A stretch of DNA of 56,645 nt from a virus (lineage: Duplodnaviria > Caudoviricetes): the IMG/VR virus record IMGVR_UViG_3300024302_000397, positions 1 through 56,645 of that record, one strand, 5' to 3'. The translations under genes and the position numbers were made by a program. Positions 1 through 56,645 of the stretch are shown here, one piece after another. Each line of letters begins with the position of its first letter. The first letter of the stretch is position 1. The notes below the pieces were generated by a model. That model worked only from the letters and a program-made list of their open reading frames with translations. It was not told the DNA's origin and did no database searches.

Positions 1-8441: not shown

Positions 8442-8798
8442 ATGAGCAAACCACACTATTTAATGATGCAAGTAGAACACGGAGTATTCGATGTATTGGT
8501 ACAACTTAATCCTAATGAGATACGCATACTGAAACACTTAGTTGAGAATGTGCACTATGGGAATATTTGTTATGACAGACAGGTAGATATTGTGGAGACA
8601 ACTGGAATTGGTCCTTCGCACATGTCACAATATATATCTCGCTTACGGCAGTTAAATGTAATTCGTAAATATCGGAGAAGTTTGTTTATGATTAATCCTG
8701 AATACTTCTTTGCTGGGTCTTTAGATGAAAAACCTAAATTGCGTGCTGTGTATTCTAAGTTAGATAAGGTGGAGGTGGACGATGCAGAAGATAACTAG
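8442..8798 (+). CDS. Winged-HTH protein, RepL-like
   Basis: RILKHL..N....RQVDIVETTGIGPSHMSQYISRLRQLNVI...FMINPEYFFAG pattern. ATG 8442 lies just downstream of TATAAT (8430-8435), so it may be leaderless; the track uses TTG 8373. Confidence 0.65.
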   Translation: MSKPHYLMMQVEHGVFDVLVQLNPNEIRILKHLVENVHYGNICYDRQVDIVETTGIGPSHMSQYISRLRQLNVIRKYRRSLFMINPEYFFAGSLDEKPKLRAVYSKLDKVEVDDAEDN

Positions 8799-9195
8799 TT
8801 CTTTGTCTGAGATGTCTCTGTCTGACTTTCGTAGTTACCCTAGTGTGCAGAAGGTGGCAATTAATCATGGGTATATCTATATATTAAAAGACTCCAGCTA
8901 TCCTGGGTACATCAAGGTGGGGATGACACGAGACTTGAAGCGTAGGTATAAAGAATATAATCAACACAAACCTTATAATACTGCTGAGTTCGTAGCTGTC
9001 AGTGATCCGTTTGAGGATGCTGTCAAGGTAGAGAAGAAGATATTAGAGGTTTTAGTTAAAGAGATTCAACCTATCGGTGCTAAGCTTGAGTGGTTTGAAG
9101 ATTTACATGAGGAACGTATGAGAGAAATTATTATAGAGGCAGAGAGTCATTTTCTTGCTTATAACCCTGCGGGAGATATATATGCCACTAACTAG
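8782..9195 (+). CDS. GIY-YIG superfamily, T5orf172-like domain protein
   Basis: GYIYIL...PGYIKVGMT..LKRR...N...VEKKI...EWF motif series; GGAGG RBS. Confidence 0.8.
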   Translation: MQKITSSLSEMSLSDFRSYPSVQKVAINHGYIYILKDSSYPGYIKVGMTRDLKRRYKEYNQHKPYNTAEFVAVSDPFEDAVKVEKKILEVLVKEIQPIGAKLEWFEDLHEERMREIIIEAESHFLAYNPAGDIYATN

Positions 9196-9928
9196 TAAGA
9201 GCAGCGCTATTGCACAGGTTGATATAGATAGTAAGCTTTCTATATCACAGTTACAAGGGGGCTTGCCTCCACGTATGCGTAAATATGTGACACAAGAGAT
9301 GGTTAATGTTGTTAATGATGTCGAGGATGGGGACTTCAGAGAACACTACCGTAATAATGTGATGAGCTTTACTACTGTGTTAAAGGCAGGTAAGTTTAAA
9401 ACTCTGGACTATGTAAATGCTGTGAAGTTTGTTAGTTACAAGCTACTCGGAGACGGGAACACTCTTGCTTACAGCAAGACGTTCCCTGAGAGATATAAAC
9501 GTTTAGTGGATAATGGGATTACTGGGAAGAACATTGCCTCGTATTCTACGGCGTACAATCGTGGTGATTTAGTTAATAAGATTATGGAGCAATCGTTAGT
9601 TCCTATTCATATTTTAAATATGGATATTCATCAGGAAGCTATCAATATACAAGCTGAGCTTATGCGGGATGCCAAATCAGAAACTGTTAGACAGAAGGCG
9701 GCTGAGTGCTTGATTATGCAACTTAAAGCCCCTGAGTCAGCTAAGATTGAGATTGATGTTAATTACTCTAATGATTCTATTGATGAGCTGCGTGCAACTA
9801 CACGAGCTTTAGCACAACAACAAATGAAGCTTATCGAGAGTGGAGCTGTTACGGCACAAACTGTGGCACATTCTGATATTATTGCTCGGAAGAAACCTGA
9901 AATTGAAACGGAGTATGAAGAGCTATGA
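9182..9928 (+). CDS. N4 gp69-like protein (candidate terminase small subunit)
   Basis: Upstream of the large terminase; YVNAVKFVSYKLLG...AYSKTFPERY...YNRGDLVNKIMEQ resembles the conserved N4-like gene; ATG 9182 after GGAG. Confidence 0.7.
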   Translation: MPLTSKSSAIAQVDIDSKLSISQLQGGLPPRMRKYVTQEMVNVVNDVEDGDFREHYRNNVMSFTTVLKAGKFKTLDYVNAVKFVSYKLLGDGNTLAYSKTFPERYKRLVDNGITGKNIASYSTAYNRGDLVNKIMEQSLVPIHILNMDIHQEAINIQAELMRDAKSETVRQKAAECLIMQLKAPESAKIEIDVNYSNDSIDELRATTRALAQQQMKLIESGAVTAQTVAHSDIIARKKPEIETEYEEL

Positions 9929-10091
9929 TGGATATTATGTTAGGTGTGCTGGGTATGGGCGCTATGGGTGCTATGTTTTATATTGTAAGTAAATGGCTTA
10001 ATGAAAAATGGTAGAACTAATAATGTTAGGATTACTTTTGGGATTGGGGTTAGGCCTGATAATCGTTATAGATAATTTATGGAGGAGATAG

Positions 10092-10295
10092 ATGATTCAT
10101 TGTATGGCAGATTGTTTAGGTAAATTGAGAGCTATTAAACTAATGGCACAGGCGGGGATTAATGAATCAACTGACCAACGGGAAAGAAATAGGTTTGAGC
10201 AGATCTCTATGGAGGTAAGCTACTTATTAGTAGAAGCTGAGTCAGACGCTAATTCTGGGGATAGCTTTCTACGTAACCGTTCTGAAGAGGAGTAG
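10092..10295 (+). CDS. Hypothetical protein
   Basis: GGAGGAG RBS; stop abuts terminase start. Confidence 0.6.
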   Translation: MIHCMADCLGKLRAIKLMAQAGINESTDQRERNRFEQISMEVSYLLVEAESDANSGDSFLRNRSEEE

Positions 10296-11888
10296 ATGTC
10301 TGAGCTAATTAAAAAGGATGTAGATGAGTGGCTTAATGATATAAGTTATGAAGAGGACCCTACATATACGCCTAGTGAGTTTTCACTAGAGTTTATTAGC
10401 TTTATTAAGCTAGTTAACGGTGAGGATGGTGAGGAGCACAAGTCTCCTGTGATTCATTACAGAATGTTAGACAATGTTGGTGGTATGAAGGAGAATATCG
10501 CTAATATGTGTTCTCGTGGTTTAGCTAAGACTACAGTACTGGGTGAGTATTTATTCTTGTACATAGCTACGTATGGCAACATACCTGGGTTTGGTAAGGT
10601 AAATCTAGCTATATATGTGTCTGATAGCATGGAGAACGGTGTTAAGAACATGCGTAAGAACGTTGAGTACCGCTACCATAACAGTGACTTCTTGCAAAAA
10701 TACATACCTAAGATTAGATTTACTGATGCTAGAATGGAATTTGAGAATGCACAAGGTAAACAGTTTGTTGTTAAGATGTATGGTGCTAAAACTGGTGTTC
10801 GTGGTGCGAAAGAGATGGGACAACGTCCTACATTAGCTGTGTTAGATGACTTAATCAGTGATGATGACGCTAGATCGCCTACGGTTATTGCCAGTATTGA
10901 GGATACTGTGTACAAAGCTGTAGATTACGCACTACATCCTACTAAAAAGAAGACTATTTGGTCTGGAACTCCCTTTAATGCTAAAGACCCTTTGTATAAA
11001 GCAGTAGAATCAGGCGCATGGCACGTCAACGTGTACCCAGTGTGTGAAAAGTTTCCTTGTGCAGAGGATGAGTTTAAAGGTGCTTGGGGTGATAGATTCG
11101 ATTACAGGTATGTTACGGCCCAATATGAGAAGGCTAAGAAGACTGGTAAGCTAGATGGCTTCAACCAGGAGCTTATGCTACGTATTATGTCTGAAGAGGA
11201 ACGTCTAATTAAGGACAGTGACATGATATGGTACAAACATGCTAATGTTAAGACGAACCTGGGGGCGTTTAACTTCTATATTACTACTGACTTCGCTACA
11301 TCTGAGAAGGAAAGTGCTGACTTTAGTACGATTAACGTGTGGGCGTACAACAATAACGGGGATTGGTTGTGGGTAGATGGGTTTTGTAAGAAGGCCTTGA
11401 TGAATGAATCTATAGATGAGCTGTTTAGATTAGCTCAGAAGTATCATCCTCAAGAGGTGGGGGTGGAAGTTACTGGTCAGCAGGGGGGTTTCATTGCTTG
11501 GATACAGAATGAGATGATGAATCGTAATAACTACTTTACTTTAGCTTCAGGCCGTGGGAAGACCTCTCCAGGAATACGTCCTAATAAGGACAAGATGAGC
11601 CGATTCCAGCAAACTGCGGTACCACTATTCAAAAGCGGTAAGATATGGTTTCCTGAGGAGCTGAGGGACTCTGCTGAGCTATCTGAGATGATAGATGAGC
11701 TGTCATTAGCAACTATCAAGGGATTTAAGTCTAAGCATGATGACCAGATAGACAATATCTCTATGTTAAGTGAGTTTAATGCGTGGAAGCCTAGTGAAGT
11801 CTCAACAGATGAGCATAGTAAAGATGGTAGTATGTTATGGGATGATGAGGAGCCTGATAACGGAGGAGACAGTTCTTATTTTGTATAA
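10296..11888 (+). CDS. terL: Terminase large subunit (N4 gp68-like)
   Basis: Walker A-like SRGLAKTT, Walker B LAVLDD, GTPF motif, RNase H-like nuclease residues TTDFA...ADFS...HDDQID. Confidence 0.93.
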   Translation: MSELIKKDVDEWLNDISYEEDPTYTPSEFSLEFISFIKLVNGEDGEEHKSPVIHYRMLDNVGGMKENIANMCSRGLAKTTVLGEYLFLYIATYGNIPGFGKVNLAIYVSDSMENGVKNMRKNVEYRYHNSDFLQKYIPKIRFTDARMEFENAQGKQFVVKMYGAKTGVRGAKEMGQRPTLAVLDDLISDDDARSPTVIASIEDTVYKAVDYALHPTKKKTIWSGTPFNAKDPLYKAVESGAWHVNVYPVCEKFPCAEDEFKGAWGDRFDYRYVTAQYEKAKKTGKLDGFNQELMLRIMSEEERLIKDSDMIWYKHANVKTNLGAFNFYITTDFATSEKESADFSTINVWAYNNNGDWLWVDGFCKKALMNESIDELFRLAQKYHPQEVGVEVTGQQGGFIAWIQNEMMNRNNYFTLASGRGKTSPGIRPNKDKMSRFQQTAVPLFKSGKIWFPEELRDSAELSEMIDELSLATIKGFKSKHDDQIDNISMLSEFNAWKPSEVSTDEHSKDGSMLWDDEEPDNGGDSSYFV

Positions 11889-11911
11889 AGTAACTACTCA
11901 ACTACACAACG

Positions 11912-11920
11912 TGGTATGAT
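11912..11920 (+). promoter_or_regulatory. Extended -10 sigma70-type late promoter candidate
   Basis: TGGTATGAT in the intergenic gap before ORF 11954. Confidence 0.45.
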
Positions 11921-11953
11921 AAATACCATAAGTATTTATTTAGGGGAAACCTT

Positions 11954-12622
11954 TTGAAAGTTTACGAGTATATGGACTTCTTAGTTAATGGTGAGATTAG
12001 CCAGTTAGCTACATCAGATGTTGGCGACTTAACTCCTGGAGCAGCCGCTCCTACTACAGTGCAGGCTAAAAATAGAGACAAGCTTCGCTCGTTTATTAAC
12101 TTAGCTAACATCGAGTTGCATAAGAAGTTCAACATACTACAAAAAGATATGGAATTAGACTTCGCACTTAACGGTGAAGAGTTTAATCTGCCAGATGACT
12201 TCTTGCATGCTACTAGTTGTAGCTTCACAGATGGCGAAGAGATTGCTATTAACAATGATAAAAAGCGTCTAGTAAATGAAGTGGATGTAAACGTATCTGT
12301 AATATTCAAAGACCCATCTAAGCTAGTTATTAAAGGTACAGATGAGGACGGTAGGAAAGATATGCTCGTTACGTATACTGCTTCACCTAAATTAGCTAAG
12401 AGTATCACAGTAAACTTACAACTACCTCAGATATACACAGAGGCGTTGCTTAACTATGTAGCTTACAAGGCGCATGCTACGATTAGTGGTGACATGAAGG
12501 CTGAGAACAACACATATTACTTACGTTATAACGAAAGCTGTAAACAGATCAACTTATTAGGACTACGTAACCCGGATAACTTAGATGCTAATACTAAATT
12601 AGAAGATAATGGCTTTATCTAA
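11954..12622 (+). CDS. Head-tail adaptor / structural protein (N4 gp67-like)
   Basis: Follows terminase; INLANIELHKKF and EALLNYVAYK adaptor-like helices; TTG start after GGGG RBS. Confidence 0.7.
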   Translation: MKVYEYMDFLVNGEISQLATSDVGDLTPGAAAPTTVQAKNRDKLRSFINLANIELHKKFNILQKDMELDFALNGEEFNLPDDFLHATSCSFTDGEEIAINNDKKRLVNEVDVNVSVIFKDPSKLVIKGTDEDGRKDMLVTYTASPKLAKSITVNLQLPQIYTEALLNYVAYKAHATISGDMKAENNTYYLRYNESCKQINLLGLRNPDNLDANTKLEDNGFI

Positions 12623-12630
12623 GAAACTAG

Positions 12631-12639
12631 TGTTATAAT
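12631..12639 (+). promoter_or_regulatory. Extended -10 sigma70-type late promoter candidate
   Basis: Perfect TG-T-TATAAT in the intergenic gap upstream of the tail operon. Confidence 0.6.
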
Positions 12640-12696
12640 AAAGACAAATTTATTGCATGCCAAATGCTGAGAACAACCTCCAGGAGGAGTTAAATA

Positions 12697-13074
12697 ATGG
12701 CTTATTACGATACAATCAACCTTGTTGCGGGTGATGACAAACCAGAGCTTAACTTTACGTTAAGAGACTCAAACACCGCTGCGACAGGTGCAACCCTTGA
12801 TGAAGATGATGCCACTACGTGGGCACCTATCGACCTTACAGGGCAAACCGTAAGAGTACATTTTCGCCTCCTAGGAAGTTCTGCAGTTTTGGATACTATT
12901 ACTTGTGGGTTAACTGCACCGTACACTTCAGGTAAGTGTTTCATGCAGTGGAATCCCACAACTTTAGATGTTGATGCTGGTACTTACGAAGGCGAGATTG
13001 AGGCAGAAGACTCAACTGGGCGTAAGCAAACCATCTTTGATAAACTAAAGTTTAAGGTAAGAGCAGACTTCTAG
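12697..13074 (+). CDS. BppU-N-like Ig-fold tail protein
   Basis: GDD.PELNFTL.D...PIDLTG.TV...AGTYEGEIE....G..QT pattern; AGGAGG RBS. Confidence 0.65.
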   Translation: MAYYDTINLVAGDDKPELNFTLRDSNTAATGATLDEDDATTWAPIDLTGQTVRVHFRLLGSSAVLDTITCGLTAPYTSGKCFMQWNPTTLDVDAGTYEGEIEAEDSTGRKQTIFDKLKFKVRADF

Positions 13075-13078
13075 TACA

Positions 13079-14719
13079 GTGGCTATACGCGCCTCAATAT
13101 CCTACGCATCACTGCAAGCTAGTGTATCGTCAGCTAAACCAGCTGCGAGTATTACATATGAGTTAGCTAACGCTACAGGTATATGGACTGACCCAGACTC
13201 TAAGAATAGAGTGCTTAAGGATGAGTTTCCTTTATCAGACGTACGCTTCAACCTTGTAGAAAAGAATTTAACAGATAGTGTACCTCTAGTAGATGTTAGC
13301 GCCTATGACTTCGCTGCATTAAAAGCAGATAGCTTTACCTTTGCTGATACCTTCGCAAGGGTTGTAGCATACCACCGTAGCTTCACTGACGCCTTCACTC
13401 TAGACGACCTAAGCCAAATTGATAAAGACTTCTATGGTAACAAGGGCAACATCTTTGCTTTCACAGACATCATAGGGCTAACTTACAATAAAGTCTTCAC
13501 AGACAGCTATACGGTAGGTGATGTAGTTTCAGTGGTTAACACCTTCAAACGTGAATTTACTGATAGCGTAGTTCCAGGGGATACCTCGTATTTAGACATC
13601 TCTAAAATATCAGATGATGACTTCGTGTTCGCTGATTCACAGGCTAAAGCATCTAGCAAAGCTACTACAGATATCTTTAGCTTTAGTGACATCCCCTCTG
13701 TAGGAACATACTTACCGAAATCAGATGACTTTAGCTTATCTGAGATGTACTTAACCGCAATTACTAAGCACGTTACAGATGCTTTTGTTCTAGACGATGC
13801 TACACAGGTAAACAAGGATTACTCAGGTAACAAAGGAAACCTCGTAGCGTTTACAGATGTATTAAGCAGAGTACTGCAGTACAAGCGTGCCTTTTCAGAA
13901 ACACTAACCTTTACTGATGTACCGGCGTTAGGCCTGCAAAAGAAAGTTAGTGACATGTTTAGTGTCTACGATGAGAAGTCAAACCCTCTAAATGCTAGCA
14001 CATTAAATGCACAATCGTTTAACGCACAAGAGAACCCTGTACTAATTACCACAGGGATAGGTAGTAGTGACGGTGTAGGCTTTACCGAAGTAGCAGCAGT
14101 TACCCAAAGTAAGGCACTAACCGACTCCACTGTAGTCGATGACACAAATGCGATATTAGTAAGCAAGCCTAAGACCGATTCCTTCGGTGTGTCGGATGAC
14201 AGCTATGTTAGTAGCGGGGTTAACCCTTCGGACAGCATTTCGTTCGGGGACTCGTACGAAAGGGTACTAAGTAAAGTATTAAGTGACGCCTTTGTTTTAG
14301 ATGACGCAGCGCTAATAAACAAGAACTATCTTGGTAACAAGGGCAACCTAATTGGGTTATCAGAGTTGGTATCGTTAGTTACTACATACAAGAGAACTAT
14401 AAGCGACTCCGTTGCTTTTAACGAAACCCTTGATACAGTATTCAACAAAAACGAAACAGAAAACATCACACTAAATGAGTTAACAGGAGTTACCTCTAGT
14501 AAAACACTAGGTGAAAACTTCACATTTAATGATGGTTATGGTTTACAATTAGCGAAACACGTTACTGACGCCTTCACACTAGATGATGCTGCGTTAGTGG
14601 ACAAAAACTATATTGGAAACAAAGGTAACATAATGAGTTTAAGCGACCTAGTTGAGGTTAATCTCATACGTAGTAATCAACTAGGAACGAGAAACTTAAA
14701 CACAATGCCATTTAACTAG
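13079..14719 (+). CDS. Repeat-rich putative tail/virion protein
   Basis: Four copies of DAF(T/V)LDD...(I/V)xKx(F/Y)xGNKGN plus many ~20-aa DSFxFxD-type repeats; tail operon context. Confidence 0.6.
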   Translation: MAIRASISYASLQASVSSAKPAASITYELANATGIWTDPDSKNRVLKDEFPLSDVRFNLVEKNLTDSVPLVDVSAYDFAALKADSFTFADTFARVVAYHRSFTDAFTLDDLSQIDKDFYGNKGNIFAFTDIIGLTYNKVFTDSYTVGDVVSVVNTFKREFTDSVVPGDTSYLDISKISDDDFVFADSQAKASSKATTDIFSFSDIPSVGTYLPKSDDFSLSEMYLTAITKHVTDAFVLDDATQVNKDYSGNKGNLVAFTDVLSRVLQYKRAFSETLTFTDVPALGLQKKVSDMFSVYDEKSNPLNASTLNAQSFNAQENPVLITTGIGSSDGVGFTEVAAVTQSKALTDSTVVDDTNAILVSKPKTDSFGVSDDSYVSSGVNPSDSISFGDSYERVLSKVLSDAFVLDDAALINKNYLGNKGNLIGLSELVSLVTTYKRTISDSVAFNETLDTVFNKNETENITLNELTGVTSSKTLGENFTFNDGYGLQLAKHVTDAFTLDDAALVDKNYIGNKGNIMSLSDLVEVNLIRSNQLGTRNLNTMPFN

Positions 14720-14730
14720 GAGAAAGACAA

Positions 14731-15201
14731 ATGATTAACGATAACTTTGCACTAACAGGTGCTTTAACAATCGCAGTAAATAACGAAGTAGTACAGAAGA
14801 CTGAGAACTTAGTAGTCTTAGTAGGTAAGAAGTGGGTTGCTAACCGTCTTAAGGACACAGGCACATCACCTACACACACGATTAAGTCAGAAATGTCACA
14901 CATGGCTATCGGTAAAGATACAACACCTAACTCAGGCGCTACAATTGTAAACGCAGCTAACACAACCCTTGTGGACGAAGTAGACAGAAACACACTTACT
15001 GTTGATGGTGGTACTGTTACTGATAACACTATTGAGTATGCTTGTACTTGGGCAGCAGGCGATGGCACAGCAGCTATTACTGAAGCAGGTATCTTTAATG
15101 CTTCTACAGCTGGCGACATGTTTGCACGTACTAAGTTTGCAGTAGTGAATAAAGGCGCAGCTGACTCTATGACTATTACTTGGACTATCACAGTATCTTA
15201 A
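14731..15201 (+). CDS. Putative tail structural protein
   Basis: NLVV..GK...HMAIG...L..E...ITEAGIFNA..AG.MFAR.....VNK...D..TITWTIT pattern typical of phage tail-associated proteins. Confidence 0.65.
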   Translation: MINDNFALTGALTIAVNNEVVQKTENLVVLVGKKWVANRLKDTGTSPTHTIKSEMSHMAIGKDTTPNSGATIVNAANTTLVDEVDRNTLTVDGGTVTDNTIEYACTWAAGDGTAAITEAGIFNASTAGDMFARTKFAVVNKGAADSMTITWTITVS

Positions 15202-15227
15202 TAGCTATCTAATACAGGAGGACAGCT

Positions 15228-17717
15228 ATGGCTGTTAAGTTTAGTAACAATGCGGTCACTACACTGTCCGCCGATATATCGGCAGGAGCTACAAGTTTTA
15301 CAGTAGCATCCGCTTCCACATTCCCAACACTAGGCGCTAGTGATTGGACTTATGTATCCCTAACTTCTGAAGTTGTTAAAGTAACAGCTATCAGTGGAAC
15401 TACATTTACTTGTGATGCTACATCAGGCGCTCATTCTAGCGGTGCTACCGTTGAACTACGCATGACATCTGAGCTATTGAATGACGTTGCTTTAGGTGAC
15501 GATGAAAGTTTAGACGCTATTAGTAATGCCTCAGCCATCACAGGTAACGCAGTAGATGTATTCATTTATGATACCTCGAATGACTCAGATGGTGGTGCTT
15601 GGAGAAAACGCACACAGGCTACCTCTTGGTACAATGAAACTTTAAACACATCTACTCGTGGCTCTCGTAAAGAGTTCCCTAGTGTTGCTGTGATTGTAGC
15701 TGAAGCTAACAAAGTAACTATCTATGATGGTGATACACCTGACTTAGATATGTGGATGGTGTTTGTAAAGACTACCCCAATTTTCGGACGATCTAATGCT
15801 TGGGGAAATATAAGTAGCTGTAGTATGCTAAACGGAACGCTAGTATTTGGCAATTCTTCAAGTTCCGCAGAAGCAGTGTTAAAGGTCAACTTTATAAGTG
15901 ATAATGGTTTTTTGTATCCTATTACTTCATATAGTTCATATGGCGGAGCTTATACTTCGGATATAGCATCAAGGGCAAATTCATATAGTTACGGCACTTC
16001 TGGTACAACAGTGGTAGTAGACGCCCCCATCAACGACGTAGCAATGACAGTCCTACCCAACGCCCCTATAGATGCGGCTACGGGTTTGCCAGTGCCTACT
16101 ATTGCAGTTGCAACGAATGGTGGTGTGAGTGTTATTAAGGATGATGGTACGGTTGTTGATTTAGTATCGGCTACTGACCAGTTTGGTGAGGTACATTTCA
16201 TTAATAATAAATTAGTTGTCCAGTGGAAGAACGGCGACATATTTCAAGTAGGTGATATTCCTTCGGCTGATGTCTCTACTGGGAACTTAATATCGTGGCA
16301 AACAGAGTATTATAGAACAGACATATCAATTACTGATGTTGATTTAGCATTATTAGGAAATAATGTAAGTTCGGGCGTAGGTGGCGAATCGTTATTTCAC
16401 GCAGCTGCGGAAGGTTTAACATTGCTAAAGCGCAATACAACAACCCCATCAGAAGGCTCAGTAGCCTACCTAACCTCAACCTACAACAGCGGATATATGA
16501 CTGGTGATATTAAAGGTGCTTGGCTATCTGATACTGATACTACGAATGTAGTTGGTGGTGAGTTGGTTAGTAATGGTACTTTTGATACTGATACTACTGG
16601 GTGGACTAATTTGGCAGTGGGTACTGTTACGGTTACTAGCGGAGTTGTTAGAGTTACAAGGGCTGGCAACCAAGACCCTACCATATATCAAGCGTTCAGC
16701 ACAGTTGTAGGAGAAACCTACACTGTATCAAGTCAGCACGTAAGCACTACAGCGGTATCAACGACACGTATTTTGTCTGGTACTGGCTCAGGTACAATAC
16801 TAGCTGACTCTGGTTTTACATCTGTGGCAGGGATTAAATCAGTAACATTCGTTGCCACAACAACAACTACCTCAATTCTTTTGATATGTGGCACATCTGT
16901 TGATGGACAATACGCTGAGTGGGACAACATCTCAGTCAAACTAGCAGACGCAGACCGCTCAGTAAACAACAACGGTCTTCAAGTCAACGGTACAATCACT
17001 AAGACTGCTGTAGCAACGGGTGCAGACCTTGTAGCTTATAGTGGCTTTAGTGCATCTAATTATCTTGAACAGCCTTACAACAGTGATTTAGACTTTGGTA
17101 CTGGTGACTTTAGTGTTATGGGTTGGGTTAAATCTAGTACCACAGGATATGTTTTTAACAGGAACGATGCAGAGAGTGCAGCACCTATTTTTGATATTTA
17201 CTTATCCAGCACTACCGTCAGGTACAGACTTGGTAGTGTAATTAATACAGACATAGCTCACTCATTCTCAGAATGGACATTTGTATGCTTTACTAGAACA
17301 TCAAATGCGGTAGGTATGTATGTAAATGGGCAACTTAAAGCAAGTTCAACTGCTACCACAAATCTAACAAATGTAGGTGCTACCACCTTCTTTGGTAGGC
17401 GAAATGGCGGAGGTGCTGAATTAACAGGTGGCTCTCTAGCCCTACTTCGCATCTCAGCAACAGCTCCAACAGCTGCTCAAATCAAAGAGATATACGAAGC
17501 AGAGAAGCCTCTATTCCAAGAGAACGCTAAGGCTACTCTAAACGGAACGTCAGACGCAGTACAGTGTCTAGCATACGATGACTCAACTGAGCTACTCCAC
17601 GTAGGAACTTCAGGTGGTCGTTCAACATTCCAAGGTTTACGTAGAGTAGATGAAACAGCAACTAACACAACAGAGATTTCTGCCCAAGGTGGAATGATTA
17701 TCGAGGAGACAGCATAA
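15228..17717 (+). CDS. Tail fibre / receptor-binding protein with CBM-like and LamG/ConA-like domains
   Basis: N-terminal FSNNA.TTL...I anchor; ELVSNGTFDTDTTGW (CBM-like); DFGTGDFSVMGWVK...WTFVCFTR...MYVNG (LamG-like). Confidence 0.75.
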   Translation: MAVKFSNNAVTTLSADISAGATSFTVASASTFPTLGASDWTYVSLTSEVVKVTAISGTTFTCDATSGAHSSGATVELRMTSELLNDVALGDDESLDAISNASAITGNAVDVFIYDTSNDSDGGAWRKRTQATSWYNETLNTSTRGSRKEFPSVAVIVAEANKVTIYDGDTPDLDMWMVFVKTTPIFGRSNAWGNISSCSMLNGTLVFGNSSSSAEAVLKVNFISDNGFLYPITSYSSYGGAYTSDIASRANSYSYGTSGTTVVVDAPINDVAMTVLPNAPIDAATGLPVPTIAVATNGGVSVIKDDGTVVDLVSATDQFGEVHFINNKLVVQWKNGDIFQVGDIPSADVSTGNLISWQTEYYRTDISITDVDLALLGNNVSSGVGGESLFHAAAEGLTLLKRNTTTPSEGSVAYLTSTYNSGYMTGDIKGAWLSDTDTTNVVGGELVSNGTFDTDTTGWTNLAVGTVTVTSGVVRVTRAGNQDPTIYQAFSTVVGETYTVSSQHVSTTAVSTTRILSGTGSGTILADSGFTSVAGIKSVTFVATTTTTSILLICGTSVDGQYAEWDNISVKLADADRSVNNNGLQVNGTITKTAVATGADLVAYSGFSASNYLEQPYNSDLDFGTGDFSVMGWVKSSTTGYVFNRNDAESAAPIFDIYLSSTTVRYRLGSVINTDIAHSFSEWTFVCFTRTSNAVGMYVNGQLKASSTATTNLTNVGATTFFGRRNGGGAELTGGSLALLRISATAPTAAQIKEIYEAEKPLFQENAKATLNGTSDAVQCLAYDDSTELLHVGTSGGRSTFQGLRRVDETATNTTEISAQGGMIIEETA

Positions 17718-18772
17718 TGGCTATTAACGTAACAAAACCTAGTGTCAATCTTCGTGAGAAGCTGAATGAACTGGAGACTAACAAAGGTCTAAAAGGTAAT
17801 GAGATACTACAAGCTGAAACCGCTCAGGAAGTAAGAAGCCTTATCGGTGCAGGTAGAAAGAACCTGATTATTAATGGTGATATGCAAGTTAGTCAACGTG
17901 GTAATTATACTACTGCCACTACTCTTGCTACTGGCTCATATTTTCTAGATAGATTTAAATTAGCTGCGGCTGTGGTTACAGCTCAAGTATCTAACCCTGA
18001 GGTTACACTTCCAAATGGAGATGTAACTAAGTCTGCAAAAGTAAGTGCAACCTCAGCAGGAACTGGTTTTATCGGAATTCGGCACACCTTAGAAGGTTAC
18101 AAGTCACTGACAGATAAGACAGTAACAGTCTCTTGTTGGATGCGCTCTAATTCTGCATACGCAGGTATAAGACAGGATAGTTTAACGGACAGGAGCATAA
18201 AGCATAGTGGTAACGGTGAGTGGGAGTACATAACAACAACTTGGAAGTATGGCACTCTAACTGCGGATAATAATAGCTCTACAGGAACTACTGTAGCATT
18301 TATAACCTATAATAACGCTAATGTATCTATAGCTGTTGGTGATTATATTGAAATCGCTCAAGTCCAACTAGAACTAGGCTCAGTAGCCACAGACTTTGAA
18401 CACCGTAGTTATGGTGAGGAACTGGCACTTTGTCAGAGGTATTTTCAGAAGAGTTATACAGATGGCATTTATGCTGGTACAAATACAACTGTAGGAATTG
18501 TGATTGTAAACGGCTCAACAGAGGGTGGTTCTAGTTCATATCAGTACTATACATACCCAGTACCTATGCGTGCAGCAGCCTCAATAACCTTTTATAATAG
18601 CTCAGGGGCATCAGGTGTTTGGCAAGGTAATTCCTCACCATCTAGTTCAGCAACAAGAACTGTAGCGTTAGACTATTCTGGAACTGCTGGGTTTTACTTT
18701 CACGTTGGTCTAGTAAATACGTGGGTAGTATGTCAGGTTTATGGGCATTTCACAGCAGATGCAGAACTTTAA
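17717..18772 (+). CDS. Tail fibre-associated protein with carbohydrate-binding-like domain
   Basis: RKNLIINGDMQVSQRG...DRF and QVQLELGSVATDFEHRSYGEELALCQRYFQK...ADAEL motifs common in phage tail proteins. Confidence 0.75.
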   Translation: MAINVTKPSVNLREKLNELETNKGLKGNEILQAETAQEVRSLIGAGRKNLIINGDMQVSQRGNYTTATTLATGSYFLDRFKLAAAVVTAQVSNPEVTLPNGDVTKSAKVSATSAGTGFIGIRHTLEGYKSLTDKTVTVSCWMRSNSAYAGIRQDSLTDRSIKHSGNGEWEYITTTWKYGTLTADNNSSTGTTVAFITYNNANVSIAVGDYIEIAQVQLELGSVATDFEHRSYGEELALCQRYFQKSYTDGIYAGTNTTVGIVIVNGSTEGGSSSYQYYTYPVPMRAAASITFYNSSGASGVWQGNSSPSSSATRTVALDYSGTAGFYFHVGLVNTWVVCQVYGHFTADAEL

Positions 18773-18784
18773 CAGGAGATTATT

Positions 18785-19480
18785 ATGTATAAACTAAACG
18801 AAAATGGAATACAAAGATTATCTGATAATGCTTCTATTCCACAGGCTGAAGGCAACAGAGATTACCAACAGTTCCTACAAGACGTTAAAGTCAATGGATT
18901 AACTATCGTAGAAGGTGCTGATGTTATCGAACCTGATTATGTAGCACTAAGAACTGGTGTGGACGGCTATGCCTCTACAGGTGAACAGTTCGGTATGCAA
19001 ACAGACGGTACTTGGGATGCTCACGTAGCAGACGTTAAGACTAGATTCCCTAAGACTATTACAGGTGGCACAACTATTGCTGATGTACCTGCTTGGGTGC
19101 AAGAAGAAGTTGCCAAGGTGTTATTCGCAGAGCAACTACAAGCATACACAACTGCTACTGCTAGATTATCTAAATACATCTTAGCTGATGGTAGACCTGA
19201 ACTTACTGAGATGCAAGACACTACAGAATACGTAGTTGATGCTGAAGGTATGCTTGTGCTAACTGATGGCGAGCCTACATTCATTCAGGAAGAGGTTATT
19301 GTTCAGACTGCTATTGAGCCTTTAGAAGCTACAGTAGAAGTTACAACATACCCTGAAGATATTGATGCAGAGCCTGTAACTACTATTATCGAGAACCCTG
19401 AGATTACTCAGGATAACTTAGAAAGAGCAGAAGCACAGGCTGTAGTTGATGCTACACCTGCCGAAGTTAAAGCAGCATAA
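18785..19480 (+). CDS. Putative tail fibre assembly / chaperone protein
   Basis: R..DNASIP...GNRDYQQFL motif; follows fibre genes; highly acidic. Confidence 0.55.
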   Translation: MYKLNENGIQRLSDNASIPQAEGNRDYQQFLQDVKVNGLTIVEGADVIEPDYVALRTGVDGYASTGEQFGMQTDGTWDAHVADVKTRFPKTITGGTTIADVPAWVQEEVAKVLFAEQLQAYTTATARLSKYILADGRPELTEMQDTTEYVVDAEGMLVLTDGEPTFIQEEVIVQTAIEPLEATVEVTTYPEDIDAEPVTTIIENPEITQDNLERAEAQAVVDATPAEVKAA

Positions 19481-19531
19481 AACAATTAGGGGTGAAATGC
19501 CCCGCACTCATTAAATAAACTTGAAGGAACT

Positions 19532-19789
19532 ATGGAATATTCAGACATAATCTTAACACTGGTAGGAATGGTAACAACAGGGACTATCTTTGTTATCAAG
19601 AATATCATGACTGATATTAAAGAGTTAGAGCATACGATGAATACTTGTCAATCTAACATGCCTAGAGACTATGTACTTAAATCAGACTACAAGACTGAAG
19701 CAAGTGAGATTAAGGCTATGATTATTGAACAGTCTAAGAAGATTGACCAGATATGGAAACACATGAGGATAGGTAATGGCAAGGACTAA
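19532..19789 (+). CDS. Single-TM plus coiled-coil protein (holin-like)
   Basis: N-terminal hydrophobic helix followed by P..YVLKSDY and an amphipathic helix. Confidence 0.5.
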   Translation: MEYSDIILTLVGMVTTGTIFVIKNIMTDIKELEHTMNTCQSNMPRDYVLKSDYKTEASEIKAMIIEQSKKIDQIWKHMRIGNGKD

Positions 19790-19910
19790 TCAAAAAGTAA
19801 GAGACAGCAAGGGGCGCTACATTAAGTTGACAGTGCTTAACAAAGCTAAGAGCTTCTGTGGAGTAGTAGCAGGTAAGCTAGATAAGTGGCTTAAGAGTAT
19901 AGACAAATGA
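19776..19910 (+). CDS. Small basic protein, 44 aa (MARTNQKVRDSKGRYIK...), not in the ORF track
   Basis: Read manually; overlaps both neighbours (ATGA at 19907-19910); RDxKGRY motif. Confidence 0.5.
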   Translation: MARTNQKVRDSKGRYIKLTVLNKAKSFCGVVAGKLDKWLKSIDK

Positions 19911-20338
19911 TGGGACTGCTAACAAGTATAGCACCTATATTGGCAGGTTTTGCAATGAAGCTGTTTGCGCTCAATCAACAGGCTAAGCAAGAGCAACACT
20001 CACAGATGCTAGATGCGTTTGCTGCAAGGTCTCAGAATATGCAAGATGCTAGAGATACTGCGAGTAAAGAGTCACCTATGGCAGCACTGAATCGTAGAGT
20101 TATTATCTTTGTTATCTTAGCATTAGTTGTATTCACTCAGATAGCACCTGTAATATGGAATGTAGAAACAGTCGTACCAACGGTAAGAGAAGGCTTTTCA
20201 CTACTAGGTATTCAAGTCACAGCAGATGAAGTTGAGTATGTAACAGTTAAAGGTATGCTCAAATTGAATGAGGTGTTTGAATGGGCTACACTTATCATTG
20301 AGTTTTACTTTGGCGCTCAGTTGGCAAAAGGTAAATGA
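19907..20338 (+). CDS. Membrane protein, holin-like
   Basis: Hydrophobic segments, RRVIIFVILALVVF and a C-terminal IIEFYFG motif seen in phage holin-like proteins. Confidence 0.6.
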   Translation: MMGLLTSIAPILAGFAMKLFALNQQAKQEQHSQMLDAFAARSQNMQDARDTASKESPMAALNRRVIIFVILALVVFTQIAPVIWNVETVVPTVREGFSLLGIQVTADEVEYVTVKGMLKLNEVFEWATLIIEFYFGAQLAKGK

Positions 20339-20500
20339 TGATTAACTTTGGTACTGAACAAGTACCTGTATGGCGTTATGTTCATCATCTAATGAAATCG
20401 AACAGGTCAAGTAAGCAATGTTCAGAAAAGTAATGAATGTATATACATCAAGGGTTGTAGAGAATATGATGTTAAGTAATAAAAACAAGGAAGGGAAGTA

Positions 20501-20650
20501 ATGAATAATTCTGAAAGAACTAAATGTGAAATATGGACTAGAGTTATGGGCTACCACAGACCCGTAAGTAGCTTTAATATCGGCAAGAAGGCTGAACACG
20601 CTGAGAGAGTATTCTTTAGGGAGACTACCAAGAATGATAGACAAGATTAG
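20501..20650 (+). CDS. Stand-alone NrdD C-terminal glycyl-radical peptide (49 aa), not in the ORF track
   Basis: MNNSERTKCEIWTRVMGYHRPVSSFNIGKKAEHAERVFF matches the class III RNR C-terminal motif RxxGY.RP...N.GK..E...R; purine-rich RBS upstream. Confidence 0.8.
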   Translation: MNNSERTKCEIWTRVMGYHRPVSSFNIGKKAEHAERVFFRETTKNDRQD

Positions 20651-20813
20651 TAAATGTACAATGATATTTTTAGCAGGAATGGTAACCAGTTTAACTGCTG
20701 CTGCATTCTTTAACCAGTTCATGCAAATGCCACAACAAGCAATGATGATGGGTAGTACAATGATGCAAGGACAAGATAAGCCTTGTAACTGTCAGTGCCC
20801 ACAACGTAACTAA
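20634..20813 (+). CDS. Small secreted-type Met/Gln-rich protein with CxCxC tail (59 aa), not in the ORF track
   Basis: MIDKISKCTMIFLAGMVTSLTAAA|FFNQFMQMPQQAMMMG...CNCQCP; signal-peptide-like N-terminus; GGGAG RBS. Confidence 0.55.
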   Translation: MIDKISKCTMIFLAGMVTSLTAAAFFNQFMQMPQQAMMMGSTMMQGQDKPCNCQCPQRN

Positions 20814-20832
20814 CCCCACCGGAGATAATATA

Positions 20833-21240
20833 ATGGCTAACCCTACACTACAACAATACATAGAACAACAGAACAACCCTTGGACTAAAGACAACCCAAC
20901 TAATTCTGACTACTTTCAGATGATTACTCAACAAAACATGAGAGACGGTATGCCTCAAGGTGTAGCAGAATCTAATGCTGTACAAGAAATGCAAGTCTAC
21001 ATGCGAGAAGGTATCGACCCTATGGGCCCTATCAACGGCAGAGAAGCTGGATATAATGAATCTCAAGGTGCTAGTCAGGCTAATCAGATGCAACAAGGCG
21101 CACAAGCTCAAGATATTGCAGATAAACAGTCACAAAAGGACATAATAGAAAGTTTAGACCGGTGGCGTACGCAACAAAACTTAGCTCCTGTAGACATGCA
21201 ATCTCTACGCAACTTAGAAAATCCTACATTTAAACGATAG
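20833..21240 (+). CDS. Hypothetical Gln/Asn-rich protein
   Basis: GGAG RBS; biased composition. Confidence 0.55.
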   Translation: MANPTLQQYIEQQNNPWTKDNPTNSDYFQMITQQNMRDGMPQGVAESNAVQEMQVYMREGIDPMGPINGREAGYNESQGASQANQMQQGAQAQDIADKQSQKDIIESLDRWRTQQNLAPVDMQSLRNLENPTFKR

Positions 21241-21249
21241 GAGTAGCTT

Positions 21250-21534
21250 ATGAAACCTTTAGCAGGAACATTAGTAACACCAGATAACACCCCTATTGCT
21301 AATGCATCTGTTAGGCTTATAGCTACTAATAACACAACAGATGGTGCTTTAAAAGGCACTATGTTTGTATTTAGTACAACGTCAACTGGCACTTATGCAG
21401 TAAACGTATTACCGGGTAGTTACAAAATAGAGTTTAAGAACCCAGGTAAGGCTAAATATATTACATTAGGTCATGTCACGATTGCTGGCACAGACACCAC
21501 TAGTCAACCTCTAGAGGATATTGGGATTAGCTAA
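21250..21534 (+). CDS. Tail-fibre N-terminal-like (transthyretin/Ig-like) domain protein
   Basis: GTL..PDNTPI..ASV...T...GTY...V.PGSY.I; paralogous to the N-terminus of the next ORF. Confidence 0.65.
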   Translation: MKPLAGTLVTPDNTPIANASVRLIATNNTTDGALKGTMFVFSTTSTGTYAVNVLPGSYKIEFKNPGKAKYITLGHVTIAGTDTTSQPLEDIGIS

Positions 21535-24500
21535 TGGCTATAATAGTTCAAGGTACATTAAGATTTCCGGATAACACACCTATTGTAGGAGCTTCGATTA
21601 AATTCGTAGCCAGTAAATTCATACAAAGTGGTGTTCCTATTGGTGCTTCCCTAATAATTACTACTAATAGTAGTGGAGGGTACAACCAAAGTATTCTAGA
21701 GGGTAGTTATCATATATTCATTAAGCAGTCAGGCCAAGAGCTATACACACATTTAATAGATGCGCATTTAGCAGATGGTATTGGTAATGTTGCTATTGGT
21801 GACCCTATTACACTTGAAGAGATTATAGGTACTGGCCCAGGGGATACTCCTGTCTACGAAGGTTGTAGTGTTATACCTGCTCCAACTAACTTTACTGTTT
21901 CTGGAGGCTTTACCACTATAATTTTAAGTTGGTCAATACCTGCCTACATATGTCATGCCGTTACTGAAATATGGGTGAGCACAACAGATGAATTCACTAA
22001 TAAAGCCTTACTAACTACTACAGAAGCTTCTGTCTATAGTCATGCTATCGGACATGATGCTACAGAGTATTACTGGATTAGATTTAGAAATCTAAATGGG
22101 GACTATGGTAATTGGTATAGTGCGACTAGTGTTACTGGGCAGACTTCACAAAACCCCGGTGAGGTATTAGCTGATCTACAACAAGACGTATATAACTCTA
22201 CGTTATTTAATGCTCTACGTACAAATATTAACTCTAGTTTTTATCAAGCATTAGCTCCTACAACTAAACTCAATGGTGATAGCTTAGCAAGTGGTGATAC
22301 CTGGATTGACTCAGATGATAACCAAAGACATGTATGGGATACTTCACAGGTACCTCCTGCATGGTTAGCTGTTACTGATCAAGCTACGGTATCCGCTATT
22401 GCTTCATTAGTAGGTAAACAAGAAACTTCCGATGGTGTAGTTAAAGGTTTTTTCCAGACAACAGAGCCTCTATACGCAGAATCAGCATTCGGTGATATTT
22501 GGATAGACACCTCACAACCAAAGCCACTAACCTTTACAGCTATACACAGATTCCAGGATGCGGATTCAACAAATTCAGGAAGCCTATCTTGGATGACTAC
22601 AGACTCCCAGAATAATGCACTAGGTTTAACCTATATTACAGCGTATAACGCTGATGCAGAAATCACAAACATCTTAACTGGTGAGACAGATTTAGATAAT
22701 GCTGTGATTGGTGGCACTAATTTAGTTAGTTACATCTCTGGTGTTGTGGGTACTGGTACTGACAACATGGTGCGCATTTACTCAGGGTCAGATAGAACAA
22801 CACAAACTGGGATGGATACAGGTGACCTGTATAACGAAACAGATTCAAACGGTATTCTAACTACATACCAATACTCAGGCACAGGTTGGGTAGAAGTACA
22901 AGGTGCCTCTAACATGGCACAGTTGGGTGACCTCACAGATGGTAAACGTTCCATATACACTACAGAGGGTGTACCCGTAGACTCAGATGCACAAGGTGAT
23001 TTAGTCATTTCTATCAATGACTTATGGATACCTCCTTCAGATTTAACTACTACTGACGGGACTTACGCAGAAGGTCAGATTTATAGATGTACAAGTGTGT
23101 CTCCTATAACCTTCGTCAAGGCAACTAAGTATCATGACATAATTGATAATCTCAATGCCTCACTAACTAATGCAATAGATGCTAAATTGCAAACATACGC
23201 TGCAGATACAGCACCATATACTGATGTTGTGAATATCGCAACAGATGCTACTGTGTATGCCACCCATCAAGCACGTGTTAATGATTTATGGTTATGCACA
23301 AGTACTGCAGGTATTTATGTATCAGGTAACTACTACGAGTACACACGCACAGCGAATGGCACTAACACAAGTAACTATGACTATACTTGGGAAGTTAAAG
23401 CAGACATCACAGCTAGTATGTCTTTGTTGGTAGATAACAAACGTACAATTTATGGAGATACCACACCACCAGCAGGCACAACACATTCGTTACTAGATAA
23501 TGACTTATGGATTCCCCCAGTAGATATTGTAGGACCTCCTGAGTACTTTCAAGGCGAGATGTATGTGCATGACTCCACAGCAACCCCAGTTTGGAGAGTA
23601 GCTTCAAGATACTCTGGAGACATTGCATCAGCTAATTCCCAATTTGCTAATTATGTAACTACAAGTGCATATGGCACTGACCAAGTAGCAATACAAAACC
23701 AGTTAGATGGTAATATCACTACATGGTTTAAAGATGAAGCACCTACATTAAGTAACGTACCAGCTTCAGATTGGCAGACGATAGACACAGCTAATAATGA
23801 TGATAATGAGAAGATAAAGCATATAGGTGATTTATACTATGACAAAGTCACTGGGTATGCTTACAGATTTGCACATGAAGACAACACAGTAGATGGCGTA
23901 GATAACCCTATCTATAGTTGGATTATAATTACAGACACAGATGTTACACTAGCTCTATATAACGCAAGTGTGGCGCAAGATACTGCAGATGAAAAACGTA
24001 GGATATTTGTAGCAAAACCTAACACGGTCACCTCAGCCTATGAACCGGGTGATATGTGGGTAATGGATAATGATGCTGACCATGCTACTTTCAGTGCAGG
24101 TGATTTACTCCGTTGTGAAACTGGCCGCGCTAAGAACTTAGCTTCTAATACTGTTGATGCGTATGATGACGATGATTGGATAGCAGCAAGTAGGTATACA
24201 GATGACACTGCCGTAGATGGTGTTGTAGATGGAACTACCTCGTTAATAAACGCTAAGTTGGGTGATATACTCATTACAGAGTATGTTAATACCACTGTAG
24301 ACACAGCTACTGATAATATGGTCAATGTGTACAGTGGTAGTGACAGAAGTACTCAAACAGGTATGTCAGGTGGTGACTTATTCATTGAGACAGACAGTGC
24401 TGATGTAACGACTACTTATAGATACTCAGAAGTAACACCAGCTACAACACCTATAACATACGTCTGGGTAGAGATAGAAGGTACTACTAACGTAGCTAAA

Positions 24501-26540
24501 CTAGCTGACTTAACTGATAGTAAACGCGCTATATTCAGTACTCCTGGGATTCCTACAGATACTGATGCAGGAACTTATGACACGGTCCATATAAATGACC
24601 TGTGGATACCTCCAACAACGTTTACAGATACAACGGTTACCCCAAATATTACCTATGCAGGTGGTGAAATATACAGATGTACTATTGTAACCCCAGCAAT
24701 TGTATTTACTAAAGCCACGAAATACCATGACTTGATTGAAACGTTAAATGAAAACTTAACAGCTACAATCGATGCCAAGATACAGACTTATGCACAAGCT
24801 ACAGTGCCATACGTTAATGTATTGAATGTAGTAACTAATAGTGCCTCATATCTCACACAAGAGAAGCTAGTAGGTGACTTATGGTTATGCTCTACTACAG
24901 CATCCCCGTATACTGCTGGAAAGTATTATGAATACACCAAGACAGCTAATGGAACAACAGCTGCTAACTCAGACTACACATGGACAGTAACTGTGGACAT
25001 AACAGCAGACTTAGCTGTATTAGTTGAGAATAAACGTACTATTTATGGTGGAAGTAGCACCCCTTCAGGAACTACATCACACCCTCTAGAAGTTAATGAC
25101 TTATGGATACCTAGTACAACGGTTGACACCTACCTACAGGGTGAAATGTACACTTGGACTGGTGCTATTTGGGATACAGCATCAAGATACTCTGCAGATA
25201 TCTTAGAGCTAAGCAACCGCACTATTAACGTATTCTACCAACCTGGTAATAAGGATAGTAACGGTGTATATACTACGCCTCCTGGGTCAGCTATATGGGA
25301 CATTACAGGTACACCTGCCACGTGTACTGTGTTAGGAGTAATAGATACAACTATAACTACAGAAGATTTATGTGAAGCGCCTATACAACCTGAAATAAAT
25401 GATATGTGGGCTGTGTTAGATGATGGAGATACTCTATATAAGTACGATGGTACAAGCTGGGTATTATTATCAATAGCCACCTTGGCTAATGTGGATACAC
25501 AGATTGTTGAACAAGTAGGTTACTGTGAACGAACTGTGACCATCACAGGTGCTACAAACAGAACAGGGGAGTATACCACTAAGACTTTGTGTGAGGCAGC
25601 GGCTGTTACAGGTGAAACATTTGCTTGGAGAGACACAGGAGCATTCGCAGCGTTAACAGATGTAATCAGTTCAACAGTAGATAGTAACACTAGTACCATA
25701 CAGATACAAGCCACCTCTATTAACGGTCTAGAGTCAGAGTACTCTGTCAAACTAGATAATAATGGCAATGTAAGTGGTTTTGGGTTATCAAGTGGAGCGC
25801 CAGGTTGTCTAGTTGATGGGGTGTTAGATGCTAGTATTACACAAGCAGCTTGTACAGGCACAGGTAAGGAGTGGGTAACAGACTCCAGTACTTTCCTAGT
25901 AGCAGCAGATACCTTTGCAGTAACAGGTACTGATGAGACCCCTGTCATACCTTTTGTAATTAGAACTGGAGATGTTAACGGTACTTGTTATGTAGATGGT
26001 GTGGTAAACGCAGCAGCAACTCAAGCAGCTTGTGAAGCTATCGCTGGGGGTTCTTGGGCAGCACCAGATACTAGTGTTGTGGGAATACAAGGTAGTCTAG
26101 TATTAGACGGTACGATGAGCGCCACTACAATAAAATCAGGAACTATTACAGGTGACCTCATAGCAGGTACTACTATTACAGGCACTAATATTGATGGTGG
26201 TACTATCACAGGAAATAAAATAAGCGCTACAACTAAAATTGTTGCAGGTACAGGTAATAATGTTGGTGTCCTGTCAGGTGTTCCTGCTTCTTGTTCTGAT
26301 GGCGTTTCAACAACTGAAGCCGCTTGTATTGCAGCGGGTGCTGTTTGGGATGATTATCGCATTTATGCTGGTCATGCTACTCCTGCTTCAGCTCCTTTTA
26401 GAGTTAAGCAAGATGGTACAGTAATTATTGAGAAGAGTACAAGCACTGGAAAGATGGTAATAGAAGGTGATGTGATTAAGGTCTACACTACCGCTGGAGG
26501 AGTGGATACTCTAAGAGTTAAGTTAGGTAACCTAGCATGA
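21534..26540 (+). CDS. Large tail fibre / host-specificity protein (lambda J C-terminal / DUF1983-like region)
   Basis: Tail N-terminal domain, FN3-like segment (PAPTNFTVSGG...YYWIRF), long internal duplication, EYSVKLDNNGNVSGFGL...FLVAADTFAV...PFVI, terminal LRVKLGNL. Confidence 0.8.
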   Translation: MAIIVQGTLRFPDNTPIVGASIKFVASKFIQSGVPIGASLIITTNSSGGYNQSILEGSYHIFIKQSGQELYTHLIDAHLADGIGNVAIGDPITLEEIIGTGPGDTPVYEGCSVIPAPTNFTVSGGFTTIILSWSIPAYICHAVTEIWVSTTDEFTNKALLTTTEASVYSHAIGHDATEYYWIRFRNLNGDYGNWYSATSVTGQTSQNPGEVLADLQQDVYNSTLFNALRTNINSSFYQALAPTTKLNGDSLASGDTWIDSDDNQRHVWDTSQVPPAWLAVTDQATVSAIASLVGKQETSDGVVKGFFQTTEPLYAESAFGDIWIDTSQPKPLTFTAIHRFQDADSTNSGSLSWMTTDSQNNALGLTYITAYNADAEITNILTGETDLDNAVIGGTNLVSYISGVVGTGTDNMVRIYSGSDRTTQTGMDTGDLYNETDSNGILTTYQYSGTGWVEVQGASNMAQLGDLTDGKRSIYTTEGVPVDSDAQGDLVISINDLWIPPSDLTTTDGTYAEGQIYRCTSVSPITFVKATKYHDIIDNLNASLTNAIDAKLQTYAADTAPYTDVVNIATDATVYATHQARVNDLWLCTSTAGIYVSGNYYEYTRTANGTNTSNYDYTWEVKADITASMSLLVDNKRTIYGDTTPPAGTTHSLLDNDLWIPPVDIVGPPEYFQGEMYVHDSTATPVWRVASRYSGDIASANSQFANYVTTSAYGTDQVAIQNQLDGNITTWFKDEAPTLSNVPASDWQTIDTANNDDNEKIKHIGDLYYDKVTGYAYRFAHEDNTVDGVDNPIYSWIIITDTDVTLALYNASVAQDTADEKRRIFVAKPNTVTSAYEPGDMWVMDNDADHATFSAGDLLRCETGRAKNLASNTVDAYDDDDWIAASRYTDDTAVDGVVDGTTSLINAKLGDILITEYVNTTVDTATDNMVNVYSGSDRSTQTGMSGGDLFIETDSADVTTTYRYSEVTPATTPITYVWVEIEGTTNVAKLADLTDSKRAIFSTPGIPTDTDAGTYDTVHINDLWIPPTTFTDTTVTPNITYAGGEIYRCTIVTPAIVFTKATKYHDLIETLNENLTATIDAKIQTYAQATVPYVNVLNVVTNSASYLTQEKLVGDLWLCSTTASPYTAGKYYEYTKTANGTTAANSDYTWTVTVDITADLAVLVENKRTIYGGSSTPSGTTSHPLEVNDLWIPSTTVDTYLQGEMYTWTGAIWDTASRYSADILELSNRTINVFYQPGNKDSNGVYTTPPGSAIWDITGTPATCTVLGVIDTTITTEDLCEAPIQPEINDMWAVLDDGDTLYKYDGTSWVLLSIATLANVDTQIVEQVGYCERTVTITGATNRTGEYTTKTLCEAAAVTGETFAWRDTGAFAALTDVISSTVDSNTSTIQIQATSINGLESEYSVKLDNNGNVSGFGLSSGAPGCLVDGVLDASITQAACTGTGKEWVTDSSTFLVAADTFAVTGTDETPVIPFVIRTGDVNGTCYVDGVVNAAATQAACEAIAGGSWAAPDTSVVGIQGSLVLDGTMSATTIKSGTITGDLIAGTTITGTNIDGGTITGNKISATTKIVAGTGNNVGVLSGVPASCSDGVSTTEAACIAAGAVWDDYRIYAGHATPASAPFRVKQDGTVIIEKSTSTGKMVIEGDVIKVYTTAGGVDTLRVKLGNLA

Positions 26541-27001
26541 GTTATGGTTTAGAAATCTTTAAGAGTGGTGATGACTCCTGTGTAGGCCCGACATCTAATG
26601 TGTGTGTAAAAGACGGTGTGCACTTAACTGCGCACACTAATGCAGTATCTTGTATTAACACTGGTGCAGGTGATTGGGTAGCCCCATTCAACACAGCATC
26701 TTGTGCGTTTGTGGGGGGCACTTGGTCAAGCCCTTTAGTTTACTCGTCTAATGATGTTACATGGAATCAGGTAGATAGTTTTGTAGCTAGCGCTGGGGTC
26801 ACGGTTAGTAAAAACTATTCTTCATTAACTGCTGAAGGGGTAACTGAGTTTATAACAGTACAATTTATGGTACATACCTTGCAACCTGACACTGCAGCAA
26901 AGACACACACAGTAGCAGTGTCGGGTACTAGTGTTACAGCTACTCCCGCAGGAACACAACACACGTATAGTGACACTTATGTGGTGGTGTTAGGAAGATG
27001 A
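26537..27001 (+). CDS. Tail-tip accessory protein with Cys-pair inserts
   Basis: MSYGLEIF start typical of genes following J-like proteins; ATGA coupling. Confidence 0.65.
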   Translation: MSYGLEIFKSGDDSCVGPTSNVCVKDGVHLTAHTNAVSCINTGAGDWVAPFNTASCAFVGGTWSSPLVYSSNDVTWNQVDSFVASAGVTVSKNYSSLTAEGVTEFITVQFMVHTLQPDTAAKTHTVAVSGTSVTATPAGTQHTYSDTYVVVLGR

Positions 27002-27918
27002 GTTACGGTTTCAGTGCAAAAAATAATAATAACCAAGTACTTATAAGCAGTGAGATGCAGAACTACCATTTGCATTCTAAACTCACAACTATAGACAGTG
27101 TACTGGGATATCATGATTCATATGGCGGTATGTGGAATTACCGCTTCATAGTAACCATCGGGTCAGACAATCCTCCTATGGTATTTATAGAGCCTCAGTG
27201 TGAACAGATACAGGCTATGCTCGGTATGGATGTAATACAGGATTTGGGTGGTGGCAACAAAAAGTGGGCGATTGATGTAGCTGTTGCAGGAACAACTTCA
27301 AGTTCTGCTGCGCACCCACACTTACATATTTTTACTAAACCGGGTGCTATCACCAACCCTTCTGGGCAGGACTGGGGTTTGCAGGTATTTAATAGCAATA
27401 ATGATGTGGCGTTTGATAGTAGGAAAGCCCCCTTAGTAATTTTAGGGGGTGGTACAATAACCCCCCCGTCCACTATTATCACAAGTTCACAGAACTTAAA
27501 TCCAAATCCTAACCACTGGGTTGAGAAAAGTTTAAATGGTTTATCTTCTTCAGATATTATGTTCTGCGCACCTTCACTGGCCCAGGCAGAACGTGAATAC
27601 ACAACAACACAACACTCGGATTCTTGTACAGGTTTAGACGTATGTGGCGCATGTCTTGGTTGGGAAGAAGTGTGGGACCGATCAGATACTTGGTGGGCGT
27701 TTTATCGAAACGGCTTTCAAGTTAAAGATAATAAATTTAAATCAGGGTGGTTAACCTTTAATGTCGGACATCTCTTCCATGAATCAGAATCGGATAGTTT
27801 CATAGGTATTAGGTTCGATGGTGGTAGTGGTAGTGGTGGACAACAGGCTATTAACAACGGGCAAATAAATATGAACAACAACGCGTATTTGTTCTCTAAA
27901 CCGAGCCTATACTCATGA
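26998..27918 (+). CDS. Tail-tip accessory / receptor-binding protein
   Basis: MSYGF...N.NNQVLI and internal WGLQVFNSN..VAFDS repeat motifs; coupled to the previous stop. Confidence 0.65.
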   Translation: MSYGFSAKNNNNQVLISSEMQNYHLHSKLTTIDSVLGYHDSYGGMWNYRFIVTIGSDNPPMVFIEPQCEQIQAMLGMDVIQDLGGGNKKWAIDVAVAGTTSSSAAHPHLHIFTKPGAITNPSGQDWGLQVFNSNNDVAFDSRKAPLVILGGGTITPPSTIITSSQNLNPNPNHWVEKSLNGLSSSDIMFCAPSLAQAEREYTTTQHSDSCTGLDVCGACLGWEEVWDRSDTWWAFYRNGFQVKDNKFKSGWLTFNVGHLFHESESDSFIGIRFDGGSGSGGQQAINNGQINMNNNAYLFSKPSLYS

Positions 27919-28100
27919 TTGATTTAATACAGACTACCTTTACAATTAAAGATAATATTGCTACAGTAAGTGTAGTTAATATTGTGCAATTAGACGCTAC
28001 CAATAAATTTAAAACTACTAATACACATTTAGTAGAAATACCTGAAGGGGTGAAGCCAACACGTGAGTACATACTAGGATACCTATATGCCAACAAATAG
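27915..28100 (+). CDS. Hypothetical protein
   Basis: ATGA coupling to the upstream gene; overlaps the next gene. Confidence 0.55.
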   Translation: MIDLIQTTFTIKDNIATVSVVNIVQLDATNKFKTTNTHLVEIPEGVKPTREYILGYLYANK

Positions 28101-28671
28101 AGAACTAATTGAACGGATGATGCAAGATTATGAGAGTAAAACTTTACTTTACCCCCCATTCACATCGTCTAAACTAAGACGAGGACATAAGGGCTTCCTA
28201 GGTGCCTTATTTTGTGCTGTAGGGCTGTTTACTAATCATCACAGGATAAGACGTAGTTCTGCGGATAAGTTTTTTAGAGAAGGTATGAAAGCGTACATTG
28301 ATGGGTACAGGCGCGTGTTACGGGGTGAGAATAAGCCTTGGGTAGTCAGTAGTAGTTTTGACTCTGAATATGTGGAAAACATTACAGGCGGTGTTTTTAA
28401 AATAGCCCGTATTGCAGAATCGGCCACATTGCCAGTATTAGTAGTAGTAGACTTCACGCCAGACAGCAAAGTGCTCAGTTATTACACTGAAGAGACTGAG
28501 TCTATCTTTAGGTTTGACAGTTTATTTGGCTTGTACGACCCAGCTGAGGATATGTTGTATTTTTTTGTTGAACCTTATAATTTTGAAATCCCCGCCAATG
28601 ACCCCACTATTAATAAGATATCACTATATGAGCTAATTCTTACTGACAAAGGTAAAAGTTATGCAGAGTAA
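28087..28671 (+). CDS. Hypothetical protein in the ACP/KS cassette
   Basis: AGGA RBS; overlaps both neighbours; no motif recognised. Confidence 0.6.
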   Translation: MPTNRELIERMMQDYESKTLLYPPFTSSKLRRGHKGFLGALFCAVGLFTNHHRIRRSSADKFFREGMKAYIDGYRRVLRGENKPWVVSSSFDSEYVENITGGVFKIARIAESATLPVLVVVDFTPDSKVLSYYTEETESIFRFDSLFGLYDPAEDMLYFFVEPYNFEIPANDPTINKISLYELILTDKGKSYAE

Positions 28672-28909
28672 AGACCCTCACGGTGAATTCAGCTTTGCTG
28701 GTGTATCGATATACCCACTAACCTTTACCGATTTTTGGGTAAACCCCACAAATGGGGAAACTAAAAGGTCTGAAGAGATTAACTGGATAAATATTAATTG
28801 TAGACCTATTGACTTACAAAGATTTGTTATAATTGATGGGGAATTACAGGATTATCGTGATGTAGTAAACATTAGACAAGTAAACGCAATACCGTTATTT
28901 CACACCTAG
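28661..28909 (+). CDS. Hypothetical protein in the ACP/KS cassette
   Basis: AAGG RBS; overlaps upstream gene. Confidence 0.55.
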   Translation: MQSKDPHGEFSFAGVSIYPLTFTDFWVNPTNGETKRSEEINWININCRPIDLQRFVIIDGELQDYRDVVNIRQVNAIPLFHT

Positions 28910-28919
28910 GGAGGGTACG

Positions 28920-29183
28920 ATGACATTAGAGGAAACACTAAACATATTAAATAACGCAGTCACAGCATCTGTAATGGATGCCACTGAGTATACTCTGTGT
29001 ACCAAAAGCACAGATACATTAAAAGACATCGGGTTGGATAGTTTAGACTGGAGTATTGTATTAATTTACATAGAAGATGAAGTATTATTGAGCGAAGAAG
29101 TCATTACTGAATTAGGTGAAATAATAAATACTGGAGGGACTGTTCAAGAAATGATGGAGTTCTTCAATAGTCATGGATTATAG
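28920..29183 (+). CDS. Acyl carrier protein
   Basis: 87 aa, very acidic; phosphopantetheine-site motif LKDIGLDSLD followed by IEDE and a terminal TVQEM helix; AGGAGG RBS. Confidence 0.85.
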   Translation: MTLEETLNILNNAVTASVMDATEYTLCTKSTDTLKDIGLDSLDWSIVLIYIEDEVLLSEEVITELGEIINTGGTVQEMMEFFNSHGL

Positions 29184-29626
29184 TGTTCTTATTAGTTAAG
29201 ACACTACATGTATTTTCAATAGCGATGTTCCTAGGTAATATGTTAGTTACAAATACCTGGAAAGGTAGGAGCAAGCATTGCACTGTAGCAGTACGCACTT
29301 ACACCAATAAACTAACTAGACGTACAGATTCTATCTTCGTAGAGTTCTATGGTCTATTGTCTCTGGCTTCTGGACTACTACTAGTGTATTTGCACCCGGT
29401 GTATACCTACACAACTACATTCATTATGTGGGCGCTTATACTTTGGACGTTATCCCTAGTGTTCTGGGGGGTATCAATTCCGTATCTGCGTAAACAGCAC
29501 ATTGATTTAGTTATGAACAAAGGCGAGAAGTACAACTATTATGATCGTAGATGGTGGTGGTGGGGACTAGCTGCAACTATCGCGGATGTAGCTATTTTGC
29601 CTTTAATGATATGGAAACCCTTATGA
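29183..29626 (+). CDS. Four-TM integral membrane protein (DUF2269-like)
   Basis: KTLHV...MFLG, D..F, SGLLL, RRWWWWG...LMIWKP pattern; GTG start overlaps ACP stop. Confidence 0.7.
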   Translation: MFLLVKTLHVFSIAMFLGNMLVTNTWKGRSKHCTVAVRTYTNKLTRRTDSIFVEFYGLLSLASGLLLVYLHPVYTYTTTFIMWALILWTLSLVFWGVSIPYLRKQHIDLVMNKGEKYNYYDRRWWWWGLAATIADVAILPLMIWKPL

Positions 29627-30690
29627 ATATTTCGTTAATAGACTCAGTGTCTACACAAGAACTGACAGCCTTACATTCCGTTAGCTACCCGTCTAACGCC
29701 CATGCTGTTGTTACGACAGCACACCCTAAGATTCAATCAGGATACGCAATTATTGCGCACCTATTAATTGATCAACTTGTAGCCAGGAATAAAGAGGTAC
29801 TACAATCAGAAGCTTCTACAGGCAAATCGGGGTTAATATTAGCAAGTGGAAATACCTACTGGTCAGGTTATGATTTAAATCGGAAGCGCCCTGCTAATTT
29901 TCCAGTACTTAAACCTCTAGCCTTGGCAACAACTAATATATACGCAGGCAGAGTTGCTCAACATATTGGTTATACAGATTATGTCTCTACGGATAGCACA
30001 TCATGTGTATGCGCATATAACGCCACTTTTTTAGCTAAAGCGTTATTAGATTCTAATACGTTAGATAGGGTGTTAATAATCGCTGTAGAGGATGCCACAA
30101 GCGGTGATACTATTGAGTTCTTCAGTAAGTATGGTGGTAATATCAGTTTAGCTGATGAAGAAGCTGGAAAGTTACCTAGTGCGTTTGATGGCACTAACAC
30201 AGGCTTTAGGGTGGGCAATGGTGCAGGGATGTTCTTGTTAGATAACAAAGACAATGGTATTGCACAAATTGACCAAGTATCTATGGCTGCTGAGAAGTGG
30301 AGTAGCCCTATAGGGCAAGACCCTGCAGGGACAGGTTATCTTAAAGCGCTATCACGTATTGATACAAAAGGTGTGCGTATCATTAAAACACATGGTACAG
30401 GTACCCCAAGTAATAATATTGCTGAGAAGGTAGCTATTGAGAGTACCTTTGACGATTTCATAGCTACATCTTATAAGCCCCTGATAGGTCATACTATGGG
30501 CGCTAACGGGGCTATCGAACTAGACTTATTAGTCAAGGACTTGCATAGGGGTGTGCTCACAGGTATACACAACCGTACAGTAAAAGACACACGATTCATC
30601 TCTGAAGATACTAAGATAAAAGATAAAACAGCTATATGTTTAGGTAGTAGTATGGGGAATGGTTACGCAGCGTTAAAAGTATCTATTTAA
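29623..30690 (+). CDS. Beta-ketoacyl-ACP synthase (FabB/FabF-like ketosynthase), divergent
   Basis: Catalytic Cys in DSTSCVC, HGTGTPSN, SYKPLIGHTMGANG, SAFD...GF.VGNGAG, terminal SMGNGYA. Start placed at the ATGA overlap 29623 (355 aa); the track start is 29551. Confidence 0.9.
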   Translation: MNISLIDSVSTQELTALHSVSYPSNAHAVVTTAHPKIQSGYAIIAHLLIDQLVARNKEVLQSEASTGKSGLILASGNTYWSGYDLNRKRPANFPVLKPLALATTNIYAGRVAQHIGYTDYVSTDSTSCVCAYNATFLAKALLDSNTLDRVLIIAVEDATSGDTIEFFSKYGGNISLADEEAGKLPSAFDGTNTGFRVGNGAGMFLLDNKDNGIAQIDQVSMAAEKWSSPIGQDPAGTGYLKALSRIDTKGVRIIKTHGTGTPSNNIAEKVAIESTFDDFIATSYKPLIGHTMGANGAIELDLLVKDLHRGVLTGIHNRTVKDTRFISEDTKIKDKTAICLGSSMGNGYAALKVSI

Positions 30691-30716
30691 CATATAGGTA
30701 AGCAGGTTAAAAATTA

Positions 30717-30725
30717 TGATAAAAT
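30717..30725 (+). promoter_or_regulatory. Extended -10 late promoter candidate upstream of portal
   Basis: TGATAAAAT in the intergenic gap. Confidence 0.4.
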
Positions 30726-30770
30726 CACGAAAAAGCCTTTGTACCCCCAGAATATGATAGGATACGCACT

Positions 30771-32942
30771 ATGAAGAATAATATATCAGATTTAGATATT
30801 GATGCGACTGAACTAGATACTTTAGTTGATTGGGAAAACCCACCTAAAATTGAAGACCTGAAGCAAGACTTAACAGAAGCACAGTCTGCTCATTCAGATC
30901 ATATCATCGATGTCGAGAACTGGTTAGACGCTCTAAACGGCAAACAGAAGCTTAGCACTAAACCTGGTCGTTCTAAGATTGTTCCTAAACTTATTCGTAA
31001 GCAAGCTGAGTGGCGTTACGCTGCATTAAGTGAACCTTTCCTATCTACCGATGACTTGTTCAATACAGCACCGGCTACCTTCGAAGATAAGAAGGCTGCT
31101 GAGCAGAATGGTCAAGTACTTAACTACCAAATTAACTGCAAGATTGATAAGACTAAGTTTATCGATGAATACGTACGTACATGTGTGGATGAAGGTACAT
31201 CTATTATTAAGTTAGGTTGGGACTACAAAGAGGAGACTGTTGAAGTTGAAGTACCTGACTTTGATTTCCAACCTACACAAGAAGCAAACCAAATACACCA
31301 ACAGTTACATGCAATGATGCAAGAAGACCCTGAGAGATTTCAACAAGAAATCCCACCAGAGATGCAACAAGCACATGAAATGTCTATGCAAGGTGGTACA
31401 GCAGTTATGCCTGTACAGGTCGGGTCTCATACTGAGGAACAAGTTAAGGTTATTAAGAACCAGCCTACTATTGAAGTGTGTAACTACGCAAACGTAATAG
31501 TTGACCCTACATGTGAAGGTGACATAGATACCGCTGAGTTTATAATCTATAGCTTTGAGACATCAATGTCTCAGCTAAAGAAAGATGGTAGATATAAGAA
31601 CCTAGACGCAGTCAGCTTAGATAGTGGTAGTGTGCTGTCAACTCCAGATCACTCTGTTGATGATGACTCTAGCTTTACTTTCAAGGACAAACCACGTAAG
31701 AAGATTGTAGGATATGAATACTGGGGATTCTGGGATATCAACGGTACAGGTGAAGTAGAACCTTTCGTAGCTACCTGGGTAGGTGACACTCTGATTAGAT
31801 TAGAAGAGAATCCGTTCCCTGACAAGAAGTTACCATTTGTAATCGTACAGTACTTACCTAAGCGTAAGGCCGTGTATGGTGAACCTGATGGGTTACTGAT
31901 TGAAGACAACCAGAAGATTATCGGAGCTGTAACTAGAGGTATGATTGATGTTATCGGTCGTAGTGCTAACGGACAGATGGGTACACGTAAGGATGCATTA
32001 GACGTTTCTAACTACCGTAAGTTTGAACGTGGTGAAGACTTTAAGTTCAACTCTAACGTAGACCCTAGACAAGCTTTCCATATGGAGACTTACCCAGAGA
32101 TTCCTGGTAGTGCACTAAATATGCTTACGTTACAAAATAACGAAGCTGAGTCGCTTACAGGAGTTAAAGCATTTAGTTCAGGTATCACAGGACAAGCATT
32201 AGGTACAACTGCTACAGGTATTAGGTCAGCACTAGATGCTACATCTAAACGTGAGTTAGGTATCCTTAGACGTCTAGCTAATGGTATTAACCAGATGGGG
32301 CGTAAGATTATATCTATGAACGCTGAGTTCTTAGGTGATGAAGAAATCATCAGAGTAACTAATGAAGAGTTTGTAGCTATCAACCGTGAAGACTTAGGTG
32401 GTATGTATGACATTAAACTAAACATATCTACAGCAGAAGCTGACACTGAGAAAGCTCAGGAGTTATCATTCATGCTTCAGACTATGGGTAACAACATGCC
32501 TCCAGAGATGTCACAGATGGTACTAGCAGATATTGCTAAGTTACGTAAAATGCCTGAGTTGTCTAAGCGTATTCAAGAATACAAGCCACAACCTGACCCT
32601 ATGGCTCAACAGATGAAGGAACTTGAAATGCAGCTGTTACAAGCACAGATTGCTAATGAGCAAGCTAAGGCACAAGAGAACCAGGTTGATGTAGGTCTGA
32701 AGCAAGCTAAGACACAGACAGAACAAGCTAAAGCTAGAGGACTACATAGTACCTCTGACTTGAATGACCTAGACTTTGTTAATAAAGAATCAGGTGTACC
32801 TGATGCAAACAAAGAGGAGCAGATGAAGTTAGCTCATGGTCAAGAGATGCAAAAGAAAGAGTTTGATAGATTATCAAATTTAGACAGTAAGGTGATAGAT
32901 GGTATGATGCAGGGAGCTAATACTAACTATCCGGGACTTTAA
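30771..32942 (+). CDS. Portal protein (N4 gp59-like)
   Basis: PKLIRKQAEWRYAALSEPFL, NPFPDKKLPFV, EAESLTGVKAF motifs; size and position typical of N4-like portals. Confidence 0.92.
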   Translation: MKNNISDLDIDATELDTLVDWENPPKIEDLKQDLTEAQSAHSDHIIDVENWLDALNGKQKLSTKPGRSKIVPKLIRKQAEWRYAALSEPFLSTDDLFNTAPATFEDKKAAEQNGQVLNYQINCKIDKTKFIDEYVRTCVDEGTSIIKLGWDYKEETVEVEVPDFDFQPTQEANQIHQQLHAMMQEDPERFQQEIPPEMQQAHEMSMQGGTAVMPVQVGSHTEEQVKVIKNQPTIEVCNYANVIVDPTCEGDIDTAEFIIYSFETSMSQLKKDGRYKNLDAVSLDSGSVLSTPDHSVDDDSSFTFKDKPRKKIVGYEYWGFWDINGTGEVEPFVATWVGDTLIRLEENPFPDKKLPFVIVQYLPKRKAVYGEPDGLLIEDNQKIIGAVTRGMIDVIGRSANGQMGTRKDALDVSNYRKFERGEDFKFNSNVDPRQAFHMETYPEIPGSALNMLTLQNNEAESLTGVKAFSSGITGQALGTTATGIRSALDATSKRELGILRRLANGINQMGRKIISMNAEFLGDEEIIRVTNEEFVAINREDLGGMYDIKLNISTAEADTEKAQELSFMLQTMGNNMPPEMSQMVLADIAKLRKMPELSKRIQEYKPQPDPMAQQMKELEMQLLQAQIANEQAKAQENQVDVGLKQAKTQTEQAKARGLHSTSDLNDLDFVNKESGVPDANKEEQMKLAHGQEMQKKEFDRLSNLDSKVIDGMMQGANTNYPGL

Positions 32943-32960
32943 CAATATGAGGGTAATAAC

Positions 32961-33299
32961 ATGACACAAGAGGAACAGTTAGACAGCTTAGAATTTAGTA
33001 TGGATGAGGCTAAACACTTTATCAGTGTGAAAAACAGTATGCTGAAACTACAAAATAATCGCGATTTTAAAAAGGTGATTACAGAGTACTACTTCAAAGA
33101 AGAGGCTGCTAGGTTAGTTATGGCTAAAAGCTCTAACCTTAATGTAGAACAGCAGCTACTAGTTGATAAAATGATTTATGGTGTGGGATCACTTGCTAAG
33201 TTCTTAGATAGCGTAATCTCTAGAGGCACTCAAGCAGAGCAAGCTCTAGCAGAAGACGAAGATACAAAAGCTAGTATCCTTCAGGAGGGTTTAGTATAA
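32961..33299 (+). CDS. N4 gp58-like conserved protein
   Basis: N.DFKKVI.E.YFKEEAARLV motif; lies between portal and scaffold. Confidence 0.7.
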   Translation: MTQEEQLDSLEFSMDEAKHFISVKNSMLKLQNNRDFKKVITEYYFKEEAARLVMAKSSNLNVEQQLLVDKMIYGVGSLAKFLDSVISRGTQAEQALAEDEDTKASILQEGLV

Positions 33300-34453
33300 T
33301 GACTACAAACAATGACGCATTAGGAATGTCAGACGAAGATTTCTTGAAAAAAGACTTCGGAGACTTCGAAGAAACACCAGCAGTAGAAACTGCTGAACTA
33401 GACACTGAAGTGACAGAAGAGCAAACTTCTGAAGCTGATGTAGAGACTCAAGTGATTGAGACTCAAGATAACGCCCAGGAGCAACCTGAGCCGGAACCGT
33501 TAGATGATGTAGATAGCCAACCATTTGAGGATACTCAAAAGGAGCAGGAACCTTCAGCTAAAAGTACTGAGCCAGCGTCTCTTGATACAGAAGTCAAAGT
33601 AGATGACACAGATGGGGATACCCAAGAAACATCAACTGTAGACTTCCAAGGAGCATATGAGAAGATTTTCTCACCCTTTAAGGCCAATGGCAGTGACATG
33701 CAGGTGGACACGGTTGACGATGTAATGTCATTAATGAAGATGGGAGCTAACTACCAGAAGAAAATGGCAACGTTAGCACCTAATCTGAAGTTAGTGAAAA
33801 TGCTTGAGAATAATAACTTACTAGATGCTAGTAAGCTAAACAACTTAATCGACATCTCTAAGAAGAACCCTGCTGCAATTGCTAAGCTTATAAAAGATAG
33901 TGGGATAGACCCTCTCGATATTGATACTGATGAAGAGGTGAAGTACACCCCTAATGACTACAATGTATCAGACAAAGAGTACAAGTTAGATGAAGCACTA
34001 GAAGGCATCAAAGATAGTAAGACTTTCAATGACACTATTGACGTTTTAAGTAATCAATGGGACACTGCGAGTAAAAAAATAATTGCTGAGAATCCTCAGA
34101 TTATAGGTATTATCGATGGACATATGCAGAATGGTGTGTATGCTGAAGTGAAGAAGCTAGTTTCAAAGGAGCGCGCCTTAGGTAGATTAGAAGGTGTCTC
34201 TGATGTAGCAGCTTATCAACAGGCAGCAAACTACTTAGCTAGTATTGGCGTGCTGAACAACGGAGACACTAATAAGGTGGCTACACCACCTACGTCAGAT
34301 GTATCAAGTAAGACAAAAGCAAAGGATGATGCTCAGTTAACGAATAAACGTAAAGCTGCAGCATCTACAAAGACAAGTAGCAAACCTACGACTTCTCAAC
34401 CAGACTTCTTAAAGATGACGGATGATGAGTTTATGAAGATGGCTGCTGTCTAA
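33299..34453 (+). CDS. N4 gp57-like protein (probable scaffold; often annotated tape measure)
   Basis: Acidic N-terminal half; PFKANG...LMKMGANY.KKM; M(S/T)D(E/D)xF motif at both termini; upstream of capsid. Confidence 0.8.
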   Translation: MTTNNDALGMSDEDFLKKDFGDFEETPAVETAELDTEVTEEQTSEADVETQVIETQDNAQEQPEPEPLDDVDSQPFEDTQKEQEPSAKSTEPASLDTEVKVDDTDGDTQETSTVDFQGAYEKIFSPFKANGSDMQVDTVDDVMSLMKMGANYQKKMATLAPNLKLVKMLENNNLLDASKLNNLIDISKKNPAAIAKLIKDSGIDPLDIDTDEEVKYTPNDYNVSDKEYKLDEALEGIKDSKTFNDTIDVLSNQWDTASKKIIAENPQIIGIIDGHMQNGVYAEVKKLVSKERALGRLEGVSDVAAYQQAANYLASIGVLNNGDTNKVATPPTSDVSSKTKAKDDAQLTNKRKAAASTKTSSKPTTSQPDFLKMTDDEFMKMAAV

Positions 34454-34480
34454 TTTTATGAAGCTTTATAGGAGAATATA

Positions 34481-35710
34481 ATGGCTCAAGTATACGGTGA
34501 CGGTACTAATTCAACAGTAGGTGCACAGGCACGTACTGATTTTTATAACAAAAAGGCGCTAATTGCAGTACGTGATAAGCAGTACTTCATGCCTTTGGCT
34601 AACGTTCAGGCTATGCCTAAACATCACGGTAAGACAATTAAACAAGACGTTTACTTACCTTTACTAGATGATTTGAACATCAACGACCAAGGTATTGACG
34701 CTTCTGGCGCAACTATCGACAGTACTAAGTTTTCAGCTTGGACTAAAGCTGGTGCTTTAATTGGTGCTGCATACACAACAGCAGCTTTAGCTGCTGCTGC
34801 AACTGGTGCTGCTGTAGTTCAACAGAACTCTGGTAACTTATACGGTTCAGGTAAGGACATCGGTTTAATCGCTGCTAAACTTCCTGCATTGACTGAGAAC
34901 GGTGGACGTGTTAACCGTGTAGGCTTTAAGCGTACACAGATTACTGGTTCAATCGTTAAGCAAGGTTTCTTTACTGAGTACACTCAGGAGTCTTTGGACT
35001 TTGATTCTGATTCTGAACTACTTTCTCATATTACTGAGGAAATGGTACAGGGCGCTACTGAATTAACTGAAGCGGCTTTACAGTCTGACTTGATTAATTC
35101 TGCGACTACTACAGGTACAGCTTACTTTAAAGGCGGTACTACTAAAGCTACAGTATCAGGTGTTGTTACTTACACTGACTTAATGAACTTGTCTATCGCT
35201 CTAGATAACAACAAGACACCTAAGCAGACTAAAGTAATCTCTGGTTCTCGTTTAGTTGATACTAAAACTATCAATGGTGGCCGTATCATGTATGTAGGTT
35301 CAGAGATGATTCCTGCTTTACGTGCTATGACGGACTTACACAGTGCTCCAGCATTTGTGTCAGTAGAGAAGTATGCTGATGCAGGCAACACAGTAAACGG
35401 TGAGATTGGTTCTATTGACCAGTTCCGCATCGTTGTTGTTCCTGAGATGCAGTACTCTGCTAAAGGCGGCGCGGCTGGTGTAGACATCTACCCGATGTTA
35501 GTTGTTGGTGATGGTTCATTTACTACTATTGGTTTCCAAACTGATGGTAAGACTGTGAAGTTCACTACTACGCACAAGAAGCCTGGTAAAGACGTAGCAG
35601 ACCTTAACGACCCTTACGGCGAGAAAGGTTTCTACTCAATCAAGTGGTACTACGGATTCATGGCACTACGTGCTGAGCGTCTAGGTATCATCTGGACTAA
35701 AGCTGCTTAA
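34481..35710 (+). CDS. Major capsid protein (N4 gp56-like)
   Basis: YFMPLA...[40 protein letters not shown] motifs; strong codon bias. Confidence 0.93.
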
Positions 35711-35726
35711 GTAGAGCTTTAACCTT

Positions 35727-35763
35727 GGTAGGCTGTTAGCACGCAAGTGCGGTGCAGCCTACC
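35727..35763 (+). promoter_or_regulatory. RNA stem-loop after the capsid gene (stabiliser, processing site or attenuator)
   Basis: GGTAGGCTG...GCAC-GCAA-GTGC...CAGCCTACC with a GNRA tetraloop and no U-tract. Confidence 0.6.
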
Positions 35764-35784
35764 TCATTAATTCCGGGAGGAACC

Positions 35785-36354
35785 ATGAACATAGAAAATT
35801 TGACATCTAAACAGATAAGCGATAAGCTAGCCGAACACGGTATTAAGATGCATTTTAATTCAAACAGAAAAAAGCTTGAGGAAGCTTTACTTACTATTAC
35901 TACTCATGAGGATGATATTATGGAAACAGCAACAGCAGATGTAATTGAACTAGCACCAGGTACTACACACACAGCAGAAGGTATTGAACTTGAGGGAAAA
36001 GTATCTTCAGAAGCTATGAAGCTAATTAGAATTATTGTTAGACCTAACGACCCACTAAAGCGTGAGTCTGAAGGTGACATCTTTACAGCAGGTAGCGACT
36101 TAGTTGATCGTGGCAGAGCTGTTAAGAAGTATGTACCTTACAATAATGAAGAAGGCTGGCACGTTCCTAATATTATTTATCAGAACATGAAAGAAGCTGA
36201 GTGTCAAATCTTTAAAAAGGTTAGACGTAATGGTGAAGACATGATGGAAACACAGATGATTAAAGCGTACAATATTGAGATATTACCACAACTTACTCAA
36301 GCTGAGTTAGATACCTTAGCTAGCACGCAGAAGGCGCATAACACACTAGGATAG
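35785..36354 (+). CDS. N4 gp55-like protein
   Basis: AMKLIRI.V...DPLK....GDIFT.G...VKKYVPY...GWHVPNII; ATG 35785 after GGAGG. Confidence 0.75.
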   Translation: MNIENLTSKQISDKLAEHGIKMHFNSNRKKLEEALLTITTHEDDIMETATADVIELAPGTTHTAEGIELEGKVSSEAMKLIRIIVRPNDPLKRESEGDIFTAGSDLVDRGRAVKKYVPYNNEEGWHVPNIIYQNMKEAECQIFKKVRRNGEDMMETQMIKAYNIEILPQLTQAELDTLASTQKAHNTLG

Positions 36355-36358
36355 AACT

Positions 36359-37468
36359 ATGGCATCAATAAGTACTTCAGATTTAACACAGGCAAGTGGT
36401 GTAACCACCAGTACTGACGGAAAATACACTGTTACAGGTACTGGAGTATTTGATGACCTTATGGAGGCGGTGAATGCTCACCTAGATGCTCAGTTTAATT
36501 TAGGTAGACTAACAGGTGCAGATTATGCAACTGTCTACCTAGGGGCAGTACAGAGCTCTATGCAGCAATCAGTTGCTTTTATCTTAGGTAAACAGCAAGC
36601 TGATAAACAAGCTGACCTGATAGATAAACAAATCCTGACAGAGGTGAAGAAGACTTTAGATGTTACGTCTACAACCACTGTCAGAGATGCCCAATCTGCT
36701 AAAGATTTACTCGTTAAAACGGCACAGGTTACCTCGATGACTAAGGAAGACGTAGTCAAGACAAACCAAGCCCTAGATGTACTATCACAGACATCAGTTA
36801 GGAACGCCCAATCTGCTAAAGATGCAGTGCTGAAGGATGCTCAGACGCTTGATATTCATGACCAAGCTGTACTACGTACACAAGCTAGTGATGCAGATTT
36901 ATCTATCAAACGTCAACAGATTATCAATGAAGCGTTTACTAATGGTATGGAAGTGAATGAGTACATCTGGGAGATTGAGTATAAGCTTAATCTAGGTGAG
37001 ACTTACACCTTCGTAACTATTGAGAACTTAACGGATAATGATGTAGTGGCACTTATGACTGCTGACCCACATGACCCTAGATACCCTGAAGTTAATGCCG
37101 TAACACTAAGTATGTCTAAAGTTATACAACATGCTGGTAAGTCTACTGCTGCAACTATCATTGCTAAAACGCAAGAAGAGGTTGACTTACTTAAACAGAA
37201 GCGTATTACTGAACATGCGCAGACGTTGACAGAGACTATCGGTTCTACTATTGTTACAAGCAGTGTTATGGGTAAGCAGGCTGAGTTATTTACTCAGCAA
37301 GCTGTTGGTTTTGAGAATGATGCTAAGAACGCCTTCAATAAGAACATGGCTGATATTCTCAAGATGCAAATCAACACACAAGGTGACTTTAGCTCAAGTA
37401 AGTTCATCACTGTAGAGCATTTACTAGATCTCTATCCGGATGATGATAATGTAGTTGCAGCTACATAA
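36359..37468 (+). CDS. Structural protein (N4 gp54-like)
   Basis: GTGVFDDLM.AV.AHL..QF..GR.TGADYA.VY motif; synteny. Confidence 0.75.
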   Translation: MASISTSDLTQASGVTTSTDGKYTVTGTGVFDDLMEAVNAHLDAQFNLGRLTGADYATVYLGAVQSSMQQSVAFILGKQQADKQADLIDKQILTEVKKTLDVTSTTTVRDAQSAKDLLVKTAQVTSMTKEDVVKTNQALDVLSQTSVRNAQSAKDAVLKDAQTLDIHDQAVLRTQASDADLSIKRQQIINEAFTNGMEVNEYIWEIEYKLNLGETYTFVTIENLTDNDVVALMTADPHDPRYPEVNAVTLSMSKVIQHAGKSTAATIIAKTQEEVDLLKQKRITEHAQTLTETIGSTIVTSSVMGKQAELFTQQAVGFENDAKNAFNKNMADILKMQINTQGDFSSSKFITVEHLLDLYPDDDNVVAAT

Positions 37469-37477
37469 AGTGACAGT

Positions 37478-39730
37478 ATGGGCTGGAATCCATTCAAGAA
37501 GACCCGGACCTACCAATACTGGAATGTAGCTACAACACCTTTATTAGATGATGCTCTACCTGATGGGTTCCATGAGTTCGCTATCATTAATGATGTTGTT
37601 AATGGTATTGACTACTTTAAGAGCTTAGACTATTTAAATTACAGTGCAGGTGCACGTACTAGGTTTAGACAGCTAAACACTAAGTTTAAAACTAAAGACT
37701 ACTTTGGTGGGTATGGTGACGTAGACATAGGTAACAACTATGTCCCTGCTAGTTTAGTTAAAGCTAGGATAAACCCTAGCAACCCTACTTATGTAACTAT
37801 TACCAATAGTTCAGTTGTTGCACTAAACTACGCTAACTGGGTATCTGGCTACTTAGTTGATACCTTTAATCTTAATACTGTTACAAACATATTTGTAAGG
37901 GATGGAGTCTCGTATACCGTAGACTTTAATACTGCAGACAGTGTAGATAACAGTGTTGACTACATGAATAACACTACACTATTATCCTACACACTAGACC
38001 TACCTCCAGAACCTGTGGGCAAGTCATATAATGTTAGTTACACAATAACTACCCCTGGTGTGTCAGGACAACCCTCTACTACTTCTCCTGTACGAACATG
38101 GACGTATGAAATAGGAACAGGACTGTATCCTGAGCTAGATGTAAATACTAGATTACCTGAGAATGACCCAACGGTCTTCCAGCTAATGCCTCCGATAGAT
38201 ATACGCAGAAACGGTGGGTACATCCACTCCAGTGCTTCTAGACATGCTGACTATGATGACTACGCTAAGAATTTAGGTATCAATCCTAAAGATATAGCAG
38301 ATGCTTTTGCTGGGCAGTCTGATATGGATAAGTTAGACCATATAGCTGTAAGTCAAGGTGTAGATTTACAAGCTAAAGACAAGCACAGTTTAAAGTACTG
38401 TATAGATTTCGTTACTAAACTGAAGGCGCTAGCCGATACCCATACTATGGGCTATAACGTTAACGGAGCTAATGATAATGTTAACCTAGGTTTTAATACA
38501 CAAGCACCTTTGGGGCTTAACCAAGATGGTACTGTCTTTGGTACTGAACATAGGTACACCCCTCAAGAGCTTGTAGACGTTCCTGGCGTAGATTTGATTG
38601 TATCCTTTGATAGTTCTTCATATGGTCTTAAGTACTCTCATATCGAGATACAGCAACATACAGCTGCTGAAGTGGAGGCTAACTCTGTTCTTAAGTCTTT
38701 AAGGGATACTGCTATCGATGTTGGGGAACATGGGCGTGTACAAGGTACTCATAGGTATAAGTCTGTGGTAAATCATGACTTCAGCTTAACAGCGACTATG
38801 ACAGGTGTCACCCTAGATGGAGGAATTTGGGGGTATTTGTCAGGAATAATAGCAAATCTCAACACAGCCAATTTAGGCACGATTACATATTACAAAATAA
38901 GTAATATAGATGGGAGTATGAGCAGTCACATGATTGTAGCTCCCGTAATATCCCATTATGTTCGTGATGCACAATCAGGCCAACATAGGCTAGTGCACTT
39001 AAACTTAAGCTCAACAGACGCTGATTTATACTTCCCTTTAGATTGGAGGATAGTTAACAGTTATAGCAATCAGGAGCTGACTTCATTAACTGCAAGCAGT
39101 ATGCATCTAAGTATGTACTATGCTTACTGGGAGCAGAAAGAAGTATGGAACTGGTCGCTCATAATAATCGTAGTAGCTGTTATTGTGTTTGTCTATACTG
39201 GGTATGACGTTAGCGCTGCTCTAGCAGAGACAGCCACTTCACTATCAGTAGCTTTAGGTGTGTCTTTGTCAACAGCATACCTAATTATGGCTGTTTCCTA
39301 CTTAGCCTCTATGGGAGTGTTTGGTGAAGACTATATCATATTAGGTCAGGTAATGACACTAGCTATAAGCATGGGCACTAGCACAGTAGCTATAGGCGCT
39401 AACATGACTACTGCTAACTATGCGTTACAGGTTATGAATATGATGAACTCATACAAGATGAGACACATCGTAGATGAAATGGAAGAGATACAGAATTTAG
39501 CTGATGCACAGCTTGTTTTACAAGATGAAATACGTGAAGAAATAGACCAAGCCTTTGAAGACATGGGGTACTATTACAACCTTAGAAAAAGACAATATAT
39601 AGCACAAGCGTTAGTCAACATTAAAAAGGTAGACCACTTTGAAGCGATGCCTTCAGCAGTGTACTTTCAGAAGATAAAGAAAACAGTATCACCAGAGTAT
39701 ACTTATAAGTTACAATACAAATACATATAA
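37478..39730 (+). CDS. Structural protein with C-terminal hydrophobic segments (N4 gp53-like)
   Basis: Synteny; LIIIVVAVIVFVYTG and further hydrophobic helices near the C-terminus. Confidence 0.65.
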   Translation: MGWNPFKKTRTYQYWNVATTPLLDDALPDGFHEFAIINDVVNGIDYFKSLDYLNYSAGARTRFRQLNTKFKTKDYFGGYGDVDIGNNYVPASLVKARINPSNPTYVTITNSSVVALNYANWVSGYLVDTFNLNTVTNIFVRDGVSYTVDFNTADSVDNSVDYMNNTTLLSYTLDLPPEPVGKSYNVSYTITTPGVSGQPSTTSPVRTWTYEIGTGLYPELDVNTRLPENDPTVFQLMPPIDIRRNGGYIHSSASRHADYDDYAKNLGINPKDIADAFAGQSDMDKLDHIAVSQGVDLQAKDKHSLKYCIDFVTKLKALADTHTMGYNVNGANDNVNLGFNTQAPLGLNQDGTVFGTEHRYTPQELVDVPGVDLIVSFDSSSYGLKYSHIEIQQHTAAEVEANSVLKSLRDTAIDVGEHGRVQGTHRYKSVVNHDFSLTATMTGVTLDGGIWGYLSGIIANLNTANLGTITYYKISNIDGSMSSHMIVAPVISHYVRDAQSGQHRLVHLNLSSTDADLYFPLDWRIVNSYSNQELTSLTASSMHLSMYYAYWEQKEVWNWSLIIIVVAVIVFVYTGYDVSAALAETATSLSVALGVSLSTAYLIMAVSYLASMGVFGEDYIILGQVMTLAISMGTSTVAIGANMTTANYALQVMNMMNSYKMRHIVDEMEEIQNLADAQLVLQDEIREEIDQAFEDMGYYYNLRKRQYIAQALVNIKKVDHFEAMPSAVYFQKIKKTVSPEYTYKLQYKYI

Positions 39731-39750
39731 AAGAATTACGGAGAAATAAT

Positions 39751-40188
39751 ATGAGTTATCCAAAATTTAATAACTACTGGGGTGGACAGAACCCTAACCC
39801 ACTGCAAACAGCTAATAGGTCACACCTTATGGGCTTACAGCCAACAGACCAAAACAAATTCATAGAAGATACGTTTGGTGATAATAATAATTTAGACCAA
39901 GAGTTTGACCTAGGTTTGAATATGGGTACGCTACAGCTAGGTACTGCTGCTCTTGGTGCATGGAATGGGTTTACGGCGAATAAACGAGCTAAAGAGGCTA
40001 ATCAGATAGCTAGAAATCAACTTAACCAGAATGCTGAAGCATTTAACATTAATACAGGTATGCAAGTAGCTACACTGAATGATGAGATTGGCAGATACAA
40101 TGCACATGTTGGTGGTTTCTTAGATGAGAGCCAACGTAGAGACACGTTTGATCCAGATCAGTTTGGTAAGTTATCCACATACAGTTAA
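39751..40188 (+). CDS. Small ejection/internal virion protein (N4 gp52-like)
   Basis: Synteny; Gly/Ala helix then A..QL.Q..EAF; Cys-free. Confidence 0.65.
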   Translation: MSYPKFNNYWGGQNPNPLQTANRSHLMGLQPTDQNKFIEDTFGDNNNLDQEFDLGLNMGTLQLGTAALGAWNGFTANKRAKEANQIARNQLNQNAEAFNINTGMQVATLNDEIGRYNAHVGGFLDESQRRDTFDPDQFGKLSTYS

Positions 40189-40197
40189 GGAGTTAAC

Positions 40198-42399
40198 ATG
40201 TTAAATTGGAAGAATGTACAGTATGCAAATGGTTCAGGTCTTGTAAACGCTATTAGGGGTAACAATGCTCAGATTAATGAAAATAACAAACAGGTTGTTG
40301 ATTCTATTTCCCAATTTGGTGATGATTACTCTAAGACACAGACTGATGCAGCAATTGCAAGATTAGCTGGTTCTACTGATCCTCAGCAAGCTCAAGATAT
40401 CCTAAGAAGTTATGCACAGGGTGGTAATGGTTTTGTAGATCAAGGTCTATTAGCAGACAGCTACCGTGACCAGACTCAAGAGTTCAGAGATAATGCAGCA
40501 CATGCAGATACATTACTGACAAATAAATCATCGCGTGCAGTGAATGAATATAAGTTATCTCCAGAGTACCAAAAGTTAGAGCAAGATAAGATAAATGCGC
40601 AGATAGCAGGGTATGCTGCGCAAACTGCAGGCTATGATGCTCAACTAGAAAATTATAAGAATCAAGCTGATGCTATCAATATGAAGAATAATATTTTAAG
40701 AGGAGCCTTCCCTCAATACTTTCCAGACTCCACAAATACAAGTGTTCCTCCTAATAACTCACAAGTTACTGGAGATTTGACAAGTAATTCTAATACTTCT
40801 ACTAATGCTCCCTCAATTGTAAACTCTGCAACAGCGAGTATTCTAAATAGTACTATGCCGGGTATGGGAGACGTACTAACTTCACAGAATAATGATAGGA
40901 ATTCAACATACTTGTTAACTAAGTATGCTAAAAATTTATCTGGTGCTAATACACACGCAGCTACTTTTGCATTAAAACAGGAAATGCTACGAGAATTAAA
41001 TGCCGGTGGTGTATCTCCTCAGAACAGTAATCAAACAGTGAACCAAGTATTTGGTACTTTTGGGGTTACTCCTCCTAAGGATATTGAATCAGCTAATTCT
41101 TTAGATAATCTTGCTAGTATACGAGATACTGGAAATGCCTTTACATCCACAGGACAAGTGGGGGATGCTATTAATCTAAATGAATCAGATTTCGTAAAAG
41201 GATTTGGAGACGTAAAAGGTAAAGGTATGTATCAATCTATGCTTGGTACTGCATATACAGACGCGGTAAGTCAAGCAGGCACTCTTGCGTTTAACCCACG
41301 GAATCCCCAAAATCCTTTATCACCGTCAGTAACTACTAGTAGAACTAATGCTACTAACTATAAGAAGTTTCGTGAAACAATCGCTGAGTATCCTACGAAC
41401 GTTCAGGAAAGCGTAACTGCTAGATACGTTGCAGAGAATAAGATTAATGTTGACGAGATTAAAACGTATGAAGATGCGCTTAAATCTGACCAGTCACAGA
41501 TTAAACGTAATATATCTAAAAAGCTATCTAATAATGAATATGACCTTACTGACTTAAATGGTGACTTACAAGAACTGCACGGTATCGATATTAATACACT
41601 GACAGGTATTCATGATTTAGCAGTATCACAAGTAGTGAAATTTATTAGTACAGATAAAGATTCTATGTCATTAGCTGAGACAGCTAGACAAATGCGCCAA
41701 GAGACCTACTCTGAAGTCTACACAGATAAGGAGATAACGCAGGCAACTGTTAATATAGATAATTTCGGGAGTAGATTAAACTCTCTTCTTGATAAGATGT
41801 TACCGGGTTCCTCCACAAATGTTAAAAAGACATTACTAGCTAATCTAAAAACAAGGTTTGGCTTTGAAGATATTCAAGCTAAATTAGATACACGTAAGAA
41901 GACAATTAAGGCTACTTCAGGATATTTTGACTCTTCGCAATTTACACCTTTTAGTATTGGTTCTGTACAGGCTATGATTTCAAATGAGAGAGGAGATAAG
42001 GATAATCCATACACAGGTAATGAGGGAGCTATATTAGAAGAAACAGCCACTAACTTTATAAATAAAGCATTAGCTAAAGCTAAAAAAGAGGCAACTGTTA
42101 TTCCTACTGACTTCCCTAACTATTCTGAGTATAACTTAAAGCGTGTAGCTTACAAAGCGTTTTCAGAAGTCTTCGCAGCAGACGATGAGGGATTAGAAGA
42201 TGATGACTGGATATTTAATTCATCTCCATTAGGGGATGATGAGATTGAAACTACTGGTGTACTGGGTAATAGGCAAATAGATATTGAAGCAGGAACTAAC
42301 CCTAAAGCTTACTCTCTATTTATTAAGAGATATAAATCTTTACTTAAGTCGAGTTCTTCACAACTAAAAGAGCACATTAAAGCAAAAGTAAGCCAATAA
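40198..42399 (+). CDS. Ejection/internal virion protein (N4 gp51-like)
   Basis: Starts MLNWKNV; 733 aa, Cys-free; immediately before the vRNAP locus. Confidence 0.65.
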   Translation: MLNWKNVQYANGSGLVNAIRGNNAQINENNKQVVDSISQFGDDYSKTQTDAAIARLAGSTDPQQAQDILRSYAQGGNGFVDQGLLADSYRDQTQEFRDNAAHADTLLTNKSSRAVNEYKLSPEYQKLEQDKINAQIAGYAAQTAGYDAQLENYKNQADAINMKNNILRGAFPQYFPDSTNTSVPPNNSQVTGDLTSNSNTSTNAPSIVNSATASILNSTMPGMGDVLTSQNNDRNSTYLLTKYAKNLSGANTHAATFALKQEMLRELNAGGVSPQNSNQTVNQVFGTFGVTPPKDIESANSLDNLASIRDTGNAFTSTGQVGDAINLNESDFVKGFGDVKGKGMYQSMLGTAYTDAVSQAGTLAFNPRNPQNPLSPSVTTSRTNATNYKKFRETIAEYPTNVQESVTARYVAENKINVDEIKTYEDALKSDQSQIKRNISKKLSNNEYDLTDLNGDLQELHGIDINTLTGIHDLAVSQVVKFISTDKDSMSLAETARQMRQETYSEVYTDKEITQATVNIDNFGSRLNSLLDKMLPGSSTNVKKTLLANLKTRFGFEDIQAKLDTRKKTIKATSGYFDSSQFTPFSIGSVQAMISNERGDKDNPYTGNEGAILEETATNFINKALAKAKKEATVIPTDFPNYSEYNLKRVAYKAFSEVFAADDEGLEDDDWIFNSSPLGDDEIETTGVLGNRQIDIEAGTNPKAYSLFIKRYKSLLKSSSSQLKEHIKAKVSQ

Positions 42400-42412
42400 A
42401 TAGGAAATCTGT

Positions 42413-45400
42413 ATGGGTAACTATAGCGTATCGTCAGACATTTTTTCAGACTATGATGACTTATACTTTAAAGACTTAAAGAAGAAAAAGCTAGATGCTG
42501 TTTTAGAGCGTAAGAACGCTGCTATACAATCGTTAAAGGGTGTCCATGATGCTGATACATTTGTATACGAAGACCCTATCACAGGGAATACTTCCAGTAC
42601 ACGAGCTGGAGCTCCTAATAGCACATTAGATACAGCTGAAACCTTTAAAGGGTTTGCTAAGCCATACGCAGAAGGTAGAAATGGTGTTAGAGATACTCAT
42701 GCAAGGGCTTTAGCCTCTGATTTAGGTATGCATCCATCCCAGATAACTGATGATATGCTTAATCAACGTGCGTTGGAATCTAAGGCGTTTGCTCAAGACC
42801 TACTAATGCAGGATCAGCCTAACCCTGAAGACCCACAGACACAAGTTACAGTCCACGGTGAAGATAAATACAATAGACCTATTACTGAATCGGTTAACCC
42901 ATACACAGGCATTAATATTAATAGGGCCCTAAATACTCCTGAGCATAATCTGAACTTCTATTCGAAGTACAACAAGATACCTGATATTAACTATGCTGAA
43001 AAAGGTGATGATAAGATAAAACCTTTTACTGTTATAGGCAATGAAGACGGTACGTATGACCTTACTGTTCGAGGCGGACTTAAATACCCAAATATTCCTA
43101 ATCCTGAGATAGAACGCAAAGAATTCATCCCACATATAATCGACCCTAATACTGGAATGGTTCCACAGTTACTTGGTGAATACAGAGTATCTGATTTCGT
43201 AGGCAAAGCATTATCTGGTAACTTAGAAAGTACTTTAGGTAAGAAAGGTGAGAATGAGACCGTAGGTGGTCGTTATGATAACTTTTCAAGAAAAGGGCTA
43301 AACGAACAAGAGCTTAAGGATTGGATTGAAGCTTTCAATCCTTTCGTAGAATACGAAGGGTACACTGGTTACATTCCTAAAGAGGATTTTAAAGACACTA
43401 CAAGTACTGGCGCAGAGTTTTTAGCTAAGGCAGGTTGGAGTGTAGCTGATGAAATACAGCACTATAACACCAAACTACAAACATTCCTAGAGTCAGATGA
43501 GGGCAAGAAAGCCTCTATGAAAACTAGAGCACAAGAAGCAGATAAGTTATGGAAAAATAGCTTAGTTGTTTTTAGTGACCCTGAAGAAAACTTCAATAGG
43601 GCACAAGCTCAACGTATGGACACTCTCGACTATATCGAGAATATGTATTCAGAGCGTAAAGAAGAATCTTTTGGCAAGTTAGCTGAATCTGCAGCACTAA
43701 TGATAGAGATAACTGCAGGCTTGCCAGGGCAAGCCGTAGCTACTTGGAGTACTCATGATAGGATAGTAGAGGAATTCGAGAAACATGCAGGAAGAGCTCC
43801 TACTAGTTTAGAAGATGGCCAAATCTGGGGACTCGCAACAGTTAGTGTTGCAGGTGAAAAGTTTGCTTTAAAGACTGTATTAGGTAAGAACCCTTTTGTA
43901 AATAAGGCACTAGCAGACTTTACAGCTAATTTCCCGGCCTTTGGAAGGGCACTTGGAACTACATTTGGTTTAGGTGCAGCTGGTCTAATTTCAGAAGGCT
44001 CTTCTGGTGTTATATCAGACACTGCTGAAACTATAGGAGCACATTTAGCTGAGGGGTATGTATTCCCTACGTCCACACAAGCACGAGAATCGTTCTGGAT
44101 GGAAGCTATGCCTGGTTCCTCTATAGGTACCATATCAGGAGCAGCTAAAAGTACTACTACATCTAGTGATACTGCTGCACTGAATGGGTTGATAGCTGAC
44201 TTAGGTAGAGGTGCCCCTACTGTTGAGTTAACTATTGATGAGGAGACTAAACTCAATAAAAAGATTGACGCTCTAGACGATAAACTACGTAGTTCAAGTA
44301 TCTCGGATGCCCATAGAGTTAAGTTAATGTCTAAGAGAGACGAGTTAACTAAACAACGATTGGAGGGCAAGCCTAATAAAGATGCACTCTCTGAAGAGGG
44401 ACGTAAAGATTTAGAGTCTAGTATCCAGACACTACAAAATAAGATCAATGATAAGGCTGCTTCTCCTAAAGGATTAGAGTCTGCAATTAAAAAAGATACT
44501 AAAGCGGTCAATAAACTAAATAAAAATATAGAGAGGCTAGAAGCTTTAGAGCAAACTGATGAAGTAGTACAACTAATACAGGAAGCCAGACAAGAAGTTG
44601 AACTGCTCGAAACTAATATAAAAGATTCTAAGGCATCTTTAGGTATTCTTAATGTAGATGATACTGCCAAAATTAAGCCAGTAGAGGGTGACTCTCTAGA
44701 ACTGCTTAAAACAATCCCAGGTAAATTAGAAAATTCTGATGAGCTATCTATTGAAGAGCTTCAGTCCCTAATTGCGCAATATGAACGTGCTGCTACTGAT
44801 GTAATGCAACGTTTTGTGAAAGGTGAGACAGAGCTTAAAGAAGCACAACAAGAGTCTTTTAGAAGAGTTAATGAGTACATGGAACTCCTTGAGAAGCGTG
44901 TTGACCTAACTGAAGCTAAAAAGACTATTGAGAAGAGTTCTGAGAAAGACCAATATGTATATAGCTTAGACCACACAGATGAGGGTTCTGCGCAGACTCT
45001 TAATGAGATACTAGCACAGGGCACACTTACCCCAATAGAGACTGAAGTAGTCCAGGCTAAGCAAGAAGTTATTGAGGCGAAGCAAGGATTAAGTAATAAT
45101 GCTAAGAATATCGAAGATGTTAATGAAGACATTACAGGAAAAGGCTCTAAAGACTTCATATCTTTCAATCAGCACTTAGATAATGTAGTATCAGGTACAA
45201 ACGCACTAGCTGCTCAATCAGGCCTAGAACAGTTTGCTAAGCATATGCAAGGTAAAGCAGAGACTCTGCGTGCAGCATATGATAAATTCCTACAAGATGG
45301 TAATATTGCAGAAGTTGAGTATAGAGGAGTTACATATGAAATTAATAATTCTACAGAGACTCTACTTGAGTACGTAGAGAGAGAAGCTGCGTATGGACAG

Positions 45401-46309
45401 AAGGTAGTAGCACTCTCTAAGAAAGTATCAGAAGCTACTATAAATAGGGAAGCTGATGTAGAGGTAACTGCAGCTAAATCACAACTAACTCTTAATGAGA
45501 GGTTGCTAGGTAAAGTAGATACATTTAATAAAAAATCTCCACAAGAGACTGTAGACCCTATTAAGAAACCAGAAGAAGTAGTAAAGGTACAGGCTGAAGC
45601 CAAGCCCACTACTCCTGAAGCGCCTAAACAGACGCAGTCTGTGGAGGGCGCTGCTAAATACACAAAAGCAACTAATCAAATAACTAAATTAGTTAAGAGA
45701 GCGGAGAAGCTTGATACCCAAGTATCTGACTTAAACAGTAAAACAGAAGAGAATAGTTTATTCCCTGGCACTCTAGAGATACCCGTAGCTGAAGCCAAAG
45801 CAAAGATAAATACTCAACGTACTAAAATACGTGATAACTTCAATAGGATTGCTACTAGATTTGATTTAGATATAAAAGACGCTGACATCAAGACTGACCA
45901 GCAAGAAGAGATGCTGTATTCATTATTAGATGGAGCAGTAACACTAGGCAGCAAGGAAGTAGAGGATAAGATTAGAGCTATTAGCTCAGACTATGCAAAT
46001 CATAAGACTGAAGTTGTTGTTGAAGAAGCGGTTGATGTTGAGGCGCTACAGAGATTAGATGAGTTACAGAATAAGCCTAATACTGAACAAGCTAAACCTA
46101 AAGCTAAAGAAGAAGTCAAGGTAGAAAAAACTCCTGAGAAGACTCCACAAGAAACCATTAGTCCTGAGATAAGTACTGTACAATTACTTGAATCCGGAGC
46201 GGCCTATGAACAGGGAGGCGTAGCTAAAGTATACGCTGTAGGCCATTACAGTAAAGCTCAGTGGGTCACAATTGCAAAAAAACTAGGAGTATTACCAGAT
46301 GTCTGCTAA
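42413..46309 (+). CDS. Large internal virion protein, probable N-terminal part of a split virion RNAP, with an SNase-like N-terminal domain
   Basis: Occupies the vRNAP 5' position; Gly/Ala hydrophobic hairpin region, coiled coil, FAKHMQGK segment; only Cys is the last residue; HDADT...DTAE...DKYNR motifs. Confidence 0.65.
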   Translation: MGNYSVSSDIFSDYDDLYFKDLKKKKLDAVLERKNAAIQSLKGVHDADTFVYEDPITGNTSSTRAGAPNSTLDTAETFKGFAKPYAEGRNGVRDTHARALASDLGMHPSQITDDMLNQRALESKAFAQDLLMQDQPNPEDPQTQVTVHGEDKYNRPITESVNPYTGININRALNTPEHNLNFYSKYNKIPDINYAEKGDDKIKPFTVIGNEDGTYDLTVRGGLKYPNIPNPEIERKEFIPHIIDPNTGMVPQLLGEYRVSDFVGKALSGNLESTLGKKGENETVGGRYDNFSRKGLNEQELKDWIEAFNPFVEYEGYTGYIPKEDFKDTTSTGAEFLAKAGWSVADEIQHYNTKLQTFLESDEGKKASMKTRAQEADKLWKNSLVVFSDPEENFNRAQAQRMDTLDYIENMYSERKEESFGKLAESAALMIEITAGLPGQAVATWSTHDRIVEEFEKHAGRAPTSLEDGQIWGLATVSVAGEKFALKTVLGKNPFVNKALADFTANFPAFGRALGTTFGLGAAGLISEGSSGVISDTAETIGAHLAEGYVFPTSTQARESFWMEAMPGSSIGTISGAAKSTTTSSDTAALNGLIADLGRGAPTVELTIDEETKLNKKIDALDDKLRSSSISDAHRVKLMSKRDELTKQRLEGKPNKDALSEEGRKDLESSIQTLQNKINDKAASPKGLESAIKKDTKAVNKLNKNIERLEALEQTDEVVQLIQEARQEVELLETNIKDSKASLGILNVDDTAKIKPVEGDSLELLKTIPGKLENSDELSIEELQSLIAQYERAATDVMQRFVKGETELKEAQQESFRRVNEYMELLEKRVDLTEAKKTIEKSSEKDQYVYSLDHTDEGSAQTLNEILAQGTLTPIETEVVQAKQEVIEAKQGLSNNAKNIEDVNEDITGKGSKDFISFNQHLDNVVSGTNALAAQSGLEQFAKHMQGKAETLRAAYDKFLQDGNIAEVEYRGVTYEINNSTETLLEYVEREAAYGQKVVALSKKVSEATINREADVEVTAAKSQLTLNERLLGKVDTFNKKSPQETVDPIKKPEEVVKVQAEAKPTTPEAPKQTQSVEGAAKYTKATNQITKLVKRAEKLDTQVSDLNSKTEENSLFPGTLEIPVAEAKAKINTQRTKIRDNFNRIATRFDLDIKDADIKTDQQEEMLYSLLDGAVTLGSKEVEDKIRAISSDYANHKTEVVVEEAVDVEALQRLDELQNKPNTEQAKPKAKEEVKVEKTPEKTPQETISPEISTVQLLESGAAYEQGGVAKVYAVGHYSKAQWVTIAKKLGVLPDVC

Positions 46310-49300
46310 ATGTACTAAGGAACTGATTGTAGAGAGTATTACTAATGCAATAAACACACAACCACAGACAGAAACTGCAAAGGTATTTAAGTCTACTGTC
46401 AATAACTTCGTAGGGTACATAGCAGAGCTTGGTATTAATAACTCTCAAGATTTAAATGTGCATATACCTAAAGCTGACGTGTTTGCCCCTTACCTACATA
46501 AGATAGGGGAAGTGCTAAATGAAGGCAATAAATTATTCTTAGTTAAAAATAGAGACACAAAGTCTTCTACTTTCCTAGAGCCATCTACCTACAAGAATTC
46601 TGATGAGTTAGTAAGTATTTTTATGGAAGCTGGGTTAACCCCAGAGCTATCAACTCAACTAGTAAAACTATTCAAGGCATTTACAACTAAAGTAAATCAA
46701 GAATTGAAAAGCAGTAATACTGTCTATGAAAATGACGTGTTACCCCTACTATATGGAGCTAACAAAATAGAAGGACGTGATACTACGTATCACTTACCTG
46801 CGCCTGTATTGTTCAGTGCCTCTACTTCATTACTAAGATGGTTTGCTACAGATGGTGCGCGTACATTAAACACTTTCACAGACACACAAATACAACTAAT
46901 AGTTGGAGCTGAACGTACTTCTGATATCTTAGATGAGACATTAACTGCTTTCCGTAATTTAGATCACGGTGGAATGTTGAGGGGTGAGGCTGCAAGGTCT
47001 TTAGGCTCATTGATATTTGACTCACTAAATATTAAAAGCAACTTAGCTACATCATCAACAATATTAGATGACATTCTGGCACATCAATTAGGAGCTTTAG
47101 CTCTAGAGATTGGCGTTAAGATGGGACTTATTAAGTCTGCTGAAGTAGTCTATAAGGTCAATCAAAATGGGAAGTTAGTCACTAAGAAGTTTGCACATTA
47201 TTACATTACACAAAAAACTATTGATGTTAATAATATAGATATAAAAAAGATTACAGACCATTCAAAACACTTAGACAGTTTCTTTGGGGTTAACCAGTCA
47301 TTTAATGCACCGTCTGCTACCCCTTTACCTAACGTTTCAAAGAATGTTAGAGGCTCGTTAGGCTCAGTTAGCCCACAAGCACACCAAGTAATCAATAAAT
47401 TAGTTAATACTGAGTGGACAGTCAATAGTGCTTATCATTTATATATGATAGGCAGTGACACTGCTAACGCACCTCTACAAGCTAAAGCAGTAAAGCTTAG
47501 AAAAGTATTAGCTGGTGTAACCTTTTTAAATCCTAGTGATGCTCTTAACGTGCATGTTGATTTAGAAGAAGGTATTAAAGCTAAAGATAGACAACTATTA
47601 GACCAAATTAAAGTAATTAAGAAGTATTCAGATAATAATCTAATAAATAGCTTCTACTTACAGTGGAAATTTATGGCTCAGCATCGTATGATGATTGAGG
47701 GTGAGCTAGACCCTATGTCTGCTAAGAATGTAGCACGCTTTTTACTTAAGCCTGCAAAATCTAAGAGTATTATTGTAGACCCTGCCACTAAGGACTCTAA
47801 AGCTGTTATCTCCTTTAAGGTTGCTGTAGCTCAGCATTTTGATTTAAGTGTTGATAAAACAGACGTACAAGGTTCTCTAGAGCTATTTGACAGTGTATTC
47901 AGTGATATGGAGAATGAGCAGTCTGCTTTAAGTAGAGCAGTTCAATCTGTTATTCAACTCAGTATTAAGCCTAATGAAGTTACGGAAGAGAACTACTTAG
48001 ATGCTATGCTAGAGTTACACACTAAGTACCCTGGAGCTAACACTGCGTTAATTATGGCAGTGAATGCTTTAGCACAATACCAATCAGCTCTAGAAGAAGA
48101 TACTACGTTTACCACAGACATCATCGCTGAAGCTGATGCTGTTACTAGTGGTTTTGGAATTGGTTTAATGCTGTTCCCAAGTAACAACATGGACGACATG
48201 ATGAGGGAGCTCAATCGTGTAGGTATGATTTTTGAGGGACAAGTACCTTATTCTGAACAAGTAAAGAATGCGAATGGTGCAACTCCTGATGGGTATCTAA
48301 ATTTTGCTAATGCTTTATTTGATAAGTTTGAGAATTTACCAAGCTACTTAGATACTAATGGTGAACATGTAGACCCTAAGGTGGCTGAGAGTCGATTTAA
48401 GGCGTTTAATACTATATTTGCTCCACTAGTTACTAATAGACGTAATGCTGGCAAGCCACCATTTATGGTACTAAACTATGAAGGTGGCGCTGCTAAGGTA
48501 GCTAAAGAATTATCTGTTAGCTTAGTGGATTCTTTATTTGAATACATCACAGAAGCTCAAGGAAGATATACGAATGGTAGCCCAGAAGTAAAAGCAGAGA
48601 TATACAAAGAGCTTGCTACTATGTTTAAATCTATGAGAGTGCTTACGAAGAGTAAAGCAGGTAAAGAATATCTACCTGGAGGACTTACATCAGGGGTATT
48701 AAAAACTCTATTAGCTACGAATGAATTACATAGATATAGCTTTAATGAGCCTCTGTATAGAGGGTCTCCTATTAAATACAGAGACTATTTAATCTCTAAA
48801 CTAGGACAGGCGTTAACTCCTGCCATTAAAGTAGCTGCTGCTGAGACGATAGTGAACTCTGAGATAAAGTCTGACTTTATTAAAGCAGGAGAGCTTCAAT
48901 ACTTTATTTTCAAAGTCAAGTATAACAATCTAGTTAAAGAAGTAGCTGGACGCTCAGAAGGTAAGTTATTCCCATCACAGCGTAAAGAATTAGCTAGGGA
49001 GTTAATTGATTTCTATCCTAGAATTGCACTTAAACACCAAGACGGTACAGAGTCATTTATTGATTTAGTTAAGTCGACTCAGATACAGCACTCTACTAAA
49101 TTTGAGCTAAAATTAAACAGTGGAAATGTTAGTACTAGAATGCTGACGTACTCGTTTGCTCCTCCAGGAGTTTCTACAGTAGTACGCTCTATTCAAGGTA
49201 CAGATGCTGTGAAATTGCAAGATTCAATTAGTATTCCTAATGTTGAGAATACAGAAATTCCTTTGTTACCTCTGCATGATGCTGTTATGGAAGTGATAGG

Positions 49301-52300
49301 GCAACTGCCTACTACTAAGGGAGTGTATAACTCAGGTTTTAAGAGTTTAGCTAGTGATACAGGATTTGATTTATTCACCCAAGTAAATGAGCTACTAACC
49401 TCATCATGGAATATGCTTACACCTGCAGAACAGCACGCAGTTAGAGAAGCTTACCTTAAGCATTCATACTTAAATCGTAATGAAGACAGTGAAGTCTCAT
49501 TTGATAGTGTAATGGGCACAGTTCAACGTACTGCTAAGGAAGTCCAGCAGAACAGAGGTGAATTAGCTAAAATGTTAGAGACAGCTACAAGTGAACATAT
49601 GTATATTGCATCACCTGAGTCAACTGAAAATGTAGATTTTTCAGCTGAAGCAGAAGCACTTAAACAGTCATTAGAAGAGAACAGTAAGGATTATCAACGT
49701 TCTAGCCAGTACAAGCTACTTAAAGACAATAGAGAGTTATTCCGAGTATTAACTAATCGACTGACTGAGATGTTCCCTAATATCACGCTAGAAGAGCGTG
49801 ATACATTAGTAGACATACATGGTGAACAGGTATTGGGTAATGCTATAGGCACTGCTATTCAGTACTCAAACAGCAAAGGAGCTCTTGATACAGTTCCTCA
49901 TGAGTATGCTCATGTGTACTTAAATCTATTAGAGCACACTACCATTATCAGTAAGCAGATTTCTACAATCCAAGCAGTTCACAATGTGAACAGAAAGGAA
50001 GCTAAAGAGATTTTAGCTAATGAGATGGGAAGAATCTTTACAGATAAGGTGCTTGAAGGCAAAGGCAAGAAGACTCAAAGTATTGTTAGAAGAGTATGGG
50101 AGTTTATTAAAGAAGTATTTAAACCTCTATATCTATCAACAGAGAAAATGCGAGCTGAGTATATCTACCGTGAGTTGGCATGGAAACTAATTAATGGTAT
50201 TTCAGGTGAATCACTTACAACTACACCTAAGAAAGGCTATACCTTACAAAAGTTTGACACTATCCTAAAGAACAACAAGTGGGGAGCTGAGGTTATCGAT
50301 ACTGTAATAAGTAAGATGCTTCCAGAAGCTCTTCTTGTAGGTAGTCTTGCGTTAACTGCAGCAGGTAATGTATATCGTAAAGGAGTAGGTAGTCTGCATG
50401 ATATCGACTTTGCTATGCCTCTTACGTCATTCAAGCCGGGGAGAGGACTGAAAGGCAATATCAAGACTTACTTTCCAGGAGCACAGCTGTTATATGAATA
50501 TGATAATGCTACAGATATTGACAAAGCCACTGAGAAGGTGCTTACCTACGTAGTTCCTCCTACGGGGACACAAATAGCTAATGTACAGAGGTTTGATGAA
50601 TCAGAGTTTGGAAGAGTTATTGCATGGGATGTTGTGGATTCAAAGAATCCTTCTAAAATTCTAGGTACTTACAGGGCTGAGGCAACGAAAGACTTAAGCG
50701 CTCCTGAGTGGTCAGTTAGGTCTAAATTAGTTAGTGAAACTTCTACCGGGGTAGAGGCTGTATTAGTAGATTTTCTAACTGATATAGGAGTTGCCCCAGC
50801 TACCAGTGTATATAGTACATATCTAGGTAAGATGGTTAAAGTTGCGAGTCCTAAGTCAGTGTTCACAGCTAAGAATAGCATTACTAAGGAAGATATTCCT
50901 CGAGATAAAGATGTGATGGACTTTAATTTATTTGCCCCAGATAAGGACGGTGTTACGCCTCCTGATCTATTCGGAGAAGTGATTAAAGGAAGTAGTTTTG
51001 CAGAGTTGCTAGAGAGTTCGACTACATGGCATAATAATGCTCCGTTGTCTTCATCTGCTCTAGTCATCTTTGATGGATTAGGTAAGCAGGACCTACACTA
51101 CGATTCTGCACATGCAGAGCATTTACAAAATATCTTACATACGCTTGTGCTAGAGCACATGGCTAACGTAGAAGATGTAGTAGTTCAGACAGCGTTCATA
51201 AAGGGAAAGACCAGGGGAGGGTTTAGTGAGGACTTGAGAAAGGTTATAGTTCAACTAAATAAAAATGCTCCTATTACCTATGCTGAGCAAAGCCCACAAG
51301 AAGTTTTTGTACACGAAATACTTCATGCAGTGATAGACCATGTATTAGCTGCTAACCCTCGTTTACAGGTAGAGTTAAGTAAGCTACATAGAGAAGCTAT
51401 CAAACACATATCTGTAGATGATTTCCTAATTGATGGTATTAAATCAGATGAAGTAGCAGAAAGGGCAATTGCTACACAGCAATATGAATATGTTTATAGA
51501 GATTCTACAGAATTCCTAATTTATACATTAACTAACAAAGGGTTACTTGCAAAGATGCAGACTACTGCCCCACCACGCTCTACAAAATTGTGGGAAGGTG
51601 CAGAATTCTCGGATAAGATAATTAATTTAATTCAACATATGATTAACGCTTTTAATACAAAAGTGCGACATAAGAAACTTACTACCTCACAATACCAAGA
51701 TTTCTTTAACTTAGGTTTAAAAATAGCGACTATTAACTCAAAACATGAGAAATCCCTAACAGTTTTAGCTAAGAAATTTCATATAGAAGCATTAGTTGAA
51801 CAAGGGATGGATAAGGTAGCAGATGTTATGGTTAAGTCTACTGTTAGGACAGGACAGTTCTTATTTAAAAATACGGAAATAGGCAAGACTATTGGGCATA
51901 TTAAAGAATTGCCTGATTCTATTAGAAAAGTCGCAACTGAAAGTGCGTTCCTTAAAGCATTTGCTGCGCTGAATGATATTGAGCAGGTAGAGTCCTTATC
52001 TTTATTAGTTAAAGATTTGATAGTAGGTACAGGAAGTATGGATATTATGGACCTTGTACTTAAAGCTAAAGGTTTAATTGATTCTACGCGTATACACAGA
52101 GCTAAATCATTAGTTAAAAAGCTGAGAGCTCACACTAAATCTAAAAAGGCTATTGATGGTAGTGAGCAGACTGCTGTAACTAAAGTTTTTATAAAGACTG
52201 ATATACAATCCCTATTAAAATCGGGACGCTTTGATATTGCTGAGATTATTAAATTAATTAAGTACCCTCAGCTACTTCATAATAAGATAGCTGAATATGA

Positions 52301-54422
52301 AACTAGAGTGGGAACGTCTACTAATAATTTTTATAGCCAGCAGGTAGAGGGTTTAGCTAGCTTTATGGTCCGTACAAGCTCTGTAAGTGCTTTACAAGGA
52401 TTAAATGCATCTAGGATATATCAATTGCACCAACAGCTATATGGTGAAGAGGTACTTAAGGATGCAGGCATCATACAAGAACTCGATATATTAATTAGTT
52501 TAACAGCTTTGCAGAATGTTCCTGAATCTACGAAGACTAAAGCTCTTAGAGTGGCAGAAGAAGAGATGTCTTTAGATAATAAATCTAATCTAATCACTAC
52601 TCTTATAGAACAGCATAAAGTATTGGTTGGGGAAAATCTAGAGCATAACTTTAACAATAGTCCGTATGCAATGATTAAGGGCTACACACGTAACTCTTAC
52701 AACTCTAATATTGAGATTGTTAGTGCTCCTTTAGATGATAAGAAACAGATGCACAAAGATGGATATGTATTCTCACATGAATTACCTTATATCCCTGGCG
52801 TAAACAAAACCAGATTTGGGTTATTTGTAAATCCTTATAATCCTGAAGCAGGAAGAACAACAGGTGTTATCCCTTACAGTGGACAAAAGTCCAAGGGTAC
52901 TACTTTATTCGAGATTCTATCTAATGATGAAGCTTATCAAAAGCAAGACCCTACAACAGGGAATATGGTGGGTGATATTAAACTAATTAGACCTGTTATT
53001 GATAGATATATTGACAAGCAAATAGAGCTTCTAACTGCTCAGGTGACGAGTGGTAAGATGGGTAGCAATACACAGTTAATTCCTTTGATTAATGAAGCAG
53101 GCGAGATTTATGATTTCCGTGTGATGATGTCTACATCTATGCAAGAGAGTTTGTTAGACCCTGATATGACATACGAAAACGTTATGTCACAGCTATCAAT
53201 TCATTATATTGATAGAAAAATGACTGGGGAGATTGAAAAATCAAGTATGGAATATCTTGTTCAGGTTATGAATACTGAGTACAAGGGGAGCAGAGATAAA
53301 AGCTTTATTAATATTTTAGATGGGAAGTACCGTGAAAAGTATTTCCTACCTCTTTCCGCGACTTTTAAAGCAAGGGTGAAGGCTAACTCAATAAAAACGG
53401 ATGCTGGAGATGTTTTCCCAATTAAAAAAGAGGAATTGCATATCTTATTTGGTGCTAAGGACATGTCTGTCCGCGACCTTCCTTATTATGATTCGTATCC
53501 TGCACCTCTTAAGAGGTCTTTACTCAGAGTAAATGCTACTACGCTTGCAGTAATTAGGATAGCAGTTACTAACATTATTTTAAAAATGCCTGAAGTAATC
53601 ACAGACAACATAGTTAGTAACACTATTATCTTATTGTTAAATGGTGTTAATCCTGTTAAAGCTGTACAGGGACAACTACAAGTAGTTAAAGATTTAAGGG
53701 AATGGAAGAATACATCTGCAGAAATGATAGATTTGTATTACACCTATCATGGCAGTGATATTAAGAATAGGAATTTATTACTTCGAATAGAAGCACTAGG
53801 AAACTCTTTGAAAAAGAGTCCTATCTTTGAGCTAATGGATATGCAACTATTTACTTCTATGGTAGAAGAGATTAACTTGAAAGAGAGTTCTGCTGCGGAT
53901 AGATGGGCAAACAGTGTAGAAGCTAAATTAGGTAAGTATGGTGCAGCACCTGTAATGGGTGCTGCTAAATTGCTTTATATGACTAAATCTACAGCATTAT
54001 ATCAAGGGATGCAGGAAGCATTCCAGATGTCTGACTTCTTAGCTAGGGTTGTATTAAACGACCACTTGAAGAAGACAGGTATGTCAGACAATGAACGTAA
54101 ACGTACTATATACGAGACGTTTGTACTATATGACGTACCGGGCACTTCTAGATTAGCCACTTTCATAAATAAGACCGGTTTTACATTCTTCTGGTCGTAT
54201 TTTATTAAACTACAACGTGCTATCTTTAGAACTACTAAGAGACGTACTAAAAGTGTGTTGTTCCTACTAGGAATGCAAGAAGCAACTAATGTCGATGTAC
54301 CTGACATATTTGATTCAGCGATAGTTACAGGTAACTTTGCTCCACCTTTATCTAATCCAGTAGAAGCACTAGAGCATGTAATCAAGTTACCTGGCGTAGA
54401 ATTTATAGACGACCTACTTTAG
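46299..54422 (+). CDS. Virion RNA polymerase (N4 gp50-like), catalytic and C-terminal part, with HExxH and nucleotidyltransferase-like domains
   Basis: Motif A EADAVTSG (~48130), motif B RRNAGKPPFMVLNYEG (~48440), motif C LHDA (~49275); HEYAH (~49900) and HEILH (~51311); AGGAG RBS; a single Cys at residue 5. Confidence 0.88.
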   Translation: MSAKCTKELIVESITNAINTQPQTETAKVFKSTVNNFVGYIAELGINNSQDLNVHIPKADVFAPYLHKIGEVLNEGNKLFLVKNRDTKSSTFLEPSTYKNSDELVSIFMEAGLTPELSTQLVKLFKAFTTKVNQELKSSNTVYENDVLPLLYGANKIEGRDTTYHLPAPVLFSASTSLLRWFATDGARTLNTFTDTQIQLIVGAERTSDILDETLTAFRNLDHGGMLRGEAARSLGSLIFDSLNIKSNLATSSTILDDILAHQLGALALEIGVKMGLIKSAEVVYKVNQNGKLVTKKFAHYYITQKTIDVNNIDIKKITDHSKHLDSFFGVNQSFNAPSATPLPNVSKNVRGSLGSVSPQAHQVINKLVNTEWTVNSAYHLYMIGSDTANAPLQAKAVKLRKVLAGVTFLNPSDALNVHVDLEEGIKAKDRQLLDQIKVIKKYSDNNLINSFYLQWKFMAQHRMMIEGELDPMSAKNVARFLLKPAKSKSIIVDPATKDSKAVISFKVAVAQHFDLSVDKTDVQGSLELFDSVFSDMENEQSALSRAVQSVIQLSIKPNEVTEENYLDAMLELHTKYPGANTALIMAVNALAQYQSALEEDTTFTTDIIAEADAVTSGFGIGLMLFPSNNMDDMMRELNRVGMIFEGQVPYSEQVKNANGATPDGYLNFANALFDKFENLPSYLDTNGEHVDPKVAESRFKAFNTIFAPLVTNRRNAGKPPFMVLNYEGGAAKVAKELSVSLVDSLFEYITEAQGRYTNGSPEVKAEIYKELATMFKSMRVLTKSKAGKEYLPGGLTSGVLKTLLATNELHRYSFNEPLYRGSPIKYRDYLISKLGQALTPAIKVAAAETIVNSEIKSDFIKAGELQYFIFKVKYNNLVKEVAGRSEGKLFPSQRKELARELIDFYPRIALKHQDGTESFIDLVKSTQIQHSTKFELKLNSGNVSTRMLTYSFAPPGVSTVVRSIQGTDAVKLQDSISIPNVENTEIPLLPLHDAVMEVIGQLPTTKGVYNSGFKSLASDTGFDLFTQVNELLTSSWNMLTPAEQHAVREAYLKHSYLNRNEDSEVSFDSVMGTVQRTAKEVQQNRGELAKMLETATSEHMYIASPESTENVDFSAEAEALKQSLEENSKDYQRSSQYKLLKDNRELFRVLTNRLTEMFPNITLEERDTLVDIHGEQVLGNAIGTAIQYSNSKGALDTVPHEYAHVYLNLLEHTTIISKQISTIQAVHNVNRKEAKEILANEMGRIFTDKVLEGKGKKTQSIVRRVWEFIKEVFKPLYLSTEKMRAEYIYRELAWKLINGISGESLTTTPKKGYTLQKFDTILKNNKWGAEVIDTVISKMLPEALLVGSLALTAAGNVYRKGVGSLHDIDFAMPLTSFKPGRGLKGNIKTYFPGAQLLYEYDNATDIDKATEKVLTYVVPPTGTQIANVQRFDESEFGRVIAWDVVDSKNPSKILGTYRAEATKDLSAPEWSVRSKLVSETSTGVEAVLVDFLTDIGVAPATSVYSTYLGKMVKVASPKSVFTAKNSITKEDIPRDKDVMDFNLFAPDKDGVTPPDLFGEVIKGSSFAELLESSTTWHNNAPLSSSALVIFDGLGKQDLHYDSAHAEHLQNILHTLVLEHMANVEDVVVQTAFIKGKTRGGFSEDLRKVIVQLNKNAPITYAEQSPQEVFVHEILHAVIDHVLAANPRLQVELSKLHREAIKHISVDDFLIDGIKSDEVAERAIATQQYEYVYRDSTEFLIYTLTNKGLLAKMQTTAPPRSTKLWEGAEFSDKIINLIQHMINAFNTKVRHKKLTTSQYQDFFNLGLKIATINSKHEKSLTVLAKKFHIEALVEQGMDKVADVMVKSTVRTGQFLFKNTEIGKTIGHIKELPDSIRKVATESAFLKAFAALNDIEQVESLSLLVKDLIVGTGSMDIMDLVLKAKGLIDSTRIHRAKSLVKKLRAHTKSKKAIDGSEQTAVTKVFIKTDIQSLLKSGRFDIAEIIKLIKYPQLLHNKIAEYETRVGTSTNNFYSQQVEGLASFMVRTSSVSALQGLNASRIYQLHQQLYGEEVLKDAGIIQELDILISLTALQNVPESTKTKALRVAEEEMSLDNKSNLITTLIEQHKVLVGENLEHNFNNSPYAMIKGYTRNSYNSNIEIVSAPLDDKKQMHKDGYVFSHELPYIPGVNKTRFGLFVNPYNPEAGRTTGVIPYSGQKSKGTTLFEILSNDEAYQKQDPTTGNMVGDIKLIRPVIDRYIDKQIELLTAQVTSGKMGSNTQLIPLINEAGEIYDFRVMMSTSMQESLLDPDMTYENVMSQLSIHYIDRKMTGEIEKSSMEYLVQVMNTEYKGSRDKSFINILDGKYREKYFLPLSATFKARVKANSIKTDAGDVFPIKKEELHILFGAKDMSVRDLPYYDSYPAPLKRSLLRVNATTLAVIRIAVTNIILKMPEVITDNIVSNTIILLLNGVNPVKAVQGQLQVVKDLREWKNTSAEMIDLYYTYHGSDIKNRNLLLRIEALGNSLKKSPIFELMDMQLFTSMVEEINLKESSAADRWANSVEAKLGKYGAAPVMGAAKLLYMTKSTALYQGMQEAFQMSDFLARVVLNDHLKKTGMSDNERKRTIYETFVLYDVPGTSRLATFINKTGFTFFWSYFIKLQRAIFRTTKRRTKSVLFLLGMQEATNVDVPDIFDSAIVTGNFAPPLSNPVEALEHVIKLPGVEFIDDLL

Positions 54423-54584
54423 CTAGTCATCTACATCAGTGTTTAATACACGTAGGGTGACATAGATAACTAAAGTTACCCCTATACCAATAAGGATAGG
54501 GGCAATAACTAAACTAGCTATGATTGCGCCTATAGCTACTATAGATGCGCCTAAAGCATAGAGAGCAGTTTTTACGTTGCCCAC
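54423..54584 (-). CDS. Small two-TM membrane protein (53 aa), not in the ORF track
   Basis: GTG start; ALYALGASIVAIGAIIASLVIAPILIGIGVTLVIYVTLR; stop abuts the vRNAP stop head-to-head. Confidence 0.55.
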   Translation of the reverse strand: MGNVKTALYALGASIVAIGAIIASLVIAPILIGIGVTLVIYVTLRVLNTDVDD

Positions 54585-54874
54585 GGGGAGCCTAAGGCTG
54601 CGAGTTTCTCACCTGTAGTATCTATATCAGAGTATGTATTCTCTATCTGGTCACTTAAATCTTTAACAGCATCTTTAGCAACTACAGCTACCTCTTTCTC
54701 AAGTTGTTTAACTTTGCGCTTCATCTTAGATTTAGGCTTTGAGGATGTGATATCTTCCCTTAGAGAGTTAATTACCACTTCAGTGACGTCTAGTCCTTGT
54801 AGTAGAATAACAGCGTTCTCCGGGCTCATTTCAATTGTTAGTTTCATGATAATTCCTTGTATGGATTGCCCCAA
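54572..54874 (-). CDS. Hypothetical protein
   Basis: ORF downstream of SSB; likely start is the internal ATG after AAGGA. Confidence 0.55.
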   Translation of the reverse strand: MGQSIQGIIMKLTIEMSPENAVILLQGLDVTEVVINSLREDITSSKPKSKMKRKVKQLEKEVAVVAKDAVKDLSDQIENTYSDIDTTGEKLAALGSPWAT

Positions 54875-54901
54875 ATAATTTGAGGCAAAAATAAGAGATA
54901 C

Positions 54902-55630
54902 TTATGCAAACACAGATGCTTTAGCAGAAGTTACAGCTGTAGCAGCAGGTTGAAGATTCTTATTAGTTTTATCAATAGTGGTACCTTTGTTTTTAGCGTC
55001 CCACTCATTCATAAATGTAGCTTCAGCTACACCGTCCGCCATTTCACCGACAGACAGCTTAGTTTCAGCATTCGCGAAGTAACGGATTTCATTTGATTCG
55101 AATACTTCAGCAGTATCTTCATATACTCCAGAAGCGTTAGGCTTCTGTTTGTTACGTTTAAATAACTGTACTGCAATCTGTACAGGCTTCCCAATTAAAC
55201 TAGTTAATACGTACTTCTCAACAGGAATTTCTTTTTTAGCTTCCCATGAGTAGGCATTAATTGTTTTCTTCTCACCAGTAGGCACTACTTCAGTAAGAGG
55301 CTTACCTTCAGTAGCAATACATAAACGATTAGCAGACGTATAGCCTGGTAATGGATGTTTCTTACCTGCTTTGTCTACGTAGAATGTTTTCTGGCCTTTA
55401 GCTTTACCGCTAGTAATCCAGAAAGTATCTCTGATAGGAAATACTTTAGAATCTTTGTCAGTACTCTTAAGTGTGACATTTACAGCAGTAGCACCACCTG
55501 ATGATTCTTCGATAGTTACCATTTCGATAATAGTGTCATACACACCTGATTCCCAAATACGGCTATTACCACCACCGCCTATGGTTTCTTTGTCTTCAAT
55601 TACGTCTTTGTCTAATGTTAAATCTAGCAT
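54902..55630 (-). CDS. ssb: Single-stranded DNA-binding protein (N4 SSB/gp45-like)
   Basis: GGG...ESGVY...S.GGA...FWITSG..KG.K.FYVDK.GKK.PLPGY...NEI pattern; convergent with vRNAP as in N4-like phages; GAGG RBS. Confidence 0.8.
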   Translation of the reverse strand: MLDLTLDKDVIEDKETIGGGGNSRIWESGVYDTIIEMVTIEESSGGATAVNVTLKSTDKDSKVFPIRDTFWITSGKAKGQKTFYVDKAGKKHPLPGYTSANRLCIATEGKPLTEVVPTGEKKTINAYSWEAKKEIPVEKYVLTSLIGKPVQIAVQLFKRNKQKPNASGVYEDTAEVFESNEIRYFANAETKLSVGEMADGVAEATFMNEWDAKNKGTTIDKTNKNLQPAATAVTSAKASVFA

Positions 55631-55706
55631 TTTAATTACCTCATGTTGTCTTTTAATTTAAAGAGTCAGTTACACGACAACGTATAAATGTAAATACTCT
55701 GGGATA

Positions 55707-55721
55707 GGGTACGGAGTACCC
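55707..55721 (-). promoter_or_regulatory. C-GGA-G hairpin upstream of ssb, candidate phage-RNAP promoter
   Basis: + strand GGGTAC-GGA-GTACCC; no U-tract on either side. Confidence 0.5.
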
Positions 55722-55737
55722 CTAAATTTAGATAGCT

Positions 55738-56244
55738 TCACTTAATGTAAGACTTAATATGGTCAGATGTACTATCTAAGAAAGTTTTCCATACACCATC
55801 ATTTTTACGCTGTTCAATAAGTGTATCATCAACAGTTAGCGCACAGATAACTTGATCACTACCAACTATTTTAGTACTTTTCTCAGGTGTGGATAACCAT
55901 ATAGTATCTTCTTCAAAATCATTAAATGTTTTAGACGATGACTGTGTAACCAGAACTTCTGAGTTTCCATGAAGCATCACACCTTTATCTTGTTTTCTAA
56001 TACCAAACATAGAAAAGTCTTTATTAAACCCTACGGTTACACGATCGCGGTCTTCTAAGCCTAATTGCTTAATAATAGGCGCATATAATTTAATATAAAT
56101 ACGCTTATTAGTATCTTGGTCATAATCCTTTACTTGGATTTTGATAGAATTCTCTGACGTTACTTCATCTTCTTCCCAGATTATTTTAGTATCTAACATA
56201 GCTGGGATTGTATTACGTAGGCTTTGGCCTTTTACATGACTCAT
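55738..56244 (-). CDS. Hypothetical protein
   Basis: ATG 56244 after AAGGAG RBS (track start 56313). Confidence 0.6.
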   Translation of the reverse strand: MSHVKGQSLRNTIPAMLDTKIIWEEDEVTSENSIKIQVKDYDQDTNKRIYIKLYAPIIKQLGLEDRDRVTVGFNKDFSMFGIRKQDKGVMLHGNSEVLVTQSSSKTFNDFEEDTIWLSTPEKSTKIVGSDQVICALTVDDTLIEQRKNDGVWKTFLDSTSDHIKSYIK

Positions 56245-56269
56245 CTTATTTCTCCTTTTTAAAATTGTT

Positions 56270-56644
56270 TTAGGTTGATCTATTGAATATTTTCCAGAAC
56301 CCATCAGGGTCAAAGAACATTCGATTTTTTATATTCTCCCTGGCCTTTACACTGTCCTGTCCCATGGGAGTACCTGAAATAACTGGACGTAAGACTCTAG
56401 CAGCATCTAAGCTTTTATGTAACCTAGCTGCGACAGTTTGTTTAGTACAGTTTGTTTCTTTAACTAGTTCAGGTACTGTCCACACAGAGCCATCACTAAG
56501 TGTATATTTTTTAAATATACCTTTACTGTTATTGTTACCCTTAACTAGAGGTCTGGTTAACCATTCTATATCTCTAGATTGTTGTAAGCGTGTTCTAGCA
56601 GTAGGTAAAGCTATTCCAGCTAATTCAGCTAGAGCCTTAGCAGT
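56270..56644 (-). CDS. Partial protein with tandem HTH-like repeats (5' end outside the window)
   Basis: Frame is open to the window edge: TAKALAELAGIALPTARTRL...LTRPL, then YTLSDGSVWTVPELVKETNCTKQTVAARL...VLRPV. Confidence 0.6.
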   Translation of the reverse strand, partial: TAKALAELAGIALPTARTRLQQSRDIEWLTRPLVKGNNNSKGIFKKYTLSDGSVWTVPELVKETNCTKQTVAARLHKSLDAARVLRPVISGTPMGQDSVKARENIKNRMFFDPDGFWKIFNRST

Positions 56645-56645
56645 A

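Follow-up and report, generated by a model that had tools for sequence, protein, structure and literature searches.

In rhizobia, NodF and NodE constitute a dedicated acyl carrier protein (ACP) and ketosynthase (KS) that feed the N-acyltransferase NodA, with the other steps taken from the host type II synthase, and AcpXL with FabF1XL/FabF2XL represents a similar arrangement for lipid A. GNAT-like acyltransferases such as the RTX toxin activators HlyC/ApxC and mycobactin MbtK/Rv1347c depend on acyl-ACP. For phages, two genome papers describe gp30 of Alteromonas phage R22Y, placed in the Schitoviridae by the phylogeny of that paper, as an ACP (PMC11705849), and Rhodobacteraceae prophages with a fabG-acpP-fabF trio in the gene order of the host (PMC8224337); there, phage ACPs and fabF are called auxiliary metabolic genes (AMGs). 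The window, by which we mean the whole stretch of 56,645 nucleotides analyzed (a 56.6-kb record of 76% CheckV completeness), stems from a marine N4-like phage, and its portal shares 52-56% identity with portals of N4-like phages, the closest being from Schitoviridae-type phages. Like R22Y and the prophages it carries ACP or KS genes, but R22Y is without this KS and the prophage trios are host-ordered, whereas the window combines a KS from a virus-rich clade with its own ACP family.

All eight ORFs of the region and their coordinates were verified (table 1), and with them the chain of overlapping or near-abutting genes that the preliminary description had drawn from the fibre side up to the portal. 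ACP, DUF2269 and KS are translationally coupled, the DUF2269 ORF sharing 1 nt with the end of the ACP gene and 4 nt with the beginning of the KS gene, and the ATG of the ACP gene is preceded 5 nt upstream by a GGAGGG ribosome-binding site. As its relatives begin with MNISL or METL, the KS starts at 29623 or 29611 (355-359 aa) and not at the upstream codon at 29551.

Table 1. Features of the region from the tail fibre gene to the portal gene (positions in the window).
Feature	Position	Strand	Basis	Remarks
Tail fibre protein, 1668 aa	21534..26540	+	best PHROG match 2.9e-35, in tail and tail-fibre families	context
MSYG protein, 154 aa	26537..27001	+	ORF call; 37% identity to L083 104-aa ORF	context
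MSYG protein, 306 aa	26998..27918	+	phrog_4062, phrog_3370	context; acceptor proposed in preliminary description
61-aa ORF	27915..28100	+		lineage-specific; outside conserved module
194-aa ORF	28087..28671	+		helical N-terminal part, beta-sheet C-terminal part
82-aa ORF	28661..28909	+		lineage-specific
Acyl carrier protein-like, 87 aa	28920..29183	+	GLDSLD	candidate phosphopantetheine Ser41
DUF2269 integral membrane protein, 147 aa	29183..29626	+	PF10027	GTG start
FabF-like beta-ketoacyl synthase, 355 aa	29623..30690	+	PF00109, PF02801, phrog_35856	virus-rich clade
Portal protein	30771..32942	+	Pfam SU10_portal 3.1e-153; phrog_1216	context; first gene of head block

The comparison with FabF/FabB and AcpP yields both likeness and difference. 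Both ketoacyl-synthase domains of the KS score above the Pfam gathering threshold (28.8 bits for the N-terminal and 41.7 bits for the C-terminal domain, against 20.8), phrog_35856 is matched at 1e-40, and among solved relatives FabF 1j3n comes first (E 4e-14), the TSC cysteine, the HGTGT histidine and the lysine and histidine of the K..GH motif aligning with its catalytic residues. C128, H257, K285 and H290 are invariant among 19 KS sequences, so that the Cys-His-His triad described previously is confirmed and joined by a lysine, and a profile of the family finds FabF structures at E 2e-29. The carrier, too, is small and acidic (pI 4.05) with a DSL serine. However, the KS stays under every NCBIfam cut-off, its best score of 68.9 bits facing a FabF cut-off of 493.75, the GFGG loop of FabF is replaced by GMGN in the family, and the pair is encoded without any other fab gene. 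The N-terminus, already noted as divergent in a short enzyme, is some 35 residues shorter than that of FabF. A tree of the kind called for in the preliminary description, which included FabF from three genomes that also carry the KS family, places the phage enzyme far from FabF in a clade of its own (SH-aLRT 100, stem length 1.86). Judged from its sequence, this KS is not a FabF.

The ACP-like protein is recognized through its family. Taken alone, the window member has no Pfam match at E<=1, and a search of the whole record with PF00550 returned nothing even at E<=10; 15 of the 30 family members do match this PP-binding domain at E<=1, the window ACP not being one of them. The DSLD motif is invariant across all 30, and the 60 PDB matches listed for the family profile are carrier proteins without exception (best E 6.6e-6), among them NodF as a weak match (E 0.0035). 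An atlas feature search for the ACP, to be taken as a lead only, returned PP-binding clusters in 27 of 30 matches (score 0.91). The earlier assignment as an ACP with a GLDSL site thus holds at the level of the family. That the two proteins are non-catalytic, acting as decoys that divert host ACP-dependent proteins or in a structural role, seems very improbable to us. The structural block of R22Y does include an ACP-like ORF (GLDSLG), and its 68 kb contain no KS homologue, which shows that a phage ACP need not be accompanied by a KS. Catalysis is nevertheless indicated by the four invariant KS residues (Cys, His, Lys and His) and by the serine that is likewise invariant in the ACP.

Relatives are encoded in at least 573 IMG/VR stretches, and our locus survey comprised 82 loci, the viral part being the best 80 of these at least 573. 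In 81 of the 82 the KS is immediately preceded by an ACP-like ORF in the same orientation, the sole exception, L003, being cut at its 5' end. This adjacency, together with a pN far lower than pS in the KS against L112 (0.117 and 0.753), makes the association more than a chance finding, and ACP and KS emerge as a two-gene module common to hundreds of uncultured phages. Searches of the record for ACPS, Acyl_transf_1, adh_short, FabA and Acetyltransf_1 gave no match, in agreement with the reported absence of phosphopantetheinyl transferase (PPTase), malonyl transferase, reductase and dehydratase. With a clade of its own, an ACP that travels along and none of these genes in the window, the proposal of a dedicated minimal unit, as opposed to a fragment of a host fab operon, is supported. 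As the pair is shared by hundreds of phages, a phage-specific acyl donor is probably made. Tentatively, and with confidence somewhat short of even, we favour a dedicated pair akin to NodF/NodE, which would use AcpS, FabD and the reductases of the host to build a private pool of acyl-ACP as donor in an acylation reaction.

The surroundings of the module vary. In Type A loci (64 of 82) the order is tail protein, ACP, KS, a GNAT-fold protein and ejection-like proteins; in Type B loci (14 of 82) the pair follows an SNF2 helicase and stands alone among early/replication genes; in three loci, the window included, it lies upstream of the portal. A block of virion genes encloses it in 67 of the 82. 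A purpose in acyl transfer is plausible because the GNAT-fold protein and then the ejection-like proteins follow the pair in so many loci. Here the likeness to NodF/NodE extends beyond an adjacent ACP and KS that borrow their remaining steps, as a gene of N-acyltransferase type follows in most relatives; it differs from NodF/NodE and AcpXL in that this transferase has a GNAT fold, not that of NodA or LpxXL, in that the window has none, and in the viral setting. The GNAT-fold model (pLDDT 94.1) superimposes with Z 11.3 and an rmsd of 2.7 A over 125 residues. Its structural matches do not separate by score (all Z 10-11), and most of them are enzymes of acetyl-CoA; the Foldseek matches include two acyltransferases that are not acetyltransferases, an NcdE domain and Rv1347c (TM 0.59 each). 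A GNAT fold beside a dedicated ACP recalls HlyC/ApxC and MbtK/Rv1347c, although HlyC-type chains were not among the matches listed, nor were structures of AHL synthases or N-acyl-amino-acid synthases among the 50 VIA matches listed, and the consensus shows no obvious Q/RxxGxG/A motif.

The Type B loci imply that the pair works without a phage transferase, and a plain metabolic role fits them too. That both genes are AMGs which, in the infected cell, raise the capacity or shift the chain length of host bulk fatty-acid and phospholipid synthesis, with no dedicated acceptor, is possible, if on balance unlikely. It would agree with the complete catalytic set of an elongating KS, with the presence of fabF within a few kb of cellular members in L088 and L094, and with the situation in Vibrio phage 1.025.O (Schitoviridae), where the pre-portal slot is occupied by an M15 peptidase and PhoH, the latter a common phage auxiliary gene. 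The AMG label in the genome papers introduced above points the same way. A bulk booster would, however, be expected both to resemble and to use host FabF and AcpP, whereas this family forms a long-branch clade with its own ACP and is fixed beside the GNAT-fold gene within the virion block in the Type A loci. Moreover, a KS and an ACP by themselves leave the rate-limiting steps of fatty-acid synthesis, which are ACC, FabH and FabI, as they are.

On Campylobacterota chromosomes the pair is found alongside an SDR, a 4HBT thioesterase and an MBL hydrolase, and clusters of cellular relatives also contain a methyltransferase, an AMP-ligase and an ABC transporter. The Campylobacterota genes make up a short pathway for building and releasing a product and not a core fab operon, a point in favour of the dedicated pair. 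These neighbours would suit the synthesis of a small molecule, in which a beta-keto or short polyketide-like chain is released or else converted to something diffusible (a signal, an N-acyl amine or a methyl ketone, for example), with the GNAT-fold protein, where present, acting as N-acyl synthase; GNAT-like N-acyl synthases take as their donor 3-oxoacyl-ACP, a KS product. For the phage we consider this improbable, as the window contains no thioesterase, no synthase and no exporter.

The preliminary description had treated six genes as one cassette, coupled to the tail tip. The conserved unit is reduced to ACP and KS, since ORFs 27915, 28087 and 28661 and the DUF2269 gene are confined to close relatives of the window. 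ORF 27915 has no Pfam or PHROG match and no BLAST match across 81 loci, and it does not align with the 69-aa ORF in the equivalent position of L083. ORF 28661 has no family match above threshold, a homologue in L002 and a weak match to an 88-aa ORF of L083 (E 4e-7). ORF 28087, with two matches among 1.84 billion representatives and weak colinearity with a 202-aa ORF of L083 (E 4e-7), more likely goes with the fibre genes. In its AF2 model, built from a 4-row alignment (pLDDT 76.2), papain-like, C39 and NlpC/P60 folds dominate the structural matches (best Z 7.8). The alignment contains no invariant Cys or His, and residues 100-194 contain no His. The ORF offers no S-acyltransferase candidate on this evidence, its fold being papain-like in arrangement at best and a conserved Cys/His pair not being found.

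The order of fibre genes, MSYG proteins, small ORFs, ACP and KS, colinear and overlapping in the window, recurs in L083, where the 104-aa counterpart of ORF 26537 holds the equivalent position after the fibre gene. This could be read in favour of the earlier model, acylation of the tail tip at the membrane with cysteines of ORF 26998 as acceptors. The N-terminal 150 aa of ORF 26998 match phrog_4062 (8e-14) and phrog_3370, and the protein aligns at 33% identity with a 664-aa ORF of L083, in the C-terminal half of the latter; tblastn against 50,697 phage records gave no match. Its Cys cluster is only partly conserved in L083 and out of register, and nothing links it to acylation. ACP and KS also occur without these fibre genes in all Type A and Type B loci, in cellular clusters and in L095, where the pair sits in the same pre-portal slot and no homologue of the fibre genes was detected upstream. 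As a related phage, Vibrio phage 1.025.O, uses this slot for cargo, the pre-portal position says little on function. The proposed coupling is not supported by this comparison and, with no S-acyltransferase candidate found and no conserved Cys/His pair in ORF 28087, we regard tail-tip acylation as highly improbable.

For the dedicated NodF/NodE-like pair a chain of reactions can be proposed, in which we infer the parts played by host enzymes, the product and the acceptor. Host AcpS would place phosphopantetheine on Ser41 of the phage ACP and host FabD would load malonate. The KS would then condense an acyl primer with malonyl-phage-ACP to beta-ketoacyl-phage-ACP, Cys128 forming the acyl-enzyme and His257, His290 and Lys285 serving decarboxylation, and host FabG, FabZ and FabI might process the product further. 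The outcome would be an acyl-ACP pool separate from host AcpP, a donor reserved for specific acylation and not spent on bulk lipid. The transferase would, in most relatives, be the GNAT-fold protein after the KS; in the window the acceptor may be a lipid of the envelope or else a protein of the membrane or the virion. Note that no acyltransferase or acceptor was identifiable in the window. This, like the failure of the window ACP to match Pfam PP-binding and the lack of an obvious Q/RxxGxG/A motif in the GNAT-fold proteins, counts against our reading, and the transferase part of the earlier proposal is not supported.

The DUF2269 protein scores 45.1 bits with PF10027 (E 1.5e-11), where the cut-off is 28, and shows four hydrophobic segments in a Kyte-Doolittle scan, which bears out its description as a four-TM DUF2269-like protein. 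Near homologues number only three in a set of 5.8 billion proteins. The gene occurs in L002 but not in L083, L095 or any Type A or Type B locus, and is an insertion between ACP and KS in the sub-lineage of the window only. Its translational coupling between the two suggests that the inner membrane is the site where the product is put to use. Envelope-related neighbours occur elsewhere in the lineage of the window as well, a gene for an OMP beta-barrel following the KS in L083.

The ACP and KS genes lie in an unbroken run of ORFs on the + strand, in which neighbouring genes overlap by 1-14 nt or are separated by gaps of 10 nt. The record itself is a linear IMG/VR contig of 56,645 b with a CheckV completeness of 76%, and it holds matches to N4-like RNA polymerases, a large terminase subunit, an SU10-type adaptor and portal and a major head protein. 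The portal shares 52-56% identity with the portals of N4-like phages, among them Vibrio phage 1.025.O, a classified member of Schitoviridae. As this phage carries an M15 peptidase and a PhoH-like gene on the opposite strand in front of its portal, the slot occupied here by the cassette is variable. Elsewhere in the window the structural block is closed by an ORF of 2707 aa (46299-54422), presumably at the position of the N4-like virion RNA polymerase. On the 5' side of the terminase (8373-9195), an ORF of the RepL-like winged-helix type (Pfam 9.5e-8) and another with a T5orf172 domain (4e-13) may together represent an insertion of the homing-endonuclease type.

Genes around the ACP-KS pair in the window, and cellular gene clusters with the same ACP-KS family
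Feature	Position	Strand	Remark
Tail fibre	21534-26540	+	1668 aa
Protein starting MSYG	26537-27001	+	
Protein starting MSYG	26998-27918	+	
ORF without assigned role	27915-28100	+	61 aa
ORF without assigned role	28087-28671	+	194 aa
ORF without assigned role	28661-28909	+	82 aa
ACP-like protein	28920-29183	+	87 aa; GGAGGG 5 nt 5' of ATG
DUF2269 membrane protein	29183-29626	+	147 aa; GTG start
KS	29551/29623-30690	+	ATG at 29623 overlaps the preceding stop as ATGA
Portal	30771-32942	+	
Campylobacterota clusters	L084:8818-12915; L085:1-21053; L088; L094		same ACP-KS family

The KS exceeds the Pfam gathering score of 20.8 with both PF00109 (28.8 bits) and PF02801 (41.7 bits), and it matches phrog_35856 at 1e-40. 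Its best solved relatives are FabF enzymes, found at E 4e-14 with the single sequence as query and at 2e-29 with the family profile. Residues C128 (TSC), H257 (KTHGTGT), K285 and H290 (YKPLIGHT) align with the FabF motifs and are invariant in 19 family sequences. Assignments as FabF (NCBIfam equivalog TIGR03150, 68.9 bits against a cut-off of 493.75) or FabB (model NF005935, 32.5 bits against 630) were both rejected, and in none of the 14 NCBIfam models matched did the KS reach the cut-off. The starts of relatives fall at positions equivalent to 29623 or 29611, which gives a protein of 355-359 aa, and the N-terminus of the family is some 35 residues shorter than that of FabF. The GFGG loop near the C-terminus of FabF carries its gating phenylalanine; in a MAFFT alignment five FabF-like rows show GFGG at this position, versus GMGN in all 12 rows of the KS family. 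Compared with the metagenomic relative L112, pN is 0.117 and pS 0.753; as synonymous sites are saturated we give these two values and no dN/dS ratio. By this comparison the KS is evidently under constraint.

The identity of the carrier protein emerges from its family. No Pfam family matched the window ACP at E<=1, and PF00550 was absent from the record even at E<=10, while 15 of 30 family members do match PF00550 at E<=1 (best 4e-5). A PDB search with the single sequence gave a weak best E-value of 0.31, with carrier proteins in 35 of 37 rows at E<=10. When the family profile was used, all 60 matches listed were carrier proteins (best E 6.6e-6), and GlDSLD aligned with GADSLD of the ACPs from spinach (E 6.6e-6) and Plasmodium (2e-5), which places its serine at their phosphopantetheine site. 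The DSLD motif is invariant in 30 of 30 sequences, all of them acidic with a pI from 4.05 to 4.74, the small window protein of 87 aa standing at 4.05. As a lead only, a language-model feature search returned PP-binding clusters in 27 of 30 matches with a score of 0.91. As judged from these alignments, the KS is paired with an ACP family of its own that bears the conserved serine.

For the phylogeny of the KS, a quick maximum likelihood tree was calculated with IQ-TREE (LG+G4) from 44 rows, 34 from the family and 10 from FabF and other KS genes; the latter were taken from three genomes in which a family member also occurs. By k-mer similarity, the 49 Type A sequences (gene-order types are defined below) had been thinned to 12 rows and the 14 of Type B to six. 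All 34 family rows fall into a single clade (SH-aLRT 100, stem 1.86) apart from the 10 outgroup rows. The preliminary description had named nesting of the KS within host FabF as a result that would count against a dedicated pathway; the clade is separate with respect to this limited outgroup sample. Within it the window KS groups with its near relatives and with locus L083 (support 99), this group joins a cellular Campylobacterota clade and locus L095 weakly (support 82), and Type B is nested within Type A. The window clade remains small, as additional clade-specific scans contributed only the viral L110 and the metagenomic L111 and L112. Taken with the alignments, the tree indicates a KS with intact catalytic residues in a distinct, virus-rich clade.

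Searches for viral relatives depended strongly on the query. A scan of viral contigs with the single protein found none, but an alignment-profile scan of IMG/VR returned at least 598 motif-bearing stretches, of which at least 573 encode a KS relative. Neither a blastn search of phage records with the cassette nor tblastn against phages with the ACP or ORF 26998 gave a match, and among 50,697 deposited phage records a single one, from an uncultured virus, holds a full-length KS homologue (>=80% of the query). ORFs were called and clustered in 82 loci, comprising the best 80 from IMG/VR, the deposited phage record and the window. In 81 of them the KS is directly preceded by an ACP-like ORF of the same orientation, and the one locus without it is truncated on its 5' side.

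The surroundings of this pair differ. In Type A (64 of 82 loci) a virion structural protein (phrog_3287) and a small ORF precede ACP and KS, and a protein of about 150 aa and large proteins follow; one of the latter has a PHROG match to 'DNA ejection protein' (8e-11), and in MW202545 an SLT-domain gene lies further 3'. Type B (14 loci) reads SNF2 helicase, ACP, KS and small early-type ORFs. Type C is restricted to three loci, the window, L002 and L003, and has the order 194 aa, 82 aa, ACP, DUF2269, KS, portal, although L003 is cut upstream so that the KS-portal part alone is visible. The remaining locus stops immediately after the KS. In L095, whose KS and portal are 31% and 62% identical to those of the window, the order is ACP, KS, 116 aa, portal, and homologues of the window fibre genes were not detected upstream. 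Coupling of the pair to tail-tip genes, as proposed in the preliminary description, is not supported in view of L095 and the Type B loci, and the variable contexts in other phages that it had listed as evidence against a dedicated system do occur. Plain auxiliary metabolic genes are a strong rival explanation for the pair, since 14 loci carry it alone among replication genes.

Directly 3' of the KS, Type A loci (L001, L004-L081; for example L015:10995-11459) always encode the protein of about 150 aa, whose predicted model (pLDDT 94.1, 23-row alignment) adopts a GNAT fold. It superimposes on 8iyo (Z 11.3; rmsd 2.7 A for 125 aligned residues), and Z>=8 was reached by 442 of 999 chains. Among the Foldseek matches were the acyltransferase domain of NcdE and Rv1347c at TM 0.59; RNase E, ranked first with TM 0.36, was dismissed as noise. 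Its cluster in L015 (cluster 4) had no Pfam match at E<=0.1, and HlyC/ApxC did not appear among the 50 matches listed by either of two structure searches. The pyrophosphate-binding motif of GNAT enzymes is Q/RxxGxG/A; near the fourth strand and third helix the consensus, inspected by eye, reads FRALNADTAxNF and is devoid of G-x-G/A. No window protein matched the Type A GNAT profile or Acetyltransf_1, and aligning that profile with ORF 28087 gave an hhalign probability of 0.1.

The gene after the GNAT-fold protein (for example L015:11461-13509) encodes an ejection-like protein. Of the 55 loci with enough sequence, 54 have Gly, Ser, Ala or Pro directly after its initial Met, a count that amounts to one observation because the genes are homologous. 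Removal of the Met would expose the small residue, and behind this N-terminus Type A loci show an acidic, valine-rich repeat (xVxD). Animal viruses possess N-myristoylated penetration proteins, and we suggest, as an improbable proposal, that the Type A trio of ACP, KS and GNAT-fold protein is a phage lipidation machine that N-acylates the adjacent ejection protein, a bacterial-virus counterpart of these systems, with ACP, DUF2269 and KS of the window as a variant that would supply an acyl donor of this kind at the membrane.

Among bacterial and MAG contigs, 14 of 32 stretches were relatives. The nearest non-identical relative of the window KS is that of L083 (53% identity), where the order is fibre C-terminus, MSYG, MSYG-like, 69 aa, 202 aa, 88 aa, ACP, KS. 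This locus has no DUF2269 gene and no portal after the KS, which is followed directly by a gene for an OmpA-like outer-membrane beta-barrel (L083:11072-11632; Pfam OMP_b-brl, 2e-13). In Campylobacterota the loci, one of them on a contig of 470 kb, are chromosomal and run from a ferritin-like protein through ACP and KS to an MBL hydrolase or FMN reductases, an SDR and a 4HBT thioesterase; further KS and ACP genes, a methyltransferase, an AMP-ligase, an acyltransferase and an ABC transporter are found nearby. On a Burkholderiales contig (L092:2964-4445) an ACP-like segment forms the C-terminal part of the longest ORF, of 493 aa, and may reflect either a fusion or, the DNA being GC-rich, a mistaken ORF call.

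The preliminary description had grouped six genes into one cassette. The ACP-KS pair of this group is conserved, but DUF2269 and ORFs 27915, 28087 and 28661 accompany it only within the lineage of the window. The membrane protein matches DUF2269 (PF10027) at E 1.5e-11 and 45.1 bits versus a cut-off of 28, with residues 4-146 on positions 2-150 of the 150-residue profile; it has four hydrophobic segments and three near homologues in a set of 5.8 billion proteins. We considered it as a holin because a related phage has lysis genes in the same slot; no endolysin was found among the ORFs scanned in this 76% complete record. A predicted complex of KS and DUF2269 scored 0.00 in two runs made without controls and speaks neither for nor against binding. 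ORF 28087 has two matches among 1.84 billion representative proteins, the second a protein of 2583 aa, matched in eight stretches, which carries BiPBP_C-like repeats together with a type IX secretion signal. Its predicted model is of moderate quality (pLDDT 76.2, 4-row alignment). The model resembles papain-like, C39 and NlpC/P60 folds, but a best Z of 7.8, with no match at Z>=8, is too low to claim one of these folds, and a Cys/His pair is not conserved; viral predicted structures gave no match at E<=0.001 and an atlas feature search nothing usable. For ORFs 27915 and 28661 informative matches were absent from Pfam, PHROG and a comparison with the L083 ORFs. As the position after the fibre genes is retained in L083, a fibre-associated role would suit the four lineage-specific genes better than one as pathway enzymes.

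Acylation of a tail-tip protein at the membrane, with cysteines of ORF 26998 as acceptors, had also been proposed. This MSYG protein of 306 aa has its counterpart, at 33% identity, in the C-terminal half of an L083 protein of 664 aa (6584-8578). Its cluster of three to four cysteines is kept in place there, yet out of register, and the acceptor model gains no specific support.

In terms of expression, promoter-like sites did not exceed shuffled sequence (31 versus 35.4 +/- 6.0), and the sole terminator-like site on the + strand of the cassette, at 28204-28225 with three GC pairs, falls inside ORF 28087. With no promoter or terminator signal setting the cassette apart, a separate transcription unit could not be defined. 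Near-identical DNA is present in seawater metagenome runs, with 14 rows marked as potential sources. Six seawater metatranscriptome libraries from 2025, whose six study codes possibly belong to one campaign, contained 51-82% of the sampled words, and four of the six held contigs at least 99% alike that cover parts of ACP, DUF2269 and KS, such as one of 739 nt over 29079-29817. These contigs show presence in RNA libraries, with transcription unproven.

The preliminary description had seen no PPTase, malonyl transferase, reductase or dehydratase, and profile searches confirmed that the 56.6-kb record holds no other fatty-acid synthase genes. Host enzymes would prime and load the phage ACP, the KS would make a beta-ketoacyl-ACP on this private carrier, and the acyl group would be passed to a specific acceptor. 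The gene order of Type A points to ejection-like proteins as this acceptor, while for the window DUF2269, together with the outer-membrane protein gene of L083, hints loosely at the envelope. As a working analogy, NodF/NodE/NodA comes closest. Such systems share with the window an adjacent, dedicated ACP and KS without the remaining synthase genes, but they include a dedicated acyltransferase alongside; the window has none, whereas 64 of the 82 related loci have a GNAT-fold gene. Should the product serve as acyl donor for a target in the virion or the envelope, phages would possess a lipidation chemistry of their own, which would be relevant to the passage of podovirus ejection proteins through membranes. 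If the pair is a mere metabolic booster, it would still represent a takeover of host lipid synthesis that is both widespread and unstudied.

Bacteria have dedicated ACP-KS pairs, and lone ACP or fab genes in phages are usually labelled auxiliary metabolic genes. The present pair is set apart from those cases by a virus-rich KS clade that always travels with its own ACP family, and further by its occurrence in at least 573 IMG/VR stretches but only one deposited phage record, and by its mostly fixed place between tail and ejection-protein genes beside a GNAT-fold protein. A full-text literature search, confined to journals outside subscription, found no study of a phage ACP-KS module. In published reports, gp30 of Alteromonas phage R22Y is described as an ACP and called an auxiliary metabolic gene (PMC11705849), and prophages bearing fabG-acpP-fabF are mentioned (PMC8224337). 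The 68-kb genome of R22Y has no KS homologue; its ACP-like ORF (L108:23774-24070, GLDSLG, E 5e-4 to the family profile) belongs to the structural block and directly follows a structural gene homologous to window 36359-37468.

Follow-up and report, generated by a model that had tools for sequence, protein, structure and literature searches.

Does this marine N4-like phage encode its virion RNA polymerase (vRNAP) as two polypeptides and, if so, what might join the pieces during delivery into the host? The window, a stretch of 56,645 nucleotides that spans IMG/VR record IMGVR_UViG_3300024302_000397, contains two long overlapping genes, each with a single Cys at the end that faces the other gene. 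The original prediction read this pair as the injection domain and the polymerase of an N4-like enzyme, possibly tethered by one disulfide in the virion and released by reduction in the cytoplasm. The two genes are:

42413..46309, + strand: ORF1, N-piece of the split vRNAP, 1298 aa
46299..54422, + strand: ORF2, C-piece of the split vRNAP, 2707 aa, polymerase domain plus C-terminal domain

Two genes that correspond to one virion RNA polymerase

ORF2 belongs by sequence to the gp50 family (phrog_2206, virion RNA polymerase; E 8.2e-191), and 455 phage records match it by tblastn, annotated vRNAPs ranking among the top matches. BLASTP aligns its residues 432-785 with residues 1390-1745 of N4 gp50, and residues 1665-2637 with 2449-3429. 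Two regions of ORF2 can be delimited:

47685..49280, + strand: catalytic core motifs of a single-subunit RNA polymerase, invariant in alignment A2 and set beside the N4 motifs
51030..54419, + strand: C-terminal domain of ORF2 (approximately residues 1578-2706), homologous to the C-terminal domain of fused vRNAPs

The core comprises QHRMM (Arg463), the motif A Asp613, the motif B residues Lys719, Tyr727 and Gly729, and the motif C pair His993-Asp994. As in T7-like single-subunit polymerases, R463, D613, K719, Y727 and D994 are invariant in A2. The matching N4 residues are the TxxGR-type Arg, the motif A Asp, the motif B Lys and Tyr and the motif C Asp. Motif A (AEADAVTSG) begins exactly at residue 610, near which it had been placed. 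Further downstream, ORF2 residues 1578-2702 align with residues 2632-3793 of P0019 (BLASTP, E 1e-99) and residues 1588-2684 with 2356-3463 of P0011 (E 4e-57), both of them fused, single-chain vRNAPs. Judged by these alignments, ORF2 is the polymerase domain plus C-terminal domain of an N4-like vRNAP.

For ORF1, homology to the vRNAP N-terminal domain had been set as a check on the prediction, and it was found: a phmmer search of 1.84 billion representatives matched ORF1 residues 99-1298 to the N-terminal regions of fused P0019 (E 1e-21) and P0024 (E 2.7e-13), these two vRNAPs measuring 3799 and 3880 aa. BLASTP against P0019 is colinear (ORF1 residues 1-193 with 1-250; 393-650 with 484-738). 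ORF1 is, by homology, the counterpart of the N4 gp50 N-terminal domain and most of the linker. This homology rests on phmmer and BLASTP and not on profile-profile alignment, in which four ORF1-family rows against four fused N-terminal domains gave a colinear match at only 8.8% probability (E 0.0038).

Other searches returned less. ORF1 has only sub-threshold coiled-coil-type matches in Pfam, and neither ORF contains a Pfam domain. There was no match to ORF1 in PHROGs or by tblastn in 50,697 phage records, none to the junction by blastn in phage records, and nothing in a first scan of viral contigs with ORF1 alone. The protein atlas gave no usable match for ORF1 1040-1298 or ORF2 1100-1560. Among solved structures searched by sequence, none reached E ≤0.01 for ORF2 alone or for the A2 profile; these searches missed even the N4 vRNAP and are therefore too insensitive for ORF2.

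The neighbouring genes follow the order of N4 and Vibrio phage PG11: portal, gp57-like, major head, gp54-like, gp53-like, a 145-aa protein, a 733-aa protein, then ORF1 and ORF2. The gp53-like gene, positioned as gp53 is in these two phages, is the first of the ejection-operon neighbourhood:

37478..39730, + strand: N4 gp53-like virion protein, 750 aa, 1 Cys (phrog_2220, E 2.3e-22)
39751..40188, + strand: 145-aa protein at the N4 gp52 position, 0 Cys (synteny; weak phrog_16623, E 6e-5)
40198..42399, + strand: 733-aa protein at the N4 gp51 position, 0 Cys (synteny only; no PHROG or Pfam match)

Taken together, ORF1 and ORF2 resemble N4 gp50 in domain order (N-terminal domain, T7-like polymerase, C-terminal domain), catalytic motifs, position at the end of a gp53-gp52-gp51 ejection operon and near-total avoidance of Cys. 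N4 gp50 itself, as translated from NC_008720, has 3500 aa and 0 Cys, and the model of its polymerase domain begins at residue 1007 (PMC13434306), which agrees with the earlier description of a Cys-free protein of ~3500 aa whose polymerase starts some 1000 aa in. The N4 enzyme is one chain; here there are two genes with a terminal Cys each, and ORF1 ends in a module of ~48 residues that has no counterpart in fused forms. Residue 1 of ORF2 maps to approximately residue 959 of N4 gp50. The disordered linker of gp50 is given as residues 907-1006 (PMC13434306), and so the break falls within the N4-type disordered linker.

A natural junction

In place of the single ~3500-aa polypeptide of the gp50 family, the window has two ORFs whose junction comprises a stop, ribosome-binding site and ATG:

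46284-46286, + strand: TAG closing the ORF2 frame, sharing bases with the AGGAG ribosome-binding site at 46285-46289; kept in loci L005-L010
46304..46306, + strand: TGC codon of Cys1298, the sole Cys of ORF1, which ends ...LPDVC
46311..46313, + strand: TGT codon of Cys5, the sole Cys of ORF2, which starts MSAKC; column C5 is invariant in A2

The ORFs overlap by 11 nt (46299-46309), the in-frame TAG sits four codons upstream of the ORF2 ATG, and the AGGAG lies 9 nt upstream of that ATG; the coordinates, overlap, AGGAG and TAG had all been described exactly. A run of seven A residues (46276-46282) lies upstream of the TAG, so that an indel there cannot fuse the two frames, as had been argued for a single-base error. 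The stretch 45800-46800 is fully present in 17 public runs of 14 studies. Contigs from three of the studies (runs X1, X5 and X6, some possibly from the source sample) show 0 differences and no indels across the junction, and a variant strain in X18 is gapless over 46278-46487. A fusing sequence error was sought in public contigs, which show none. The split of this vRNAP into ORF1 and ORF2 is real and natural.

At least six other assemblies have this architecture, with protein identities of 25-98%. The 11-nt overlap, the TAG and an (A/T)GGAG all recur in L005-L010. The junction of L012 and L013 differs (TAATG, with the opposite frame relation), and a stop/start arrangement is kept in all other loci that could be read with the junction present. 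Between 37000 and 56000 there was no excess of promoter-like sites (52, against 55.1 in shuffles), and terminator-like sites (15, against 9.7) were also judged not to be in excess; none of either kind lies at the junction.

Cysteines at the new ends

Translation confirms one Cys per ORF, at the last residue (1298) of ORF1 and at residue 5 of ORF2. Where the gp50 family has none, each piece thus has one at its junction end, and the other 4003 residues are Cys-free. Other ORFs of at least 150 aa in the window contain 0-2.6% Cys; ORF1 and ORF2 contain 2 in 4005 residues. Random placement of a single Cys per protein would put it within the final 2 residues of ORF1 and the initial 6 residues of ORF2 with a probability of ~(2/1298)×(6/2707) = 3e-6.

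The pattern extends to the relatives examined that have the split, all of which keep the terminal Cys pair on which the prediction had been made to depend. Exactly one Cys, last or penultimate, is present in 9/9 full-length N-pieces (window, P0004, P0005, P0006, L006/7, L009, P0016/L012, L013 and P0026); exactly one, at residue 4-6, is present in 7/7 intact C-pieces (window, P0008, P0009, P0010, L006, L009 and L012). Fused vRNAPs (N4, PG11, A5, P0011, P0019 and P0024) have 0 Cys in all six cases. P0010 (a C-piece starting MAAGNC) and P0026 (an N-piece ending ..NICK) are each known from one side of the junction only. In L006 the Cys at the ORF1-type end is kept, as TGT, although adjacent residues vary. 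Across the vRNAPs of 191 Schitoviridae, a Cys frequency of 0.00075% is reported (PMC11445570).

Not every sequence keeps to one Cys: fragment P0022 has two further Cys (CxxC) in an inserted domain, P0037 has a second at 1066, P0007 has a second in a frameshifted tail, and P0025 and P0027 have Cys in tails unlike ORF1. A quick tree (LG+G4) suggests that lineages with this first type of split may descend from one split event, in which case the Cys pattern among them would be retention and not repeated origin; the tree does not resolve L012 and the fused P0011, and is compatible with one or two origins.

Another distinguishing feature of ORF1 is its C-terminus:

46163..46306, + strand: conserved C-terminal module of ORF1, residues 1251-1298 (...STVQLLESGAAYEQGG..KVYAVGHYSKAQWVTIAKKLGVLPDVC), from alignment A1

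These residues are mostly invariant in A1, far above the rest of the protein. The ..KKLGV..C core persists in the distant P0016, and P0026 has a similar ending. An HMM of the module gave nothing significant against six fused vRNAPs. The module is a candidate docking element; a complex prediction for ORF2 1-500 with ORF1 1199-1298 (alignments A2 and A1) scored 0.00, the partner's own fold being uncertain, and weighs neither for nor against docking.

Comparison with other divided ejection proteins

A naturally split N4-like vRNAP has also been described in the Alteromonas phages AltAD45-P1 to P4 (Garcia-Heredia et al. 2013, PMC3821669). Their stop is reported as verified by PCR re-sequencing, with both polypeptides found in virions (PMC3821669); RefSeq labels the AD45-P1 gene 'potential frameshift'. 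The 2481-aa N-piece of AD45-P1 has a single Cys, at 2479 (..HCKQ*), and so has its 1409-aa C-piece, at 4 (MTIC..). Among homologs of this C-piece a Cys occurs at residue 2-5 in 34/34, with no other Cys in 33/34, and in four further distinct AD45-type loci the N-piece has its Cys among its last 4 residues. The position of the break is different: it separates polymerase from C-terminal domain in the AD45 clade, whereas here it separates N-terminal domain from polymerase. Motif A accordingly lies at residue 1921 of the 2481-aa AD45-P1 N-piece as against residue 613 of the window's C-piece, and the window pair is not of the AltAD45 type. The AD45-clade split is independent of the window-type split. 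On gels, the AD45 virion proteins are described as two bands of 270 and 175 kDa (PMC3821669), a pattern that would be expected of a reducing gel and that does not demonstrate a link between the pieces.

A bond of the relevant kind has been seen in cyanophage A4: in the cryo-EM structure of the virion, gp27 and gp26 are joined by a disulfide through their Cys1715 and Cys5, respectively, and A4 is the only virion in which a disulfide is known for this type of gene pair (PMC12002296). In A-4L, gp27 (1717 aa) and its neighbour gp26 (start MSKHC) have 1 Cys each. Like ORF1 and ORF2, gp27 and gp26 are large, otherwise Cys-free ejection proteins of adjacent genes, the sole Cys being three residues from the end of gp27 and at residue 5 of gp26; the gene and Cys layout of the A4 pair is also that of ORF1 and ORF2. 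Sequence similarity was not detected by BLASTP of ORF1/ORF2 against gp27/gp26 (best E 0.044), A4 belongs to another phage family (Saffermanviridae) than this N4-like phage and, unlike for ORF2, no polymerase is mentioned for the A4 proteins in the part of the report available (PMC12002296). The two pairs resemble each other in design but not by family.

Shigella phage pSb-1, the vRNAP of which is also counted as 'separated' in a survey (PMC10654107), provides a contrast case for an error-type split. Its vRNAP spans three ORFs (gp101-103), in which the downstream frames continue N4-like sequence without starts and with 0 Cys; these junctions look like plain frameshifts.

A disulfide that would rejoin the halves

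We read ORF1 and ORF2 as the halves of an N4-like vRNAP that was naturally split in the flexible linker between a membrane-acting N-terminal domain and the polymerase domain. ORF1 and ORF2 would be co-transcribed and, through the 11-nt overlap, translationally coupled, ORF2 having its own ribosome-binding site. Both products would be packaged in the virion, where Cys1298 of ORF1 and Cys5 of ORF2 would form one interchain disulfide; the result would be a head-to-tail, nearly linear chain of ~4000 residues. The N-piece could then pull the polymerase piece along through the tail, as happens within the one-chain enzyme of N4, and reduction of the bond in the cytoplasm would free the polymerase from the membrane-anchored N-piece. 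We consider this explanation as a whole, namely a natural linker split with both pieces packaged and disulfide-linked through the terminal Cys pair, to be probable.

Its parts merit separate weights. The split, the homology and the Cys pair, with its conservation, its placement and its absence from fused relatives, are established. For the ORF1-ORF2 disulfide itself we have rather good confidence, strengthened by the independent AD45-clade split with the same Cys pair and by the A4 cryo-EM bond; counting against it, phage assembly occurs in a reducing cytoplasm, and so the disulfide could form only late. On release of the polymerase by cytoplasmic reduction we are evenly divided. Earlier work had described split vRNAPs and, separately, disulfides in ejection proteins; the link between them appears to be new.

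Alternative explanations

Could the two genes yield one protein after all? The split might be a sequencing or assembly artefact, bearing in mind that the window, an uncultured viral contig with an estimated completeness of 76%, has the A7 run close to the junction. We regard this as negligible in probability: contigs of three studies are identical across the junction, the architecture is shared by the other assemblies described above, an indel in the A7 run leads straight into the TAG, and the error-type split in pSb-1 is different, being without starts or Cys. A fused protein might instead arise by programmed frameshifting, hopping or read-through, the junction being a recoding signal; its nucleotides are strongly conserved in L005-L010, and the survey that grouped 'separated' vRNAPs proposed read-through and concatenated them (PMC10654107). 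Yet the TAG shuts the ORF2 frame four codons before a proper ATG with its ribosome-binding site, no slippery motif is seen in the 20 nt between the TAG and the ORF1 stop, and L012/L013 have a -1 frame relation where the window has +1, the two genes lying 5-7 nt apart in AD45-P1 and A-4L, so that the open overlap, slippery site and constant frame relation of a programmed ribosomal frameshift are all lacking. AD45 virions, moreover, are reported to contain two polypeptides (PMC3821669). Recoding is thus very improbable.

Granted two polypeptides, the Cys pair might not be mutually bonded, each Cys instead forming like-with-like disulfides, joining another virion protein, binding a metal or carrying some other modification. 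Like-with-like bonds are geometrically possible given 4 ± 1 vRNAP copies per N4 virion (PMC13434306), the gp53-like neighbour offers one Cys as another partner, and no result of this analysis sets the two Cys side by side. Such separate fates are nonetheless unlikely, since the Cys are always paired at split-made ends, at two split sites and never in fused forms, and since the solved A4 case bonds two different pieces (PMC12002296); for a metal site, two lone thiols fall short of the usual number. Somewhat less likely again is non-covalent association through the ORF1 C-terminal module, with the Cys kept for another reason (e.g., as a redox sensor) or the bond incidental. The last ~48 residues are indeed much more conserved than the rest of ORF1, and their absence from fused vRNAPs is what a docking element should show. 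Docking nevertheless leaves unexplained why these Cys alone are tolerated, despite strong selection against Cys (PMC11445570), and the AD45 clade and A-4L have other N-piece endings yet the same Cys pair.

Further candidates were tried and rejected. In a split intein, Cys starts an N-intein of ~100 aa and the C-intein precedes the +1 Cys; here there is no Pfam domain, ORF1 ends with its Cys, and ORF2 has just four residues ahead of its own, which speaks against protein trans-splicing. Lipoprotein-type or prenyl-type modification finds neither a signal peptide nor a matching motif. A +1 shift at TGC-TAA-A would leave the P-site tRNA unable to re-pair, and the spacing of the ribosome-binding site suits initiation, not stimulation of a shift.

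Wider implications of the proposed disulfide-joined chain

The disulfide-joined reading could be one instance of a general, repeatedly evolved rule: when a giant Cys-free ejected phage protein is broken into two genes, each new end would acquire a Cys and the ends would be stapled by a disulfide, giving back a head-to-tail chain that can pass the tail, with redox-triggered release of the polymerase. At least three cases fit, namely the break between N-terminal domain and polymerase here, that between polymerase and C-terminal domain in the AD45 clade, and gp27/gp26 in A4. We advance the rule tentatively, as possible but on balance doubtful. The C-terminal domain of the N4 enzyme is reported to inhibit the polymerase. 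Under the rule, the reducing cytoplasm would open the bond and so free the polymerase from this domain in the AD45 clade and from its membrane anchor in the present phage.

How a 3500-residue enzyme exits through a channel of ~35 Å is described as an open question in the N4 field (PMC13434306). Natural splits are evolution's own experiment on the vRNAP chain: a break is tolerated at either flexible linker, apparently only with a covalent end-to-end link restored. That breaks apparently need relinking argues for threading as one linear chain, and names two Cys as residues whose change should abolish threading. Split vRNAP genes should also not be 'repaired' or concatenated as frameshifts, as has been done by RefSeq and in one survey, and a lone terminal Cys in an ejection protein should be taken neither as an annotation error nor as a sign of non-injection. 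The latter was the interpretation given by the AD45 authors, who in the available part of their report proposed no bond (PMC3821669). Both the AD45 phages and the Alteromonas strain that they infect are available as cultures.

A virion RNA polymerase encoded as two polypeptides

The 56,645-bp window, an uncultured viral record with an estimated completeness of 76% and a G+C content of 39%, has a gene order that matches that of coliphage N4, as judged by comparison with N4 and Vibrio phage PG11:

4357-6177, minus strand: N4 RNAPII-like gene
Large terminase gene, then tail-fibre genes
30771-32942: portal gene
After the portal gene: genes for gp57-like, major head, gp54-like and gp53-like proteins
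Upstream of ORF1: 145-aa ORF in the place of gp52 and 733-aa ORF in the place of gp51
42413-46309: ORF1 (1298 aa)
46299-54422: ORF2 (2707 aa)
Downstream of ORF2, convergent: single-strand-binding protein gene

ORF2 matches the PHROG virion RNA polymerase (vRNAP) family (E = 8e-191), has tblastn matches in 455 phage records, and carries the polymerase motifs Arg463 in QHRMM, Asp613, Lys719/Tyr727 and His993-Asp994, all without variation among its relatives; motif A lies near residue 610, as originally predicted. BLASTP aligns ORF2 residues 432-785 and 1665-2637 with residues 1390-1745 and 2449-3429 of the single-chain N4 gp50, and the start of ORF2 therefore corresponds to about N4 residue 959. 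This position falls within a 100-residue disordered linker (907-1006) that is described as connecting the N-terminal domain of the N4 protein with its polymerase (PMC13434306).

ORF1 has no match in Pfam, PHROG or cultured phages. With its residues 99-1298 as the query against 1.84 billion representatives, phmmer retrieved 16 proteins with E-values of 1e-3 or below. Two of them, P0019 with 3799 aa (E = 1e-21) and P0024 with 3880 aa (E = 2.7e-13), are fused giants in which the matched region is N-terminal. The blocks are colinear on P0019: ORF1 1-193 and 393-650 align with 1-250 and 484-738, and ORF2 158-764 and 1578-2702 with 1615-2232 and 2632-3793 (BLASTP). The two ORFs are therefore one vRNAP cut in two: the N-piece (ORF1) is the homolog of the membrane-acting N-terminal domain, and the C-piece (ORF2) comprises the polymerase and the C-terminal domain. 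The last 48 residues of ORF1 are conserved, and are without counterpart in fused vRNAPs.

The split is conserved in independent assemblies

The junction has the anatomy that was first ascribed to it: the ORFs overlap by 11 nt, ORF2 has its own AGGAG (46285-46289), and a TAG in the ORF2 frame (46284-46286) lies 3' of an A7 run. There is no conspicuous promoter-like or terminator-like site at this position. In 17 sequencing runs from 14 marine/seawater studies, the full 1 kb surrounding the junction is present. Contigs from three runs (three studies), some of which are possibly the window's own source, cross the junction with no differences and no indels, and hence no fusing error; a variant strain from a fourth run covers 46278-46487 gap-free. 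Moreover, six relatives' contigs (L005-L008, L009 and L010) retain the overlap, the ORF2-frame stop and the ribosome-binding site, and two others (L012 and L013) are split at another junction, TAATG, where the frame relation is reversed. The split is thus real, the independent assemblies of relatives being the stronger argument.

Cysteines are confined to the new ends

The original prediction had placed the only cysteine of ORF1 at its final residue and that of ORF2 at residue 5, as we confirm, and had raised the possibility of a disulfide tether. This pattern is retained in split relatives: a sole Cys is the last or penultimate residue in 9/9 full-length N-pieces, the most divergent being 25% identical to ORF1, and lies at residue 4-6 in 7/7 intact C-pieces. 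No Cys is found in any of six fused vRNAPs (N4, PG11, Alteromonas phage A5, P0011, P0019 and P0024).

Termini of the split vRNAPs
N-piece ends ..LPDVC: window, P0004, P0005, P0006, L009
N-piece ends ..LPDGC: L006/L007
N-piece ends ..GVCK: P0016/L012, L013
N-piece ends ..NICK: P0026
C-piece starts MSAKC: window, P0009, L009
C-piece starts MSVKC: P0008
C-piece starts MGVKC: L006
C-piece starts MAAGNC: P0010
C-piece starts MQLC: L012

The Cys pair is therefore restricted to the new ends, retained across deep divergence and missing from fused forms. In L006 the junction codons are GAT GGG TGT TAA (GAT GTC TGC TAA in the window), and Cys is kept although adjacent residues differ in both frames; L012 and the window have unrelated nucleotides at the junction. 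These observations indicate a constraint on the proteins, not an RNA signal. Some sequences fit poorly: fragment P0022 has a CxxC inside an inserted domain in addition to its terminal Cys, and fragments P0025 and P0027 have Cys in tails beyond the ORF1-matching region. P0017, P0018 and P0028, which are partial or N-terminal matches, are Cys-free. P0007 ends in ..KRCHGL, with a spurious second Cys, because the ORF2 homolog of L010 (10688-18836 of a public metagenome contig) is disrupted by a frameshift near 15276-15340, leaving a pair of ORFs that span 1550 and 1186 codons from stop to stop.

In a quick LG+G4 tree of 13 rows, the window, L009, P0008, P0009, L006 and P0010 form one well-supported clade; L012 and the fused P0011 branch beside it in no firm order, and so the window-type split may have a single origin.

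An independent split at the second linker

Alteromonas phage AD45-P1 encodes its vRNAP in two clean ORFs, which RefSeq labels a 'potential frameshift'. The polymerase, with motif A at 1921, lies in the N-piece (2481 aa), which has one Cys, at 2479 (..HCKQ); the C-piece (1409 aa) is the C-terminal domain, its one Cys being residue 4 (MTIC). The break in this clade thus separates polymerase from C-terminal domain, whereas that in the window separates N-terminal domain from polymerase, and the two splits are independent. The AD45 clade is a large one. Among 34 homologs of its C-piece (27-91% identity), Cys lies at residue 2-5 in all 34, with no other Cys in 33; at four more distinct loci (L018, L019, L020=L022 and L021), the sole Cys is within the final 4 residues of the N-piece and at residue 3-4 of the C-piece. 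The same solution has therefore arisen at both flexible vRNAP linkers. The AD45 authors, who report two Cys in the large protein (we count one from the first Met), took them to mean that it is not injected (PMC3821669).

In Shigella phage pSb-1, the vRNAP occupies three ORFs with no Cys, and the junctions resemble plain frameshifts, without starts. Database handling of these two phages is at odds with the biology: AD45-P1 (NC_021532 90623-102305; L015 2624-14306) has only a misc_feature and no CDS in RefSeq despite an author-verified stop, and the three ORFs of pSb-1 (NC_023589 60193-70981; L016) are annotated as genes.

A precedent has been solved in cyanopodophage A4: cryo-EM of its virion shows the ejection proteins gp27 and gp26 joined by a disulfide that links gp27 Cys1715 to gp26 Cys5 (PMC12002296). 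In the A-4L genome, Cys1715 is the one Cys of the 1717-aa gp27, and the next gene encodes gp26 (1114 aa), which starts MSKHC and has only that Cys. BLASTP finds no similarity between this pair and ORF1/ORF2; the two systems resemble each other in arrangement and not through common ancestry. Across 191 Schitoviridae, Cys is reported to be strongly avoided in the ejection operon (0.00075% in vRNAPs), which is attributed to passage through the periplasm (PMC11445570). Split vRNAPs were published in 2013, Cys avoidance in 2024 and a disulfide between ejection proteins in 2025, each separately; in the main text of openly accessible papers, we found no report of a split at the N-terminal-domain linker, nor any that ties split vRNAPs to a junction Cys pair.

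A proposed disulfide-linked chain

A survey took the 'separated' vRNAPs of two cultured phages, AD45-P1 and pSb-1, as errors or read-through (PMC10654107). For the window, an artefact is contradicted by the junction-crossing contigs, the anatomy conserved in relatives and the retained Cys pattern. Recoding into a fused protein is likewise contradicted: the frames are closed, frame relations differ between lineages, and AD45, its stop verified by PCR, is reported to have both polypeptides in its virions (PMC3821669). If the pieces were held by non-covalent docking only, or if the Cys formed like-with-like or other bonds, the comparative pattern would be fitted less well than by an ORF1-ORF2 disulfide.

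We envisage such a disulfide, the most likely arrangement, as follows. The two genes are co-oriented and overlap at a junction of the coupling type; the N-piece, perhaps by means of its conserved 48-residue C-terminus, would dock onto the C-piece, and the two terminal thiols would oxidise after the particle has left the cell. The product would be a near-linear chain of ~4000 residues with a stub of only 4 residues, able to pass through the tail behind gp51 and gp52, the route proposed for N4 gp50 (PMC13434306). In independent events, Cys always lies 0-3 residues from one terminus and 2-6 of the other, which is suggestive of selection favouring a head-to-tail topology. More speculatively, reduction in the cytoplasm might free the polymerase from an anchor that is permanent in N4.

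Mosaicism and additional modules

The window genome is a mosaic, as seen when window 40198-44200 is set against L009 7863-11800. ORF2 shares 97.5% identity with its L009 counterpart. In ORF1, identity to L009 in 100-column windows is 77-98% over the last ~700 residues but just 32-47% over the first ~600, and the protein in the gp51 position is just 39.5% identical. It seems that the gp51-like gene and the front half of the N-piece have been exchanged jointly, in agreement with a proposed contact between N4 gp51 and the N-terminal domain. N-piece relatives P0006, P0020, P0022 and P0023 carry differing inserts that separate the conserved core from the C-terminal module and may be variable cargo domains: P0006 is called a 'glutaredoxin-related protein' by one source, yet has a single Cys; P0020 begins with a stretch similar to the polymerase motif C region; and the P0022 insert places its CxxC just before the C-terminal module.

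ORF2 residues ~1100-1560 (49596-50978, plus strand) have few invariant columns in the ORF2-family alignment that includes the shorter relative P0010 (2289 aa), which suggests that P0010 is without most of this segment. It contains the sequences HEYAH, an HExxH motif, and GSLHDIDF, has no match in Pfam or the protein atlas, and may be an extra enzymatic module that enters the cell with the polymerase.

N4 RNAPII has two subunits. The 606-aa ORF at 4357-6177 (minus strand) matches two PHROG families of N4-type RNA polymerase II, phrog_2166 across residues 11-411 and phrog_2051 across 286-537; in the window, where the virion polymerase is split, the middle polymerase may be fused. Additionally, a 172-aa protein (154-672, minus strand) contains the C-terminal domain of a bacterial RNA polymerase alpha subunit (PF03118; E = 1.6e-18, exceeding the curated cut-off) that could act on host transcription.
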